Shown piece after piece: positions 1 through 64,000 of a stretch of DNA of 64,000 nucleotides. The stretch lies in the IMG/VR virus record IMGVR_UViG_3300035152_000011, one strand, 5' to 3'. Made by a program: the position numbers and the translations under genes. Under the pieces are notes generated by a model. That model was not told the origin of the DNA. It ran no database searches and saw nothing but the letters and a program-made list of their open reading frames with translations. Source of the DNA: a virus. Position 1 is the first letter of the stretch. Every line of letters begins with the position of its first letter.

Positions 1-293
1 GGCAATACGAAGCACGCGCTGAGCTGCCCCGGGTTGTCATCGCGACCCGCGTTGACCAGGCAAGGCGTGTTCGGCATGAAGTCACGCTTCGCCATCAGCC
101 TGTAGAAGCGTGGCCAGATCGAGTCTGGCTCGACGCCGTAGTTGCGTTCGGCTCGGGCGACGTGCTTGGCGACGTTGGCGAAACGCTCCTGTGGCGTCTC
201 CACTACGTCGCCCGTCTCGTTTCTTACCAGATACCGCTTCGCAAGAACATTCTCTCCAATCGTCGTCAGGTTCGGCTGCGCGAGTTGTTCCAC
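1..293 (-). CDS. nrdJ: Class II (adenosylcobalamin-dependent) ribonucleotide reductase, N-terminal fragment; the gene continues past the window start.
   Basis: Minus-strand translation from a GTG near 293 gives [22 protein letters not shown]...[27 protein letters not shown], the conserved class II RNR N-terminal signature. Absent from the ORF track because it has no in-window stop. Confidence 0.6.
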   Translation of the reverse strand, partial: [97 protein letters not shown]

Positions 294-444
294 GAGTGTC
301 TCCGCTCGGTGAGAATTGAATTTCAGTGCGGGGTCCGCGGCCGTCCACTAGCCGCGTCGGTAGCAACCCCGACGAGGAGGCATACTAGCATCGAGGAGTG
401 ACAAGAACCGTGCGTTGTCATACCCAGCGGAGAGAATCCTTGAG

Positions 445-462
445 TGATCGCAACCGCGATCA
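445..462. promoter_or_regulatory. Palindromic operator-like site TGATCGCAACCGCGATCA (family TGATCGC-N4-GCGATCA).
   Basis: Perfect 7-bp inverted arms with a 4-bp centre, 10 bp upstream of the ATG at 472. Confidence 0.5.
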
Positions 463-471
463 CAGCTAACC

Positions 472-780
472 ATGCGGGTGAAGGTGGAAGCTGCTGTTTG
501 TCCGTCGTGCGGCCGCGGGGATCTCGCGGTCCATCAGGCCGGCCGACTCCGGATCGTCTACTGCACGACTTGCGGATTCGAGCAACGCGAGGCCGCAGCT
601 CCATCCGCGGTCCCTTGGACGAGAGCCGAGCGCGCCGAGGACCGTGCTCGGAAGCGAGCCGCGGCGGCACTCGTCGAGCGCAGTGCCAGCTCGGAGCCGA
701 TCCGGGTACTCAAACGACGACTTCGCGCGCGTATCGACGCGCGCAACGCGTTGCTACGGAGATCGCTGCGGCGGCGCTGA
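472..780 (+). CDS. Small zinc-ribbon protein with a basic C-terminus.
   Basis: Six-frame ORF of 102 aa with two CxxC pairs (CPSCG...CTTCG); the operator lies just upstream. Confidence 0.4.
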   Translation: MRVKVEAAVCPSCGRGDLAVHQAGRLRIVYCTTCGFEQREAAAPSAVPWTRAERAEDRARKRAAAALVERSASSEPIRVLKRRLRARIDARNALLRRSLRRR

Positions 781-786
781 CGCCGC

Positions 787-1146
787 CTACTTGTCGATGG
801 TGTGGAGAACTTGCAGTTCCAGGATGCCGTCGTTGATCGTGCCTGCCTGGCCGCTGACCTCGATCTGGGCCAAGCCGCCGCTGTTCTGGGCGTCCACGGA
901 CCAGAAAGCCTCTTTCCCCGGCGTGATGTGGACGACGCTGCCGCCGCCGCCCATGAGCAGCAGGACAGCCTCGGCGTCATTTGTCACAGGGATCTGAAGC
1001 ACCTTGAGGATATGCGGACGGCCGCCAGCATCGGCTTGCAGGGTCGCGTTGGAGATGATCAGCGTATCGCCGGCCAGGCCGTCGTGGTTGATGGCGTAGA
1101 ACAGGCGGTAGTCGGTTGCGCGAACGAGGACTGCGGTAACGGCCAT
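787..1146 (-). CDS. Hypothetical protein.
   Basis: ORF of 119 aa with non-repetitive composition and high GC3. Confidence 0.45.
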   Translation of the reverse strand: MAVTAVLVRATDYRLFYAINHDGLAGDTLIISNATLQADAGGRPHILKVLQIPVTNDAEAVLLLMGGGGSVVHITPGKEAFWSVDAQNSGGLAQIEVSGQAGTINDGILELQVLHTIDK

Positions 1147-1155
1147 GTTGATCTC

Positions 1156-1788
1156 CTAGTGGCCGCTGCGCTTGACAGCGACAACAGCGATGATGGTCCC
1201 GATAACGGCGAGGCCACCAACGACGCCGACGATGGCCATCGTGCGGGACTTCCGTCGGGCGATGGGCGCGGTCGCTGCTGTGGTCATGGTCGTAGTCGGC
1301 GTAGTCGGCACGGCCGGTGTCGTGACCTGGGTCGCGGCCGGGACCATTGGCGACGTGCCAGGCTGGGCTGGTGCCGTCGTGGTCGGCGATGGGATGGTCG
1401 GCGATGGGATGGTCGGACTAGGCACTGCGACTGGTCGTGGGGTGAGCAGCGTGCGCAGCTGAGTAGTCAGCTCCAACGCATTCTGAGCTGCGACCTCTTT
1501 GCTGAATGCCCCGCGCGCCTGACCCAAGGCCCCCGTCACAGTCGGGTTTCGTGAAGCGATCTCGCGGATGAGCGTGACAGTCTGGGTGCCAATAAAGCCA
1601 TCTACGGCGATCTGGCCCATTCCGTAGAACGCCGCGACCTGGTTGGCAGCCTGTTGCAGCTCTTGGAATTTGGCGTGCGTCGCGCCGCCGTCGCTGCCGT
1701 AACAGATTTTGGTGCCGCACTTGTAGTTCGTGCCTTCGACGAGGGCGCCACCGAGCTGGTGCGGGTCTCCCATGTGCGCGTAGAGCAT
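1156..1788 (-). CDS. Membrane-anchored protein with a Pro/Thr-rich linker.
   Basis: 210 aa with a C-terminal TM helix (IVGVVGGLAVIGTIIAVVAV), PSPTIPSPTIPSPT repeats and a globular Cys-containing N-terminal domain. Confidence 0.5.
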   Translation of the reverse strand: MLYAHMGDPHQLGGALVEGTNYKCGTKICYGSDGGATHAKFQELQQAANQVAAFYGMGQIAVDGFIGTQTVTLIREIASRNPTVTGALGQARGAFSKEVAAQNALELTTQLRTLLTPRPVAVPSPTIPSPTIPSPTTTAPAQPGTSPMVPAATQVTTPAVPTTPTTTMTTAATAPIARRKSRTMAIVGVVGGLAVIGTIIAVVAVKRSGH

Positions 1789-1805
1789 GAAGACAGCCTA
1801 TCACA

Positions 1806-1823
1806 AGATCGCGGCCGCGATCA
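1806..1823. promoter_or_regulatory. Palindromic operator-like site AGATCGCGGCCGCGATCA.
   Basis: Perfect 16-bp core palindrome GATCGCGGCCGCGATC in the divergent intergenic region between the 1788 (minus) and 1841 (plus) gene starts. Confidence 0.5.
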
Positions 1824-1840
1824 TCTGCTAGACTGCGGCT

Positions 1841-2134
1841 GTGCCATACAGCCGGAACAGCATCCGGATCGACCTCGGAGAGGGCCACTCGCTCTACGTC
1901 GTGCGCGAGAATGGCAACCCCGAGGTCATTGTCTCCATCGTCCAGCCAATCACGAAGAAGCTCTCAGAACGCCTCAAGCTCTCGCTGACGGTCCCCCAGG
2001 CCATGCGGCTGTCGCGAGCGCTGGCCAGTGTCGCGACCCTGGACGGGCCGCTACGGCTGCCAGGCGTCACGCCAGTGCCGGAATTAGATCCCGACGAGGA
2101 GGACACGGACCCAGCAATTAAAAAACCCGGCTAG
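1841..2134 (+). CDS. Hypothetical protein (GTG start).
   Basis: 97-aa ORF with strong GC3 bias on the plus strand; its stop overlaps the terminator hairpin. Confidence 0.45.
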   Translation: MPYSRNSIRIDLGEGHSLYVVRENGNPEVIVSIVQPITKKLSERLKLSLTVPQAMRLSRALASVATLDGPLRLPGVTPVPELDPDEEDTDPAIKKPG

Positions 2135-2149
2135 CTTTCGCCAGCCGGG
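2120..2149 (-). terminator. Rho-independent terminator between convergent genes.
   Basis: Plus strand reads AAAAAACCCGGCTAGCTTTCGCCAGCCGGG. On the minus strand this is a 7-bp GC stem followed by UUUUUU, immediately downstream of the helicase stop (2166) and at the end of the plus gene 1841..2134. Confidence 0.6.
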
Positions 2150-2165
2150 TTGTGGGGATGTCTAC

Positions 2166-3626
2166 TTACTCGACCCAGGTCAGGACGCTCTTCGCGCGGG
2201 TCACGGCGACGTAGCGGATATTGTCCTCTTCGAGGTCGGTACCGGCGCGGCGGAAGGTGCCCGACAGCAGGAACGCGCGGTCGGCTTCGAGGCCCTTCGC
2301 CTTGTGGACGGTCGAGCAGACGATCTTCGGGCGGTGGCCATTCGAGTCCTCGAACAGCTCGTCGAGCCGGGTCTTCAGCTCCTCGACATTGGCCAGGCCC
2401 TCGGCCAGCAGCCGGAGGGTCTCGGCCTTGTCCTCGATGGCTTCGACGCGCGCCTCGGCGTTCTTGTCGTTGCTCTTGCGGGCGCGGGCGATCTCGCGCT
2501 CCTCCCAGGCCGTGAGCTTCTCCAGAAGGTTCGCGATGGACTTGCGGGCCGGCCCGGTCGCGAGCTTCTTGACCAGGGCGAGTAGGCCGGCGCCGATGTC
2601 GCGGCCCTCGATGCGGGCGCGCTTGCCAAGGCGGAGGCACTTGAGGCAGCAGCTCACGAGCGGTGCGTTCGTGCGCGAGAGGATGAAATCGCCCTCGACG
2701 GCCGTCTCGGCGAGCTTGGTCTTGGGCAGCGTGCTGATCTTGCCCTCGGGCGCGGTCGGCGCGGCCTCATAGTCGGGAACGAGCTGAGCGGCCTCGGCCA
2801 CGATGACCTTGCCACAGCGATAGGTCGTGGTGAGCTTCAGCTCAGCAGCGTTCAGCTCGGCCTTGAGGCGGCTGATGCTCTCGCTGTCAGCGCCGCGGAA
2901 ACCGTAGATCGCCTGGCGGTTGTCGCCGATGACGGCGATGCGGCCGTTGCGCTTGCAGGCCTTCATCGCGAGCGTGATCTGGGCGGCGTTCATGTCCTGG
3001 CACTCGTCGATGATGACGAGGTCGTACCAGGCGCGGGTGAGGCCACGACGCACGGGGATGTACACCATGTCATCGAAGTCGATGCTGCCGTCGCGGTCGC
3101 ACGCCTTGTCCAGCGCCTTGAGCGCGTGGCGCTCGACGTAGGCGAGGTCGTAGCCGTCGCGCTCCCACTCCTCGTCGGGAACGCAGTCGTGGTCATACGC
3201 GATGTTGGTCAGGTCGCCGAGCTTCTCAGCGAAGGGCGCCATGCCCTTGGCGCGAGACGCGAGCTTCGCGACGAGCGAAACGATGTCCTCGGGGACGTCC
3301 TGGCCGCAGACGTCACGGGCGATTCGGTAACCGCGCTGCCCATCCACGCGGAGGTTCCGGCAGTACTGACGCAGGAACGCGAACCCGAGAGCGTGGAGGG
3401 TCTTGGCCTCCGCGTTGCGGTTCGTGATCTTGCCCTGAAGCTCGGTCGCGATCTTCTTGTTGAAGGCCGCGAACAGGATGCTGCGCTCGGGGGCGCGGTT
3501 GGCGCCTTCGAGCACGGTCGTGGTTTTGCCAGTGCCGGCGCGCGCTACGACGACCAGGTTGCCGGTGCCGTGCTCGAACCAGTTGAAGATTGCTTCCTGC
3601 TGCTCGCTCCAGTTCCAGGTTCCCAT
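2166..3626 (-). CDS. Superfamily 1 (UvrD/PcrA-like) DNA helicase.
   Basis: Walker A ARAGTGKTTT, DExx motif VIIDECQD and the UvrD C-terminal motif VCSTVHKAKGLEADRAF. The internal ATG at 3626 is preferred because the hairpin+RBS (GAAGGAG) lies just upstream; the ORF-track start at 3677 reads through that hairpin. Confidence 0.8.
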   Translation of the reverse strand: MGTWNWSEQQEAIFNWFEHGTGNLVVVARAGTGKTTTVLEGANRAPERSILFAAFNKKIATELQGKITNRNAEAKTLHALGFAFLRQYCRNLRVDGQRGYRIARDVCGQDVPEDIVSLVAKLASRAKGMAPFAEKLGDLTNIAYDHDCVPDEEWERDGYDLAYVERHALKALDKACDRDGSIDFDDMVYIPVRRGLTRAWYDLVIIDECQDMNAAQITLAMKACKRNGRIAVIGDNRQAIYGFRGADSESISRLKAELNAAELKLTTTYRCGKVIVAEAAQLVPDYEAAPTAPEGKISTLPKTKLAETAVEGDFILSRTNAPLVSCCLKCLRLGKRARIEGRDIGAGLLALVKKLATGPARKSIANLLEKLTAWEEREIARARKSNDKNAEARVEAIEDKAETLRLLAEGLANVEELKTRLDELFEDSNGHRPKIVCSTVHKAKGLEADRAFLLSGTFRRAGTDLEEDNIRYVAVTRAKSVLTWVE

Positions 3627-3639
3627 CTTCGTCTCCTTC

Positions 3640-3652
3640 GCCCCTCGGGGCC
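3640..3652 (-). promoter_or_regulatory. GC hairpin GGCCCCGAGGGGC immediately 5' of the RBS.
   Basis: Sense strand reads GGCCCCGAGGGGC-GAAGGAG-ACGAAG-ATG (helicase). Confidence 0.55.
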
Positions 3653-3707
3653 GTCTCGCGGTTCTGTCCGCTTCCAAGAGTCAGACGTATGGGCGCACCG
3701 GATATTC

Positions 3708-3725
3708 TGATCGCAGCTGCGATCA
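3708..3725. promoter_or_regulatory. Palindromic operator TGATCGCAGCTGCGATCA.
   Basis: Perfect 18-bp palindrome about 55 bp upstream (sense orientation) of the helicase hairpin. Confidence 0.55.
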
Positions 3726-3763
3726 AATTCAGAATGGTGGCATTTCAGTGGGTTACGGGTCGA

Positions 3764-4210
3764 TTATTTAGCAATGCGCTCGATTCGGCAAGCCTTTGGC
3801 GCCAAGGCAACGATCTCGCGGGTGTCGGTGGGCTTCCCGTTCCATACGGTCACCGTCACGATCCCGTCATAGCCGGCTCGTCGGAGCTTCGCGGACAGCG
3901 CCTTCCCCTTCGCCCGGTACTCGCGGCGCAGATTCGCTTTCCAGCTCGTCTCGTCGTAGTTCATGTAGTTCGAGCTGGTGTTGATCGGAATTACCAGTGG
4001 GTGCTCGAAGCAGCACTCACCGACGGCCCAGCGAGGCGCGAGCTGGCCGGGCGTCGGGTTGTGAATCAGGTAGAGCCCGGCCGGCTCGATATCCTGCTGG
4101 TACGTCGAGCCGAAGTACGGCGCCCTCTCTGTATTGCGCAGCAGTCGGAAACAGACCGGCCGGCCCGTCTCGAACCGCTTGCCATACTCGGTGACGCTTG
4201 TGAGCTTCAC
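3764..4210 (-). CDS. Hypothetical protein.
   Basis: ORF of 148 aa. Confidence 0.45.
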   Translation of the reverse strand: MKLTSVTEYGKRFETGRPVCFRLLRNTERAPYFGSTYQQDIEPAGLYLIHNPTPGQLAPRWAVGECCFEHPLVIPINTSSNYMNYDETSWKANLRREYRAKGKALSAKLRRAGYDGIVTVTVWNGKPTDTREIVALAPKACRIERIAK

Positions 4211-4222
4211 CCTACGACTGTA

Positions 4223-4867
4223 TCACAGCAGGTCTCGTGCGACTTGCTCAGCTGCTTCACGATGCTGCTCGAAGACCGCGGGACACGCCTCGACCAGGTA
4301 CTCCCACATCCAGTAGGCGATCACACGCATCTCCGGGTGGGCAGCCGGTGCGAGTCGAAGGTGGAAGATCGACTCACTGAAGTGCCGGAAGTTGGTCGTG
4401 ATGCAGATTTCGGTCTTGAGGCAGATCGGCAGTACGCTGCGTGCGATCTGCGGCTTGGCACCGGTGTCGAGCATCAGGAAGTAGGCGCGCTCAGCAGCCT
4501 CGCACGATGCACTCCAGTGTCCCTCACCTGTCGGGCCGAGACCCGGTGGCTTGACGACGGTGATCTCGCGACCGAACTTCGCCTTGCCGTAGTTGCAGTA
4601 GCGTGTGCTCTCCTGTGCGTAGCTAGCCAGCCGATGACGGACCAGTTCGTGACTCACGCCGCGGTTGCAGACGATGCGGAAACTCGCGTGCGCATGCTCG
4701 ATCATCGCGTAGTGCCCGCGCTCGGCGAGCATCCCAACGAACCTGTCAGCGGAGTCTTCGGTGATGTGGTCTTCGGACTTGTAGCAGGTGCGCCCGATCT
4801 CCTCGATCAGCTTGGCGCTGTCGGAGTCCACACGAATGAGTTTCACGGACGGCTCGACGATCTTCAT
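4223..4867 (-). CDS. thyX: FAD-dependent thymidylate synthase ThyX.
   Basis: ThyX signature RHRLASYAQES (RHRX7S); 214 aa is the typical length. Confidence 0.85.
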   Translation of the reverse strand: MKIVEPSVKLIRVDSDSAKLIEEIGRTCYKSEDHITEDSADRFVGMLAERGHYAMIEHAHASFRIVCNRGVSHELVRHRLASYAQESTRYCNYGKAKFGREITVVKPPGLGPTGEGHWSASCEAAERAYFLMLDTGAKPQIARSVLPICLKTEICITTNFRHFSESIFHLRLAPAAHPEMRVIAYWMWEYLVEACPAVFEQHREAAEQVARDLL

Positions 4868-4877
4868 GCCGCGTGTG

Positions 4878-4900
4878 TAGCATGCGGGTGTGACATGCTA
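4878..4900. promoter_or_regulatory. Inverted repeat TAGCATG-N9-CATGCTA in a divergent promoter region.
   Basis: Lies in the 42 bp between the thyX start (4867, minus) and the plus gene start (4910). Confidence 0.35.
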
Positions 4901-4909
4901 TGGTGAGGC

Positions 4910-5227
4910 ATGGCGCGCGTCGTCACAGCGTACCACGGTAGTCGCGTCCCGATTCGCCGCTTCGATCCCCGGTTCTCCGCGCAGGGGGTGCTCTGGTTTA
5001 GCGAAGACCCGGAGAAGATCATACGAGGCGAGAGTGGTGCGGTCAGCTCGGCCTACCTCATGAAGGTCCGGCTACACGTCGATCATACGGCCGGGTGGGA
5101 TGAGTACGAGAGGTACTTCCTAGCTCAGATCGAGGACCTCGGATTCGACAGCATCCAGCTTGATGACGATTGGGTCATCTTCGACCCTGATCGAGTCGAG
5201 GTCGTCAGCGTGTACCACAACCGCTAG
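4910..5227 (+). CDS. Hypothetical protein.
   Basis: 105-aa ORF with an RBS GGTGAGG upstream. Confidence 0.45.
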   Translation: MARVVTAYHGSRVPIRRFDPRFSAQGVLWFSEDPEKIIRGESGAVSSAYLMKVRLHVDHTAGWDEYERYFLAQIEDLGFDSIQLDDDWVIFDPDRVEVVSVYHNR

Positions 5228-5228
5228 A

Positions 5229-5693
5229 CTACTTCTTGGCAGGCTTCTTGGCGCTGCTCTTGGCCTTCGACTTCTTGGACGCCGCGGGCTTCTTGGCGGG
5301 CTTGCCTGCCGCGGCCTTCTCAGCAGCGGCTTTGCGAGCTGCTGCCTTCTTTGCGATCTTCTCTTTGCGGGCCAGTTCGTTCTGGTCCGCAGGAGGCTTC
5401 GGAGCAGCGGGTCTGGGTTTTGGCGCCGGCTCTGGCGCCGGCTTTGGCTCTGGCAACTCGGCCTCTATCGTGAGTACCTTCTCGATAGGCGGAGGCTCTG
5501 GGGCTGGTGGTGGAGGAAGCGGCGGCGGTGCTGCGCTTGGCAGCTCGACGTCTCCTGGGATGCCCAGTGTCACGAGCTGGCGCCGCAACTTCATTGGTGG
5601 CCCGTCGAGCTTGAGAATCGCGCCCTCCTTGGCCCATCCCCCGTCTTTCGTGCGCTCCCAGCCGTTCTCACACAGGTAGTCCACGAGTCTCAT
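5229..5693 (-). CDS. DNA-binding protein with a histone H1-like Lys/Ala-rich C-terminal tail.
   Basis: C-terminus AKKAAARKAAAEKAAAGKPAKKPAASKKSKAKSSAKKPAKK plus a Pro-rich linker. Start taken at internal Met (MRLVDY) because the operator palindrome at 5708..5725 lies inside the longer ORF. Confidence 0.55.
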   Translation of the reverse strand: MRLVDYLCENGWERTKDGGWAKEGAILKLDGPPMKLRRQLVTLGIPGDVELPSAAPPPLPPPPAPEPPPIEKVLTIEAELPEPKPAPEPAPKPRPAAPKPPADQNELARKEKIAKKAAARKAAAEKAAAGKPAKKPAASKKSKAKSSAKKPAKK

Positions 5694-5707
5694 GACTTCA
5701 TGGTACT

Positions 5708-5725
5708 TGATCGTGTACACGATCT
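5708..5725. promoter_or_regulatory. Operator-family palindrome TGATCGTGTACACGATCT (core GATCGTGTACACGATC perfect).
   Basis: 15 bp upstream of the 5693 start. Confidence 0.45.
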
Positions 5726-5970
5726 CAAACGGCCTGAAAAAAAGCAAAGGCCGCAGGGTGATCAACTCCGCGCGGCCCTTGTACCAGTAGCACGCTACTG
5801 GCGGGTACGGGCTCTACTCTATCAATTCCTTCGGCGCGTTGTAACGGCAATTCGCGCAGTACCACTGATCGCCTTCCCGAACCATCTCCGAGGCGTAGCA
5901 ATACGGACTGGTGATTTGATGCAGCCACACCTTCGTGCAGCTCCAGGCTCGGCGGAGCCAACGCATGCCG

Positions 5971-6300
5971 TCAGGCTACACGAAAACCGGCCTGTCGTGC
6001 CCGTTCCTGGACTTCAGCCCGCGTAGACCAGCTTAACAGCACGATCTCACCGTCACCGCGGACGATATACCGGCTGTATCCTGCGTTGCCGTAGATGGCG
6101 CAGTCACCACCATCGGGGCAGAGATTGTCCTCCCAGACTTCGCCGGGTTCCAGCTCGTCTTGAATCTCCTGCCACTCCTTCAGGAAGGCGTAGAAGCCGT
6201 GTGGATTGTGCACCCGATCAGTTTGGGTGCGCGCCCATTCAGTACCTTCAACCGAAGTGAGTCGTGCGAGCGCGTGCTCTTCGTAGATGTAGACCGCCAC
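5971..6300 (-). CDS. Hypothetical protein.
   Basis: 109 aa. Confidence 0.45.
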   Translation of the reverse strand: MAVYIYEEHALARLTSVEGTEWARTQTDRVHNPHGFYAFLKEWQEIQDELEPGEVWEDNLCPDGGDCAIYGNAGYSRYIVRGDGEIVLLSWSTRAEVQERARQAGFRVA

Positions 6301-7214
6301 TACCAGAGCATCTCCCCGATGGCGTCAGCCGCTGACGTCCCCGCCATCGTGTGGTCTGTATAGGTCTTGTTGATCGTCTGTGACCGACCATCCTCGACGA
6401 CGTGGCCTGTGATGGCTGCGATCTCGTGGTCGGCAGCACCACGCTGTTTCGCCCAGGTCACGAACGTGTGACGGAAGATGTGCGGTGAGAAGTCCTCGAT
6501 CTGGGCCTTCCGAGCGCGCGCTTTGACGACGTGGTAAATGCCATCGACCGTAATCTGCTCACCTACCGCGACCTTGCCGTCAAGGCGTTCACGCGAGACA
6601 GAGCGGAACAGCGCGCCGTCCTTGATGCCGCCGGTGCTGAGCCACCGCTTCCAGGGTGTCATCGCCTCGACCGCGGCGCGGGTCAACGGAACCTTATGGC
6701 GGCTGCCTCCTTTGAGTGTAATCTCGACGAATGGGTATCCGCGGGTCCGGTCGCGGCCGAAGTCGGCCAACGTGATTCCAGCCATCGAGAAGCGGCGCAT
6801 CCCGGTCGTGAATCCAAGCACTGTCATGCCGAAGTCCCGTAGGTCGATAGGCCGCGGGCCACGACACGCGTCGATCAGTCGCGTGCCTTCCTCGGGGGTC
6901 AGCGCACGACGGTCCACGTCCAGTTTCGGCGCCTTCGCTGTTTCGACGACGCTCGCGAAGTCGAGCATCGGATTCTGTTCGAGCTGGGCCCGGCGCTTGG
7001 AGACGTAGCGCAAACCGGAGAATTTCACGTTCGCGCTTTGCGGTGGCATGCGTGTGAGCAGTCCGTTGTAGAAGCTCTGCGCTGCGTGTCCCGTCCAGGC
7101 CGCAGGATGATGCCCAACCTCTTGTAGGAAGTCCCGTACGGTCGCCGAGTATGCACGCTTCGTGTGGCGGCTGAGCTTCGGGCTCTGTTCGATGATCATT
7201 TCCAGTTCAGTCAT
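6300..7214 (-). CDS. int: Tyrosine recombinase / phage integrase.
   Basis: C-terminal catalytic region HIFRHTFVTWAKQRG...EIAAITGH...INKTYTDHT (H-x-x-R, second His, Tyr). Start set at MTELEM so as not to overlap the upstream gene in another frame. Confidence 0.8.
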   Translation of the reverse strand: MTELEMIIEQSPKLSRHTKRAYSATVRDFLQEVGHHPAAWTGHAAQSFYNGLLTRMPPQSANVKFSGLRYVSKRRAQLEQNPMLDFASVVETAKAPKLDVDRRALTPEEGTRLIDACRGPRPIDLRDFGMTVLGFTTGMRRFSMAGITLADFGRDRTRGYPFVEITLKGGSRHKVPLTRAAVEAMTPWKRWLSTGGIKDGALFRSVSRERLDGKVAVGEQITVDGIYHVVKARARKAQIEDFSPHIFRHTFVTWAKQRGAADHEIAAITGHVVEDGRSQTINKTYTDHTMAGTSAADAIGEMLW

Positions 7215-7557
7215 CCCACGGCTCCACTGGGATCTCTTTGAAGACCCACTTACGGTAATCGTACTCTTCGTTCCAAAGCCGTTGAGCAGCTTCCACTTGG
7301 CGGCGGCGGAACTGTTTGGTGTGGTCAATCCCGATGGAATAGCCAAGCACCCATTCACCATCCCAGTTGACCGTCGCCCAAGCTGCACTACGGCCGTTCT
7401 TCGGCCACCAGCGCGGTCGCCGAGCCGGCTTGACGAGCAGGATGACGTCCCAGTTGGGATTCGGCGCGCCGCATCGAGCGCAGGTCTCACGCTTACAGCC
7501 TGGAAGGCCGTACTCGGTGAACCAGTGCCGTTTGTGGCCGAGGATGCAACGACTCAT
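7207..7557 (-). CDS. Cys-rich hypothetical protein.
   Basis: C4-type spacing CILGHKRH...CKRETCARCG; internal Met start gives an ATGA overlap with the next gene. Confidence 0.45.
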   Translation of the reverse strand: MSRCILGHKRHWFTEYGLPGCKRETCARCGAPNPNWDVILLVKPARRPRWWPKNGRSAAWATVNWDGEWVLGYSIGIDHTKQFRRRQVEAAQRLWNEEYDYRKWVFKEIPVEPWDD

Positions 7558-7934
7558 TGCACATCCCTGGTGAATATACCTCGCGCGTACATGCGGGGAG
7601 CACACTTTGCACAGAATGCCGAGCCCGCTTCGTGATTCTTGGGGACGGGCTCGCCGCAACTCGCGCAGACGTGCCTGTGGCAGAACCCTGTCTCGTTGTC
7701 TTTTGCGATTCGGCTACCGCATTGAATACAGACGTGCATCCCGTGACGCCGCATGATGTCACGGGCGATCTTGAAGTGGCCGACCTTGATCGCGGACTCG
7801 ACTGCATCCTGGATGTCCTCTATCGTGAGGCCGCCCTCATAGACCGGTCGGCCAAGCGAGTCCACAATGCCTGACCGCCCGGTGGGCTCGATGATCGGCC
7901 GAAGGATCGACCTGTAGACGTCGCGGTAGCTCAT
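7554..7934 (-). CDS. Cys-rich hypothetical protein.
   Basis: 126 aa with CIQCG...CHRHVCASCG. Confidence 0.45.
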   Translation of the reverse strand: MSYRDVYRSILRPIIEPTGRSGIVDSLGRPVYEGGLTIEDIQDAVESAIKVGHFKIARDIMRRHGMHVCIQCGSRIAKDNETGFCHRHVCASCGEPVPKNHEAGSAFCAKCAPRMYARGIFTRDVQ

Positions 7935-8221
7935 CCGCGAAACTCGCTGGCGCAGCTCTCACAGACCTGAAGGAGGGCCTGTTGGCCTTCGACGGGCGGG
8001 TCATAGAGCACCGTCTCGGTCGCTATCGCGTTCGCGCACTTGACGCAGACGTCCGCTTTGGCTTCCTCGACGATCTGCTGGGCGATGTCGTACCGGCCGA
8101 CTGCCACCGTCGCCATGAGGGCTTGCTGCACCGTGTCCAGGTCGTACTCAGGCTCCTGTGGTTGATGGATCGGAGTGGACCGCTTCATCCGTACCCAGCG
8201 CTGTGGATTGACTATGGGCAT
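7931..8221 (-). CDS. Hypothetical protein (Cys-containing).
   Basis: 96 aa with CVKCANAIA...CESCAS. Confidence 0.45.
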   Translation of the reverse strand: MPIVNPQRWVRMKRSTPIHQPQEPEYDLDTVQQALMATVAVGRYDIAQQIVEEAKADVCVKCANAIATETVLYDPPVEGQQALLQVCESCASEFRG

Positions 8222-8817
8222 CCTTCCTCCACTGCTCTCTGTGCGATTTCTCGTGCGACCTCGTAGTTGTCAATATCGCACGCAGCCGCACAGGCCATCC
8301 ATACATCCGGGTCGTCGATGCGTTTCTCCTGCCCCTTGGTGAAGTCGCGGAGCCGTACGCGCATCTCGATGCGGTCGAGGGTTACTTTGTCCAACTGCAC
8401 CTGCGAGTACGCAGCGTCCAGCCGTTCCCATGGATCGAGGCCCGGTGGCGTGCGGTGTACCCGCCGCACGGCGTAGACGAGATCGCCGACCGCGCCAACG
8501 AACTGGCGCCGCTTTGTTGCTACGGGGATCATGCCCCACCATTTGAGAGCGGTCTCGATATGTTTGTCGCGTCCGGTGGCCAGGAAGCGCTCCGTCTCGT
8601 TCAATACGCGGCGAACCTTGCGACGGGGGATGTGTTTGCGCGGGGTCCAGTTTGTGCGCTTCGAGGTTGCATCGAGAGCGCGGGCAACGAAGAGTGCCGC
8701 GTTGCGCGGATCGAACCAGTTGCGGAGCCGCCGTGGGAGCAGCTCTTCGTCCTCGGGTCGTTGCCATGATGTAGGTCCGGGGCAGTAGCGCCAAGAGCTG
8801 GACGTTACAGGGTGCAC
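8212..8817 (-). CDS. Hypothetical protein; member of a local paralog family.
   Basis: C-terminus DDPDVWMACAAACDIDNYEVAREIAQRAVEEG resembles the C-terminus of the next gene. Confidence 0.45.
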   Translation of the reverse strand: MHPVTSSSWRYCPGPTSWQRPEDEELLPRRLRNWFDPRNAALFVARALDATSKRTNWTPRKHIPRRKVRRVLNETERFLATGRDKHIETALKWWGMIPVATKRRQFVGAVGDLVYAVRRVHRTPPGLDPWERLDAAYSQVQLDKVTLDRIEMRVRLRDFTKGQEKRIDDPDVWMACAAACDIDNYEVAREIAQRAVEEGCP

Positions 8818-9626
8818 GACTTCGCCTCCCCGAGGGCGCGGAGCACGATCTCATGCGCGATCTGGTGCTTGCCGACCTCGCAGGCTGCCAAGCACGCGAG
8901 CCCAACGTCCTCATCCTCGATCCTGTGACCCTGACCGTTCGTGAAGTCATCGAGCCGATAGCAAATCATAATCGCCTCGACCTGCGCCTTCGAGAGACTT
9001 AGACAGTTGGTCAGGTCTCTGAAATGGCCCGCCGGGCTAGACTCACCGTTGACGATCACACCGAACCCGTCCATCAGGTGATCTACGGCGTCCAGCTGGT
9101 CGTGGTACGGCTTGGGAAACCTGTGGCTACGGCGCCAGGCGTCACAGGCACTACGGTAGGGGATCGCCTGTCGGTGCTTCAAACATGCTTTGAGCTTCGG
9201 CATGACGCGACGGACGGCTTTGGTGAGGAACGGCCGTGGGGCGCGCCAGCGCTTGTTACGGCTCGGCCGGCGCTCGAACCGGTCGAGCTTGGCCAGCTCA
9301 CAATCGACCAGCTCGTAGGCACACGCGGCCATACGCCACGGATCGCGCCAGCCGAGCCACTGCGGGTCGGGGACGTAGACGAATCGGTTGTACATCATGT
9401 CGATCCCGTGGTGGGACGGCCGGCTGGACGGCTGAACGGTTTGGCTGATTGCGTTTATGGCCCACGTCCAGGTCTGGACGTCGGCTGTGAAACCTACGCT
9501 GCTCGGGCTTCGCGATCCTTCTTCTGCCAGGCCTGCCACTTCTTCTTCGGAGCCTTTAGGTGATCCTCGCACAAGTGATGATGCCTGGGACCCTTGCTCT
9601 TCTTCTTGCAGCCTGGCTTGATGCAC
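8805..9626 (-). CDS. Hypothetical protein; paralog of 8212..8817 (start uncertain).
   Basis: C-terminus EDEDVGLACLAACEVGKHQIAHEIVLRALGEA. Confidence 0.4.
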   Translation of the reverse strand: MHQARLQEEEQGSQASSLVRGSPKGSEEEVAGLAEEGSRSPSSVGFTADVQTWTWAINAISQTVQPSSRPSHHGIDMMYNRFVYVPDPQWLGWRDPWRMAACAYELVDCELAKLDRFERRPSRNKRWRAPRPFLTKAVRRVMPKLKACLKHRQAIPYRSACDAWRRSHRFPKPYHDQLDAVDHLMDGFGVIVNGESSPAGHFRDLTNCLSLSKAQVEAIMICYRLDDFTNGQGHRIEDEDVGLACLAACEVGKHQIAHEIVLRALGEAKSCTL

Positions 9627-10123
9627 GTCCGCGCCTTCGCTTTCCCCTTCCTGTTTACCATACTCTTCTGACGCTTGGTGGCCGCTTCCGCGGGCTGCGC
9701 AGTCCCGTTGAGCACTGCGGCGCGCTTATCGCACGACCGAGCGTGGATCGACGCGGCCCGTTGGGTGTTGAACTGCATCTCGCAGAAGATGCACATCCAG
9801 CCGTGCTTGGCCCGTGTGATGCCGCGCGCCAGTGTAATGGGATCGAGCGTGGCGAGCATCTTCTGGACAGCCTGGGGCGTGAGCGGGCCCGGAGCGACCT
9901 CGACCGTGTTCTTCGGGATCACCTTCTTTCCCAGGAGCTTTTCCGCCAGCTCGGCCCGAACGGCAGCTTCGGTTTCAGGTCGCAGGTCGTCGAGGCGGGC
10001 CTGGACGACAGCTGCGATATTACCAGCGATCTCGGCCTCGACCTCGGCCCTCCGTATTTCCAGCTTCGCATCGGTGAGCTTCTTGACCTCATCCTCGAAG
10101 AGCTTCTCGATTTTGCTCGACAT
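9494..10123 (-). CDS. Zinc-finger / coiled-coil protein.
   Basis: CIFCEMQF...HARSC and CIKPGCKKKSKGPRHHHLCEDH. Confidence 0.45.
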   Translation of the reverse strand: MSSKIEKLFEDEVKKLTDAKLEIRRAEVEAEIAGNIAAVVQARLDDLRPETEAAVRAELAEKLLGKKVIPKNTVEVAPGPLTPQAVQKMLATLDPITLARGITRAKHGWMCIFCEMQFNTQRAASIHARSCDKRAAVLNGTAQPAEAATKRQKSMVNRKGKAKARTCIKPGCKKKSKGPRHHHLCEDHLKAPKKKWQAWQKKDREARAA

Positions 10124-10131
10124 GGGTACTC

Positions 10132-10728
10132 CTAGGCGGCCTTCAGGCGCCGTTTCTTGGTTGAGCACTGACGTAGCTCACGCTTCAACGCCGCGTTCTC
10201 GTCCTTGAGAGCTTTGATCTGCTTCCGCAGTTCGGCGGCCTTCTCTTTGAGCTTGCGGACCATCTCGATGGTGTTCGTTTGCCGCTTACGCGGCACGATC
10301 TTGTCGAGCGCCTTTGAGAGTGATGAGCCCGCCGGTGGCCGGTTGGTCTTCTTCATGACCTTGTCCAGCTCGCGTAGCGCGCGTGTCTGTCCTCGTTTGT
10401 CGGGGATTCGATTCAGAACGCGTAGGAGCGCGAGACGTCCGTAGCGCTTGAACGCCGCGTCACCGAACGTGTCGAGGACGCGCAGCGTGTTGCGGACCTC
10501 GGCAGAGCCCTCGTGGAGACAGTAGCGAAGCACGTCGTTGAACGTGTACTCGACCATCTCATCGTAGGTAGCCTGCGAAGCGTAGCGCTTGCGGTCAAGC
10601 CACGGTTCGGTGTCACGGAGATGACGAAGCAGAACGGCGCGCTCCAGCTCGTTGCTCTCGCGACGCGCACGCAACGAGTGCCAGGTCGTCTCAATCTTCG
10701 CCCAGGACAGTCCCCTGAAGTTGATCAT
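10132..10728 (-). CDS. Hypothetical protein with a basic coiled-coil C-terminus.
   Basis: 198 aa. Confidence 0.45.
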   Translation of the reverse strand: MINFRGLSWAKIETTWHSLRARRESNELERAVLLRHLRDTEPWLDRKRYASQATYDEMVEYTFNDVLRYCLHEGSAEVRNTLRVLDTFGDAAFKRYGRLALLRVLNRIPDKRGQTRALRELDKVMKKTNRPPAGSSLSKALDKIVPRKRQTNTIEMVRKLKEKAAELRKQIKALKDENAALKRELRQCSTKKRRLKAA

Positions 10729-11135
10729 TGACTGTTCCCTTCGTAGAGGACGTTGCGAAGCAGACTGAGCGCCTCGGCATCAGATGTGATTGCACCCATC
10801 GTGATGCCGTCGAAGACCCAGCGCGCCTTCTGCACCGCGGTCTGCGCCTGCTTGGGCGTCATGCGTGCGGCTCCGACGGGTGTGCCGTTCTTCTCGCCGT
10901 TCTTCACACCGTTCGGTGGCGCTTTTGGCTTTGCTTTTGCTCGCCGTGGGCGATTTGCGGCTAGCTTCGTCACGTCGGCCTTCGAGTACAAGTTGCGATT
11001 GTTCGCAGCCTTCTTGACACGGATCTTCTTTTCGCGGCCGAGCTTCGAGACGTAGTTGGGGTTGGTGCCGAGCAGCTCTGCCGCATCATTCGGCGAGAGC
11101 CACTGAGCAGTGGACTTCGTTGGCGGCATTCCCAT
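10725..11135 (-). CDS. HTH DNA-binding protein (excisionase- or terminase-small-like).
   Basis: N-terminal HTH WLSPNDAAELLGTNPNYVSKLGREKKIRV and a basic middle region. Confidence 0.45.
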   Translation of the reverse strand: MGMPPTKSTAQWLSPNDAAELLGTNPNYVSKLGREKKIRVKKAANNRNLYSKADVTKLAANRPRRAKAKPKAPPNGVKNGEKNGTPVGAARMTPKQAQTAVQKARWVFDGITMGAITSDAEALSLLRNVLYEGNSQ

Positions 11136-11247
11136 CAGGAATCTCCCATCTCACTCTCCAACGCGCTGGAGTGTGACGTGTGAGTACGGGGCGCGTCCCT
11201 TCTACTTCTATACCACGAGTTGACTTTACATGGAAGACGCCTGATTT

Positions 11248-11265
11248 TGATCGCAGCTGCGATCC
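11248..11265. promoter_or_regulatory. Operator palindrome TGATCGCAGCTGCGATCC (17 of 18 positions).
   Basis: Intergenic, upstream of the 11135 gene start. Confidence 0.5.
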
Positions 11266-11267
11266 GG

Positions 11268-11462
11268 TTAGCGACGGCGTTTGGCGATGGCCATGTCCAC
11301 TTCGGTCGTGTCTACGAAGTGTTGAGTCGTGTCGATTTTCATCGTCAGGCCGCGCTCCAGGCGTTCCAGGGCGCGTTGACTGAGTGGCTCGGTGTAGGTG
11401 ATCGACCGGACGATCTCGCGGTCCTTGAGGCTTCTGACGTAGACGTTGGGCTGCTCTTTCAT
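11268..11462 (-). CDS. Small hypothetical protein.
   Basis: 64 aa from the internal Met MKEQPNVYVRSL. Confidence 0.35.
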   Translation of the reverse strand: MKEQPNVYVRSLKDREIVRSITYTEPLSQRALERLERGLTMKIDTTQHFVDTTEVDMAIAKRRR

Positions 11463-11472
11463 GCTCCGATCC

Positions 11473-11670
11473 TTACTGCGACTCGTCGCTGCGACGCAAG
11501 GGCTGTTCTTTGCGGCAGCCGCAATGGAAGCGTGGACACTCGTGAGTGGGGCACCAGCCGCAGCCCCAGTGGCCGACCTGGCCAGCGCGATCACAGTCGA
11601 TGCGCTCCTGGCAGTCGCAGGTACCGTCCTCACGGCCGCACCACTTGCAGTAGTAGCCGTTACTCGGCAT
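11473..11670 (-). CDS. Small Cys-rich protein.
   Basis: MPSNGYYCKWCG...CDC...CGWCPTHECPRFHCGC. Confidence 0.4.
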   Translation of the reverse strand: MPSNGYYCKWCGREDGTCDCQERIDCDRAGQVGHWGCGWCPTHECPRFHCGCRKEQPLRRSDESQ

Positions 11671-13615
11671 TACCGTCTCCCCACTTCTTCGTAGAGCGCC
11701 TGACAGACTCCACGAGCGGCTTGTCCTCGGGCCCCTTGACATGCGCCTTCCGCCAGTAGCGAAGCACAGCGAGCCACTCGTCGCGTCCTCGTGGTGCGAT
11801 GTCCCGCTGGTGCAGCTCGACGGCTAGCTCGGCTGGCATTTGTGGGATGCCAGCGAAGATTTGATACTTGCGAGCGCGGAGGTCGGCCTCGACCTCGGGG
11901 TCGATGGGAAGCGAGCCGCGCTTCACGCGAATGTTCCAGGAGCCGCGACAGTGCCAGCGATGCTGCCATTCGATCTCGCGTGAGCTTCTGAGGGTGCGTT
12001 GCTTGTGCTCCTCGATTACTTTGTCCTGAAGGTAGACCGTGTAGAACGGCGGAGGGATAGGCGGGTGGAGCTTCACTTTCTTGGCGGCGCGCGTGACCAT
12101 TCGGTGGTACCCGAAGTCTCGCTTGCCTTCCTCGATCAACGTCTTGTGGTCATTCACGTAGTTGATCATCGTGGTGACGATGAACGGGTGAATGCCTGCG
12201 CCACCTTCAGCGTGGGGATCGGCGCTGATCACCCAACTCCCATTCGCTCTGATGCGCACAGCGGTCAACCCTGTAACTGTCTCTGGTCTCACTGGCTGTC
12301 CCGGCTTGTAGATAGCAACAAAGGCAACCATGTCACCGTCGTCCATCAGCAACGTTGCGAGTAGCCGCGTCTCCTCTTGGTAGAGCGTGTCTTCAGCGCT
12401 GGGACGGGCTTGCACTTCCACACCGGCACCCCACGCGAAGTAGCACGCAGGAAACGGACGCTCTTTCGGCAGCTCGGGCAGATTCGCGATTAGCTGCTCA
12501 GTGAAGCGTTGTGAGAGATCCTCAGTCGATGGCTTTACCTTGAAGTGCTCTTTATCAACTGCCTGCTGGAGCTGCGCGACGAACTGCTGCTCGAACGCTT
12601 CAGCCAAGGTAGAGTAGGCCCTAGCTGGGAATTCAAAGATGACAGCATCGCGGAGCTGTGGCCAGAGTTTGGCCTGATTGAAGCTGGAAGAGATGTTGTC
12701 CTGGACGAGCTGTTGACGGATGAGCAAGTTGTACTCGACGATTTGCTGGTGATCACTGCGCGTCACACGGCGTGCATCACTGTGATCAGCTAGCAGACTG
12801 CGCATGAAGGCCGTTTCGGCTTCTTCCGTCAGGTCAGTGATCGCCAACGGGCCTTGGATCATGCCGTCGTCTTTGAACGGCTCACTCGCGCGTCCACACG
12901 CCAACACCACCGGACCGTGGCCGTCGCTGCCTTTTGGGTACAGAACTACACGGTCAGGAGGGCTTCCCCGCCACACAGATTCACAGCCAAGGATCTCATT
13001 GACAGCCTCTCGTGGCGCGGTTGTTGGGATGTAATCGATGCGCGGTTTGCTCTCTTCGAGCCGCGTGAGTACTCGGAGTGGAACTTCGATCATGCGGTCG
13101 CCGCCGTCATGTAGCGTAAGTTGGCCTTGTCCGCTGTACTCACCGAAAAAGGATTTGGGCGCAGTCGGGACCTGCGCGTCTGGATCCGGTGTAAAGTCTC
13201 CTAGCTCGGTGTCGATCTGGACGGGAATGTCGTCCGCGGACCGCGGGCCGTCCTCAGTGAAACCTAACCAATGCTCTGCCTCGTAATCGAAGCCGTAACC
13301 GTAGTGCTCACACCAGCGTCGGACCTGCGCTCGGACCCGGTGGTAGACCTCCATTCCATCGTCAGCTTTGGTTGCAGTGCGGATACGAATCGGTATGGGG
13401 TGGCGGCGGCGCTCCAGTTCGTCTCGGACTGCGTAGAGCGCGGTCTTGTCTATCTGGCCCTGGTCAGCGAGTGCCATCTTCTCCAGGTAGTCTACGAGTT
13501 GCTGATAGGTCGCGCAGCCGAGCAGATTGAGTGGCAGATCGCCGCCTACAGGCAATCTGCCCGACCTTTTACGGCGCGTCTTTCGACGCTTCTTGGATTT
13601 GCGCCGCTTTGCCAT
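11660..13615 (-). CDS. Large hypothetical protein with a poly-basic N-terminus.
   Basis: 651 aa starting MAKRRKSKKRRKTRRKR; no recognisable catalytic motifs. Confidence 0.5.
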   Translation of the reverse strand: MAKRRKSKKRRKTRRKRSGRLPVGGDLPLNLLGCATYQQLVDYLEKMALADQGQIDKTALYAVRDELERRRHPIPIRIRTATKADDGMEVYHRVRAQVRRWCEHYGYGFDYEAEHWLGFTEDGPRSADDIPVQIDTELGDFTPDPDAQVPTAPKSFFGEYSGQGQLTLHDGGDRMIEVPLRVLTRLEESKPRIDYIPTTAPREAVNEILGCESVWRGSPPDRVVLYPKGSDGHGPVVLACGRASEPFKDDGMIQGPLAITDLTEEAETAFMRSLLADHSDARRVTRSDHQQIVEYNLLIRQQLVQDNISSSFNQAKLWPQLRDAVIFEFPARAYSTLAEAFEQQFVAQLQQAVDKEHFKVKPSTEDLSQRFTEQLIANLPELPKERPFPACYFAWGAGVEVQARPSAEDTLYQEETRLLATLLMDDGDMVAFVAIYKPGQPVRPETVTGLTAVRIRANGSWVISADPHAEGGAGIHPFIVTTMINYVNDHKTLIEEGKRDFGYHRMVTRAAKKVKLHPPIPPPFYTVYLQDKVIEEHKQRTLRSSREIEWQHRWHCRGSWNIRVKRGSLPIDPEVEADLRARKYQIFAGIPQMPAELAVELHQRDIAPRGRDEWLAVLRYWRKAHVKGPEDKPLVESVRRSTKKWGDGNAE

Positions 13616-13619
13616 CGGC

Positions 13620-14441
13620 CTACTTCGTGATCTTCTGGATCTGCTCCTTCATCTCATCTGACATCGAACGCACGATCTCCATCGCGTCGTCTTCGCTCAG
13701 CTCGAAGTCGTCCTTGAGCTTCTTGACCAGGCCAGCACGGAACAGCACGCCGCGCTCGATGCTCGCCTCGGTGTAGTCGGAGAGCTGCTCCATGCGCTTC
13801 GTGACGACCTGGAGCGCGGGCATGAAGACCTCGATGAGGCCGTCCAGCTCCTTCGCAACGCGGTCGGCGGGCACCGACGTGCGGAGCTGCTCGATGCTGT
13901 CACAGACGCCGTTGATCATCGCGATGATGGCGTCGAGCTGGCTCAGCTCATCGTCACTATTGAGCATGTTCCCGATGATGGCCGCGCCGATCAACTCCCC
14001 GAAGCGGGTGCTTGCTTTCTTCGGTTCGCCGTTGCCCTTCTGCGCAGCCTGCATCTCGCGGACGCGTTTGAGCTGGTCGATGCGAGCTGCGAGGTCACTC
14101 AGACCGTGTTGATCAGTCTCCTCGTCGGGGGCAGTATCGTCCTTGATCTCCTGGACGCTGAGCACGACATCCCCGAAGCGAAGCAAGTCACCGACCTCGA
14201 TGGCTGCTTTGTTGATCTTCTGGTCGTTGACGTACGTGCCCTGGACGCTCCCCAGATCGATCACGTTGACCTTGCCACCGGGCTCGAATTCGAGCGTCGC
14301 GTGCATCCGGCCGACTGAGGGATGGTCGAGCTTTAGGTTCGACCCTGGCAACTTGCCGACCTTGGTCACGCGGCCTTGCAGCGTGTGTACTACGCCTTGC
14401 GTGCCGTCGTCGTTGACCTCGACCAGTACGATTTCGCTCAT
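13620..14441 (-). CDS. FHA-domain protein.
   Basis: N-terminal FHA fold GRVTKVGKLPGSNLKLDHPSVGRMHATLEF...VIDLGSVQGTYVNDQKI. Confidence 0.7.
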   Translation of the reverse strand: MSEIVLVEVNDDGTQGVVHTLQGRVTKVGKLPGSNLKLDHPSVGRMHATLEFEPGGKVNVIDLGSVQGTYVNDQKINKAAIEVGDLLRFGDVVLSVQEIKDDTAPDEETDQHGLSDLAARIDQLKRVREMQAAQKGNGEPKKASTRFGELIGAAIIGNMLNSDDELSQLDAIIAMINGVCDSIEQLRTSVPADRVAKELDGLIEVFMPALQVVTKRMEQLSDYTEASIERGVLFRAGLVKKLKDDFELSEDDAMEIVRSMSDEMKEQIQKITK

Positions 14442-14450
14442 TGTCTTCTC

Positions 14451-14768
14451 CTAGTAGTAGATTTCTTTGCGGGTACGCCAACGGCCGATGGGTCCTTCGT
14501 CCCAGGTGCCGTCGGCGATCTGGATGCGCTGGTAGGCTGCGTAGCCGACGAGCATACGATCCAGGCCTGACAGCCCGAGGTCAAAGTCCTGGATCACCGT
14601 CTGCGCGAACGTCAAGGGGACGAAGCCGACGCAGGCGTCCTCGTGCGCTTCACGATACTCCTTGAACGCCTTGGCGACGGCCGCACGCAGCTCGACGAGC
14701 TGGGCCTGTGTGATCGGCAACCACTCGACCTTCCACTCGCGTCCGTACTTGAGGCGCGCCCACGTCAC
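14451..14768 (-). CDS. Hypothetical protein.
   Basis: 105 aa. Confidence 0.45.
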   Translation of the reverse strand: MTWARLKYGREWKVEWLPITQAQLVELRAAVAKAFKEYREAHEDACVGFVPLTFAQTVIQDFDLGLSGLDRMLVGYAAYQRIQIADGTWDEGPIGRWRTRKEIYY

Positions 14769-15412
14769 CGCCTAATCCCTTTCGGCAGCTTGATCGCAGC
14801 CAACTTCTTCACCAGCGCGAACATCTCCTCGGGGGTCAGGCCGCCGTCACGCAAATCGAACGCGACGTAGAACAGCGTCAGGCCTGTCAGGGTCGAGTTG
14901 ATGTCCACGCGGATACCGTCCAGCTCGACACTCACTTCGTCTAGCTCGAAGGTCTGCCGCATGACCGGCCGCGAGTGCGTACTGTACTCGAAGCCGGCCT
15001 CTTTCAATAGGGACCGCAGCTTCCGAGCGCGTACCCGCGCCTTCGAGGCGCGTTGCCGGGCGCGTCGGTGCTCAGCCGCAGTGCGCTCTTCGCGCGCCTT
15101 CTCAGCGGCTTTCTTCGCGGCAGCCAACTTGGGGTACTTCGCGTCGAGCTGCTGTACGCGTTCCAGAAGCCGCTCGAAGTCGGGGCGTGACAACCGGCCG
15201 ACGGCCTGTTCGCCTTGAAGGATGCCCTTCCCGGCCGAGCCTTCGTTCCGAGCTGGTGAGTTGAACCAATCATACTTCTTGTCGATGACGTGCCATCTGA
15301 CCGGCCGGAGCTTCTTGACGAGAACAACGTGTTTGCCCTCCCAGACAACCTCGACACGCTTCAGCGTGACCTTCTCGTCGTTGCAGAATTCTTCCAACCA
15401 GGTCGGTGTCAT
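14765..15412 (-). CDS. Hypothetical protein.
   Basis: 215 aa. Confidence 0.45.
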   Translation of the reverse strand: MTPTWLEEFCNDEKVTLKRVEVVWEGKHVVLVKKLRPVRWHVIDKKYDWFNSPARNEGSAGKGILQGEQAVGRLSRPDFERLLERVQQLDAKYPKLAAAKKAAEKAREERTAAEHRRARQRASKARVRARKLRSLLKEAGFEYSTHSRPVMRQTFELDEVSVELDGIRVDINSTLTGLTLFYVAFDLRDGGLTPEEMFALVKKLAAIKLPKGIRR

Positions 15413-15436
15413 CGTTCGCTCCTCGGAGCCGTTCTC

Positions 15437-15694
15437 CTACTCAGACGGCTCGGCGTTGTCGGAATTCAAACAGTGCTCGTAGTACTTGGCAGCCGTCTCG
15501 ATAGCGTCGCCGAGCGTACGGGCAAAGAGTCGGTGAGTTGGCGGTGGGCCGATAGGTGAAACCCGCCAACACCGGCCGTACTTGCGGCCAGCTCGCCGGC
15601 AGGTGCCGACGATCCAACCGTCGTGGAGATGGAGCACCCAGGTCTGAGATGCTTCGCGCTTCACCGCGTAGCCTTGTTTGTAGTCTCGTCTCAT
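15437..15694 (-). CDS. Small hypothetical protein next to the CRISPR trailer.
   Basis: 85 aa; not Cas2-like. Confidence 0.4.
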   Translation of the reverse strand: MRRDYKQGYAVKREASQTWVLHLHDGWIVGTCRRAGRKYGRCWRVSPIGPPPTHRLFARTLGDAIETAAKYYEHCLNSDNAEPSE

Positions 15695-15815
15695 GATTTC
15701 ATCGTCCGCTTCGTGTAGTCCTCAGCCATTCTGCGCAGAGGAAATCGTCTCGATCTGTCGGTCATCGAGCTGACATTCCAAGCGTGCCGTGTCATCGAGC
15801 GGGCTGGACAGAGAT

Positions 15816-17052
15816 GTCTCAATCTGTAAGCCATTGAGCGGGCATTGCGGCGAGACGACGCGAGTACAGTCTCAACCTATTTAGCCGTTGAGCGGGCATT
15901 GCGGTCCAGGCTGTTGGTGGAGAGATCGAACAACAGTCTCAATCTATGAGCCATTGAGCAGGCATTGCGGCTTCGAGCAGACCGTAGCGGTACCAGTCTC
16001 AATCTATGAGCCATTGAGCGGGCATTCCGGCCCAGCCCCGCACACCCAAGACGTACTACCTGCAATCGTCTCAATCTATGAGCCATTGAGCGGGCATTCC
16101 GGCGCGCGCGAGCCGGTGTGCATCGCGGCTCAGCCGGTCGTCTCAATCTATGAGCCATTGAGCGGGCATTCCGGCGGCCTGCTGTCCCCGACGCGTTTTC
16201 GCGACTTCGTCGAGTCTCAATCTATGAGCCATTGAGCGGGCATTCCGGCCTCGTGCAGCTCGTCTCACCGAGACGAGATATACGAGCTGTCTCAATCTAT
16301 GAGCCATTGAGCGGGCATTCCGACGTGCGGCCTTCAGCATCGTCTCGTCGATGGTGGCATGTCTCAATCTATGAGCCATTGAGCGGGCATTCCGGCCGGT
16401 GCGACGGGGTCGAAATCGTCGCTGTCTCAATCTATTCAGCCATTGAGCGGGCATTCCGGCTTGCCGACCGACGCCGAGATTCTCAAGAAGGGGATAGTCC
16501 CAATTTATGAGCCATTGAGCGGGCATTCCGGCGCGATCCGTGCCGGCCATGCGGATGATGAGGTTGAGTCCCAATCTATGAGCCATTGAGCGGGCATTCC
16601 GGCGCAGCGGTCGCTGGGGCACTACTGCGGTGCACAGTGTCTCAATCTATGAGCCATTGAGCGGGCATTCCAGCACGCCCACTTGTAGTAGAAGCCCATG
16701 GAAATCTGCCGTCTCAATCTATGAGCCATTGAGCGGGCATTCCGGCACGAACGGCTGGTCCGTGAGTGCTCGTATGTCATCGGTCTCAATCTATGAGCCA
16801 TTGAGCGGGCATTCCGGCACGAACGGCTGGTCCGTGAGTGCTCGTATGTCATCGGGAAGCACTGTGGAACCTGTCTCAATCTATGAGCCATTGAGCGGGC
16901 ATTCCGGCACCTCGTACGGGCGCTCAACGACGATGCAGGCACTCAGTCTCAATCTATGAGCCATTGAGCGGGCATTCCGGCCCATCCGCGCGGGCAAGCG
17001 GCTCCTTTTCGAGGAAGTCTCAATCTATGAGCCATTGAGCGGGCATTCCGGC
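15816..17052 (-). CRISPR. CRISPR array of 18 repeats (36 bp, consensus GTCTCAATCTATGAGCCATTGAGCGGGCATTCCGGC on the plus strand) and 17 spacers.
   Basis: Direct repeats at 15816, 15869, 15936, 15996, 16068, 16140, 16214, 16289, 16361, 16424, 16497, 16568, 16639, 16711, 16783, 16873, 16946 and 17017. Consensus copies cluster at the 17052 (cas12-proximal) end and decayed copies at the 15816 end, with further remnants back to about 15745. Spacer lengths are 17-54 bp and mostly 35-37. The minus-strand repeat RNA ends in a CUCAAU/AUUGAG hairpin next to the spacer, which fits a type V crRNA read in the same direction as the cas12-like gene. Confidence 0.9.
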
Positions 17053-24991: not shown

Positions 24992-25034
24992 CGTCCAGAA
25001 GTGAGACGACTGGTGATGGGGAAAGATTCAGAAT

Positions 25035-25052
25035 TGATCGCCGCTGCGATCA
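25035..25052. promoter_or_regulatory. Operator palindrome TGATCGCCGCTGCGATCA (one mismatch).
   Basis: About 45 bp upstream (sense) of the 24985 hairpin, followed by TTTTTT on the plus strand. Confidence 0.5.
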
Positions 25053-25252
25053 TTTTTTCGCCTACGTGATTCCGGCTACTTACGTGGTTTCGATGTTGAG
25101 CTGCGCGACACGAGCCGGCAGCCGGTCGGCACCTGGCGCTGAGCGGCCCGCTGTGGGCCTCAGAGCGCTTCTGAGCGGCCTGGGCGCTGAGCCAGCAGCT
25201 CGGCAGGGGGCGAGCACTACGGGCCGTACAGAGGCTCTCAGCGGCTCCCACG

Positions 25253-25918
25253 CTAGTTCTCTCCCTTCCGGGCGTTGAGCAGCTCTCGGCGCAGCAGCGC
25301 GGCCCACGAGCCGGGCGGCGGCTTGGGGAGCTTCTCCAGATCGACGACCTCGATTCGACCCGGCGGAGCAGCGGCCAGGATCGACAGCTCGGTCCCGGTC
25401 GCCAGCGCATGAAGCAGCGGTGTCGTTGCCAGCTGCGGCGCCGTCTGCTCGCCCAGTTCGCGCTCACGGCTGCACTGCTCACAGCGGTTCCGAATCGCGA
25501 GGCCCGCGCACGCAGCACAATAGATTGCCTGGCTGATGCGTGCACCGGTCGTCTCGCCGTGCTCGTCGAGCAGCATGGCATCGCCGTCCTCGCACAGAGG
25601 CTCGCCGAGATCATCGCGCTCTTCATGCCACGAGACCTCGCAACCACAGGCGACGCATTCGATGAGGCCGCCTTGAGCCGCGAGCTGGCAGTTGTAGCAC
25701 CACTCGCAGCCAGAGAGCTGAGCGCGGGCCTCTGCAAGGGTCGGATGGCAGCACTCCGCGCCGTGGTCTTCACAGCGCGTGATCCATCGGTGCTCACACA
25801 CGCCTTCGGCGAGACTCAGCTCATACCCGTCGTAGATCGACACGGTCGTGCCGGTGACGCGCGAGACGCGCCGTTCGCGTAGTCCGGGTTCCGGGCCCTT
25901 GCCAGGTTTGAAACGCAT
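25253..25918 (-). CDS. Cys-rich hypothetical protein.
   Basis: 221 aa with many CxxC pairs (CEWCYNC, CVACGC, CAACAG, CEQCS). Confidence 0.45.
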   Translation of the reverse strand: MRFKPGKGPEPGLRERRVSRVTGTTVSIYDGYELSLAEGVCEHRWITRCEDHGAECCHPTLAEARAQLSGCEWCYNCQLAAQGGLIECVACGCEVSWHEERDDLGEPLCEDGDAMLLDEHGETTGARISQAIYCAACAGLAIRNRCEQCSRERELGEQTAPQLATTPLLHALATGTELSILAAAPPGRIEVVDLEKLPKPPPGSWAALLRRELLNARKGEN

Positions 25919-26021
25919 CAGTGATTGTCCTTTGTCGCGCTGGGAGTCCGCATGGCCTCCGGCCCGACCGGAGGCTCACTATAGCAGACGTGTATGACGG
26001 CTGATACTGACACGGAGAACG

Positions 26022-27356
26022 CTAGGAATCCTCGGGCTCTGAGAGCTGGTTACGGAGAGCGCCAACGATCTGCGACCAGAAGCCCTCGATGGTCGCGACA
26101 TGCGACTTGGCCCCGTCGGTGCCCGCGTGATGCGCGACCTCGTGCACGAGGATTTCGAGCGTCAGGTCGCGGTCCGCGAGGTCCCGCTTCGCGATAGCAA
26201 TGCGCCCGTCCTTGAATTGACCTTGCAGCGTCTCGCTGCGGAAGTCCACGACGTCCACGTCTTCGAGGCTACACTCAGTCACGGCCGCGATCAGCTCGAT
26301 AGCGCCGGTGAGGTGAGTGCGCTCGGTGCCGTCCAGCTCGTGCCACGAGTAGGTCTTGACGACTTCGCGCTTCAGCTCGGCCTTGACGGCCTCGACGCTG
26401 CCGATCTTACGGCTGACGATGACCCGCAACGGCTCGGGCGTGATGACGCCCTTTCGGCCGAGGTGCTCCAGGTCTTGGCACTCGCCCAGGTTCTCGCAGG
26501 GCACAGCGTCTTCGCCGTGCTCTTCGATAAAAGCCTCGGCGACGCCTTCGAGCGCCTCACGACGCATGTACGGCGCGCTGTATTGGGTCACGCCCGCAAG
26601 GTCGCGCGCGCCTGCATCGAGCAGGTTGTAATAAATCTTGAACAGCTCCGGGCGGCGGGCGACAGCCTCTTCCCAGATGCGGCGGTTGTTGGTCCGCTTG
26701 TCGAAGTCTTCGACCATGCGTCGGTCGCGGTCGTAGTCCGCGTTGCGGTAGTTGTATCCGTGCGTCAACGAGTCGTCGAACTGCACGAAGACGCCCTTGA
26801 TGAAGAGCTGGCCGCGGTAGCGCGAGGCGAGCAGGAGGTCACCGTTGTCCGTCTCGACGATCTCGCCCTTCTTTGGCTTGGCGAGGAACAGAAAGCGCGA
26901 GCGAATGGTCTCCCACTCCTCTTTATCTACGCCGTGGACCTCGACGCATACGCGGTCGCGGTGCTTGCGGCCGGTGAGAATCTCGAAGACTAGCACGCGT
27001 GCGCCGTCGAACTTGTCCGACTCCTCGATGCGCGGCACCCAGACCTCGCTGCCGGTACGGATTCGGACTTCGTAGCCCGCGCGGACGATTGCGAGGCATC
27101 CGATGGGGAGCCCCTCGCCCCACTTGCCGATCATGTCGGCGCGGTCGCGCTTCGAGCTGCGGCCCATCAAGATAGCGCTCTTGTCGAGCGTGCAGCCTGT
27201 GTTCTCGACGCGCAGTACGTCGCCCTTCCAGCGCACGACGAGCTTGGCGCCGAATTCGGTCTCGGCATCTTTCCCGTTCTGCACAACCTCGCGGATGCCT
27301 TCCTTGGCACCCCAGTGATCGACGTAAGGCTCTTCGATGGTGGTCTCGATCTTCAT
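26022..27356 (-). CDS. GHKL-type ATPase domain protein with a C-terminal HExxH motif.
   Basis: Bergerat N-box IREVVQNGKDAE, G1-like VENTGCTLD, G2-like IGKWGEGLPIG, and C-terminal ILVHEVAHHAGTDGAKSH. Confidence 0.5.
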   Translation of the reverse strand: MKIETTIEEPYVDHWGAKEGIREVVQNGKDAETEFGAKLVVRWKGDVLRVENTGCTLDKSAILMGRSSKRDRADMIGKWGEGLPIGCLAIVRAGYEVRIRTGSEVWVPRIEESDKFDGARVLVFEILTGRKHRDRVCVEVHGVDKEEWETIRSRFLFLAKPKKGEIVETDNGDLLLASRYRGQLFIKGVFVQFDDSLTHGYNYRNADYDRDRRMVEDFDKRTNNRRIWEEAVARRPELFKIYYNLLDAGARDLAGVTQYSAPYMRREALEGVAEAFIEEHGEDAVPCENLGECQDLEHLGRKGVITPEPLRVIVSRKIGSVEAVKAELKREVVKTYSWHELDGTERTHLTGAIELIAAVTECSLEDVDVVDFRSETLQGQFKDGRIAIAKRDLADRDLTLEILVHEVAHHAGTDGAKSHVATIEGFWSQIVGALRNQLSEPEDS

Positions 27357-27370
27357 TTGATTCTCCGTTC

Positions 27371-27383
27371 GCCCCTCGGGGCC
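27371..27383 (-). promoter_or_regulatory. GC hairpin GGCCCCGAGGGGC.
   Basis: Sense strand reads GGCCCCGAGGGGC-GAACGGAGAATCAA-ATG. Confidence 0.5.
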
Positions 27384-27590
27384 GTTAGCGTTCCTGTGCC
27401 TTGATGACGAACCGCTCCTCGGGCTCGCGCGCGTTGAGCTTCTCCGCGTCGCGCTCGATGGTGCCCAGGCCCGCGGCCACAGCGCGACCGAGGAAGTACC
27501 GTGGTTCCTACCTCCGCTATTCAGACGAACCGTATCAGGTCAGTCTGACAGTCCGTGGATCGATTTCCAGCTCGCGAGCCAACTTTCGAC

Positions 27591-27875
27591 CTATATACGG
27601 ATTCTTCCCGGGCCGAAGGGGTTGTTGATGACCAGCCGGAGGCCGGACTCCTCGGTGCCGCACTTGGTCAGCTTGACGAACTGCCGCGTGACCCGACGGG
27701 CCTCGGTCGTGATCTCGTACTCCGCACCGCAGCTCGGGCAGGTAGCAGTCTTACCGGCCGGACCGCCGACATCGATTGAGTGCCCGCACTGGAAGCAGTC
27801 CCAGGTGGTCGGGGAGACTTCGTCTTCATCGCCTACGCTGGGCTTGTAGGTGTTACTGTCGCTTGGAATGAACAT
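27591..27875 (-). CDS. Zinc-ribbon protein.
   Basis: CFQCGH...CPSCGAEY. Confidence 0.45.
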   Translation of the reverse strand: MFIPSDSNTYKPSVGDEDEVSPTTWDCFQCGHSIDVGGPAGKTATCPSCGAEYEITTEARRVTRQFVKLTKCGTEESGLRLVINNPFGPGRIRI

Positions 27876-27887
27876 GTGTTGTTGCTC

Positions 27888-28430
27888 CTAGATGGGGTTG
27901 TCGTTGATGACGTTCTCGGCCGCCTCGCGGCGCTCCTCTAGCCACTTCGTGCGCTGCTCGACGCGCTCCTCCTCACTGGCCTCCTCGTCCTCGTCCTCGT
28001 CGTCCAGCTCGCTGATGCAGTCGGCGACCTGCGAGGCCCAGTCGTCGAGCTGCTCGGATGCGCTCTCCAGCTCGGTGTGCTGCTCGGAGCCCTCGAAGTG
28101 CTCGCCCATGTTGTCGGCGGCCTCCTGGTAGTCATCCCGGATGCGCTCCAGCTCCTCCTGGAGGGTTTCCAGCAGGCTGCGGAGGTCGTCGATGCTCTGA
28201 CCGTCCCATTCGGCCAGCGAGTCCTGAGCGCCCTCCTGCGCGGCATAGACTTCGCCCAGCCGGCCGCTGGTCGTGTCGCTGGCGCGCAGCTCGCAGCCGA
28301 GGCAGAAGCAGCGCTTGGCCGAACGGTAGGCCTGGACCCACTTGTAGCCCTCGCCCGCTTCGATGGTGCGGCCACAGCGGCAGCAGCGCCCCGGCGACTT
28401 GCGGCTCTTGTTGACGGTGTTGATCCTCAT
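27888..28430 (-). CDS. Zinc-ribbon protein with an acidic C-terminal region.
   Basis: Internal Met MRINTVNKSRKSPGRCCRCG...CFCLGC; DDEDEDEEASEEE tail. Confidence 0.45.
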   Translation of the reverse strand: MRINTVNKSRKSPGRCCRCGRTIEAGEGYKWVQAYRSAKRCFCLGCELRASDTTSGRLGEVYAAQEGAQDSLAEWDGQSIDDLRSLLETLQEELERIRDDYQEAADNMGEHFEGSEQHTELESASEQLDDWASQVADCISELDDEDEDEEASEEERVEQRTKWLEERREAAENVINDNPI

Positions 28431-28470
28431 GTCTCTAGTCCTAACGGTGTGGTTGACGTGAATCTGAGAG

Positions 28471-29538
28471 CTACGCGACGCGAAGGTGAACCTTGCCGTC
28501 GCTGAGCCGACCGTGGTCACGCTGAGTGCGCTCGGCGCCCGCGTTGGCCTCGACGACATCGCCGATGATCGAGGCGAGGGTCTTGGTGGACTTGAACGAG
28601 CCGACCTTCTCTTCCAACTCGATGTACTCGGCGCCCAGCTCGGGGTTGTGCTTGGCGGCGATCTTCAGGTCTTCCTCGGCAGCGCAGATGCAGAAGCAGC
28701 AGGAGCAGCGGCTCATGCCAAGGTCGTAGCAGTAGTGGTACCGGGCGCCGCTCTGCGCAATCCGTGCCCAGACTTGGCTTACGGTCCAGTCGGCGATGGG
28801 GTACCACTTCGTGAGCTTGACCGAGCTGCTGTCGCGCACGACCTTGATGCAGAGTCCGTCGAACTTCTCCTCGCAGGCGCAGAGGCTCTTGCGGCGGCCG
28901 TCCGACTCGTCCTTGGTTAACCCAACGCAGTCGATGATCTTGACCTGGCGCTTGCTGCCCTCTTCGGCGCGGACTTCTTTCGCGAGAGCGGTCGCGAGCT
29001 TCGCGATCTGCGCGGTTTTGAAATCGCTCGTGCCGTTGCAGGTCCCGGTCTGGGGCCACGCGCGAGTGTTGTCACCGCGCTGGTCGAGCGTGTCGCGGCG
29101 GTCAACGACCCAATCCAAAAAGTTGGCGATCTGGTTGCCGCGCTTGGAGGTGACAGTCTGGCGCTTGACGACCTCGAAGCGAATGCCGTAGTGCGCGGCG
29201 TGCTCGCGGGCCAGCTCCTCCGTCCCGAGCCACTCGATGCGGCCGAGGTCGGCGTAGGCGGCGAGGAGGCGGTCGGTGATGCCGAGGGCTTTGCAGTAGG
29301 CATAAACGAGGTCGAGCTGGGCTTGGCTGTCCTTACCGCCCGAGATCGAGACGATGACGCGGTCGGCGTCCAACAGGTCGGGGATACGCCCGGCGGCGAT
29401 GTCCGCGAGCGCGCTCTTGCGGGTGATCTTCTTGCAGGAAACGGCCTGGTCGGCCTTAGTGAAGTGCTGCGAGGTCTTGCGGGCGCGCTCGGCGTCGCGC
29501 TTGCTGATCTTGTTTGACTTGCTGCTCTTCCTGGCCAT
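28471..29538 (-). CDS. PAPS reductase-like / PP-loop ATP pyrophosphatase family protein.
   Basis: PP-loop VIVSISGGKDSQAQLDLV and a C-terminal Cys cluster CSCCFCIC. Start at MARKSS after the hairpin+RBS. Confidence 0.6.
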   Translation of the reverse strand: MARKSSKSNKISKRDAERARKTSQHFTKADQAVSCKKITRKSALADIAAGRIPDLLDADRVIVSISGGKDSQAQLDLVYAYCKALGITDRLLAAYADLGRIEWLGTEELAREHAAHYGIRFEVVKRQTVTSKRGNQIANFLDWVVDRRDTLDQRGDNTRAWPQTGTCNGTSDFKTAQIAKLATALAKEVRAEEGSKRQVKIIDCVGLTKDESDGRRKSLCACEEKFDGLCIKVVRDSSSVKLTKWYPIADWTVSQVWARIAQSGARYHYCYDLGMSRCSCCFCICAAEEDLKIAAKHNPELGAEYIELEEKVGSFKSTKTLASIIGDVVEANAGAERTQRDHGRLSDGKVHLRVA

Positions 29539-29554
29539 CGACTCGCGTCTCCTT

Positions 29555-29568
29555 GTCCCCTCGGGGAC
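29555..29568 (-). promoter_or_regulatory. GC hairpin variant GGTCCCCGAGGGGACC (compensatory change keeps the palindrome).
   Basis: Sense strand reads GGTCCCCGAGGGGAC-AAGGAG-ACGCGAGTCG-ATG. Confidence 0.55.
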
Positions 29569-29613
29569 CAATCGCCTTCAGAAACTAAGACGTCGGGCGC
29601 ACCCCGGAAATTC

Positions 29614-29629
29614 GATCACAGGTGCGATC
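29614..29629. promoter_or_regulatory. Operator-family site GATCACAGGTGCGATC.
   Basis: Preceded by GGAAATTC and followed by TTTTT on the plus strand; same module layout as the other promoters. Confidence 0.45.
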
Positions 29630-29664
29630 TTTTTCATCGGACAAGGGTTTCGGGCAGTTAGCTG

Positions 29665-30060
29665 TCATTTATGTCGGAGTTTGGCCTCCACAATCATGGT
29701 GCAGGTGCCGCAGAGGGTCCGGCCGTCGAGCTGGCGGGTTTCCCCGCGGTAGGGCCGGCCGGTGCAGCGGTCGCATTGGACGCGCTCCAGCGAGCCGTAG
29801 TGGGCGTGGAGCCTGGCGAGCTGCTTAGCGTCCCGTAGCCGAGCTGCGTTGTTGTCGTGCGCCTCGTCGGCTACCAGAGCCCATTCCTCATCGCCGCCGA
29901 CGTAGACCTCAACCGACCAGCAGCTCGGTCGAGGCTTGCGCGCGCCGAGGCCGAGCTGGATCGACGTGTAGCCGAGCACGAGCCGGTAGCGTCGTCCAGA
30001 GTTGCGGTCGTGCGCGACGTAGTTGCCGTCGCCGGCTCGATGCCATCGCAGCTCACGCAT
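29665..30060 (-). CDS. Hypothetical Cys-containing protein.
   Basis: Internal Met MRELRWHRAG...; C-terminal CDRCTG...CGTC. Confidence 0.4.
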   Translation of the reverse strand: MRELRWHRAGDGNYVAHDRNSGRRYRLVLGYTSIQLGLGARKPRPSCWSVEVYVGGDEEWALVADEAHDNNAARLRDAKQLARLHAHYGSLERVQCDRCTGRPYRGETRQLDGRTLCGTCTMIVEAKLRHK

Positions 30061-30311
30061 TACGGTGCTCCTTGCAGGCAGGTTGTGCAGGTCGCCTCGC
30101 CGTCTTCGTCCACGTCGCAACAGTCCGGGCACACTGGATCGCCGCAGCGAACGCAGTCGAGCCAGAACCAGTCGTCGGGATCGCGAGTCGCCTTGAAGAG
30201 TGGCGTCAGGCGAGCGCCGCACTCGACGCAGTGCTGGACCGCAGAGACGCGTGGGCGCCCCTTGCGGTCCGGCTTGCGATAGTTCCAGCTCACGCGTACT
30301 CCTTCGCGCAC
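30060..30311 (-). CDS. Small Cys-rich protein.
   Basis: CVECG...CVRCGDPVCPDCCDVDEDGEATCTTC. Confidence 0.4.
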   Translation of the reverse strand: MREGVRVSWNYRKPDRKGRPRVSAVQHCVECGARLTPLFKATRDPDDWFWLDCVRCGDPVCPDCCDVDEDGEATCTTCLQGAP

Positions 30312-30538
30312 TCGTCGCAGAACGCGTTGCCGGGATCGGCATCAGGCGTCGGCTCGAAGTCACAACCGCACGCGGCGCAGGTCCATCGCTCCGGCCCGAA
30401 GCAGTCGAGCTGGATCTGGATCTTCTCTTCGACGCTCATGGCGTCGAATTCGGCTTCGGTATATTGCGCGCTCGGGTCCACGTACTCCGCCCAGAGGGCG
30501 AAGTTGTTAGCGCACTGTTTGTGGGTTGGGCTGTTCAT
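30290..30538 (-). CDS. Small Cys-rich protein.
   Basis: MNSPTHKQCANN...CAACGCDF...CDECA. Confidence 0.4.
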   Translation of the reverse strand: MNSPTHKQCANNFALWAEYVDPSAQYTEAEFDAMSVEEKIQIQLDCFGPERWTCAACGCDFEPTPDADPGNAFCDECAKEYA

Positions 30539-30564
30539 CTTTATGCTCCGTGTCTTGTAACGCC

Positions 30565-31767
30565 TTACGCGAGGCCAACAGCGAGTTGAAGGGTCTTGCG
30601 GTCGTCCGCGGGGCCCTCGAAATTCGGGCAGCCAAGCACCTCGGCCGCGATCTTGAGGGAGAAGGTCAGGCGGCGCTTGCCGTCCGACTCGAACGACGGC
30701 GCCTTGTCGGTGCCGACCAGCCGACGGATGAGGCAGGCATCGATCTGGATCATGCAACCAGGAGCCGCCTCATGCACCTGCGAGAGGAAGTCGCAGATGA
30801 GCCGACCACCGGAACCGAGGCCGAGCAGGTGAAGCCGACGGGGCTGAACCTCACGAGCGAATTCCGCAGCCTGCTCCGGCAGAGTCGCGGCCTTCTTGCA
30901 TGGCAGCGCCGGAATCCAGTCGCAGTCGGGACCGAGCAGCTCGGCGACCTTCGCGTGAAACTGGCCCTGCGAGAGCGCACCGCGCTGCATCGGGACGAGC
31001 ACCCGCGCGCCGAGAGCCGCGATGCGACGAAGCTGCGGGACATGCGCCGAGAGCCGCTCCAGAGTCTCAGCCTGGAAGCCCACCTTGTCGGGGGCAACGC
31101 AGTGAAGCTGGTCGCCAAGCGAGCGAGCCAGCCGCTCGTAGCAGTCAAGTAGGCGCGGCCAGTAGTCGTCCGAGATCGGCTTTACTACGACCGGGCCGGG
31201 GCGGAAATCAACCTCGGAGAACGCGCCCGAGTCGATGAACACTTGAATGTCGGTGCCGGCGAGCGCTTCCAGCTCGCGGATGCTCTTCTCGCTGATGTTC
31301 GGGAACGCAACACCAACGTCGTGACCGGCGACCGCCAGGCCGCGGATGTCACCGACGCAGTTCGAGCCGCTCGCGAAGTGAGCAACCGGCTCGACCGGCA
31401 GCTCGACGCGCTCGTTGAGGTAGTCACCGAGCTTCGACTGACGGAAGCGCTCCAGGCACTTCGCGAATGGCCGCGCAAGGCGCTTCAGGAGAGTCGGCCG
31501 AGTACCGCACCGCACGCTGAAACCAAGCGAACGGAGGACCCGAACCGCATGAGCGGCACCACCGGAGAATTCCCGCGCCGACAGACCAGCTGCCACGCCG
31601 AGTACCGCCTTCGACGGGTACGAGCGGTCGTGGTAGCGCAGCTGGTAGGTCTTGGCGGCCGCGTAACCGTAGCGGGCCAGGAACGACTCCAGGCCGAGCT
31701 GGTCGCATTCGGAAATGGCGGCCAAGACATCGAGTCGGCTTACATCTTGCGGAATTCGGTGGGCCAT
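30565..31767 (-). CDS. Hypothetical protein with a TGT/DpdA-like C-terminal region (possible DNA-guanine transglycosylase).
   Basis: VFIDSGAFSEV resembles the TGT substrate-pocket motif DSGGFQ, and HLLGLGSGGR resembles the TGT LxGVG region; the N-terminal ~100 aa is a separate domain. Tentative. Confidence 0.35.
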   Translation of the reverse strand: MAHRIPQDVSRLDVLAAISECDQLGLESFLARYGYAAAKTYQLRYHDRSYPSKAVLGVAAGLSAREFSGGAAHAVRVLRSLGFSVRCGTRPTLLKRLARPFAKCLERFRQSKLGDYLNERVELPVEPVAHFASGSNCVGDIRGLAVAGHDVGVAFPNISEKSIRELEALAGTDIQVFIDSGAFSEVDFRPGPVVVKPISDDYWPRLLDCYERLARSLGDQLHCVAPDKVGFQAETLERLSAHVPQLRRIAALGARVLVPMQRGALSQGQFHAKVAELLGPDCDWIPALPCKKAATLPEQAAEFAREVQPRRLHLLGLGSGGRLICDFLSQVHEAAPGCMIQIDACLIRRLVGTDKAPSFESDGKRRLTFSLKIAAEVLGCPNFEGPADDRKTLQLAVGLA

Positions 31768-31778
31768 CTGCTCTCCTC

Positions 31779-31792
31779 GTCCCCTCGGGGAC
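31779..31792 (-). promoter_or_regulatory. GC hairpin variant GGTCCCCGAGGGGAC.
   Basis: Sense strand reads GGGTCCCCGAGGGGAC-GAGGAG-AGCAG-ATG. Confidence 0.55.
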
Positions 31793-31848
31793 CCAGGTGC
31801 GCTATTTGCGCGTTCAGAAGGTCAGACGAATCCGGGCCGCAGAAATTC

Positions 31849-31864
31849 GATCACAGGAGCGATC
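31849..31864. promoter_or_regulatory. Operator-family site GATCACAGGAGCGATC.
   Basis: Flanked by GAAATTC and TTTTTT exactly as at 29614. Confidence 0.45.
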
Positions 31865-31892
31865 TTTTTTCTACTCCAATGATTTCAAGCGG

Positions 31893-32459
31893 TTATACGC
31901 CACAAATGTCGAATATCACCTGGTTGCGGACGTTGGGGACGCTCAGGGCGGCCACCAGGGCGTCACGCCGGTCGGGATCAGCGGCCGCAGCCCGTAGGGC
32001 CCGGCGCCTGCCGTCGATGGGGATCGGTAACTGGGCGATCCGCTCGGCCCAGGCCAGGACCCAACGCTCCGGCCGGCCGACGCAGTGGTAGTCAGTCGGG
32101 TACTCGTCGAGGTCGGGGTAGGGCCCGCGGTAGATGTGGTCGGTCTTCGCAGTGCGCGCCAGGCCGAGCTGGCGTGGCAGCTGCCAACGTGACTGCTGCC
32201 GGACGTAGCCAGCCGCGAGCAGCGCTTCAGCTCGTGCGTCGATGCGCAGCCGCTCGAATGCGTAGTGGAGGATCTTGTCGCCGCACGCGACGTGCTCTTC
32301 CAGGTGCGCGATCATCTCGGCCGCGGTCGCGGTGTAGACGCTGCCGTACTTCTCGGCGAAGTGCCGCGACAACAGCCCGCAGCCGCAGCATTCGAGCTTG
32401 CCGTCGAGCGTGCCGATCACGTACGCATCGGAATGCTTGCTCCAACGGCAGTAGCTCAC
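31893..32459 (-). CDS. Hypothetical protein (Cys/His-containing).
   Basis: 188 aa. Confidence 0.45.
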   Translation of the reverse strand: MSYCRWSKHSDAYVIGTLDGKLECCGCGLLSRHFAEKYGSVYTATAAEMIAHLEEHVACGDKILHYAFERLRIDARAEALLAAGYVRQQSRWQLPRQLGLARTAKTDHIYRGPYPDLDEYPTDYHCVGRPERWVLAWAERIAQLPIPIDGRRRALRAAAADPDRRDALVAALSVPNVRNQVIFDICGV

Positions 32460-32462
32460 AGC

Positions 32463-32678
32463 TCACCAGGTGTTCGGCCGCGCACGAAACTCAGCTTCGT
32501 CCTCGACCTCTTCGATGGTCTTGTCGTCGTAGGGATCAGCCTTCTTGCCTGCGTGCTCTGCTTCCTCGCGACTATCAAAGAGCGCGGCCTCGACGTGACT
32601 CACGGTCCAGCGGCCATTCGTCGAGAGGTAGACGATGGTCTGGTCGGCGCCGGACAACACAGCGTACTTAGGGGACAT
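32463..32678 (-). CDS. Small acidic hypothetical protein.
   Basis: 71 aa. Confidence 0.4.
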   Translation of the reverse strand: MSPKYAVLSGADQTIVYLSTNGRWTVSHVEAALFDSREEAEHAGKKADPYDDKTIEEVEDEAEFRARPNTW

Positions 32679-33162
32679 AGCACGGTCCTATCTGCTGGCG
32701 TAGGAAGTCGGTCACGCCATCGGCTTCGGCGGCGGCTTTCACTGCGTCGGCGAAATCTGGGTCATCGTGCGCGCGTTCGAGCGCTTTCGTTCGTTGATCG
32801 TCTGACAACAGAGACTCGCCTGCGATGATGGCGTAGACGCGAGGGACGCAGGCGCGATGACGTGCGATCACACCGTCGAAGCTAACGATGTGGTCAATGA
32901 AAATTGAGAGCTGGCCGAGCGTGACGCGCTCACGCATCCCACGACCGAGTGGATATAGGTCTTGGTCGCGCATCGTGCGTGCAATCGCCTCGTGGCGTGC
33001 ATAGTGCTCGTCGATGTCACGGGTCTTCTCTTCACAGACATTGCAGAAGAGAACACCGCGGTGCGCAACCCCGCGGGCGGGACTGTAGAGTGACCGATAC
33101 CAGTGATCGTGGGTGTGATCGAGTAGCAGGTCGAGCCAGTGATCGATCTCCTTGTGAGTCAT
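32668..33162 (-). CDS. Hypothetical protein; tandem paralog of 33159..33641.
   Basis: MTHKEIDHWLDLL...HRGVLFCNVCEEK versus MTTKEIGEYLLML...HCFVCHQLFDD. Confidence 0.45.
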   Translation of the reverse strand: MTHKEIDHWLDLLLDHTHDHWYRSLYSPARGVAHRGVLFCNVCEEKTRDIDEHYARHEAIARTMRDQDLYPLGRGMRERVTLGQLSIFIDHIVSFDGVIARHRACVPRVYAIIAGESLLSDDQRTKALERAHDDPDFADAVKAAAEADGVTDFLRQQIGPCYVP

Positions 33163-33641
33163 GGCTCGTCACTCCGGTACTGCTGCTCGATGAACACCGC
33201 GACGCCGCCACGGAGCACCGCTGCGGCGCACACAGCATCACCAAAACCGTCATCGTCATGCCAGAGCCGATTGAAGGCCCAGCGCAGGTGTTGGAAGCTC
33301 AACGCACCGGTAAGGACGAGCGCAAACGGACGTGGAATGCAACGCATGTCTCCCACGACTACCGTATCGTCGTTGCCGAGGTCCGCGTCGCGGAGAAGTT
33401 GTTGCATCGACGGTGTAAGTGGAACAAGGTCGTCGTCGCGAATCACTTCAGCGTGAGCACGATGCACTTCACAGTGTGCTTGCACGTCATCAAAGAGCTG
33501 GTGACAGACGAAGCAGTGGTACGCAGGTGCGGACCGAGCAACAGGTCTGAAGCGAGCGCACTGTGTGTACCAACGCTCCGTCCCCGGCATGCGGACACTA
33601 GCCAGCATGAGCAGATACTCGCCGATCTCCTTGGTCGTCAT
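33159..33641 (-). CDS. Hypothetical protein; tandem paralog of 32668..33162.
   Basis: See 32668..33162. Confidence 0.45.
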   Translation of the reverse strand: MTTKEIGEYLLMLASVRMPGTERWYTQCARFRPVARSAPAYHCFVCHQLFDDVQAHCEVHRAHAEVIRDDDLVPLTPSMQQLLRDADLGNDDTVVVGDMRCIPRPFALVLTGALSFQHLRWAFNRLWHDDDGFGDAVCAAAVLRGGVAVFIEQQYRSDEP

Positions 33642-33804
33642 AGCGCCTGGAACCGCGAAGCCAGCAAGTCGCCGACCCGCTCTAGGAGCCGTTTCACGTC
33701 CGCGTACTCCGGGTCACCGATGTCCAGCATTGAGCACCTCGCCATCAAGGCGTCCCATACGAGCCCCAGCTCGTCGAACGATAGGAGCAACAGAGTCGCA
33801 TCAT

Positions 33805-34182
33805 CTACTCGCACGCCTTGCTCGGAAGTAGCAGCCAGTGGTTTGGGTTACCGGAGGTCGTGAACCGAACGAACGTGAATGCTCGCTTGCCGATCTCAAC
33901 CTTGAGTGTCTCGCCATCGACCCACTTGATCAACTTCAGCGTGCCGCGCTCGCGCAGTTCGACGGTGCCAGCACCGCCGTGGCCTTCCTCGATGACGCCC
34001 TCGAAGTCCATGTAGCCCAGCTCGTGGTCTTGGACACGGATTGCGAGCACGGGCCGTGGGTGCTTCTTCATCCCCTTCGGGATGCAGAACGACACGGCGA
34101 TGCCACCATCCTCGAACCGGAAGTCGTCATGCGGCCCGGCGCGCTTCGCAACGTGGTGCTGGATGCAGTACTCACGATTCAT
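33805..34182 (-). CDS. LigD-type 3'-phosphoesterase (PE) domain protein.
   Basis: HHVAKRAGPHDDFRFE...SFCIPKGM...VQDHELGYMDFEGVIEEGHGGAGTVELRERG matches the LigD PE signature (HxHxxxxxHYDxRLE, SWAVPKGP, EDHPLDYxDFEG...GHYGAG). Confidence 0.8.
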   Translation of the reverse strand: MNREYCIQHHVAKRAGPHDDFRFEDGGIAVSFCIPKGMKKHPRPVLAIRVQDHELGYMDFEGVIEEGHGGAGTVELRERGTLKLIKWVDGETLKVEIGKRAFTFVRFTTSGNPNHWLLLPSKACE

Positions 34183-34402
34183 CGGTGACCTCGATCTCCG
34201 ACGGATCGTAGCACCCGACTGTGCCGTCAGCGTGCTCCACGTCGTAGCAGAGGCCGTGCGAGTCGTGGTGCGTGAGCACCTTGCCCTGGACGCCCCATCT
34301 CTTTCGAGCCCAGCCCTCGTCGGTCCATTGATGACGTAGGGCCAGGTTCGGTGCGGTCGTGCGCACGCGGGTGCCAGGAGAAATCGGCGGGTACTTGGAC
34401 AT
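34172..34402 (-). CDS. Small hypothetical protein.
   Basis: 76 aa. Confidence 0.4.
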   Translation of the reverse strand: MSKYPPISPGTRVRTTAPNLALRHQWTDEGWARKRWGVQGKVLTHHDSHGLCYDVEHADGTVGCYDPSEIEVTDES

Positions 34403-34414
34403 CAGGGGGACCTT

Positions 34415-34651
34415 TCAGCAGCCGAAACAGTTTGTGCAGCCCGTTTCGTTTTCCTCGCCACAGTCATTGTCAGTGGCTTGACAGTCGTAGCAGGTCTTTT
34501 CGCGGCCACACGTCTCACACGTCTGGCAGCTCTCGTCGAAGTAGGTGTCCGCGCCGCCTTGGCAGTGCATGTACTGTTGACTGCCGGTCGCCGCCTGCGC
34601 CGCGTCAATCTTACGCAGCGTCTCTCGGCTGAGCTTGAGTTTCTTCGTCAT
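34415..34651 (-). CDS. Cys-rich peptide with a RiPP-precursor-like N-terminal leader.
   Basis: MTKKLKLSRETLRKIDAAQAATG...QGG followed by 12 Cys; RBS TGGAGGAACG. Confidence 0.5.
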   Translation of the reverse strand: MTKKLKLSRETLRKIDAAQAATGSQQYMHCQGGADTYFDESCQTCETCGREKTCYDCQATDNDCGEENETGCTNCFGC

Positions 34652-35310
34652 ACGTTCCTCCAGCGTTCGATCAGTTCCCGCAGTCCAGGACGGTCCTTGC
34701 GATGACAGAGGTAGTGCGCCGACGGTCCACGGAACTGGTGCTCGACGTCGAAGAAGAGTGACATGGCCCGCATGATCTCCTCATGCGTGTACCAGTGGAA
34801 CCGCGACACGTCGAGGCCGATGGTTGGGCTGGCCTGGACGTGCATGACCGTGCGGCCGAGATGCCCAGAGGCCTCTAGGTAGATCACGCCGCCGCGTCGG
34901 TAGAGCTTCCAGCCCCAGCGCGGCTTGCGAAAGGTGTTGAAGACGAACCGGCCATCTTCGGTGAGGATCGACCACACCGCAGCGCCGACGTCGAGCAGGT
35001 TGAGGTAGTTGATGGCCTGCCGGCAAACGACTAGGGTGAAGGTGCCCTCATCGTAGTATTCGGCAGCGTCTTCAGCGCGGCCGCGGACCTCGGCGATGTA
35101 GGGCTCGCAGCAGCGTGGGTTGAGGTCGAGGATCGCGGCGGCGCAGCCTCGCTCACGAGCTGCCTGCGCGACGATGCCTGTACCGCCGCAGAGGTCGAGC
35201 ACGACGTCTTCGGAGATCGCTCCAGCGAAGTCGAGCAGCGGCGTCGGGTTGTCGAGCCAGCGCGCGTAGAGCGCACCGTACTTGTCAGTCGTGCAATCAA
35301 GCCTGAACAT
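34648..35310 (-). CDS. SAM-dependent methyltransferase (class I).
   Basis: Motif I VLDLCGGTGIVA with motif-post-I acidic residue ILDLN. Start at MFRLD. Confidence 0.65.
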   Translation of the reverse strand: MFRLDCTTDKYGALYARWLDNPTPLLDFAGAISEDVVLDLCGGTGIVAQAARERGCAAAILDLNPRCCEPYIAEVRGRAEDAAEYYDEGTFTLVVCRQAINYLNLLDVGAAVWSILTEDGRFVFNTFRKPRWGWKLYRRGGVIYLEASGHLGRTVMHVQASPTIGLDVSRFHWYTHEEIMRAMSLFFDVEHQFRGPSAHYLCHRKDRPGLRELIERWRNV

Positions 35311-35656
35311 CGACGTCTCCTTCCGCGCCCAACATGTCCTTGGAGGTTGCGGGGCGCCACGCGCCGCGATAGCTGTCGCGCACGACGGTGTACTCCACAC
35401 GGCTCTTCGGCGGCGGCGCTAGCTCTTCGTCCAGCTCGATGCGCTGGAGCTGGAAGCCGATAACGCCTCCGGTGACATACGTGTCGCGTACCTTGTTGGC
35501 GGCAGCGACCGACGAGAAGACGCCGAATATCTTGGCGTCCTGGATGGTGTTGTTCTCATACCAGCCGAACAGCATGTACAGCGGCATCGAGTAGAGCGTT
35601 TGCATCGACGTCGCTCCTAGTCGTCGCACAGCCAGCCAGTACAGTCGTACGTGCAC
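35297..35656 (-). CDS. Hypothetical protein (start uncertain).
   Basis: 119-aa ORF; an internal Met MQTLYSMPLY is also possible. Confidence 0.35.
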   Translation of the reverse strand: MHVRLYWLAVRRLGATSMQTLYSMPLYMLFGWYENNTIQDAKIFGVFSSVAAANKVRDTYVTGGVIGFQLQRIELDEELAPPPKSRVEYTVVRDSYRGAWRPATSKDMLGAEGDVDVQA

Positions 35657-35832
35657 TCGCAGGTCTGGGCGCAGGAATCTTCACCGCGGTACGTTGGGCA
35701 CTCGTCGCTGACGCGCTCTGGGCACGCGACCTTCGGCAGGCAGCTACCGTCACTGGGCGGTCCAGCTCGGAGTGGGATCGCGCGGCTGAGCTTCTTCAGC
35801 GTTTCTCTACTGAGCTTGAGCCTCTTGGTCAT
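35617..35832 (-). CDS. Cys-rich peptide with a RiPP-precursor-like leader; paralog of 34415..34651.
   Basis: MTKRLKLSRETLKKLSRAIPLRAG... followed by 10 Cys; RBS ACGGAGGG. Confidence 0.5.
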   Translation of the reverse strand: MTKRLKLSRETLKKLSRAIPLRAGPPSDGSCLPKVACPERVSDECPTYRGEDSCAQTCECTYDCTGWLCDD

Positions 35833-36458
35833 TTGAGCCCTCCGTGTTTTTCGTAAAGTGCCGCGCAGGTGTTGTACAGCCGCTTGAGCCAATACAGGAG
35901 ATCCTGTTCTCCTGCCCATTCTTCCATCACGGCGTCCAGCTTCCCCTTCAACTCCCCACTCGAAAACATCTCGATTGGAATGGGACGGAGATCGGGGACA
36001 CCCCGCTTGAAAAGCTCCGCTACGATGGCGTCTGCGTCGTCATCGGTCATTTCCCATCGGTGCTGCACCTGCTCTCGTCTTTTCAGCATTCGCAGGCGTG
36101 CTTCGTCATCTTCGTTTTCGCTGACGTGTAGCAGTCTGGGAAGGTGCTCGACGGCGCAGCGTTGACCATCAAGCCAGTGTGCTTCGTCGAGAAACCCGCT
36201 GCTGTCCACCTTGTGCTTGGTGTTCCACTGCCCCATAAGAAGCGTGGGTCTTCGATTCTCGATCCCGATCAAGAACGTAACGATGTAGACAAAGCCGTCG
36301 GGCGACGGCTTGAGCGGACGGTCCCCCTCGTAGAAGTCCTGTATTTTCTTCTTCGCCACTCGTACGAACTGCCCCTCAGCGATTCGTTGGTAGACCCAGT
36401 TGGTAGCGCCCGGGGGAGTTGGGACGTCGTAACGGTAGAGATGGCCAGCGCGTTTCAT
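35829..36458 (-). CDS. Hypothetical protein.
   Basis: 209 aa. Confidence 0.45.
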   Translation of the reverse strand: MKRAGHLYRYDVPTPPGATNWVYQRIAEGQFVRVAKKKIQDFYEGDRPLKPSPDGFVYIVTFLIGIENRRPTLLMGQWNTKHKVDSSGFLDEAHWLDGQRCAVEHLPRLLHVSENEDDEARLRMLKRREQVQHRWEMTDDDADAIVAELFKRGVPDLRPIPIEMFSSGELKGKLDAVMEEWAGEQDLLYWLKRLYNTCAALYEKHGGLK

Positions 36459-37645
36459 AACGGCTTACCGTCTCGGTCCACGGCGATGATCCAGCCGTGG
36501 TTGCGAATCTTGTAGCTCGGGCCTGGTATGGCGCGCTCGTTGTCACGCACGGTTCCAGGCGGCGCGTACTCGACCGTCGGCTCGGCCTTCGAGCTGACGC
36601 CCAGGCAGCCGAGCTGTGCCCAACCATCCCAGTCGCCGTGGTAGTGCACAACGGCACGGGCGCTCGAATAGAGCTTGAGATGACGGATCAGCAGCGGCGC
36701 GTTGAGCGACGCCTTCCCTTCCTGCGTGAAGACCTTGCGGTCCTGGACGCGATCCACGAGCACAGCATCCTTCGAGCTGAACATCGCGCCCTTCTCGCGC
36801 GGCGAGACAAGGTACCGACCGTCGGGGGTCCGCACGGCAACTGCGCCCAGCACGAAGCCGTCATCGCTGCGTGGCGTGAACGCAGTGCGGAACAACCCGG
36901 TGATGTGGTCGAAGAAGTTGCTGGCCTGGACGTAGCCGCGATGGTGCTCCGGCTTCAGCTCAAGTGGCTCTTGGATCTCTACCGTGCGGTAGTGAACGTC
37001 GTCGATGATTTGTCGGAGATGCTCGTAGAAGCCGACGAATTCGTCATCGAAGAGCTGGACCGCACGGTCCTGGTGAACCACGAACTTCTTTCGCAGGCCG
37101 AGCTTCGCATCGTTGGCGACGACCGCGTTGCAGCGCGCGTTCAACACAACATGGTAGGCGGCCTCGACCAGTGCATCGTAGTCGTTGCCGAAGAGGAGCT
37201 TGCAACCGATGAGCGTGAGCCTACGGTTGATCGCTTTCATCTCGTTGATGACTCGCGGGGCAAGTACGAACGGGATGATTTGGCGCTCGGATTCCGTCGG
37301 CATTTTGCCCGGGAAGGGCTTCTCAGGAATCCAGTTGACGACGGCCGCTGCCATGATCGCGGCATCCACCTCTTGTGCGAAGTGGTGGCAGAGGTCGCGG
37401 TAGCTCGCGTACCCTTCGTGTGTGCGCAACGCGATGTGGCCTGCGTACTCGCCGAGCTGGCGCCGAAACTCGCGCTCCATGATGTCGGGCACGAGCAGAA
37501 TCGGCTGGTACTCCCCTTTGTGTTCCCAGGCCAGAAGCCACTTGGCAAACTCGACAGCCCAGAGACCGCGTGAGCGGTTACTCACGATCTTGTTGTCGTC
37601 GAGCTTCCCGTAGACCGGGCCGGCGGTGATCAGTACGCGTTTCAT
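36455..37645 (-). CDS. CoaB/DFP-family (phosphopantothenate-cysteine ligase-like Rossmann) domain protein with an extra C-terminal domain.
   Basis: VLITAGPVYGKLDDNKIVSNRSRG matches the CoaB motif ITAGPT...R.ISN.SSG. Confidence 0.5.
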   Translation of the reverse strand: MKRVLITAGPVYGKLDDNKIVSNRSRGLWAVEFAKWLLAWEHKGEYQPILLVPDIMEREFRRQLGEYAGHIALRTHEGYASYRDLCHHFAQEVDAAIMAAAVVNWIPEKPFPGKMPTESERQIIPFVLAPRVINEMKAINRRLTLIGCKLLFGNDYDALVEAAYHVVLNARCNAVVANDAKLGLRKKFVVHQDRAVQLFDDEFVGFYEHLRQIIDDVHYRTVEIQEPLELKPEHHRGYVQASNFFDHITGLFRTAFTPRSDDGFVLGAVAVRTPDGRYLVSPREKGAMFSSKDAVLVDRVQDRKVFTQEGKASLNAPLLIRHLKLYSSARAVVHYHGDWDGWAQLGCLGVSSKAEPTVEYAPPGTVRDNERAIPGPSYKIRNHGWIIAVDRDGKPL

Positions 37646-37715
37646 CGGAATCTCCTCGTGGTCCAGTTCTCAGGCAGGCCGCTGACCACGAAGCGTCCTT
37701 GCCCGTTGATCTTCA

Positions 37716-37904
37716 TCAGCTGTCCCCGTACGACTCCCAGTAGCAACGGTCGCACAGCCATGCCCAATATCCTTCGTCCTCGACGTCACGCGCCTCGGAG
37801 TAGTAGTGGTCACAACGCCATTTGCAGTCGGGACTGCCGCAACGACTACACATCTTCGGGTGTAGCCGCGGATCGTCTTTCCATGTCGGTTCAGTTCGTG
37901 ACAT
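37716..37904 (-). CDS. Small Cys-rich protein.
   Basis: CSRCGSPDCKWRCDH...CDRCYW. Confidence 0.4.
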   Translation of the reverse strand: MSRTEPTWKDDPRLHPKMCSRCGSPDCKWRCDHYYSEARDVEDEGYWAWLCDRCYWESYGDS

Positions 37905-37907
37905 TCG

Positions 37908-37920
37908 CCCCTCGGGGCCC
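37908..37920 (-). promoter_or_regulatory. GC hairpin GGCCCCGAGGGGC.
   Basis: Directly abuts the ATG at 37904 with no RBS spacing, so the true start may be the downstream ATG (MCSRCG). Confidence 0.45.
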
Positions 37921-37942
37921 TCGAAAGTATCAGGTCAGTCTG

Positions 37943-38422
37943 TCATGCACGTCCCTGGCCCATCGCGCAGCCCAGCAGGTAGAGCGTTTCGCCGCCAGCG
38001 TCTTCTTCGTCACCCGTGCCTGCGATCTGCGCTTCGACCTGGTTGTAGAAGTCAGCGGCGTTCACCGTGAACCCGCGGCCGCTAGCCAGCTCGTTCATCT
38101 GATAGGTCGCGGCTGGCCCCGCGCCGAGGACATCGACGATAAACTCGAAGATAGCATCGGCCACGCGCCGGTTGAGTTTCCAGTACTCGAACACGGTGTA
38201 GCCACGGTGCGAGCGGACACGTATCCAGCCCTTCTTCATCGCGGCGATCAGCACGCGCTCGCGGCGGTCTTCAGCCGACTCGCCGCGCTTCACGGCCACC
38301 TGGATGTCCGAGAGCCCGTAGTTCTTCGGGTCTTCGAGAATCGCATCGAGGTGCTCGAAGACCGGCTCCCAGCGACCGCTACGGGTGTGCAACCAGAATC
38401 CTTCTCCCATCGGCATCGTCAA
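37943..38422 (-). CDS. Hypothetical protein.
   Basis: 159 aa. Confidence 0.45.
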   Translation of the reverse strand: MTMPMGEGFWLHTRSGRWEPVFEHLDAILEDPKNYGLSDIQVAVKRGESAEDRRERVLIAAMKKGWIRVRSHRGYTVFEYWKLNRRVADAIFEFIVDVLGAGPAATYQMNELASGRGFTVNAADFYNQVEAQIAGTGDEEDAGGETLYLLGCAMGQGRA

Positions 38423-38428
38423 CTCCTA

Positions 38429-38755
38429 TCAGTCCACCGCTATCAGCTCGTCGATCAGCTCGTCTGTGCCCATATCAGGATCCGTCCAGTACTGTGCCAG
38501 CGCGTCACGATTCAGATCGGCAAACTCCAGAGCCCGTCGCAGCACAGCCCGCGACACTGTGATGCTTCCCAACACGTACGGATCGGCATCGTGAGGGATC
38601 GCGATTGTGGTAGCGTCGCCTGCTCCCGGGCTACCCGGGTACACCTTGATCCGTGGGCCATGTCGGGCTTGCTGATCGAGATTCTGGTAGACGTGGACGT
38701 ACGCACCGATGCCAGTGAGGCTCGGTCGCAGGTTCGCCATGTCTAGCGTCATCAC
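38429..38755 (-). CDS. Hypothetical protein.
   Basis: 108 aa. Confidence 0.45.
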   Translation of the reverse strand: MMTLDMANLRPSLTGIGAYVHVYQNLDQQARHGPRIKVYPGSPGAGDATTIAIPHDADPYVLGSITVSRAVLRRALEFADLNRDALAQYWTDPDMGTDELIDELIAVD

Positions 38756-38767
38756 TTGGTAGCCCTC

Positions 38768-39277
38768 CTACGGTCCAATCCCGTGCACGCGCTGCGTAAC
38801 GCCGTTGCGTTGAATCTCGACGATGACTTCTTCTTGCTTGAGCCGCTCGGCGATGTCGCCGGCCAGCTCGATCATCTGTTCCTCGAACACGCCCTCGGAG
38901 AGGCCGTGCGTGTCGATGATGATGATCTGCGCGCTGTCTTCGGTGACGACGCCGCGTCTCGGGTCACTGTGTTGGTAGATGCCCCGCTGCGTGAGGAAGC
39001 TCGCGCTCGGGTCACCGGTCTGCTCCATGCGGATCTCTTGCACCAGCGGGATCAGGTCGTCGATGGACCAGCGCGGCCGGTCGCCGACGTTGAAGCCCAC
39101 GATGATGCGCGCCGACAGCGTGTCAGCCGAGGTCCAGCGCCGAGTGGCGTCAAGGCCGAATAGCCGCCCGTCGTCGTTGACAACGCCGAGCTGGCCCTCG
39201 GGACGGAACCAGCCGCCGAAGGGACCTGACCAGTGGAGCGGACCGATGTTGCAGGGGTAGCGTCGCATGATGACCAT
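38768..39277 (-). CDS. Hypothetical protein.
   Basis: 169 aa. Confidence 0.45.
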   Translation of the reverse strand: MVIMRRYPCNIGPLHWSGPFGGWFRPEGQLGVVNDDGRLFGLDATRRWTSADTLSARIIVGFNVGDRPRWSIDDLIPLVQEIRMEQTGDPSASFLTQRGIYQHSDPRRGVVTEDSAQIIIIDTHGLSEGVFEEQMIELAGDIAERLKQEEVIVEIQRNGVTQRVHGIGP

Positions 39278-39283
39278 CTTATC

Positions 39284-40069
39284 TCAGAGCTGCTCCTTTG
39301 CGTAGTTCAGCGCGAACGCTTGCAGAAGGTTCGGCGTGACCGCGAGCGCCTCGACAGCGTCCCGGAACTGTTGATCCTTGCTGAACCGCACCAGCAGCTT
39401 GCGGCGGATCTTGTGCGGGATGTCTATGTCGAGGATGCGCGCGACCAGCGGCGTGACCCAGAGTGCGGTAGACGCGACGTCCTTGAGGTTGGTGGCGTAG
39501 TCGTTGACGTAGTCTGGTCCGCGCTCGTAGGTCAGACCCGCGTCACGGACCGCGGCATAGTACTGGCCGCGGGTACTGACGAGCCCCGCAGTGTCTACAC
39601 GCTTGGCGACGTCGGCAGCCTCGACCGCGGCGTCCTGAAGCGCCCGTCGCACTTCGCAGACAGTATCCGCGTGCTCGAAGACCTTGCGCTTGCGCTCACC
39701 GTAGCCCGCGGGAAATGAAGACGAGTCCCGCTTGACGATCTCCGGGTACGGTCCGCTGCCGTGACGGCAGCCGCAACGCTCACAGACCGGCGAGCCCAAG
39801 TCGAAGACCGTCTCGGTCGTGATACCGCCGTCGCTGATGACGGCCAGCTCACCGCGGAGCGTACCGAGATGGCGCGCGGTCGTGAGTGTTGGCGCTCGCG
39901 TGTCGTGCAGGATCTCGATCACGCCATCGGCTCGGCGAACCCACGCGATGGGCATGTCGTAGCTGTAGAAGTACGTCCCGTCGGTGTAGAACCGCCCCTT
40001 CGCGCTCTTGTATTCGCGCGCTTCCTGGTAGACGAAGGCCTCGACGGTGCGGTCAAATGGATTGCTCAT
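39284..40069 (-). CDS. Hypothetical protein.
   Basis: Start at MSNPFDRT gives an ATGA overlap with the upstream stop; CERCGC motif. Confidence 0.45.
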   Translation of the reverse strand: MSNPFDRTVEAFVYQEAREYKSAKGRFYTDGTYFYSYDMPIAWVRRADGVIEILHDTRAPTLTTARHLGTLRGELAVISDGGITTETVFDLGSPVCERCGCRHGSGPYPEIVKRDSSSFPAGYGERKRKVFEHADTVCEVRRALQDAAVEAADVAKRVDTAGLVSTRGQYYAAVRDAGLTYERGPDYVNDYATNLKDVASTALWVTPLVARILDIDIPHKIRRKLLVRFSKDQQFRDAVEALAVTPNLLQAFALNYAKEQL

Positions 40070-40545
40070 CTTGCCTCCGTTGCGAAGTAGACCGCAAACA
40101 GCGTGCCGTCGCGGACCTCGCGGTGATCGGGCGTCCACTTGACTTCGATGCTCCAGGGCTCGCAGCAGCGACGGCAGCGACCGTAGTGCTCACCGTCGCA
40201 GCCGCCACCCGTCTCGGTTGTCTGAAGCTCGGGAAGCTCCAGGCCGGCTGGTGCACCTGGGATAGCGACGACAGCACGGCTCTCCTCGTCGATCTCGATA
40301 CACCAATCGTGATGCACGCTGCTGATGCTTCCGTATTCGTACGGCCCGATGCCCTCGTCTACCCACCGGCCGGTGATCTCCGCGACGTCCTGGATCGCGT
40401 CCGCGATCAGGTCGGCGAGGTCATCCTCTAGCAACTCTTCGGTCCAGTCGATCTCGACCTCGGCGACGTTCTTGATGCGCACAGCCTGGTCGATGAGCTT
40501 CGTAGGCGCGGGCGGCGGGTAGTATGGCGCGACGTAGTGACGCAT
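40066..40545 (-). CDS. Hypothetical acidic protein.
   Basis: 159 aa. Confidence 0.45.
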   Translation of the reverse strand: MRHYVAPYYPPPAPTKLIDQAVRIKNVAEVEIDWTEELLEDDLADLIADAIQDVAEITGRWVDEGIGPYEYGSISSVHHDWCIEIDEESRAVVAIPGAPAGLELPELQTTETGGGCDGEHYGRCRRCCEPWSIEVKWTPDHREVRDGTLFAVYFATEAR

Positions 40546-40555
40546 GAGGGGTCTC

Positions 40556-41488
40556 CTAGCTGGCCTTCTTCGCGGAGGCCTTCTTTGAGCCCTTCTTCGG
40601 AGCCGACTTCTTCGCAGCTGGCTTCTTCGAGCTGGCCTTCTTCGAGGTCTTCTTGGCAGCGGGCTTCTTGGACTTCTTCGACTTCCCGGCGCTCGGGTCC
40701 TTGGCCTTCGCCGCGCTGAGCATCATGTCCGTGAGGTCCACAGCGCCGAAGGCGGCCTGCGCGTTCGGCGCGGGCGCAGCACTGACGTCGCCTCCGCTGA
40801 CCTTCGCCTCGATCTGCGCCTTCACAGCCGCGGTGTGGTTGTCGAGATGCGCGGCCAGGTCGAAGCTGTCGTTCGAGTACGCGTCGATGAACGTCTGCGT
40901 CGCGGCCAGCTCGGCCTCGGTGTACTCGCAGTCCGGGGCGTCGGCGACCGCAGCGACCTCGCGCACGGCAGCGTCGTAGAACAACGTGTGCAGAAGGAAG
41001 CCGCCCTCGACCGGACGCAACACCGCGAGGTATTCCTTGCCGCGGGTCCGGTATCGACTGACAGCGACACGGCCGCTCTGGAGCAACGCGGTGTGCAGCA
41101 GCCCGTAGGCGCGCTCACCACCCTTGTCCGGGCCGACCACGTAGCTCTTGTCGTAGTACATCGGGTCGATGTCCTGGACGCTCACGAATTCGACGACCTC
41201 GACGCTGTTGCCCTCGACGCCGAAGGCTTTGATCTCTTCGGCGGAGAACTGGACGTACTGTCCCTTGCTGATCTCGTAGCCCTTCACGATCTCGGCGTAT
41301 GCGATCTCCGTATCGCACTCCGGGCAGAAGGTCGGTTGCTTCACGCGGCAGCCGCAGGCGCGGTGTAGTTGCACGAAGCTGATCCCGGCCTTGTTGTCGA
41401 TCAGGGTCATTACCTTCGCGGGAACCGCGAGCAGTCCGCATTGGATCGTCGCGCGGTGAAGGGTCTTGCTCTTGCTGTTGCTCGGCAT
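40556..41488 (-). CDS. ku: Ku (NHEJ DNA-end-binding protein) with a Lys-rich C-terminal tail.
   Basis: ATIQCGLLAVPAKV..., ISFVQLHRACGCRVKQPTFCPECD..., IVKGYEISKGQYV..., VEFVSVQDIDPMYYDKSYVVGPDKGGERAYGLL..., LRPVEGGFLLHTLFY all align with bacterial Ku. The tail reads KSKKSKKPAAKKTSKKASSKKPAAKKSAPKKGSKK. Confidence 0.85.
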   Translation of the reverse strand: MPSNSKSKTLHRATIQCGLLAVPAKVMTLIDNKAGISFVQLHRACGCRVKQPTFCPECDTEIAYAEIVKGYEISKGQYVQFSAEEIKAFGVEGNSVEVVEFVSVQDIDPMYYDKSYVVGPDKGGERAYGLLHTALLQSGRVAVSRYRTRGKEYLAVLRPVEGGFLLHTLFYDAAVREVAAVADAPDCEYTEAELAATQTFIDAYSNDSFDLAAHLDNHTAAVKAQIEAKVSGGDVSAAPAPNAQAAFGAVDLTDMMLSAAKAKDPSAGKSKKSKKPAAKKTSKKASSKKPAAKKSAPKKGSKKASAKKAS

Positions 41489-41567
41489 GTCTCGCTCCTA
41501 TCAGTCAGGTTGGCTCCTCGGAGCCCACTTCGAGTGGTACAAGGGTTCGACGAGCCCCGGCTTGACT

Positions 41568-41807
41568 TTATTCAGTCTCGTCCCAGCCCCTTTTCTTGAG
41601 CCATCTCTGGTAGATGCTGGGGTTGCCGTAGAGGCTTGTTCCCAGCCTCTTCCGCGCCTGCCGCTGCACAAATTGCAGCAGGGAGACGCGACGGTGGCTC
41701 GGGTGCTCGTCACGGAACCGCGCGTAGAACCAGCGCACTTTCTCATCGCCCGTCACGGGGCCTCCGCTTGCGGCAGTCGGGACAGAGGTCCAGCCCGTCG
41801 CGGACAA
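41568..41807 (-). CDS. Small hypothetical protein.
   Basis: 79-aa ORF; weak. Confidence 0.3.
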   Translation of the reverse strand: MSATGWTSVPTAASGGPVTGDEKVRWFYARFRDEHPSHRRVSLLQFVQRQARKRLGTSLYGNPSIYQRWLKKRGWDETE

Positions 41808-41940
41808 CCCAGCCGTCGTTCCGGGCCTTGATGCGAGCCTCCTTAACGGTCGCGGCCATGTCAGCGTGGTTCGCGGGGCAGCCCTTGCCGTCGTCGCCAG
41901 GACCGTCGCAATACAGTTCGACGAACCGTCCGTAGCTCAC
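41743..41940 (-). CDS. Small zinc-finger protein.
   Basis: YCDGPGDDGKGCPANH...CPDCRKR. Confidence 0.4.
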   Translation of the reverse strand: MSYGRFVELYCDGPGDDGKGCPANHADMAATVKEARIKARNDGWVVRDGLDLCPDCRKRRPRDGR

Positions 41941-42116
41941 GGTTTCCTCCGGCGCTTGATCACCTCACCGACCGTCAGGCCGATGGCGAACATGGTCATG
42001 CCCATCAGGATGTTGACGACGGCAACCGTGTCCCCCGACATGACGCCGAGGAAACACAACACGAACGCGGCCGCGCCCGTGGCCCAGCAGAGCTTCTTGT
42101 GCGTTGTCTCTTTCAT
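41937..42116 (-). CDS. Small two-TM membrane protein (holin-like topology, speculative).
   Basis: MKETTHKKLCWATGAAAFVLCFLGVMSGDTVAVVNILMGMTMFAIGLTVGEVIKRRRKP. Confidence 0.4.
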   Translation of the reverse strand: MKETTHKKLCWATGAAAFVLCFLGVMSGDTVAVVNILMGMTMFAIGLTVGEVIKRRRKP

Positions 42117-42592
42117 ACTCCAGCGTCTCCATTCTCGTAGCTCTGCTCCATCCTCTTGATCGCGCCGTTGGCTGGCTGCACGAGATCCCACCAGAGCGGC
42201 GTAACGCGGTCGTAGTCGGGGTCCCCAGTGAGGACGTCGAGCCAGTAGTGGATCAGTCCAGGGGTCAACATCGAGTCGCTGATACTCGGCGTCACGAGCG
42301 TGTAGACCGTCTCGTCCCGATACAAACCCGCAGCGCACTCCTCGTACTCCCAGAAGACGTCAACGACCCAGGTCCGATCAAAGTCGAGGCAGCGGCCCAA
42401 CATCCAAACGACCTGGCCCTTGAATTCGGGCAGCGGCTCGCCACCGAGCTGGTAGCTCAGCTGCTCGCTCAGGAAGTCACGAACGACGTGGACCGCTTCG
42501 GCTGCATGCGGCGGCGGATCGATGGGCGGGTTGTGCGGAAGTGGTGGCGCACACCCGACTAGCACGAGCAGCAAGCTAGCTGGCAGTTTCAT
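42113..42592 (-). CDS. Lipoprotein.
   Basis: Signal peptide with lipobox MKLPASLLLVLVGC; RBS GAGGAAGAA. Confidence 0.5.
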   Translation of the reverse strand: MKLPASLLLVLVGCAPPLPHNPPIDPPPHAAEAVHVVRDFLSEQLSYQLGGEPLPEFKGQVVWMLGRCLDFDRTWVVDVFWEYEECAAGLYRDETVYTLVTPSISDSMLTPGLIHYWLDVLTGDPDYDRVTPLWWDLVQPANGAIKRMEQSYENGDAGV

Positions 42593-42751
42593 TTCTTCCT
42601 CCATGCCTCGGGCAGGAAACCGCCGTTTGAGATCCACTCGTTGAGCGCGAGGACCAGCTCGGCGAGCCGGTCGGCATGTAGCGTGGACGCGCCCATGCCG
42701 CTTTCGCCGTCCTCGACAATTCGTTCAGCGAGTCGCAGTTGCTCTTGCAGA

Positions 42752-42934
42752 TTAGCGTTCGGGTCCATCAGCAGGCTCCTTCGCGGCGAGGCAGGGCAGC
42801 CGCTCTAGCTCAGTATTCCACAGCTGTACGACATCGTCGTCGGCGTGTGAGAAAGGCGGGTTCACGGCGCGTAGTACCGACCGCTGTACCTTCTCCAGCT
42901 CTTTGCAGTTCTTGCAGGTGCCACAGCGTTTCAT
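42752..42934 (-). CDS. Small Cys-containing protein.
   Basis: MKRCGTCKNCKELE. Confidence 0.35.
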   Translation of the reverse strand: MKRCGTCKNCKELEKVQRSVLRAVNPPFSHADDDVVQLWNTELERLPCLAAKEPADGPER

Positions 42935-44019
42935 GATCCGTCTCCATTCGTCGCTTTGTAGACGCGGGTCCAGGCCTCGTCGTCATCGGGGCCCCGCAGG
43001 TAGGGCTCGACGTGGATCAGCTTGCGCAGCTTGCGGCCGGGGCCGTAGGGCTGTTGCTTCCAGTGTCCGCTCACGAGCCGTTGCGACTTGAGTTTCCAGC
43101 CCTTGCGGGTACGCGGCGTGACCGCAGCTTCCTTTGCGGCCTCACGCAGTTCGCGGTCGAGCTTGACCGAGCGTCCGACGATCCACGTCGTCGGCCAATG
43201 GAGCTTCGGCCGGCTGCGCTTGCGCTTGCTGATCTTGTTCGTAGGCGTGCGCTTCGCGGTGCCGCCCGTGCTCTTGAGCCAGAGCGCGAAGCCGCAGCAG
43301 AAGTTGAGCAGTGCTTCCATCGCGAGCTGCGTTACGCCCGAGTCGCGAACCTCGCGGTACTCACCTTCCTCCGCGGCCGGTGACCAGCACTTGAGCTTGT
43401 CGGAGATGATCCCGCTAGCCAGGTCGTCAGCGCGCTTGTTGAGAGCTGCTACGGCGAGCGTACGGTCGCCCAGGAACGCCTCGATGTGTAGCCAGCGGTC
43501 TTCTGGATAGTCCGGGTCCGGGCCGTGGCCCTGCGAACGGTAGTGGTCGTGTACCAGGACGCGTACAGGGCGTTCACGGTAACCGTGCATATCGGGCAGC
43601 GGAATGTAGCCACACGGGATCTCCAGCATGAATGCCGGGAACGGCCACTCGATGTCGTCGTAGCCGACGGTGGCGTCGGTGAGCGCGAGCAACGCTGCGA
43701 GCGAGTCGGCGATCTGGAACGTCTGGCACCCGTAGTCGGCCCAACGCTCGTGCGCGTGGTAACGAACCGCGGCCTCACTCACCGCGACGTCCCAGCTGTC
43801 CAGCTCGGCGCCGTTTACGGCCGCGAGCAGTGGGCCACCCTGGAAGCGCTTGCCAGCACTGAGCACGACCTGGAGCTTCTTCTGGTCCTTGACGAGCTGG
43901 TGCAGCCACTCACGATGGCTGGCCGATGGTCGTGGCCCCATGCGCATCGCGCACGCAACGAACGCGAGCTTCTGTACGAAGCTCCGTCGATGCCAATCTG
44001 GAGGCAGGTCGCCTTTCAT
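42931..44019 (-). CDS. Hypothetical protein.
   Basis: 362 aa. Confidence 0.5.
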   Translation of the reverse strand: MKGDLPPDWHRRSFVQKLAFVACAMRMGPRPSASHREWLHQLVKDQKKLQVVLSAGKRFQGGPLLAAVNGAELDSWDVAVSEAAVRYHAHERWADYGCQTFQIADSLAALLALTDATVGYDDIEWPFPAFMLEIPCGYIPLPDMHGYRERPVRVLVHDHYRSQGHGPDPDYPEDRWLHIEAFLGDRTLAVAALNKRADDLASGIISDKLKCWSPAAEEGEYREVRDSGVTQLAMEALLNFCCGFALWLKSTGGTAKRTPTNKISKRKRSRPKLHWPTTWIVGRSVKLDRELREAAKEAAVTPRTRKGWKLKSQRLVSGHWKQQPYGPGRKLRKLIHVEPYLRGPDDDEAWTRVYKATNGDGS

Positions 44020-44023
44020 CGTC

Positions 44024-44281
44024 CTATGCTACCCTCGCTTGGACCGCGCCGTAGCACGGACACTCATCATCGGCTGGGTACAGCTCGCCGCAGGTGCGAC
44101 AGACGCGAACCTCGACATAGCCGAGCTGGCGTGTGCACGTCGGACACGCGTCGAGGCAGTTGAGAGTCTCGGTCGCCGGATCGAAGTGATCGAAGCCGCA
44201 GAACGCGCAGCCTTGCAGCTCTGCTCGGGTACGTTTCTGGTCGAGGACACTCTTGGGCATCGCAGTTGGCGCGGCCATCAT
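44024..44281 (-). CDS. Small zinc-ribbon protein.
   Basis: CAFCGF...CPTC...CRTCG...CPC; ATGA overlap with upstream stop. Confidence 0.4.
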   Translation of the reverse strand: MMAAPTAMPKSVLDQKRTRAELQGCAFCGFDHFDPATETLNCLDACPTCTRQLGYVEVRVCRTCGELYPADDECPCYGAVQARVA

Positions 44282-44610
44282 GCACCTCCCTTGCGGAACG
44301 CCTTCTCGATCTCGTCTTTGCTCCGGCGGTTGCGCAGACTCAACGTGTCGCTGGCACCGTCGCACAGATCCAGCTCGACGAGTGTCCAGTCGATCCCAGC
44401 GTCGCCCAGCGGGCACTCGATGTCGTCGCCGACGAGGAGTGTGTAGGCGGTGATGCGGTCGAGCGCACCTTGCAGCTCGCTGGCCTCAGCGTGCGGAAGG
44501 TTGTGCAGGTCGTAGGCCAGGGCTTGCAGGCGCCCCAGAATCGTACGGACTCGCGGCGAGTACTTTGGCGCCTTCGTGGCTCCGTCTCGGTCGGCTTTTC
44601 TCATCGGCAT
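44278..44610 (-). CDS. Hypothetical protein.
   Basis: Start at MPMRKADRDG after the hairpin+RBS (GAAGGAGGGCACA). Confidence 0.45.
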   Translation of the reverse strand: MPMRKADRDGATKAPKYSPRVRTILGRLQALAYDLHNLPHAEASELQGALDRITAYTLLVGDDIECPLGDAGIDWTLVELDLCDGASDTLSLRNRRSKDEIEKAFRKGGA

Positions 44611-44624
44611 TGTGCCCTCCTTCG

Positions 44625-44637
44625 GCCCCTCGGGGCC
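44625..44637 (-). promoter_or_regulatory. GC hairpin GGCCCCGAGGGGCC.
   Basis: Sense strand reads GGGCCCCGAGGGGCC-GAAGGAGG-GCACA-ATG. Confidence 0.55.
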
Positions 44638-44674
44638 CGGTTCACTTGTTTGACGCTCGGGGCCTTCGATCCAT

Positions 44675-44839
44675 TCAGAGCAGCTGGGACCGCAGATACT
44701 CGACCAGGTACTCCGCATAGCGCTTGACGAACGTGTGGCCCTCGAACACCAGGGTATCGCCCTTGGTGGCCTCCACGAGCTTGGCGAAGCGCTCCAGCTT
44801 CGCGCGGGTCCAGTCGATGGTCGGGATCTCTTGTCTCAT
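44675..44839 (-). CDS. Small hypothetical protein.
   Basis: Start at MRQEIPTIDW with RBS AGGAGCCACGA. Confidence 0.4.
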   Translation of the reverse strand: MRQEIPTIDWTRAKLERFAKLVEATKGDTLVFEGHTFVKRYAEYLVEYLRSQLL

Positions 44840-44955
44840 TCGTGGCTCCTGTCCTGGCCGCCGAGCTGGATGACCTGAGCGGCCGTGAGCGGCTCGTGGG
44901 TGCAATCCCCGCAGTTGTCCAGCGGCTCTACGGTGATAGATGCTGACACTTCGAT

Positions 44956-45414
44956 CTACAACTCCACGAAATCCCCGCACGCGGGGCAGAAAGGTTGTTC
45001 TTCTCCGGTGTCGGGATGTCGTCTCGTCACGTAGTTGCTGTGATCGCAGGTCGCGGGTCGCGCGGCGTAGCGCTCGACGGCGTTGACGAGATCGCGGAGC
45101 TGTCGAGCCTCCGGGGTAACCCCGACGGGCCAGCGCGTATGCAGCGTGACCATAATGGTCAGGTCGCGTGGTTCGGTCATGACGACGTAGGGCTGGTCAG
45201 CGTGGTTGCGCACCGGGATGCACAGCCAGTCGGTGTGCAGCTGCAACGCGCGGTTGACGTCGAGCCAGAGCACGCCGTCGTCGGCCTGGTCGGGCGTGTC
45301 GCCGCTGTCATCGACGAGGGCATAGCGGCCGTCGTCGGCGCGGAAGACACGATGCCCGCTCGCGAGCTTCTTGATCTTGGTCCACTTCGTCATGCCTGCT
45401 TGTTTGCTACGCAT
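44956..45414 (-). CDS. Hypothetical protein.
   Basis: 152 aa; C-terminal CDH...CPACG. Confidence 0.45.
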   Translation of the reverse strand: MRSKQAGMTKWTKIKKLASGHRVFRADDGRYALVDDSGDTPDQADDGVLWLDVNRALQLHTDWLCIPVRNHADQPYVVMTEPRDLTIMVTLHTRWPVGVTPEARQLRDLVNAVERYAARPATCDHSNYVTRRHPDTGEEQPFCPACGDFVEL

Positions 45415-45673
45415 CGTTTTGCTCCTTCGCTTCGAGCAGCTCCATGCAGTCTTCGCACCATTCGCACGCCGGCAAGTGGTAACGAGCGACCGCTAATGTC
45501 TCGTGGTTGCAGATCGTGCCGTGCGTATGGCACACGGTTACCCACCGGCCGCCCTCGGGGTCGAAGCCAGCCGGCTCGGCCTCGTAGAGCCCGACCTCCG
45601 AGCCAGTAAGCCTTGAGCGGCTTTCCTGGATGCAGCCGGGGGACGGCGCGGTGTGTTTGGTGTAGCGGGGCAT
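45407..45673 (-). CDS. Small Cys-rich protein.
   Basis: MPRYTKH...CHTHGTIC...CEWCEDC. Confidence 0.4.
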   Translation of the reverse strand: MPRYTKHTAPSPGCIQESRSRLTGSEVGLYEAEPAGFDPEGGRWVTVCHTHGTICNHETLAVARYHLPACEWCEDCMELLEAKEQNDA

Positions 45674-45993
45674 CACTGTGGCTCCTCGTCCCCTCGGGGA
45701 CCGTCGGGCGGCACTTCGCCGCTTGCACTACTGGAACGTTCGGACGGCGCTGAACATTCACAGTTGATCCTGTCCGCGATCACCATTCCAAGCCCAGTGG
45801 CCCACCAGAGCCCGTCGCCCGCGGAGTCCACGAGCGCACGCATCTGGAGATGCACAGCCGCAGCAGCGAAGCTGCGGTCAAGCGCCACACCCCGCTTGCG
45901 GTTCTCGATGCCGAGGTAAAGCAGGCAGCGAGTCATGGTCGGCGTGAGTCGGCGACTCTTGGCGGTGGGTGTGAGGTGCGGTTTCATGGTCAT
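45673..45993 (-). CDS. Hypothetical protein (3' end runs into the regulatory module).
   Basis: High GC3 over the first ~75 codons; the C-terminal tail is encoded by operator/hairpin sequence. Confidence 0.35.
   Translation of the reverse strand: MTMKPHLTPTAKSRRLTPTMTRCLLYLGIENRKRGVALDRSFAAAAVHLQMRALVDSAGDGLWWATGLGMVIADRINCECSAPSERSSSASGEVPPDGPRGDEEPQ
45688..45701 (-). promoter_or_regulatory. GC hairpin variant GGTCCCCGAGGGGAC.
   Basis: Sense strand reads GGTCCCCGAGGGGAC-GAGGAG-CCACAGTG-ATG. Confidence 0.55.
45755..45772. promoter_or_regulatory. Degenerate operator-family site TGATCCTGTCCGCGATCA.
   Basis: Outer arms TGATC/GATCA are conserved; followed in sense by the GAATGTTCAG...CGTCCGAACG promoter-like boxes. 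Confidence 0.35.
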
Positions 45994-46038
45994 TACCTAG
46001 ACGGCGAGCTGGTTTGATCTAACGCCCCTTTCAGAAGG

Positions 46039-46311
46039 TCAACGCTCAGCTCCATCGGGATCTGAGAGTCGAGGATCACTTTCGTCATCTGGCCACGGAA
46101 TCTCGACGACGCAGAGCCGCTGCTCAGCGGCAGCCCAGTCTTCCTCGACGAGAATCCAGCGGCCGTCCTCGTAGCGGCTGTAGGCACGCTTCACGCAGTC
46201 GAAGGCTTCGGCCGGCGTAGTGCCGATTGCAAGCGTGCCGTCCGGCCAGTCCCGCCAGACGACCCACTTGCCGACCCAATCGAGCACGATATAGCGCGTG
46301 CGCATCTTCAT
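46039..46311 (-). CDS. Small hypothetical protein.
   Basis: Start at MKMRTRYIVLDW; ATGA overlap with upstream stop. Confidence 0.4.
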   Translation of the reverse strand: MKMRTRYIVLDWVGKWVVWRDWPDGTLAIGTTPAEAFDCVKRAYSRYEDGRWILVEEDWAAAEQRLCVVEIPWPDDESDPRLSDPDGAER

Positions 46312-47426
46312 GCGAGCTTCCCCAGCGCGGTGAACAAGTTGACGACCGCGGCTGCCTCTTTGTTGGCCTGCCGCTTCAGTTGACGGAGACGGTCGTAGAG
46401 TCGGTTCCCAGCCTGCGTCTCCCTCTCGTCGCAGAACCAGCACTCGCCTACCAGCTTGTTGAGCTGGTCGAGAATGACGAACGGCCCCTCGACGCGCGTG
46501 TAGTAGCCACGGCCGGCACGGCCGCGCTTCCCGTTGTCGTAGGCCTCGCGCAGCTCGGGGAAGCGCTGACGCCATTCACGGGCTGTGTCGTCAAGTCCGA
46601 GGGCAGCTTCGATGGGCGACGGGATCGTGAAGGTCACGCGGCCCGGCGTCTTCGGCTTGGCGCGAGTCTTCGGCGCCGATGCCTTGATGCGCGTCTCGGT
46701 CACGAGGTCGCCGAATACACCGTCGGCAACGGCCTGGTTGTAGCGCCGGCTCAGCTCGGCGTCGAGGCCGCCTTTCGTCGTGCGGCCCGAACGGCTCCGC
46801 TCGCGCACCGCGGCGCGGATACCGCCCATATACATCTCGCCTAGTAGCTCGGTGCTGGCCTCGAACAGGACGCCGTAGAAGCGCGACCCGTGCGGTTTGC
46901 GCTTGCTGCTTTCCCGGTCGTAGTTGAAATAGGTCTTGCGCTCGTAGCGCTCGAAGTGAGCGATGTGCGCCAGCTCGTGGACCAGCGTCTCGATGGCGCC
47001 ACCGACGTCGCTGCCGGCGGTCATCGTGATGCGGCCGCTGAGGTAGTGCGCGTGTCCCGGACTGAAGGAGCGCGTCTTCGAGTAGCGCAGCTCCAGCTTC
47101 GCGTGCTTGACCTCTTTGCGCCAGCACTTGAGGGCCTTGATCTTCGGGAACAGCAGTGTCAGCACGTTCGGCCACTCGCGCATCTTCGCAGCCTCGCGCT
47201 CCTGCTTCTTCTGCGTCCTGGTCTTCCGAGCTGCGGTCTTCGCAGCGCGCTTGCGCTCAAGTGCTGGAGCAACGCGCTCGACCAGCCGGCCGGCCGCTTC
47301 TGAGCAAGGCAGACAGTAGCGCACAATGGAATCCTTGGGCGGCCGGGGCGAGCCGAGCACGCCGGGGTGCTCGCCGTTCGGGCACTCCCACCGCACCCGC
47401 TTCGTCCTGTTCGTCTTCTTCGTCAT
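46308..47426 (-). CDS. SprT-like zinc metallopeptidase domain protein.
   Basis: TLVHELAHIAHFE (HExxH) followed by KPHGSRFYGVLFE, matching the SprT family third-ligand region; Cys pairs at the N-terminus. Confidence 0.55.
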   Translation of the reverse strand: MTKKTNRTKRVRWECPNGEHPGVLGSPRPPKDSIVRYCLPCSEAAGRLVERVAPALERKRAAKTAARKTRTQKKQEREAAKMREWPNVLTLLFPKIKALKCWRKEVKHAKLELRYSKTRSFSPGHAHYLSGRITMTAGSDVGGAIETLVHELAHIAHFERYERKTYFNYDRESSKRKPHGSRFYGVLFEASTELLGEMYMGGIRAAVRERSRSGRTTKGGLDAELSRRYNQAVADGVFGDLVTETRIKASAPKTRAKPKTPGRVTFTIPSPIEAALGLDDTAREWRQRFPELREAYDNGKRGRAGRGYYTRVEGPFVILDQLNKLVGECWFCDERETQAGNRLYDRLRQLKRQANKEAAAVVNLFTALGKLA

Positions 47427-47701
47427 CGGTTCGTCTCCTGGCTAGTGAGAGCTGAATTGCCCTCTACTAGAGAGACGGGGCATGCCTCGAAAAGAGGACG
47501 CAGCACGTTGAGGTACTCCCAGATGTACACGCCGAAGAATTCGGCGGCTTCGTGGTAGCCCATCTTGTTGATGCGCTTGTTGGGCGTCCAGCCAGCCTCG
47601 ATACGAGCCTGCCAGTAAGGCAAGCGCGCGCTCGGCTCCGGCGGTGGGCTCGTCCAGTACTCGGTGACGTCGGTGACGCGTGGTGGGGTTGGCGGTTTCA
47701 T
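47423..47701 (-). CDS. Hypothetical protein.
   Basis: 92 aa. Confidence 0.4.
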   Translation of the reverse strand: MKPPTPPRVTDVTEYWTSPPPEPSARLPYWQARIEAGWTPNKRINKMGYHEAAEFFGVYIWEYLNVLRPLFEACPVSLVEGNSALTSQETNR

Positions 47702-47707
47702 GGTCGG

Positions 47708-48175
47708 TTAACGATCCTCGGTCGTGTCGTCTGAGGGCTGCGCGATCTTCACTTCGGGCCACCAGGGAGCGAGCTTGCGAGCTGCGAGCTGCGCGGCGAG
47801 AGTCTTCACGACGTCGAGCGGCGCCCCGTGCGTGTTACGCGCGGCGCCGGTCAGCACGTTGCACTCGATGGTGACAATCAGCAGCTCGTAGCCGAAGGCC
47901 TGAGCGAGCGCTGCGTAGGGCGCTACCTCTTCCACCGTCGTGTTCGTGTTGTCCACGACGATAAGCGGGCGGCGCCTGGAAGTAAGGCACTCGGTGTAGT
48001 TGCGGAGGCACTCCTGGTGCGCGAGGCCGATCAGCTCGGGCTGGATCTTGCCATCGACGTAGAGCCCGACGAAGTGGTCGGCGCTGAAGACCGTGGCCTG
48101 CGGATAGTGCTCGCGGACGAAGTGGCTTTTGCCGCTGCCCGGGATGCCGCTGACGATGATGACGGTTCGCTTCAT
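47708..48175 (-). CDS. P-loop kinase, polynucleotide-kinase-like (AAA_33 family).
   Basis: Walker A IIVSGIPGSGKSHF and Walker-B-like LIVVDNTN as in PNK kinase domains. Confidence 0.55.
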   Translation of the reverse strand: MKRTVIIVSGIPGSGKSHFVREHYPQATVFSADHFVGLYVDGKIQPELIGLAHQECLRNYTECLTSRRRPLIVVDNTNTTVEEVAPYAALAQAFGYELLIVTIECNVLTGAARNTHGAPLDVVKTLAAQLAARKLAPWWPEVKIAQPSDDTTEDR

Positions 48176-48244
48176 TCGCTGACTCCTCGGAGTCCAGTGG
48201 GCGCTCCGTGCGCCTCCACTGCTAAGACGTATGTCGGGGTCGGA

Positions 48245-48937
48245 TTATTCACTGAGTCGGGCCGCGAATTCCCGCAGCTCCTCTTCGTGTGCGTGCAGCA
48301 ACTCGGCGTTCTGCGCTTCTCGCTCACGCCACCGGCACCGGGCCTCGTAGTCCTCGCGGTCGTACCGGCGACGCAGCGCGCAGTGGTTCGCCTCGAAGTG
48401 AGTGCTAGCACGGTCAACTTGGCCGTTCGAGAGCACGACCTCCCACTCATTCGCGCCCCAGAAGCCGTAGACGGGCCGAGGTCGGATTCCGACGACGCTG
48501 GGCACTACTTCCTTCTCGGGCTCGCGGAACGCGTCGTGAGCGCGCCTGAGCGCCTCTGAGGAGCGCTCCAGGTACCACTCGGCCAGGTCCGACAGACACC
48601 AGACGGTGACACCGTCGTGCCGACGGGTCTTCTCGATCCAGTCGCGGCCGGCCTTTTCCAGCCAGCGTGTGTGGGTCGCGGTCACGTCGCGCGCCTCGAT
48701 CACGCCACCCCGGTCAGCGATCTCACAGAACAGCCGGAACTGGTCGGAGCCGAGCGGCTTCGTCTGCGTGGCACCCTCGGCGTACATGACATCGAGCGCG
48801 TACTGCTCACGGTCCAGGCCGTCGAGCGTATTGAGGTAACGCTTCATGAGCTTCAGCTCGCGCAGGATCAGCGCGCGTCTGCTCTTGCCGGCCAGTTCGT
48901 GTTGCGTTCGATGCTTCATCTTCGTTGCTCCTACCAT
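48245..48937 (-). CDS. Hypothetical protein.
   Basis: 230 aa. Confidence 0.45.
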   Translation of the reverse strand: MVGATKMKHRTQHELAGKSRRALILRELKLMKRYLNTLDGLDREQYALDVMYAEGATQTKPLGSDQFRLFCEIADRGGVIEARDVTATHTRWLEKAGRDWIEKTRRHDGVTVWCLSDLAEWYLERSSEALRRAHDAFREPEKEVVPSVVGIRPRPVYGFWGANEWEVVLSNGQVDRASTHFEANHCALRRRYDREDYEARCRWREREAQNAELLHAHEEELREFAARLSE

Positions 48938-48966
48938 AGACGCGTGGAGGCGTGCAGCACTGACAG

Positions 48967-49230
48967 CTACCAGACCTCCCAGTAGTCGTGGGGGACACCC
49001 CCGCTGACGCCGCCGCGCTTGACGCCCTGGTCTTCGGTCGGCATCTGGTGCAGCGGCGTGTCGCTGTCCTTCGTACGCTCGGCGACGCGTTGCAACGCAG
49101 CGTGGGCTTGCTTGACCGTGACACCGTAACGCACAGCGATGTCGCGGGTGAAGCCGTCCTCGAACGTGCCGTCGAGGACAGCCTTCTCGATGCGCTCGGC
49201 GATACGAACAGCAGGTGTGCGGGCCACCAT
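48967..49230 (-). CDS. Small HTH-like protein.
   Basis: RDIAVRYGVTVKQAHAALQRV. Confidence 0.4.
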   Translation of the reverse strand: MVARTPAVRIAERIEKAVLDGTFEDGFTRDIAVRYGVTVKQAHAALQRVAERTKDSDTPLHQMPTEDQGVKRGGVSGGVPHDYWEVW

Positions 49231-49412
49231 TAGTGGTTCTCCGTCGTGGCTACGGGGATGCCCGCGATCTCTTCGGTCGTGCAGGGCTTGCTCGCACGCA
49301 GGTGAACGATGGGATAGCCCAGCTCTTGAGCGAGCTTGAGCAGGGCGGCCGACTTGTGAGCTACGCGCTCCTCGTCACCGGGGGCCAGGTACAGATCGTT
49401 GCGCTTGGTCAT
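49230..49412 (-). CDS. Small hypothetical protein.
   Basis: 60 aa. Confidence 0.35.
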   Translation of the reverse strand: MTKRNDLYLAPGDEERVAHKSAALLKLAQELGYPIVHLRASKPCTTEEIAGIPVATTENH

Positions 49413-50752
49413 GCTGCTTTCCTCTCTGCCGCCTTGGCGGCCTCGTCAGCGGCCTTGCAGGTCGCGTAGAGCTTGTCGAACGCCTTGGTGTGCTTCGCGC
49501 CCTTCTCGCGGTAGACGCGCGGAGCGACGACGATGGCGGCTTCTCGGGTCGGGTACAGGTCGCGGAACGCGACGAGCTGCGCGCTGCAACCACGCTCGAC
49601 GGTCACGCCGTGCTTCCGAGCGAGCTTGCGCAGTTCAGCTTCGCACGCGAAGCGCGAGCCGGCGAAGACCTCGCGGATGTCCCGCTTCTGGTTCGCGCCG
49701 AGTCCCTTCACGGTCTCGTGCGTCGGGCAGTCGCACTTGACCTTCTTGGTGCGCGGCTTGCGGTTCGCCTTGTGGTTCGGGCAGTCGTCGGTGTGAAGCT
49801 GGCCAGCACCGTTCGCGCGCCGCATCAAGTACACAGCCCACTCGTGCGAGCTGAGCCGTGCGTCCAGCGCGTCGAGCGCAGCCTGGTTGCCAGCCTCGGT
49901 GGCTGCCGCGAGTGCGGTGCCTTCCTTGTTGAACATCGGCAGCCGCGGGTTGAAGCGGAGGGCGATGTCTTCGATCTCCAGCGCCTCGCCAGCGGCCTCG
50001 GGCTCGTCGTCCCAGCGCTCGATGGCGTCGTGGCGGTGCTGGAAGGGACAGTACACGCAGCAACTCTTCTCCCATGCGGCGACGCCAGTCACGCTCGCGA
50101 TGTGCTCGATGCAGGCTTCGCGGTCGAGGCCCCAGTCGAACAGCGGATACTCGGCGTGGCGCTGGCCGATGCCGCCGAAGTTTTGATCCTTCACGAGGCG
50201 GCCCTCTTCGCCTACTGCGAAACCGATGCAGTGACGGTAGGGCTCGTTGCCGACTTCGGACTCGATCCAGCGGTCCAGGACCCAGCCCTTCCACTTCAAC
50301 GTGCAGGTGCGGTTGCAGGTCGGCTGCATCGTCACAGCGCTGCGCAGCTCGTCAGCGTAGCTCACCGGGCCGCGCTCGAACAGCTCAGCCGGCGAGGTCG
50401 AGTCATCGAGGACAACGATGCCGTCGCGCTCGCTGTGGCCGCCGCGGGCGATCTGGACGAAGCGGACGCCGTGCTCACGCAGCAGCGGCAGGACGTGCTC
50501 GCGCACGAGTTTGTAGGTGGAGGGGTACTCGTTGCCGACCATGCAGGTGACAACGGTGAGCTGAGAGAGGTCGAAGTCGCGGCTCGACGGGTCGGTCAGC
50601 CAGCGCAGCAGGATCTCGGTGCTGTCCACGCCCATCCCGTAGCTCAGGATGACGCGGGCGCCGCGGAGCTGCTCAGCTCGTGCGCTTCGGTCCGCGTGGT
50701 AGGCCTTGACCGCTGCTTCGATTTCCCGGCGCCGCTTCTCTGCCTTCGTCAT
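49409..50752 (-). CDS. PAPS reductase-like / PP-loop family protein (second copy).
   Basis: VILSYGMGVDSTEILL (SxGxDS) and C-terminal EKSCCVYCP. Start at MTKAEKRRRE after the hairpin+RBS (GGAGGAAACGCG). Confidence 0.55.
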   Translation of the reverse strand: MTKAEKRRREIEAAVKAYHADRSARAEQLRGARVILSYGMGVDSTEILLRWLTDPSSRDFDLSQLTVVTCMVGNEYPSTYKLVREHVLPLLREHGVRFVQIARGGHSERDGIVVLDDSTSPAELFERGPVSYADELRSAVTMQPTCNRTCTLKWKGWVLDRWIESEVGNEPYRHCIGFAVGEEGRLVKDQNFGGIGQRHAEYPLFDWGLDREACIEHIASVTGVAAWEKSCCVYCPFQHRHDAIERWDDEPEAAGEALEIEDIALRFNPRLPMFNKEGTALAAATEAGNQAALDALDARLSSHEWAVYLMRRANGAGQLHTDDCPNHKANRKPRTKKVKCDCPTHETVKGLGANQKRDIREVFAGSRFACEAELRKLARKHGVTVERGCSAQLVAFRDLYPTREAAIVVAPRVYREKGAKHTKAFDKLYATCKAADEAAKAAERKAA

Positions 50753-50764
50753 CGCGTTTCCTCC

Positions 50765-50778
50765 GACCCCTCGGGGTC
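50765..50778 (-). promoter_or_regulatory. GC hairpin variant GGACCCCGAGGGGTC.
   Basis: Sense strand reads ACGGACCCCGAGGGGTC-GGAGGAA-ACGCG-ATG. Confidence 0.55.
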
Positions 50779-50840
50779 CGTGAGTGCGCTTTTCGCGCTT
50801 CCATACGTCAGACGCAGGGCGGTTTCGGAAATTCACCCCT

Positions 50841-50858
50841 TGATCGCAGCTGCGATCA
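50841..50858. promoter_or_regulatory. Operator palindrome TGATCGCAGCTGCGATCA (perfect).
   Basis: About 60 bp upstream (sense) of the hairpin, followed by CTTTTTC on the plus strand. Confidence 0.55.
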
Positions 50859-50937
50859 CTTTTTCGGCGGTCGATTCCCGAAATCCGCAGGGTTAGCCCG
50901 ATCATGATCAGCTCGTGTCCCCCAGCCCCGATCTGGG

Positions 50938-51073
50938 CCCAGCTCGGGTGGAGGGTAAGTGCGCGTAAGTACGTAATGAAACTATAGTATCATCATACTA
51001 CTGATTAACTCCTTAATCGGTAGTATACCCCCTCTGGACCAGCTCGGGTTCAGGGCTGGGCGCCAGCTCGGGG
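50938..51073. repeat. AT-rich island flanked by three CCAGCTCGGG iterons and containing a 13-bp inverted repeat (origin-like).
   Basis: Iterons at ~50938, ~51039 and ~51062. AT-rich core TAATGAAACTATAGTATCATCATACTACTGATTAACTCCTTAATCGGTAGTATAC sits in an otherwise ~68% GC context. The inverted repeat TACTACTGATTAA-CTCC-TTAATCGGTAGTA is at 50996..51025. Confidence 0.4.
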
Positions 51074-51094
51074 CCAATTCGGCCGGGGATCGCG

Positions 51095-52159
51095 TCAACC
51101 CCCTGCCGATCTCGCCTTTCGGCGGTCGTTTGCGTGCATCTCCACCAGCTTTCGCGCAAAGCGCTCCTTCCCAGCCAGGACCGCAGCCACGGCCGCGTCC
51201 TGGACGTCCCGAGGGAGCCTCTCTCCGCTGCTCCAGCGGCCGATCTGGACCTGGACCTGCAACTCCGCCCGGCGCACCGAGGACACGCCAGCGGCCGTCG
51301 CAGCGCCTTCAGCGACGAGCACGTAGCGATGCCCACGAGGCAGCTCGACGCGGCGCTGCCCGGAGGGGTGGATCTTGGCCTGGGTGACGATGTGCACCGC
51401 GGCCGCGCTGAGCGCGCAGGAGAGCCCAGGGTCGTCCTCGATCCGCGGCTCGTGACCGCCCGGCTGCACCCAGTAGCGCCGTGGGCTGTCCTCTGCGTCG
51501 AGCGGCATCTTGATCAGCGCGCGCCGCCAGTCCGTGGCCTGGACGAGCTGTCCGCGCGCAGCGGCGCGAACGCGGCAGTAGAGATCGTAGCCGGGCTGGC
51601 GCTCACCCTGCGTCCAGACCTCGGCGGCCAGCAGCGCGACGTACCGGCGCAGGTCTTTGTGCGCTGACAGCGTCGCGAAGTGGCCCTGGCCGGTGAGCTG
51701 CACTCCGTCGGCCGCGGTGCTCTCCGGCGCGAGGCACCCCTGGCTCAGGTGGATCGCGTCCCAACGGATCAGCTCGCAGTCCTGCGGCTGGTGGTGCGTG
51801 TGGGGGAAGCAGGTACGGCAGAGCGGATACTCCAGGCCGCAGCCGAGTGGGCAGCGCCAGACGATGCGGGCGTCGCCCTCGTCGGTGTCGGCCTCCATCG
51901 TGCGGTTGTCGCAGAATGGGCAATTGGCTTTTCCCGGCTTGCGCGGCTTGCGCTGATCACGGGTGAGATAGTAGCGCTTGCCACGGCCCCATGTCTCGGG
52001 CGGGCCCTCCGGCATTCCACGCCAACGCCGTGTCCACTTAGGAGCCATAGTACGTCTCGCCGTTGCGGGTGATCCAGAGGACGGTGCCTTCATCGCCGAA
52101 CGTGTTGCTGTAGGATCTGTAGGTCGGCCCTCGACGGTCATCCTCTCTGCACACCTCAC
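51095..52159 (-). CDS. Cys/His-rich hypothetical protein (start uncertain).
   Basis: CPFCDN...CPLGCG...CRTCFPHTHH; a likely internal start is near 52048 (MAPKW). Confidence 0.45.
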   Translation of the reverse strand: MRCAERMTVEGRPTDPTATRSAMKAPSSGSPATARRTMAPKWTRRWRGMPEGPPETWGRGKRYYLTRDQRKPRKPGKANCPFCDNRTMEADTDEGDARIVWRCPLGCGLEYPLCRTCFPHTHHQPQDCELIRWDAIHLSQGCLAPESTAADGVQLTGQGHFATLSAHKDLRRYVALLAAEVWTQGERQPGYDLYCRVRAAARGQLVQATDWRRALIKMPLDAEDSPRRYWVQPGGHEPRIEDDPGLSCALSAAAVHIVTQAKIHPSGQRRVELPRGHRYVLVAEGAATAAGVSSVRRAELQVQVQIGRWSSGERLPRDVQDAAVAAVLAGKERFARKLVEMHANDRRKARSAGG

Positions 52160-52328
52160 AGACGCGCACGCGCTGCCCGCCGAAGTTGATGTGGTGTCCG
52201 GTCAGATGCCCGAAGCAGATGACGCAGAGTTGGATGTCCGCGCGATCCAGGATCTCGGTTGCGAGCCCGAACGCCCCGACGTCAGCGGCCGCCTTGGCAG
52301 CCTCAAGGAATCTCACTTCTCTGCGCAT
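52038..52328 (-). CDS. Hypothetical protein.
   Basis: Start at MRREVRF with RBS GAGGAGAAAC; CVICFGH...CEVC. Confidence 0.4.
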   Translation of the reverse strand: MRREVRFLEAAKAAADVGAFGLATEILDRADIQLCVICFGHLTGHHINFGGQRVRVCEVCREDDRRGPTYRSYSNTFGDEGTVLWITRNGETYYGS

Positions 52329-52692
52329 GTTTCTCCTCAGCCCGCAGTGCGATGCGAAGCCTCGCAGCGAGCGGCAATAGGAAGTGTAACCACGCCTCCT
52401 TGGCAACAAAGCGACTGCCGGTTGCTACTTGTTCCAGCTCGTTGGCGACCCTCGATGCGACGGCCTTGAGGTCACGCCGGTGCTCCAATACGCGGAGAAC
52501 CGCGCGAGCCTGCACGCGGTACTCGTCGCGCTCCCATTCACACAGCTCGTCGGGGTTCGTATCCCAGGCTGCATCGGTCTTCCACTCCTTCTGCTTCTTG
52601 CCGGCAACGGCTTCGTACTCGTCGGGTGCGATGCCGCCCTTGTGGCGGTAGATGACCTCTGCGACTTGTTCTACCAGCTCGTCCACGATCAA
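52303..52692 (-). CDS. Hypothetical protein.
   Basis: 129 aa. Confidence 0.45.
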   Translation of the reverse strand: MIVDELVEQVAEVIYRHKGGIAPDEYEAVAGKKQKEWKTDAAWDTNPDELCEWERDEYRVQARAVLRVLEHRRDLKAVASRVANELEQVATGSRFVAKEAWLHFLLPLAARLRIALRAEEKHAQRSEIP

Positions 52693-53288
52693 CCCCTTTC
52701 GACGACCCTTGCTGGTGGTACAGCTTTGCGCCGATCAAACGGGTGCCAGACGCGGCGCCACAAACGTCTCCACCAGGTCATACGTAGCGGTGTTCTCCGC
52801 ATTTTGCACTTCGCGACTACGCCCTGGAGCGCAATCCTGGTTGCCTCCGCTCGGTAGTGGTCGGCTAGCTCCTCTTCGGTCGGCTCACGCCAGCCCTTGA
52901 GTTGCCAGCCTGGATCTTCGCGCACGGCCGGTAGCCTGTAGCCGAGGACATCGATACGAACAAGCGGTGCACCGTGGTCCGCGATCTCAATCAGTTCCTC
53001 TTTACTGCCTTCGGCCGGAGGGTAGAAACCAGGAGCCACAACAAACAGTCGTTCGCGGCGCTCACCGATCTGGCGGCGACGTGTCGGCCCGCTGTCCGCG
53101 ACGAGCTTGCGCAATGCTTCACGCACCTCGCGCGGCTCAGCGGCCTCAGCGGCCTCTTCGGTGATCTCGTCAGTCACGGCGTCGGCGCCTTCGACGTTGC
53201 TTGTGATCTTCTTCCCAGACCTCACCGAACGCTGAGCCGAAATCGTCAGCGTGCTGCGGTTGCGAATCACGACGCTGGGAGCGGCCAC
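52689..53288 (-). CDS. Hypothetical protein.
   Basis: 199 aa. Confidence 0.45.
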   Translation of the reverse strand: MAAPSVVIRNRSTLTISAQRSVRSGKKITSNVEGADAVTDEITEEAAEAAEPREVREALRKLVADSGPTRRRQIGERRERLFVVAPGFYPPAEGSKEELIEIADHGAPLVRIDVLGYRLPAVREDPGWQLKGWREPTEEELADHYRAEATRIALQGVVAKCKMRRTPLRMTWWRRLWRRVWHPFDRRKAVPPARVVERG

Positions 53289-53445
53289 CGCCGTTCCGTT
53301 GGGCCTTGCGCTCGTCGCGACACGGCTTGCACCGCTTCGGCGGCGTGAACCCCTTCTCAGCGAAAAACTTCTGCTCGCCTGCCTCGAAGATGAACGGTTT
53401 CTTGCAGTCCACGCAGACGATTTCCATATCCTCGTACTCAGCCAT
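53170..53445 (-). CDS. Zinc-ribbon protein.
   Basis: CVDCKKPF...CKPCR; poly-Arg C-terminus. Confidence 0.4.
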   Translation of the reverse strand: MAEYEDMEIVCVDCKKPFIFEAGEQKFFAEKGFTPPKRCKPCRDERKAQRNGGGRSQRRDSQPQHADDFGSAFGEVWEEDHKQRRRRRRRD

Positions 53446-53641
53446 TTTTCTCCTTCAGCTTTCCTTGGACGTACCGCAGTACGCGGCGCGCCGCTTCGTC
53501 ACGGGCTTCCTGGAAGCCAGGTTGATCTTTCATCTCACAGTCGGCAGGGGATTCGCACGGGCACATCCCCCTCTCACTACCGCCGAGGCAGGTGAGCTTG
53601 CAGTAGATCACGTACTTCGCGCGCTGCTGTCGAGTCGTCAT
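53438..53641 (-). CDS. Small Cys-rich protein.
   Basis: CKLTCLGG...CPCESPADCE. Confidence 0.4.
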   Translation of the reverse strand: MTTRQQRAKYVIYCKLTCLGGSERGMCPCESPADCEMKDQPGFQEARDEAARRVLRYVQGKLKEKNG

Positions 53642-53853
53642 GTCTTGAGCGCTTTCTCGACTATCGCACTGATGTTGACGAGCTGGTCTTTGGGCGGCAA
53701 CGTCGAGAGGTGCCGGATGATGTGCTGGATCTTCTCCAACGCACGCCGGTAGGTGTCGCGCTCGATGATTACACTCTTGTCCATCTCGATTGGAGCTTCG
53801 GGTGTCGATTCGCGGAGCCTTGCGAGCAGCTCCTTGCCGCGCTTGTCGATCAT
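53638..53853 (-). CDS. Small hypothetical protein.
   Basis: 71 aa. Confidence 0.4.
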   Translation of the reverse strand: MIDKRGKELLARLRESTPEAPIEMDKSVIIERDTYRRALEKIQHIIRHLSTLPPKDQLVNISAIVEKALKT

Positions 53854-54137
53854 GTCATCCTCATCAGCTCGGCGCGGTCGGGACTCAAGAGGCAGTACGT
53901 CGTCGGGTTACGGTCACAGGCGCGGCAGTAGACGATCTCAGCGCCCCGACGGTAGACGGAGATGCTGAACCTCTCACCGTCGATACTGATAGCTCCCCAT
54001 TCGATGTCACGCGAGAAATCGAAGTCGAAGCCGTCGAGACGCTCGGCGGCCTTCCCCCAGGTCAGCCGCTCAACCCCATTTCCCAACGTCTCGTAGTGCC
54101 CGTGGCTCATAGATCGGCTGGCTTCTTGTTGGGCCAC
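53850..54137 (-). CDS. Hypothetical protein.
   Basis: 95 aa. Confidence 0.4.
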   Translation of the reverse strand: MAQQEASRSMSHGHYETLGNGVERLTWGKAAERLDGFDFDFSRDIEWGAISIDGERFSISVYRRGAEIVYCRACDRNPTTYCLLSPDRAELMRMT

Positions 54138-54337
54138 GCATCCATCTTCGCAGCCTGCTCGCGGGCCCGTCGAGACAGCTCGGGGTCGCCTCCGCGCTCG
54201 TCGTTGAGCTGCGCCCAGTGCCGCACAGCGTCACCAGACACAGCGTCCTGGCCTCGAATCAGGAACACGGGCTCGTTCTCCGGGATCGCGTTCGTCGGGT
54301 CTTGAATGCGGTTGTAGTCATCTCGTGCGTGTTTCAT
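54107..54337 (-). CDS. Small hypothetical protein.
   Basis: 76 aa. Confidence 0.4.
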   Translation of the reverse strand: MKHARDDYNRIQDPTNAIPENEPVFLIRGQDAVSGDAVRHWAQLNDERGGDPELSRRAREQAAKMDAWPNKKPADL

Positions 54338-54714
54338 CTCTGTTCCTTGTATTCGAGGTCGATGTGCCGCGACCAGCCGACATGGCCGCAGTCGAGGCAG
54401 CGGTACTCGCGGCGGTGCAATGAGTTGCGGCTACCGGCCGTCCCCGGCTTCGTCTTCCGTGTACGGCCGGTCAGTTCCACGCGGTCGATCCAGCCGCGGG
54501 CGGTTCGGGGACCGGTAGCACCCTCGATGCGCCGACACTGCGAGCAGCGGAAGCTGATCGGCCGGCCGGTCCCTGCGTTCGTGCCTGGCACTAGACTTCC
54601 TCCGCGTGGTCGAGCCGGTCTTCTTTTGTGCCCCAGCCCGTAACGATGCTGCGGCCGTCGCGGATCGTAAGTACGGCTTCGCGGACCAGTCCGATGATGC
54701 GCAGCGTCGTCCAC
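54334..54714 (-). CDS. Zinc-ribbon protein (start uncertain).
   Basis: CSQCRR...CLDCGH in the C-terminal half; the N-terminal Arg-rich stretch may not be translated. Confidence 0.35.
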   Translation of the reverse strand: MDDAAHHRTGPRSRTYDPRRPQHRYGLGHKRRPARPRGGSLVPGTNAGTGRPISFRCSQCRRIEGATGPRTARGWIDRVELTGRTRKTKPGTAGSRNSLHRREYRCLDCGHVGWSRHIDLEYKEQR

Positions 54715-55037
54715 TTCCAGGGCGTTGTCTGGACGCGGTAGCAGAGGTCAGTTTCTTTCGCGGTTGAGTAAAGTTGGGTCGGGAGTGGCGAATGGCGCGC
54801 CAGCGGCCTGGTGCTCACCGCGATGACGGTGGGCTGGATCATGTCGAGGCCCCCAGGCATGTCGTACAGCTCCTCGGGCGTATAGCCCTGCTGTTCGAGA
54901 TAAACGACCACGCGCTGGGCCAGTCGCCGCGCCGACTCACGGAAGATGCTGTGCGGCTGCGTCTCGGCGCGCCGCACAAGTGCTGCTTCGGCTATAGCCT
55001 TCGCGACTGCTCTACGGCGGTAATCTACGTCGGACAT
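54591..55037 (-). CDS. Hypothetical protein.
   Basis: Start at MSDVDYRRRA; TAATG overlap with the next gene's stop. Confidence 0.4.
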   Translation of the reverse strand: MSDVDYRRRAVAKAIAEAALVRRAETQPHSIFRESARRLAQRVVVYLEQQGYTPEELYDMPGGLDMIQPTVIAVSTRPLARHSPLPTQLYSTAKETDLCYRVQTTPWKWTTLRIIGLVREAVLTIRDGRSIVTGWGTKEDRLDHAEEV

Positions 55038-55240
55038 TACGCCGCGCCGTGCTGGTCTTTGGGAACGTAGGGCTGCATCACGCCGCCGTCGGGGAAGTGC
55101 TCCTCGAAGCGGTGACTGCCGCACTTCGGACACTTCTCGACGTGCTGCTCCCAGTACGTGTCGCCACGGTCGGTGCTACGTGCCCGCCACTTGTGGCCGC
55201 ACTCCCAGCAACGGTATCGACTTGTCGGCTGCCTGCTCAT
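55037..55240 (-). CDS. Small zinc-ribbon protein.
   Basis: MSRQPTSRYRCWECGH...CPKCGSH. Confidence 0.35.
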   Translation of the reverse strand: MSRQPTSRYRCWECGHKWRARSTDRGDTYWEQHVEKCPKCGSHRFEEHFPDGGVMQPYVPKDQHGAA

Positions 55241-55347
55241 CTGGATCTCTTGCGCTGCCCGTGCCAGAGGATCACGACCACAACCACGAAGGTGACGGGC
55301 CACTTGACGATCTCGACGACGTTCAGGATCTCATCATACGGCATCTT

Positions 55348-55941
55348 CTATTCCTTGGGGATGATGATGTTCGAGGCGCCGCTCCGTACTACCCGGTTCG
55401 TAGCGTAGTCCACCTGAACCGGCCCTGGATAGACCGTGACCTTGGCCTCGACGTAGACGGGCTCGATCTGACCCGATTCTCCCAGGCACATCACCCAGGT
55501 CGCCGACGTGTTCTTGCTGGCGAAGATCCCATTGGGCTCTGGCTGCTCGATGGACGTGAGCGCCCCCTCACCGTTCTCCTCGCCCTCGTCATCGATGTCG
55601 GTAGCAACCAGCGGGTTGGTGAGGCTGGTATCATAGGGGATGCCGTAGCCGTAGCTCGGGCAGTCACCCTCAACAACTCCCGTGTCCGACCGCCAGACCG
55701 AGTGGGTACTCACCCTCTGGTTGCGCACCTTGTACAACTCGATGACGAGATGACGCTCCAGCGACCAGTCGAAGACCGGAATGGGTTGCGCCTTCGCGTA
55801 TTGAGCCTGCTGTGCGTTGACTGCTTTGCTCTCCTTCGAGGACGATGTAGAGCCGCCGCAAGCCTTCTCACCATTCTCACAGCCGAACATGACTAGGACG
55901 GACAGAGCCGCCACATACTCAAATCTCATCTTCTTCTTCAT
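55348..55941 (-). CDS. Lipoprotein.
   Basis: MKKKMRFEYVAALSVLVMFGC signal peptide with lipobox. Confidence 0.5.
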   Translation of the reverse strand: MKKKMRFEYVAALSVLVMFGCENGEKACGGSTSSSKESKAVNAQQAQYAKAQPIPVFDWSLERHLVIELYKVRNQRVSTHSVWRSDTGVVEGDCPSYGYGIPYDTSLTNPLVATDIDDEGEENGEGALTSIEQPEPNGIFASKNTSATWVMCLGESGQIEPVYVEAKVTVYPGPVQVDYATNRVVRSGASNIIIPKE

Positions 55942-55969
55942 CTTGTTATCCCCTTTGCTCTCGTCTCGT

Positions 55970-56148
55970 TCACTTCTTCGAGACGCGCGGCTGCCCGGTG
56001 TAGTAGTCGGTGCTGATGTCGTAGTGCCGCTCGACAGCTGCGCGTTCAGCGGGGGACAGCCCCCGCAGGTCCGGTTGCTTGGTGTAGTAGTCGGTGCTGA
56101 TCTTGCTCAGCGCTGCGTCGGCGATGGCTTTGCTGTCCTTGTTGTTCA
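55970..56148 (-). CDS. Small peptide with an internal duplicated motif (59 aa).
   Basis: MNNKDSKAIADAALSKISTDYYTKQPDLRGLSPAERAAVERHYDISTDYYTGQPRVSKK. Strong RBS AGGAGGA; below the ORF-track cutoff. Confidence 0.4.
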
Positions 56149-56156
56149 TAGTCCTC

Positions 56157-56462
56157 CTAGTGCTGCTGCGCCTTGGCAGTGTTGATGCGGATGCGCGCGG
56201 CTCTTGCCTGCGCCTCCAGGTTGTACCGGGTGTTCTCGTCGAGGCCTGGGTTCTTGAGCTGGGCCTCGATCTCGACGAGCGCAGCCTCGTCGGTCGCGAT
56301 CTGGGCCTTCAGCCCCTCGGAGCGCTGGTAGCTCTCCTCGAAGACCTTCCGCTCGATACGCGTCTCACCCCAAAGCCCGAGGTATCGCGTTCCCAAGCCG
56401 ATGGCGACGAGCAGCACGACAATAACGCCGGCCGCGATCACTGCTTTGATTCCGTGTAGCAT
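56157..56462 (-). CDS. Membrane-anchored coiled-coil protein.
   Basis: N-terminal TM AVIAAGVIVVLLVAIGLG; RBS GAAGGAGAAGACA; degenerate hairpin GGAGCCCCGAGGACC upstream. Confidence 0.45.
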   Translation of the reverse strand: MLHGIKAVIAAGVIVVLLVAIGLGTRYLGLWGETRIERKVFEESYQRSEGLKAQIATDEAALVEIEAQLKNPGLDENTRYNLEAQARAARIRINTAKAQQH

Positions 56463-56474
56463 TGTCTTCTCCTT

Positions 56475-56927
56475 CTATCGATACGGTCCTCGGGGCTCCA
56501 GGCCGAGCCTGCGAAGCTCAGCCAGGAGCGTGTTGCCGATGTAGCAGATGATTCGCTTCAGGTCGCTGTAGTCCGAGTTGCTGGGACTCGGCGTCCCCGC
56601 ACACAGCTTGCAGACCCACTTCCGTTGGTAGTCACGGAAGCCGACGCAGATGTCGGTCTCTTCGCACTCGCACTCGAAACCGCAGGACTCGCACTGCCGG
56701 AGCTGCGCTTGAGGCGCGCCGCGACGGCAAATCTCACAGACCAGCTCCTCGCTAAGTACCATCCCATCCGGCGCTGTGACTACCGGGGAGACCTCTGGCG
56801 GTTCTGGCCGCGGACCGTTCACCATTGCGCCGTCAGTCTTGTAGCCGCAGTAGGCCACGCCGACATGGCTATAGAGATGCCAGGTACCCGTCGTGTCGAG
56901 CGCCCAAAATGGCTCATGACTCATCAC
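56475..56927 (-). CDS. Cys-rich hypothetical protein.
   Basis: CEICRRG...CESCGFECECEETDIC...CKLCAG. Confidence 0.45.
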   Translation of the reverse strand: MMSHEPFWALDTTGTWHLYSHVGVAYCGYKTDGAMVNGPRPEPPEVSPVVTAPDGMVLSEELVCEICRRGAPQAQLRQCESCGFECECEETDICVGFRDYQRKWVCKLCAGTPSPSNSDYSDLKRIICYIGNTLLAELRRLGLEPRGPYR

Positions 56928-57561
56928 TGCCTCCTTCGGTGAGTTGCGAGAGCGCTGCCTGGATTGAGTCCGCGCGAGCCCGCCGCGTCGGCCCGACGTG
57001 GTGATCGACGGCCTGGTAGCCGCGCTTGCTCAAGACGGCTTCAACCTCTTCGAGCGAGTACGGCGCGTAGTCGTCGCGCGTGTCCACGCCAACGTCCATA
57101 CGGCGAATGTTCCGCTTCTGTTGAAGCGAGCCGTGGCAGTGGCCGTGAAGATGCCACGAGCCGAAGTGCGACTTGTCCCAGACCTCCCACGGGTAGTGAC
57201 AGAGCAAGATGTAAGTCGAGTCGGCGCCCTTCACGCGGATGCCCGCGCCGTCATACCGCAGGCAGTAGGTGTCCTTGACCCAGACGAAGCGTTCGGTGAT
57301 TGAGCCCTTCAGAGACTTGTCGTGGTTGCCGCGGATGAAGTAGATGCGTCCGTTGAGCCGATTGATGATCTCGCGGGTGAGGTCGGTCCGGCACAGGCTG
57401 ATGTCGCCGAGGTAGTAGACCTCATCCTGCTTGCCGACGCGGGCGTTCCAAGTCCCGATCAACGTCTCGTTCATCTCCTCGACGGAGCTGAACGGCCGGC
57501 CGGCGTAGTCGATGATCGCGCGGTGCCCGAAGTGGTGGTCCGCTGAAAAGAAGATGCTCAT
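56914..57561 (-). CDS. Metallophosphoesterase (calcineurin-like phosphoesterase).
   Basis: DHHFGH, GDI, GNHD and GHCHG motifs in the canonical order. Start at MSIFFSADHHFGH. Confidence 0.7.
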   Translation of the reverse strand: MSIFFSADHHFGHRAIIDYAGRPFSSVEEMNETLIGTWNARVGKQDEVYYLGDISLCRTDLTREIINRLNGRIYFIRGNHDKSLKGSITERFVWVKDTYCLRYDGAGIRVKGADSTYILLCHYPWEVWDKSHFGSWHLHGHCHGSLQQKRNIRRMDVGVDTRDDYAPYSLEEVEAVLSKRGYQAVDHHVGPTRRARADSIQAALSQLTEGGSDES

Positions 57562-58223
57562 GGCTTTAGCAAGCGTTTCCTGTTGCCGTGCTCGTCGAGC
57601 CCTCGGGCGCCCTCTGCCAGCTGCCTGCAAAACTGTGCAGCGTCATCGTCTGTCGCTACCTCCCCTGCCTGTTGCCTAACCAGTTTTGAGAACGCGTTAC
57701 CCTCTCCGGTCTGATCCGCAGCTTCTATCGCGTCACGCATGTCCGAGTTATTGAGGATCTCATGGAGGACGCGTGCTTTGGCTGCGGGCGCCGCGACAGC
57801 AGACAACAATGCACGCGCCCCGCGACCGAGATGTGCGTATCCACGACTCAGTTCTTCAAGGTCTTCGTCGGCAGTAGCCTGAGCACGCGCCGCGTCGATG
57901 TGCCCTTGAAGGATCTCAGGCAGTACCTTCCACGTCGCTATGACGCTGCTCAATTCTTCAACCAGAAACTCGACGCGGCCACTAGCATGGATCACCGCGA
58001 CATTCGTATCGTTCTCCTGAACGTAGACAGGCTCCTCGTCGAATCCATAGAAACGGTTCGAGGGAAACGCGCCTACAATTTCACGCACGAATGCTGCTAG
58101 CTCAGTCTGGGCCAGTATCGTGTACTTGAAGACGTTGTTACGGCGCCGGGTAGCCACCTCTGCGGCTTCGACAGCACTGTCCAAAAGCGTAGCTACCTTA
58201 GCTACCTGATCTGAATCAGCCAC
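57558..58223 (-). CDS. Hypothetical protein.
   Basis: 221 aa. Confidence 0.45.
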   Translation of the reverse strand: MADSDQVAKVATLLDSAVEAAEVATRRRNNVFKYTILAQTELAAFVREIVGAFPSNRFYGFDEEPVYVQENDTNVAVIHASGRVEFLVEELSSVIATWKVLPEILQGHIDAARAQATADEDLEELSRGYAHLGRGARALLSAVAAPAAKARVLHEILNNSDMRDAIEAADQTGEGNAFSKLVRQQAGEVATDDDAAQFCRQLAEGARGLDEHGNRKRLLKP

Positions 58224-58224
58224 G

Positions 58225-58695
58225 CTAAAACTCCTCTCCGCATTCGGGACACCTGCGTACGGGTGGCCTCACTATTGGATACTCGAAGCAGTTATTGCAC
58301 TTGGGACATGCAGCCCGGCCCACGCCGTGTACGTCGTCGAGGTCACCGCTGGGCGGCGGCGGTGGGATGTCGTCGATGTCGAGCTGGCGCATCGCATAGC
58401 GGAGTAGCGCCGAGCGGTTGGCTTTGGTGTAGCCCCGACGTTTCAGCTCGCGTACGAACGCATCCCAGCGCGCGATGTTCGGGTCGTACACTGAGACGCA
58501 GAGGGTCCGATAGGGTTTCACTTCCGAAGGCTCCACGTCTACGTCGCATCCTGCGCAGATGAGATTGGTGTGTGGGTTGTCGTGGCACCACGGCTTCCCC
58601 GACTTCGAGACGGCATGCACTTCACCGCACTCGGGACACTTCGCTCTGGGACGCGCTGGGGTCATGCCTTCCTGTCGCGAAGGCTGTGCCACCAC
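58225..58695 (-). CDS. Zinc-ribbon protein.
   Basis: CPECGEVH...CAGCD...CPKCNNC...CPECGEEF. Confidence 0.45.
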   Translation of the reverse strand: MVAQPSRQEGMTPARPRAKCPECGEVHAVSKSGKPWCHDNPHTNLICAGCDVDVEPSEVKPYRTLCVSVYDPNIARWDAFVRELKRRGYTKANRSALLRYAMRQLDIDDIPPPPPSGDLDDVHGVGRAACPKCNNCFEYPIVRPPVRRCPECGEEF

Positions 58696-59264
58696 TTCAC
58701 GCCTTCAGGCGGGACCGATGTGTAGCCCCAGTAGGTGTCGCCGTCTATCGTCGGGACTGCTGGTACGTACCGGCCAATCTGATCCCCTTTTGCGGGGTCC
58801 CATTCCTTGTCTTGATCCTCCTCGGCGCAGGGCGCGCAGAGAAGCTCGATGTGATCAAGGAAGGCGTTGAACTGGCGCCAGAGCTTGACCCCGGTCGCGT
58901 TGCACTTGCTGCACCGGTAGGCACTTGTCTCACGCTCATGCTCAACGACCTTCGTTTCCACGAGTCCTAACGCGGCTTTGAAGATGCGACTACGGGCAAG
59001 CACATCCGCATAGAGGTCAACGCGACCTATTACGGAAATGCCTGACGGCCTCAGCGCAGCGGCAAGTGACGTCAGCGCATCGCCGCAAACAAGCGCTTCG
59101 AGCGCCTGATCCTGACCCTGAGCCCAACGTACGATGTTGTGCACGATCCACTGCGCGCAACTGACCTGCGTAAGCGCGCTGGGAAGGTACTCGGAGGGGA
59201 CGGCTCTCGCAGTCTCAATAGCAGCGTCAGCGATTGCGTCAGCGATCTCGGCCTCGGGTACCAT
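58662..59264 (-). CDS. Hypothetical protein.
   Basis: 200 aa. Confidence 0.45.
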   Translation of the reverse strand: MVPEAEIADAIADAAIETARAVPSEYLPSALTQVSCAQWIVHNIVRWAQGQDQALEALVCGDALTSLAAALRPSGISVIGRVDLYADVLARSRIFKAALGLVETKVVEHERETSAYRCSKCNATGVKLWRQFNAFLDHIELLCAPCAEEDQDKEWDPAKGDQIGRYVPAVPTIDGDTYWGYTSVPPEGVKWWHSLRDRKA

Positions 59265-59265
59265 C

Positions 59266-60027
59266 TCATCCTCCTAGATACGCTGTGTCGTCGCCTTTGA
59301 CGCGCCGACGCCGCGATTTGAGTCGCCCGCCCGCCTGATCGGCGACGAACTTGCGCGCGGCCTCCGGGTCCTCGGTCGCCTCGGCGGCGTCATACGCATC
59401 ACGTAGTGCCGGGTCGAGCGTTAGCTGGCGCGCGACCTCGATCTTGCGGTCGAGGGGTGCGTCGGTATCGACCAAGGCCTTCGCAACCCGGATCTCGCGC
59501 AGGATGCCGATGACTTCCTCGCACGCTGTCTGTGTGTGCTCGACCTTCTGCGCAGCGGCGGCCGCGTGCTCGCTGAGCATCTGTGGCAGCCCGGCCCAGA
59601 AGGCAGCTACGTCATCGAGATCGTAGACGCGATTGAGGGAGCCCTGAATTGGAGTGCCACCGCCGTCGAACATGTGCAGTAGACCTCGAAGAGCTTCCTT
59701 AGCAGCTTTGATGAGATCCGACTTAGAGCGCTCCGAGGCGTTGACCTTCGCCAACGCGTCTTTTGCGTGCTCCAGCGTCGTGACGACAGCCTCGACTGGC
59801 TCGGCCCTCGGCGGCGTCTGGCCCTTCAGCTCGTTGAGTCGATCCACCTCGGAGCGGTCGAGCCGTAGCTCGCTGCCGCAGTCACAGGGCAACCAAACCG
59901 ATAGTGGATCACAGCGCGTGACGCGAAGCTCGACCTTGTGCTGGCGGTGCTCGATCCCGTGACGCTCAGCCAGTAATCGGCCGGCAGCTGATCGTGCGAA
60001 CTTCGAGATAGTGACCGTCTCAGACAT
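59266..60027 (-). CDS. Hypothetical protein; tandem paralog family member 1 of 3.
   Basis: Shared blocks VAAFWAGLPQMLSEHAAAAAQ and DPALRDAYDAAEATEDPEAARKFVADQAG. Confidence 0.45.
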   Translation of the reverse strand: MSETVTISKFARSAAGRLLAERHGIEHRQHKVELRVTRCDPLSVWLPCDCGSELRLDRSEVDRLNELKGQTPPRAEPVEAVVTTLEHAKDALAKVNASERSKSDLIKAAKEALRGLLHMFDGGGTPIQGSLNRVYDLDDVAAFWAGLPQMLSEHAAAAAQKVEHTQTACEEVIGILREIRVAKALVDTDAPLDRKIEVARQLTLDPALRDAYDAAEATEDPEAARKFVADQAGGRLKSRRRRVKGDDTAYLGG

Positions 60028-60643
60028 CAGCGACTTCCTCTCCCTCGGGCTCGTCCTCTTCGACCTGATCACGCAGCATCTTGAGCGGCGCATGCGGGTC
60101 GTCGGTCGCAGCTGCGGCCACGAGCGCGTCCTGAAGATCAACGTCGTTGAGCGCCCGGTCCATGAGCGACCGCTTCCACGGGCCTGGCATTACCTCCTGC
60201 GCGAAGGTGTGAAGCGCCTGACTGCCGTGCCAGATGATTGCCATCTCCTTCGCGACCAGCGCCGTCTGTTCCCGGTCGGCTTCACAGGCGGCGATGTGCT
60301 GCGACATGATGCCGGGCAGCGCACGCCACACCGCCACGAGGTCGCTTGAGGTTTTGCAATCGCAGATGTCACCGGTCAAGCCGTCGATGTATGGGCCTTC
60401 GTGCGTTCCTGGGGTGACGAAGATACGCCGTGACTCCTTGTTGTAGTTCGACGACTTCTGACTGCACGCATCGTGGCCGCGCAGTCCGGTCTTGGACTGC
60501 TTTACGATCTCGCGCAGCACCATCGTCAGCTCGGCTTTTGCCTCGATGAAGGTGTCCTCGACCCTCTTCTCTTCGGAGGCCGCGGCCCGGCTCGCGTCCA
60601 GCGCAGCATCGCAGAGAACCAACACGTCGAGATCGCGTCGCAT
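60020..60643 (-). CDS. Hypothetical protein; paralog family member 2 of 3.
   Basis: LVAVWRALPGIMSQHIAACEA and DLQDALVAAAATDDPHAPLKMLRDQVE. Confidence 0.45.
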   Translation of the reverse strand: MRRDLDVLVLCDAALDASRAAASEEKRVEDTFIEAKAELTMVLREIVKQSKTGLRGHDACSQKSSNYNKESRRIFVTPGTHEGPYIDGLTGDICDCKTSSDLVAVWRALPGIMSQHIAACEADREQTALVAKEMAIIWHGSQALHTFAQEVMPGPWKRSLMDRALNDVDLQDALVAAAATDDPHAPLKMLRDQVEEDEPEGEEVADV

Positions 60644-60644
60644 C

Positions 60645-61685
60645 CTAGAACCCCAGTAGCCGCCGTGCCTTGTCGAAGACCTGCGACATCGACACGACCC
60701 GCATCGGGTCGCCTTTGATCTTCAACTGGCCGCCGAAATAGGCCTGCATGAGGCTTTGCGGATCATTGTCGCGGATCACACGATGCAGCAAGTCGAAGTC
60801 GAGGACCACCGTGCACTGCGCGTTGCTCGACGCTCCTGGCGTCACGGACCGCGAGACGAAGCTGATCGTCCAGTCCAACTGGTGTGACCCTGTCGTCGAG
60901 TAGCAGACGATGTCGTCAGGCAGCTCCGTGGTCCAGTTCATAAGCACGCCCTGGAGCTTGCTCTCGAAGAAGTCCATGACGAACGCGACGGCATCTTCGG
61001 GTGGCGGCTCACGCCGGTCGCCAGCCTGATCACGGACGAGCTTTGCGACTGCACCTGGCTCACCCGTCGCCTCGGCTGCTACGAGTGCATCCTGCATAGC
61101 AGCGTTGCCAAAGACCTGCTCGACCAGCTCACGCTTGCGCGCCATCGAGACGTTTGAGTCCAGCAGTGACTCGATGACCTCGACGTTCCGGTGTACGGAC
61201 ATCGCCGCGTCTCGTTGCGCGGTGACGCTGTCCGTTAACGCCGTGCAGGCCTTGACGTGCCGGTCGAGGATCTCCGGCAGCGCATTCCACACGGCTTGTA
61301 GGTCGCCCGGATGGTAGCAGTTCTTCAGCTCGCCCGTATTGACGATGACGTGCGTAGACTCTTTGCCCGTGCCGCCAATGGGAATAGTTCGGACACCGTT
61401 GGTCGTGTGCTCCTTCTGACCGCGGAAGCCACCGCACTGTCCCGCGCACTTGCGTAGGAGCTTTTCGAGTGCCGTCTTGGCCTTCCGTACGGCCTCACCG
61501 CGCTCGTTTTCGAGCTGAGTGACCCGACGTCCGACTAACAGCGCGCGCTCGATCTTGTCAGGGTCGAGTGGGCTGAGATCAGGCACACTGTAGTCATCCC
61601 GACGATCCGCAGGCTTCGCTAGCGGCTTCCGGGTCTCCTTGGTGTGATCACGCGCAATGGCCTGCGCCTTGTGCTTATCGGCCAT
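60645..61685 (-). CDS. Hypothetical protein; paralog family member 3 of 3.
   Basis: DLQAVWNALPEILDRHVKACTA and AMQDALVAAEATGEPGAVAKLVRDQAGD. Confidence 0.45.
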   Translation of the reverse strand: MADKHKAQAIARDHTKETRKPLAKPADRRDDYSVPDLSPLDPDKIERALLVGRRVTQLENERGEAVRKAKTALEKLLRKCAGQCGGFRGQKEHTTNGVRTIPIGGTGKESTHVIVNTGELKNCYHPGDLQAVWNALPEILDRHVKACTALTDSVTAQRDAAMSVHRNVEVIESLLDSNVSMARKRELVEQVFGNAAMQDALVAAEATGEPGAVAKLVRDQAGDRREPPPEDAVAFVMDFFESKLQGVLMNWTTELPDDIVCYSTTGSHQLDWTISFVSRSVTPGASSNAQCTVVLDFDLLHRVIRDNDPQSLMQAYFGGQLKIKGDPMRVVSMSQVFDKARRLLGF

Positions 61686-61755
61686 GTTCCGAACCTATCT
61701 CCTGGGACTGACAGCGCCCTGAGCCGTCTGCTAGCCGGCCGAGCGCAGTGGTTTC

Positions 61756-62322
61756 CTAACTCCCCAATACGCGACGCACTTCCCGCTCGCCGAATTCAGC
61801 GCGCAGCTTGCCGATCTGTTGCTCCATGTCGCTCAGCTCTTTGGCTGTGGTCTTGACCGCGACGCGCTCCTCTGTCAAGTCCGCTTGGAGCTGCTCGACC
61901 GACGCATGAAAGGCTGTGCACTGCTCGCTCAGCTCAGCGAGCTGCTTCTCTTGCTCGGACAGCTTCTTCTCGGCATCGGCGCGGGCAGTGTTCGCTTCCC
62001 TGAGATCGGCTTGTAGGCGTTCCAGTTTCGTGTGTAGCTCGTTGGCTGCGTCATCGGCCGGCTGTCCGACGAGATACCTCGTCACCTGGCGTTCGCCTAT
62101 GACTGGCTTGTCCACCATGTAGTGGCATTGATTGCCCCAGTACGTGCCGTGCTCGCAGGAGCGGTCTTGTGTCGGTCCGGGACAGGGCATTTCCTGCTTC
62201 TCGGCCGTGACCGACTTCTCTTGGATGATGCAGATCAGTTCCCAGCCCTCTTTCGTGAGCCACTCAAGGTTGGCTGCATCGACCGCACGGACGTTCTTCA
62301 GGTCAGTGTTGACTGGGATCAT
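61756..62322 (-). CDS. Hypothetical protein with a C-terminal coiled coil.
   Basis: Start at MIPVNTDLKN. Confidence 0.4.
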   Translation of the reverse strand: MIPVNTDLKNVRAVDAANLEWLTKEGWELICIIQEKSVTAEKQEMPCPGPTQDRSCEHGTYWGNQCHYMVDKPVIGERQVTRYLVGQPADDAANELHTKLERLQADLREANTARADAEKKLSEQEKQLAELSEQCTAFHASVEQLQADLTEERVAVKTTAKELSDMEQQIGKLRAEFGEREVRRVLGS

Positions 62323-62659
62323 GGTCTCCCCCACGTTCGAGCTGGTCGCGCAGCCGGTCGATCTCATCACGTAGTCGCTCCATTAGCTCGGCGGGAACGC
62401 CGGGCGGTGCCTTTCGTTCCATCTTCTTCAGCTTTCGCAGATGCCGCCGCGTTCGTCGGCGCTGCGCTGCTGCTGCGAGCTTGACCTCGATCCAGCACCG
62501 GACGGTCCACCAAGGCATCGTGAGCACCGCATGCCAGCTCGTCGGCACCAGGCCGCCGCCCTGGCGCCGGCCGACGCCGATCCAGTACGACCAGCAGCCG
62601 AGGATGAGCAAGGCCCAGCAGATCGCAGCTGCGATCAGAATGACTGCGAATTTGGCCAC
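62303..62659 (-). CDS. Membrane protein.
   Basis: N-terminal TM AVILIAAAICWALLILGCW; the 5' codons contain an operator-like palindrome. Confidence 0.4.
   Translation of the reverse strand: MAKFAVILIAAAICWALLILGCWSYWIGVGRRQGGGLVPTSWHAVLTMPWWTVRCWIEVKLAAAAQRRRTRRHLRKLKKMERKAPPGVPAELMERLRDEIDRLRDQLERGGDHDPSQH
62620..62637. promoter_or_regulatory. Operator-like palindrome GATCGCAGCTGCGATCA lying within the first codons of the 62659 gene.
   Basis: Same ATTCTGATCGCAGCTGCGATC context as the helicase-proximal site; may act as an operator or be coincidental. Confidence 0.3.
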
Positions 62660-62668
62660 TCCTCACCT

Positions 62669-63433
62669 TCACCAGTTCGGCCTCTGTGACGGTTTTCGAT
62701 GCCGCTGCCGGATACTGCGTAGCGCCGCGTTGTGCACGTCCTGGACGAAACCTAGCGCGCGCTCGTCGCCAGCCTCCAGCAGCTCCAGTAGCTTCCTAGC
62801 CGTGACGCTGGAAGACCCACGGACGCTCCTGCCGGGCAACGAGAAACGCTCCTCTGGGTCGCCCCGTTCCAGGTGACGCCGCAGCGCCGCGGTAACCTGA
62901 GCGCACCCGTGGCCCTCGACGACAGGCGCTTCTTCTTCGCTGTAGTGCTGAGCGGCATGTACATAGAACGCGCCCCGCTCGTAGTGGCCGTCCAGCACGA
63001 TCTTGCCGCGCCTACCATTGAGTGCCAGCTCGATAGCGTCGGTGTTGCCGTCACCGTTCTCGAAGTCAGCTGGGAACGTGAGCAGAAGCGCGCGGTCACC
63101 GTCTTCGTTGAGGCGCGTTAGATCACGGAACGTGAGCCCTTTTGGCAGCACGACCAGGCCGTAGGGCAACTTCCTCGTTGGCTCTTTTTTGCCCAGCGTG
63201 ACCCCCTCGGGCAAAATCCTTCTGACTTCATCGAGGGCTTGTTTCGTCGCGACGGTTTCCCAACGCTCATTGCCCATTGCGTCGTGGCCAGTGAGCCGCT
63301 CAGCTATCGCGCAGCTGTTCCCGACATCGACGATCCGAAACGCCTCGCCACGAAGCTCTCCGCTCCAGACGACGCTGCTTTTGTTGGTGACGGTTATGTC
63401 CACGTCGCGCATGATACACCCCGGCTGCGACAT
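62669..63433 (-). CDS. Hypothetical protein (start 63433 or 63412).
   Basis: 254 aa. Confidence 0.45.
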   Translation of the reverse strand: MSQPGCIMRDVDITVTNKSSVVWSGELRGEAFRIVDVGNSCAIAERLTGHDAMGNERWETVATKQALDEVRRILPEGVTLGKKEPTRKLPYGLVVLPKGLTFRDLTRLNEDGDRALLLTFPADFENGDGNTDAIELALNGRRGKIVLDGHYERGAFYVHAAQHYSEEEAPVVEGHGCAQVTAALRRHLERGDPEERFSLPGRSVRGSSSVTARKLLELLEAGDERALGFVQDVHNAALRSIRQRHRKPSQRPNW

Positions 63434-63439
63434 CTGCTG

Positions 63440-64000
63440 TCAACGGTCCCCGTCGATGAGTGGGCGAACGCCCTCGACCGTTTCCTGAATTTTTCGCAGC
63501 GCAACGACCAGTTCGTCCTGGTTCACGATCTCCGCGCTGAGACTGCCGTAGTGCTCTTCGAGGCACTGGAGCAACAGCGCCTTGATCTTGGCCTCGTCGG
63601 GGCTATGCGGAAGCAACGAGTCCGTATAGAGCTGCTCTAGTTGACGTTCTTTGTCAGAGGCCCAGGCCCGAACTTCAGCCTCCGACATCTCGCCGCGTCG
63701 AACTGCCTTGAGCTGCTCGCGGTTGCGCTGCAAGTCAATGTCACCCTCGACGAGGATCTGCTCGGCCTCGTCGAGCAGCCGCACGACATGGTAGAGGAAC
63801 TTCACGTCGGTGCCGAATTGCTCACGCAGCTTGGCGCGCTTCGAGCCTGGTTTCGGGTTCTTGGTCGAGACCTTGTGGAGCTGCGAGTAGGCGTAGCCCT
63901 TGAAGCGGTGGAAACTGCCTTTGTGCAGGAAGATCCGCCGATGCTCACGGACCAGGTTGCCAACGTGCGTGCAGTGGAGCACGCAACGCTGCGGCGTGAA
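63440..64000 (-). CDS. Hypothetical protein, C-terminal part; the N-terminus lies beyond the window end.
   Basis: Open frame continues to the window edge; helical region with EAEVRAWASDKERQLEQLY. Confidence 0.4.
   Translation of the reverse strand, partial: FTPQRCVLHCTHVGNLVREHRRIFLHKGSFHRFKGYAYSQLHKVSTKNPKPGSKRAKLREQFGTDVKFLYHVVRLLDEAEQILVEGDIDLQRNREQLKAVRRGEMSEAEVRAWASDKERQLEQLYTDSLLPHSPDEAKIKALLLQCLEEHYGSLSAEIVNQDELVVALRKIQETVEGVRPLIDGDR

What the first reader, a model, noticed from the sequence alone, without database searches (positions are those of the whole stretch)
34415..35832. Two paralogous phage-encoded Cys-rich peptides with RiPP-precursor-like leaders
Seen in sequence: 34415..34651 (MTKKLKLSRETLRKIDAAQAATGSQQYMHCQGG... 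with 12 Cys) and 35617..35832 (MTKRLKLSRETLKKLSRAIPLRAGPPSDGS... with 10 Cys) share the N-terminal pattern M-T-K-[KR]-L-K-L-S-R-E-T-L-[RK]-K. This resembles the K-L-x-L-x-K-E-T-I-x-x-L leader of radical-SAM/SPASM-associated and other RiPP precursor families, and one has a Gly-Gly site before the Cys-rich core. They flank a SAM-dependent methyltransferase (34648..35310). Both have strong RBSs. Inference: modified or disulfide-rich peptides made by the phage (toxin, receptor blocker or signalling peptide). No radical-SAM maturase is present in this window, so maturation might rely on host enzymes, or the resemblance is only superficial.
Basis: inference. Interest (0 to 1): 0.55.

Follow-up and report, generated by a model that had tools for sequence, protein, structure and literature searches.

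The report
Orphan lanthipeptide-type precursor peptides in phage
A large uncultured phage carries two small related genes whose products start like the leader of bacterial lanthipeptide and bacteriocin precursors and end in an acidic, cysteine-rich tail, yet no modifying enzyme or exporter was found in the roughly 84 kb examined, so they either use host machinery or imitate host precursors.

Summary
Both ORFs are on the minus strand and have 10 and 8 Cys, not 12 and 10. They are full-length paralogues under purifying selection (dN/dS 0.18-0.41). Each has a GGAGG ribosome-binding site and an ATGA overlap with the gene upstream.

The leader resemblance is not superficial. About 116 of 130 matches start 40-80 aa ORFs with a canonical double-glycine leader and a Cys-rich core. 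LanB/LanC genes lie in 46 of those 120 loci, C39-ABC exporters in 18 and radical-SAM genes in 5. Two relatives of the phage peptides give sub-threshold hits to NCBIfam lant_leader_L1a; 0 of 120 shuffles hit anything.

The phage copies are atypical. Their GG site is displaced (pep1) or changed to G-P (pep2), and their cores are very acidic. No maturase or exporter was found in the window or in 10 kb beyond each end.

The adjacent methyltransferase belongs to a separate module (methyltransferase plus CoaB-like protein) that is conserved in jumbo phages lacking these peptides.

Best reading: orphan RiPP-precursor-like peptides that depend on, or interfere with, host machinery. No modification has been shown.

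The parts
34415..34651 (-). pep1: 78-aa precursor-like peptide (MTKKLKLSRETLRKIDAAQAATGSQQYMHCQGG|ADTYFDESCQTCETCGREKTCYDCQATDNDCGEENETGCTNCFGC). It has 10 Cys and ends in a C-terminal Cys.
   Evidence: An exact copy is called as a gene in JGI and Logan assemblies. dN/dS is 0.18 against L003.
34607..34651 (-). pep1 leader box, residues 1-15 (MTKKLKLSRETLRKI). It fits LxLx[KR]x5[LI].
   Evidence: The motif is described in PMC7268733. AlphaFold places a helix at residues 9-20 with low confidence.
34553..34558 (-). pep1 Gly32-Gly33. This is a possible double-glycine cleavage site, but it lies 30 residues from the K of the KL motif instead of the canonical 23.
   Evidence: It is not conserved in the pep2 branch.
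34418..34552 (-). pep1 core, residues 34-78: 9 Cys, 8 Ser/Thr, net charge -9.
   Evidence: All four substitutions against L003 fall in the core.
34656..34661 (-). Ribosome-binding site GGAGGA, 4 nt upstream of the pep1 ATG. The ATG overlaps the methyltransferase stop codon as ATGA.
35617..35832 (-). pep2: 71-aa paralogue (MTKRLKLSRETLKKLSRAIPLRAGPPSDGSCLPKVACPERVSDECPTYRGEDSCAQTCECTYDCTGWLCDD) with 8 Cys.
   Evidence: Homologues are P0003 (75% identical), the L004 peptide and P0124. dN/dS is 0.22-0.41.
35788..35832 (-). pep2 leader box, residues 1-15 (MTKRLKLSRETLKKL).
35758..35763 (-). pep2 Gly24-Pro25. It sits within one residue of where bacterial homologues have the GG cleavage site, so it looks like a degenerate site and is probably not cleavable.
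   Evidence: Relatives have A-S or M-S followed by Pro at this position.
35719..35757 (-). pep2 block PSDGSCLPKVACP, residues 26-38. It is identical in three of the four pep2-type peptides and 11 of 13 in the fourth.
35620..35718 (-). pep2 variable C-terminal region, residues 39-71: 6 Cys, no CxxC pair, acidic.
35838..35843 (-). Ribosome-binding site GGAGGG, 5 nt upstream of the pep2 ATG. The ATG overlaps the stop codon of the 209-aa ORF as ATGA.
34648..35310 (-). Class I SAM-dependent methyltransferase (Pfam Methyltransf_23), 220 aa. It is a neighbour of the peptides and probably not part of any peptide pathway.
35297..35605 (-). 102-aa ORF between pep2 and the methyltransferase. It is also present in L004 and absent in L002 and L003. 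Only weak family hits were found.
35829..36458 (-). 209-aa ORF of unknown function, translationally coupled to pep2. In L003 it is truncated to 59 aa by the same deletion that removed pep2.
36455..37645 (-). CoaB-like protein (Pfam DFP) with a weak class II aldolase-like C-terminal match, 396 aa. It is the conserved partner of the methyltransferase across large phages.

Best explanation
pep1 and pep2 are paralogous, phage-borne 'orphan' precursor-like peptides of the double-glycine leader type used by class I lanthipeptides and other RiPPs or bacteriocins.

Each has a basic N-terminal helix box, KLxLx[KR]ETL[KR]x[LI]. In hundreds of peptides from high-GC soil bacteria the same box precedes a GG cleavage site and a Cys/Ser/Thr-rich core, next to LanB/LanC dehydratase-cyclase pairs, C39-peptidase ABC exporters or radical-SAM enzymes.

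The examined part of the phage encodes no such enzyme. The inferred mechanism is that after infection the peptides are made from a long early or accessory operon and engage host leader-recognising proteins (LanB/LanC, an exporter, or an rSAM maturase). They would then either be converted into thioether-bridged products or act as leader mimics.

Their deviant cleavage sites (GG shifted by 7 residues in pep1, G-P in pep2) and unusually acidic cores argue against ordinary cleavage and export.

Shown: gene reality, paralogy, identity of the leader box with a RiPP-associated bacterial leader class, absence of maturases in about 84 kb, and independence of the methyltransferase. Inferred: any interaction with host enzymes, any modification, and the biological role.
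For: Leader similarity
- 116 of 130 matches are complete ORFs of at most 100 aa with an ATG within 18 codons upstream. 106 of the 109 unique peptides have a GG or GA within 30 residues.
- The distance from the K of the KL motif to the end of GG is exactly 23 residues in 70 of 92 peptides.
- Pfam confirms Lant_dehydr_N/C, LANC_like, Peptidase_C39+ABC and Radical_SAM in neighbouring genes.
- LanB/LanC occur in 46 of 120 loci, and in 26 of the 53 loci of at least 3 kb. PCAT occurs in 18 loci and rSAM in 5.
- Among 761 sequences (756 window ORFs of at least 30 aa plus five added family peptides), only pep1, pep2 and their homologues match the bacterial leader profile.
- NCBIfam NF038153 lant_leader_L1a scores E=0.0024 for P0124 (6.6e-4 for its leader alone) and 0.056 for the L004 peptide. 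NF047798 scores 0.049 for the pep2 leader. None of 120 composition-matched shuffles hit any family at E<=0.1.
- The literature describes LxLxKx5L leaders ending in GG, with C39 proteases, in class I LanAs (PMC7268733).

Core and gene properties
- The cores have 8-10 Cys and 8-11 Ser/Thr.
- Both genes are under purifying selection and keep every Cys between close homologues.
- AlphaFold predicts only an N-terminal helix and no folded domain, with pLDDT about 45.

Context
- No maturase was found.
- Strong Shine-Dalgarno use is seen in both the phage (23 of 37 listed starts, the last four of them mis-mapped) and the bacterial precursor genes (83%). GC content is comparable, 63% against a median of 67%.
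Against: - No curated leader model is passed. The NF038153 cut-off is 22 bits and the best family member scores 18-19.8. The two window peptides themselves do not hit it at all.
- The profile test is partly circular, because the bacterial set was selected with a pattern taken from the phage leader.
- The second half of the canonical leader (ELxxVxGG) is poorly kept.
- Core similarity to bacterial cores is no better than for shuffled cores, z about 0.
- Core net charge of -6 to -9 lies outside the bacterial range (median -1, minimum -5).
- No LanB/C, PCAT, rSAM or YcaO gene was found in the roughly 84 kb inspected.
- The host is unknown, so it is not known whether a matching host system exists.
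- The family is tiny. Only 3 representatives exist among 1.84 billion proteins, and none in IMG/VR.
- No chemical evidence of modification exists.
Confidence: 0.55

Rival explanations
1. The peptides are ordinary intracellular small metal-binding (Zn or Fe-S) or acidic mimic proteins of the phage's early or anti-defence region. On this view the N-terminal helix resembles RiPP leaders only by convergence.
For: - pep1 has CxxCxxC twice plus one CxxC.
- Many other small Cys-rich, zinc-ribbon-like ORFs occur in the window and between the methyltransferase and CoaB-like genes of other phages, for example L004 (80 aa) and L013 (77 aa).
- The neighbourhood is rich in DNA-repair and anti-defence-type genes: Ku, LigD-PE, PARP, and Pfam hits to AcrF31 and AcrVA2-like families.
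- The strongly acidic cores resemble DNA-mimic anti-restriction proteins (own knowledge).
- No maturase was found.
Against: - pep2 has no CxxC pair, and Cys number and spacing change between close homologues. That is unusual for a structural metal site.
- AlphaFold finds no fold.
- There is no Pfam, PHROG or PDB match to zinc-binding families.
- By my rough residue-frequency estimate, a near-perfect 14-residue match to the bacterial leader consensus, placed exactly at the N-terminus and followed by a Cys-rich tail, would occur about 1e-5 times by chance in a window of this size. The shuffle control is.
- Acidic cores argue against DNA binding.
Confidence: 0.2
2. This is a self-contained phage RiPP pathway. 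The neighbouring phage enzymes (the Methyltransf_23 methyltransferase, the CoaB-like ligase/aldolase-like protein, or the 209-aa and 102-aa ORFs) recognise the leader and modify the acidic Cys-rich cores, for example by carboxyl methylation or ligation.
For: - In all four related elements that carry a peptide, it directly flanks the methyltransferase or lies one small gene away: window, L002, L003, L004.
- Both peptides are translationally coupled within the operon.
- Methyltransferases are common RiPP tailoring enzymes (PMC7268733).
Against: - The methyltransferase family is widespread on 55-435 kb viral contigs, and none of the 24 other methyltransferase loci scanned (L005-L029) has a leader peptide within about 3 kb.
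- Its constant neighbour is the CoaB-like gene, in 11 of the 12 loci inspected.
- L005 has the methyltransferase at 66% identity but no peptide.
- The four peptide-bearing elements are close relatives, so adjacency may simply be inherited.
- No homologue of these phage enzymes occurs in the bacterial loci that use the same leader.
- The methyltransferase has an invariant C-R-Q at the motif IV position. This resembles the catalytic PCQ motif of C5-pyrimidine methyltransferases (own knowledge).
Confidence: 0.1
3. The ORFs are a gene-calling or chance artefact and are not expressed as peptides.
For: They are very short, the DNA is GC-rich with many spurious ORFs, and almost no database relatives exist.
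Against: - dN/dS is 0.18-0.41 with conserved Cys.
- GC3 is coding-like at 0.75 for pep1.
- Both have strong ribosome-binding sites and ATGA coupling.
- The start position is conserved in five homologues from different samples.
- Independent pipelines called them as genes.
Confidence: 0.02

Closest known systems
Class I lanthipeptide precursors (LanA) with the LxLxKx5L / double-glycine leader (NCBIfam NF038153 lant_leader_L1a; Walker et al. 2020, PMC7268733)
   Same: - They share the N-terminal box KLxLx[KR]ETLRx[LI] at the very start of a peptide under 80 aa.
- The core is rich in Cys and Ser/Thr.
- pep1 keeps a GG.
- Metagenomic peptides with this box lie next to LanB/LanC and C39-ABC exporters.
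- Family members hit NF038153 with E=0.0024-0.056.
   Different: - The hits are below the curated cut-off.
- No LanB, LanC or exporter was found in the phage DNA examined.
- The GG is displaced by 7 residues in pep1 or replaced by G-P, A-S or M-S followed by Pro in the pep2 branch.
- The cores are longer, have more Cys and are far more acidic.
- The genes are phage-encoded, and this leader type is essentially absent from IMG/VR.
Radical-SAM/SPASM-associated GG-leader peptides (TIGR04149 GG-Bacteroidales type; ranthipeptide/SCIFF-like Cys-rich cores)
   Same: - The leader has the same K-L-x-L-x-K-E-T-[IL] flavour.
- A subset of the metagenomic peptides with the same box lies next to a radical-SAM gene. 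The tblastn hits are in L063, L094, L098, L109 and L113; only the L109 gene was checked by Pfam.
- The core composition is rich in Cys, Thr, Asp and Asn.
   Different: - There is no hit to TIGR04149 or the SCIFF model even at E<=10.
- There is no rSAM gene and no CxxxCxxC ORF in the window.
Double-glycine bacteriocin leaders processed by peptidase-C39 ABC transporters (PCAT)
   Same: The hydrophobic positions of the 'ETLRxL' part correspond to positions -15 and -12 of the canonical leader. PCAT genes accompany the bacterial homologues.
   Different: The phage peptides lack the canonical -4 and -7 positions and the GG register. No PCAT was found in the phage DNA examined.
'Lanthiphage' class I lanthipeptides, an intracellular anti-phage defence of Actinobacteria (Shomar et al. 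2024, bioRxiv 10.1101/2024.06.26.600839)
   Same: These are class I LanA-type peptides linked to phage-host conflict. Their Thr/Asp/Cys-rich cores carry the motif TxDxCxxxCxxxC.
   Different: They are host-encoded together with LphB/LphC and a PF01135 methyltransferase. Any relation to the phage peptides is purely hypothetical.
Phage zinc-ribbon / small Cys-rich ORFs
   Same: They are small and Cys-rich, sit in a phage accessory region, and pep1 has CxxC motifs.
   Different: pep2 has no paired CxxC...CxxC architecture, no family or fold match was found, and the variable Cys spacing and conserved leader-like N-terminus do not fit.

Membership tests
Class I lanthipeptide precursor with LxLxKx5L/GG leader (NF038153-type LanA) | N-terminal leader box LxLx[KR]x5[LI] | tested here: met
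   All six family members fit the box. The motif definition comes from PMC7268733. They match positions 12-30 of a profile built from 106 metagenomic leaders (partly circular).
Class I lanthipeptide precursor with LxLxKx5L/GG leader (NF038153-type LanA) | Score at or above the curated NCBIfam cut-off (22 bits) | tested here: not met
   The best scores are 18 bits (P0124) and 19.8 bits (its leader alone). The L004 peptide scores 13.6 bits. pep1 and pep2 from the window give no hit.
Class I lanthipeptide precursor with LxLxKx5L/GG leader (NF038153-type LanA) | Double-glycine cleavage site in canonical register (23 residues from the K of KL in 70 of 92 bacterial peptides) | tested here: not met
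   In pep1 the GG lies at 30 residues. pep2 has G-P at 22. Relatives have A-S or M-S followed by Pro.
Class I lanthipeptide precursor with LxLxKx5L/GG leader (NF038153-type LanA) | Core containing both Ser/Thr and Cys | tested here: met
   The cores have 8-11 Ser/Thr and 8-10 Cys.
Class I lanthipeptide precursor with LxLxKx5L/GG leader (NF038153-type LanA) | Co-located LanB dehydratase and LanC cyclase | tested here: not met
   tblastn and Pfam found none in the window. None appears among the precomputed Pfam hits for genes 10 kb beyond each end.
Class I lanthipeptide precursor with LxLxKx5L/GG leader (NF038153-type LanA) | Dehydrated residues and (methyl)lanthionine rings in the product | not testable with these tools
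   This needs mass spectrometry or NMR.
rSAM/SPASM-modified GG peptides (TIGR04149; SCIFF/ranthipeptides) | Match to the precursor HMM | tested here: not met
   No hit at E<=10.
rSAM/SPASM-modified GG peptides (TIGR04149; SCIFF/ranthipeptides) | Adjacent radical-SAM/SPASM maturase | tested here: not met
   No CxxxCxxC ORF, no tblastn hit to the rSAM query, and no Pfam Radical_SAM among the genes checked.
NHLP / Nif11 leader families | Match to the long (about 60-80 aa) NHLP or Nif11 leader domain | tested here: not met
   No NCBIfam or Pfam hit. The leader here is only about 25-33 aa.
Zinc-ribbon / small Zn-binding phage proteins | Two CxxC (or CxxH) knuckles in conserved spacing, and a family or fold match | tested here: not met
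   pep2 has no CxxC. Cys spacing varies between homologues. There is no Pfam, PHROG or PDB hit. AlphaFold pLDDT is about 45 with no fold, although the alignments were shallow. Metal content is not testable here.
RiPP tailoring by the adjacent methyltransferase | Co-occurrence of the methyltransferase family with the precursor family across genomes | tested here: not met
   None of the 24 other methyltransferase loci scanned (L005-L029) has a real leader peptide within about 3 kb; the single match to the pattern is a chance hit. L005 lacks one. The conserved partner is the CoaB-like gene.

The most novel reading that the evidence does not exclude
The phage peptides may be leader mimics, that is, decoy precursors. 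They keep the leader box recognised by host lanthipeptide or bacteriocin machinery, but carry an uncleavable or mis-registered GG site and an acidic, poorly processable core. They would therefore occupy or poison the host LanB/LanC or the C39 exporter. If the host system is an intracellular anti-phage lanthipeptide of the kind reported for Actinobacteria (10.1101/2024.06.26.600839), this would be the first phage counter-defence aimed at a RiPP pathway.
Probability: 0.12. Interest if true: 0.85.

Novelty: new variant of a known kind. Interest (0 to 1): 0.55.

Why it matters
Double-glycine and lanthipeptide precursors are normally found with their enzymes in bacterial gene clusters. Here a small clade of large, uncultured phages carries two diverged copies of such a precursor with no enzyme found nearby. 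This leader type is otherwise essentially absent from 2.9 million viral contigs.

If the host processes the peptides, phages can plug new cores into host RiPP factories, as a 'trans' precursor on a virus. If the peptides are not processed, they are candidate inhibitors of RiPP machinery. That matters now that class I lanthipeptides have been reported to act as intracellular anti-phage defences.

Either outcome can be tested directly with a few co-expression and mass-spectrometry experiments.

The work also documents a very large pool of soil-bacterial 'KLxLxRETLRxL...GG' Cys-rich precursors, and a conserved methyltransferase/CoaB-like module of jumbo phages. I found no description of either, but I did not search the literature for them specifically.

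Tried and rejected
- GenBank phages. blastn of 5 kb and tblastn of both peptides found nothing meaningful.
- Word-indexed protein search. It found pep1 only as itself, and pep2 plus one 75% homologue.
- Exhaustive HMMER search against 1.84 billion representatives. Only P0003, pep1 and a truncated relative, P0124, were found, so there is no bacterial full-length homologue.
- IMG/VR. Protein-based scans and leader-pattern scans gave only chance hits.
- JGI metagenome scan with the exact family leader. No relatives were found.
- Curated families. Pfam, NCBIfam and PHROGs on the two window peptides gave no hit above threshold. The sub-threshold leader hits are reported as such.
- Solved structures. 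The PDB sequence search found nothing.
- Structure prediction. AlphaFold on both peptides was low-confidence and uninformative beyond an N-terminal helix, so no fold search was run.
- Core homology. Smith-Waterman scores of phage cores against 106 bacterial cores were not above composition-matched shuffles, so I claim leader similarity only.
- Conserved leader with hypervariable core. This signature is only weakly present. pep1 against L003 has 0 non-synonymous and 4 synonymous changes in the leader, against 4 and 1 in the core. For pep2 against L002 the leader and core have equal dN/dS. I rejected it as an argument.
- Methyltransferase as tailoring enzyme. Rejected on co-occurrence.
- Bacteroidota host. 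The leader models come from that phylum, but 23 of 37 listed phage gene starts (the last four mis-mapped) have a strong GGAG-type Shine-Dalgarno sequence. That argues against a Bacteroidota host (own knowledge).
- Host identification. No tRNAs were found. Helicase relatives occur in phages of many phyla and are not informative.
- Walking along the 143-kb contig. Only 10 kb beyond each window end could be seen.
Full report
**1. The observation**

The two ORFs are present at the stated coordinates but lie on the minus strand. pep1 is 34415..34651, 78 aa. pep2 is 35617..35832, 71 aa. They contain 10 and 8 Cys, not 12 and 10.

Their first 18 residues align with 13 identities, BLASTP E=2e-7. The shared codons differ at several synonymous positions (ACG/ACC, AGC/AGT, CGA/AGA, GAG/GAA), so the peptide sequence is what is conserved.

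Each start codon overlaps the stop of the upstream gene as ATGA. Each is preceded by GGAGGA or GGAGGG at 4-5 nt.

pep1 directly follows a 220-aa Methyltransf_23 enzyme (34648..35310; Pfam E=1.3e-8). pep2 lies upstream of that enzyme but is separated from it by a 102-aa ORF.

The window is a 62.7% GC element with nearly all genes on one strand. Its genes include:
- a UvrD-type helicase (phrog_1967, E=8.6e-92), ThyX and a tyrosine integrase;
- a TnpB-like protein and a PARP-like protein;
- Ku, LigD-PE and an ATP-dependent ligase;
- PAPS-reductase-like proteins;
- proteins with Pfam hits to anti-CRISPR families.

Relatives of its methyltransferase are found on 55-435 kb IMG/VR contigs. 'Phage-encoded' is therefore reasonable, although no structural gene lies in the window.

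**2. Real genes and true paralogues**

Homologous loci were recovered from other samples.
- L003 has a methyltransferase 98% identical. It carries pep1 with four substitutions, and pep2 has been deleted.
- L002 has a methyltransferase 72% identical. It carries a pep2 homologue, P0003 (75% identical), directly upstream of the methyltransferase.
- L004 has a methyltransferase 66% identical. It carries a 76-aa pep2-type peptide with 9 Cys directly upstream.
- L005 also has a methyltransferase 66% identical, and no peptide.

Nei-Gojobori dN/dS is 0.18 for pep1 and 0.22-0.41 for pep2. This is similar to neighbouring genes, and all Cys are conserved between close homologues.

The L004 peptide bridges the two branches over their full length: pep1 against the L004 peptide gives E=8e-10. 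In that alignment the GG of pep1 falls opposite P-A-R-P or P-E-R, so GG is not a family feature.

The family is extremely narrow. An exhaustive profile search of 1.84 billion representative proteins returned only P0003, pep1 and a truncated relative, P0124. IMG/VR and a JGI metagenome scan gave nothing.

**3. Is the leader resemblance more than superficial?**

Curated models are not passed. The window peptides give only a weak hit, pep2 to NF047798 leader_Chryseo at E=0.37, or 0.049 for its leader alone.

Two relatives do hit NF038153 lant_leader_L1a ('class I lanthipeptide'). P0124 scores E=0.0024 (18 bits against a cut-off of 22), or 6.6e-4 for its leader alone. The L004 peptide scores E=0.056. 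None of 120 composition-matched shuffles of these leaders hit any NCBIfam family at E<=0.1.

The published motif for Bacteroidetes class I LanA leaders, LxLxKx5L, often ends in GG and comes with a C39 protease (PMC7268733). Every family member fits it.

The decisive test was a collection scan with a high-GC back-translation of K-L-x-L-x-[K/R..]-E-T-L-[K/R..].
My rough estimate of chance matches is fewer than 10.
- 116 of the 130 matches are complete ORFs of at most 100 aa with an ATG within 18 codons upstream.
- 106 of the 109 unique peptides have GG or GA within 30 residues, followed by a short core with a median of 4 Cys.
- Several contigs carry tandem copies.
- The spacing from the K of the KL motif to the end of GG is exactly 23 residues in 70 of 92 peptides.

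Neighbouring genes were confirmed by Pfam as LanB (Lant_dehydr_N, E=1e-162 to 1e-169, plus Lant_dehydr_C), LanC (LANC_like), a GAF-Peptidase_C39-ABC exporter and a radical-SAM protein.

By tblastn, LanB/LanC occur in 46 of 120 loci, and in 26 of the 53 loci of at least 3 kb. PCAT occurs in 18 loci and the rSAM type in 5. None occurs in the window.

The N-terminal box of the phage peptides is therefore the same box that marks a very abundant class of RiPP/bacteriocin precursors in high-GC, Shine-Dalgarno-using soil bacteria.

A profile of the bacterial leaders picks out only pep1, pep2 and their homologues among 761 sequences: 756 window ORFs plus five added family peptides. That test is partly circular, because the bacterial set was selected with a pattern taken from the phage leader.

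**4. How the phage copies differ**

Only the first half of the bacterial leader profile aligns. pep1 keeps a GG, but 30 residues from the K, a 7-residue longer linker. pep2 has G-P at the GG position, within one residue. Its relatives have A-S or M-S followed by Pro.

The segment PSDGSCLPKVACP after this pseudo-site is the most conserved part of the pep2 branch.

The cores are 45-54 aa with 8-10 Cys and 8-11 Ser/Thr. Their net charge is -6 to -9, against a bacterial median of -1 and minimum of -5. Core similarity to bacterial cores is not above shuffles.

AlphaFold gives pLDDT of about 45, with only an N-terminal helix predicted. There is no PDB, Pfam or PHROG relative.

pep2 has no CxxC pair, and Cys spacing changes among homologues. 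That speaks against a conserved zinc-ribbon or Fe-S fold. pep1 alone could bind metal, with CxxCxxC twice.

**5. The methyltransferase is a bystander**

The methyltransferase family has 154 hits and is essentially confined to metagenomic and viral contigs. In 11 of the 12 loci inspected it is adjacent to a CoaB-like (Pfam DFP) protein of about 350-460 aa. This is the homologue of 36455..37645, which also has a weak class II aldolase match.

None of the 24 other methyltransferase loci scanned (L005-L029) has a real leader-type peptide within about 3 kb. The bacterial lanthipeptide loci contain no homologue of the phage methyltransferase, the CoaB-like protein, or the 209-aa and 102-aa ORFs.

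The peptides, like other small Cys-rich ORFs in L004 and L013, sit in or beside a variable spot of this conserved two-gene module. That explains the 'flanking' without a functional link.

The methyltransferase has an invariant C-R-Q at the motif IV position. This resembles the catalytic PCQ motif of C5-pyrimidine methyltransferases (own knowledge) and hints at a nucleotide or nucleic-acid substrate.

**6. No maturase within reach**

No coding-like ORF has CxxxCxxC. Pfam on all ORFs above about 150 aa, plus the precomputed Pfam hits, shows no Lan, rSAM, YcaO, ATP-grasp or C39 domain. This covers the window and 10 kb beyond each end. The flanks instead hold RNR, ThyX, acetyltransferases, thioredoxin and ADP-ribosylglycohydrolase.

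About 60 kb of the longest contig (143 kb) could not be inspected, and the host is unknown.

**7. Interpretation**

The best-supported reading (confidence about 0.55) is that pep1 and pep2 are orphan, phage-borne descendants or mimics of double-glycine, LanA-type precursor peptides.

What they do is inferred, not shown. They may be processed by host LanBC or rSAM machinery and released at lysis. Alternatively, given their deviant cleavage sites and acidic cores, they may act as non-productive leader mimics.

The mimic reading gains interest from two reports. [quoted passage not shown] I give it about 0.12.

The rivals are:
- convergent small metal-binding or acidic proteins (0.2);
- a self-contained pathway using the neighbouring phage enzymes (0.1);
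- a gene-calling artefact (0.02).

**8. Novelty and score**

RiPP precursors with this leader are a known kind. A phage-borne, enzyme-less, diverged pair is a new variant.

The same generic leader pattern gives no N-terminal leader peptide in 2.9 million viral contigs. My limited literature searches found no report of phage-encoded LanA-like orphans.

Interest is 0.55. The leader link is solid and the hypotheses are directly testable, but function and modification are unproven and the family is tiny.

Noticed in passing
window 34648..35310(-) and 36455..37645(-); loci L006, L007, L009-L015, L017, L018: A Methyltransf_23 methyltransferase and a CoaB-like (Pfam DFP) protein of about 350-460 aa form a conserved gene pair on large (55-435 kb) uncultured phage contigs. 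The window copy of the CoaB-like protein also has a weak class II aldolase match. Small Cys-rich ORFs are often inserted between the two genes (L004, 80 aa; L013, 77 aa). The methyltransferase has an invariant C-R-Q at the motif IV position. In L018 the pair sits with a CoaC-like flavoprotein, and in L010 next to what looks like a macro-domain gene (judged by eye). The function is unknown, possibly nucleotide or ADP-ribose-related chemistry.
   Followed up: partly
window 19728..21293(-): A 521-aa ORF (480 aa as called in L034) has WGR, PARP regulatory and PARP catalytic domains (Pfam E=3e-31), a eukaryote-like PARP architecture in a phage. An ADP-ribosylglycohydrolase gene lies about 8 kb beyond the high-coordinate end of the window.
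   Followed up: no
window 40556..41488(-), 33805..34182(-), 22572..23573(-), 22033..22512(-): A near-complete set of NHEJ-type repair genes is scattered over 20 kb: Ku, a stand-alone LigD 3'-phosphoesterase domain, an ATP-dependent DNA ligase, and a small protein with a PolX/DNA_pol_B_thumb hit.
   Followed up: no
window 17025..18620(-) and 6300..7490(-): A 531-aa TnpB/Cas12f-like protein gives a Cas12f1-like_TNB hit (E=2e-4) and PHROG transposase hits. A 396-aa tyrosine integrase is also present. The element may be temperate or may carry an IS200/605-type passenger.
   Followed up: no
window 28471..29571(-), 49409..50905(-), 30565..31767(-), 30060..30311(-), 42931..44019(-): Two PAPS-reductase-like proteins, a ScoMcrA_N-domain protein, and ORFs with precomputed Pfam hits to the AcrF31 and AcrVA2-like families suggest a DNA-modification and anti-defence region around the peptides.
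   Followed up: no
L003 5825..6004 compared with window 35297..36458: In a 98%-related phage, one deletion fuses the start and end of the 209-aa gene into a 59-aa ORF. The same deletion removes pep2 and the 102-aa gene while keeping pep1. pep2 and its two neighbours are therefore dispensable as a block.
   Followed up: yes
L032 and L033, 39..209: A pep2-type gene (P0124) has the conserved first 38 residues but an unrelated C-terminus of 18 residues without Cys, followed by unrelated DNA on contigs with about 1.8x coverage. This is either a recombinant or an assembly chimera.
   Followed up: partly
L038-L157 (soil metagenome loci): These loci reveal a very large family of 'M..KKLxLx[KR]ETLRxL[DS]xxELxxVxGG' Cys-rich precursors, often in tandem copies.
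- A PIG-L (de-N-acetylase) gene recurs next to LanB/LanC in 9 loci.
- One PCAT carries an N-terminal GAF domain (L134).
- An rSAM-linked subgroup (by tblastn; L109 confirmed by Pfam) has a 'GAA' end to the leader and the core motif PCTxVxSDCYxCTGxLDTCP (L094, L109 and L113; similar cores in L063 and L098).
- One precursor lies next to a 2455-aa CHAT-NACHT protein (L077, and a near-identical peptide beside a 2481-aa ORF in L088).
   Followed up: partly
window 13620..14441(-); beyond the window's low-coordinate end: An FHA-domain protein lies in the window. Just outside the window there is a 1170-aa ribonucleotide reductase with a faint intein hit and two GNAT acetyltransferases. Phage GNAT mutations were the escape route from anti-phage lanthipeptides (reported in PMC12360287, citing Shomar et al.).
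   Followed up: no
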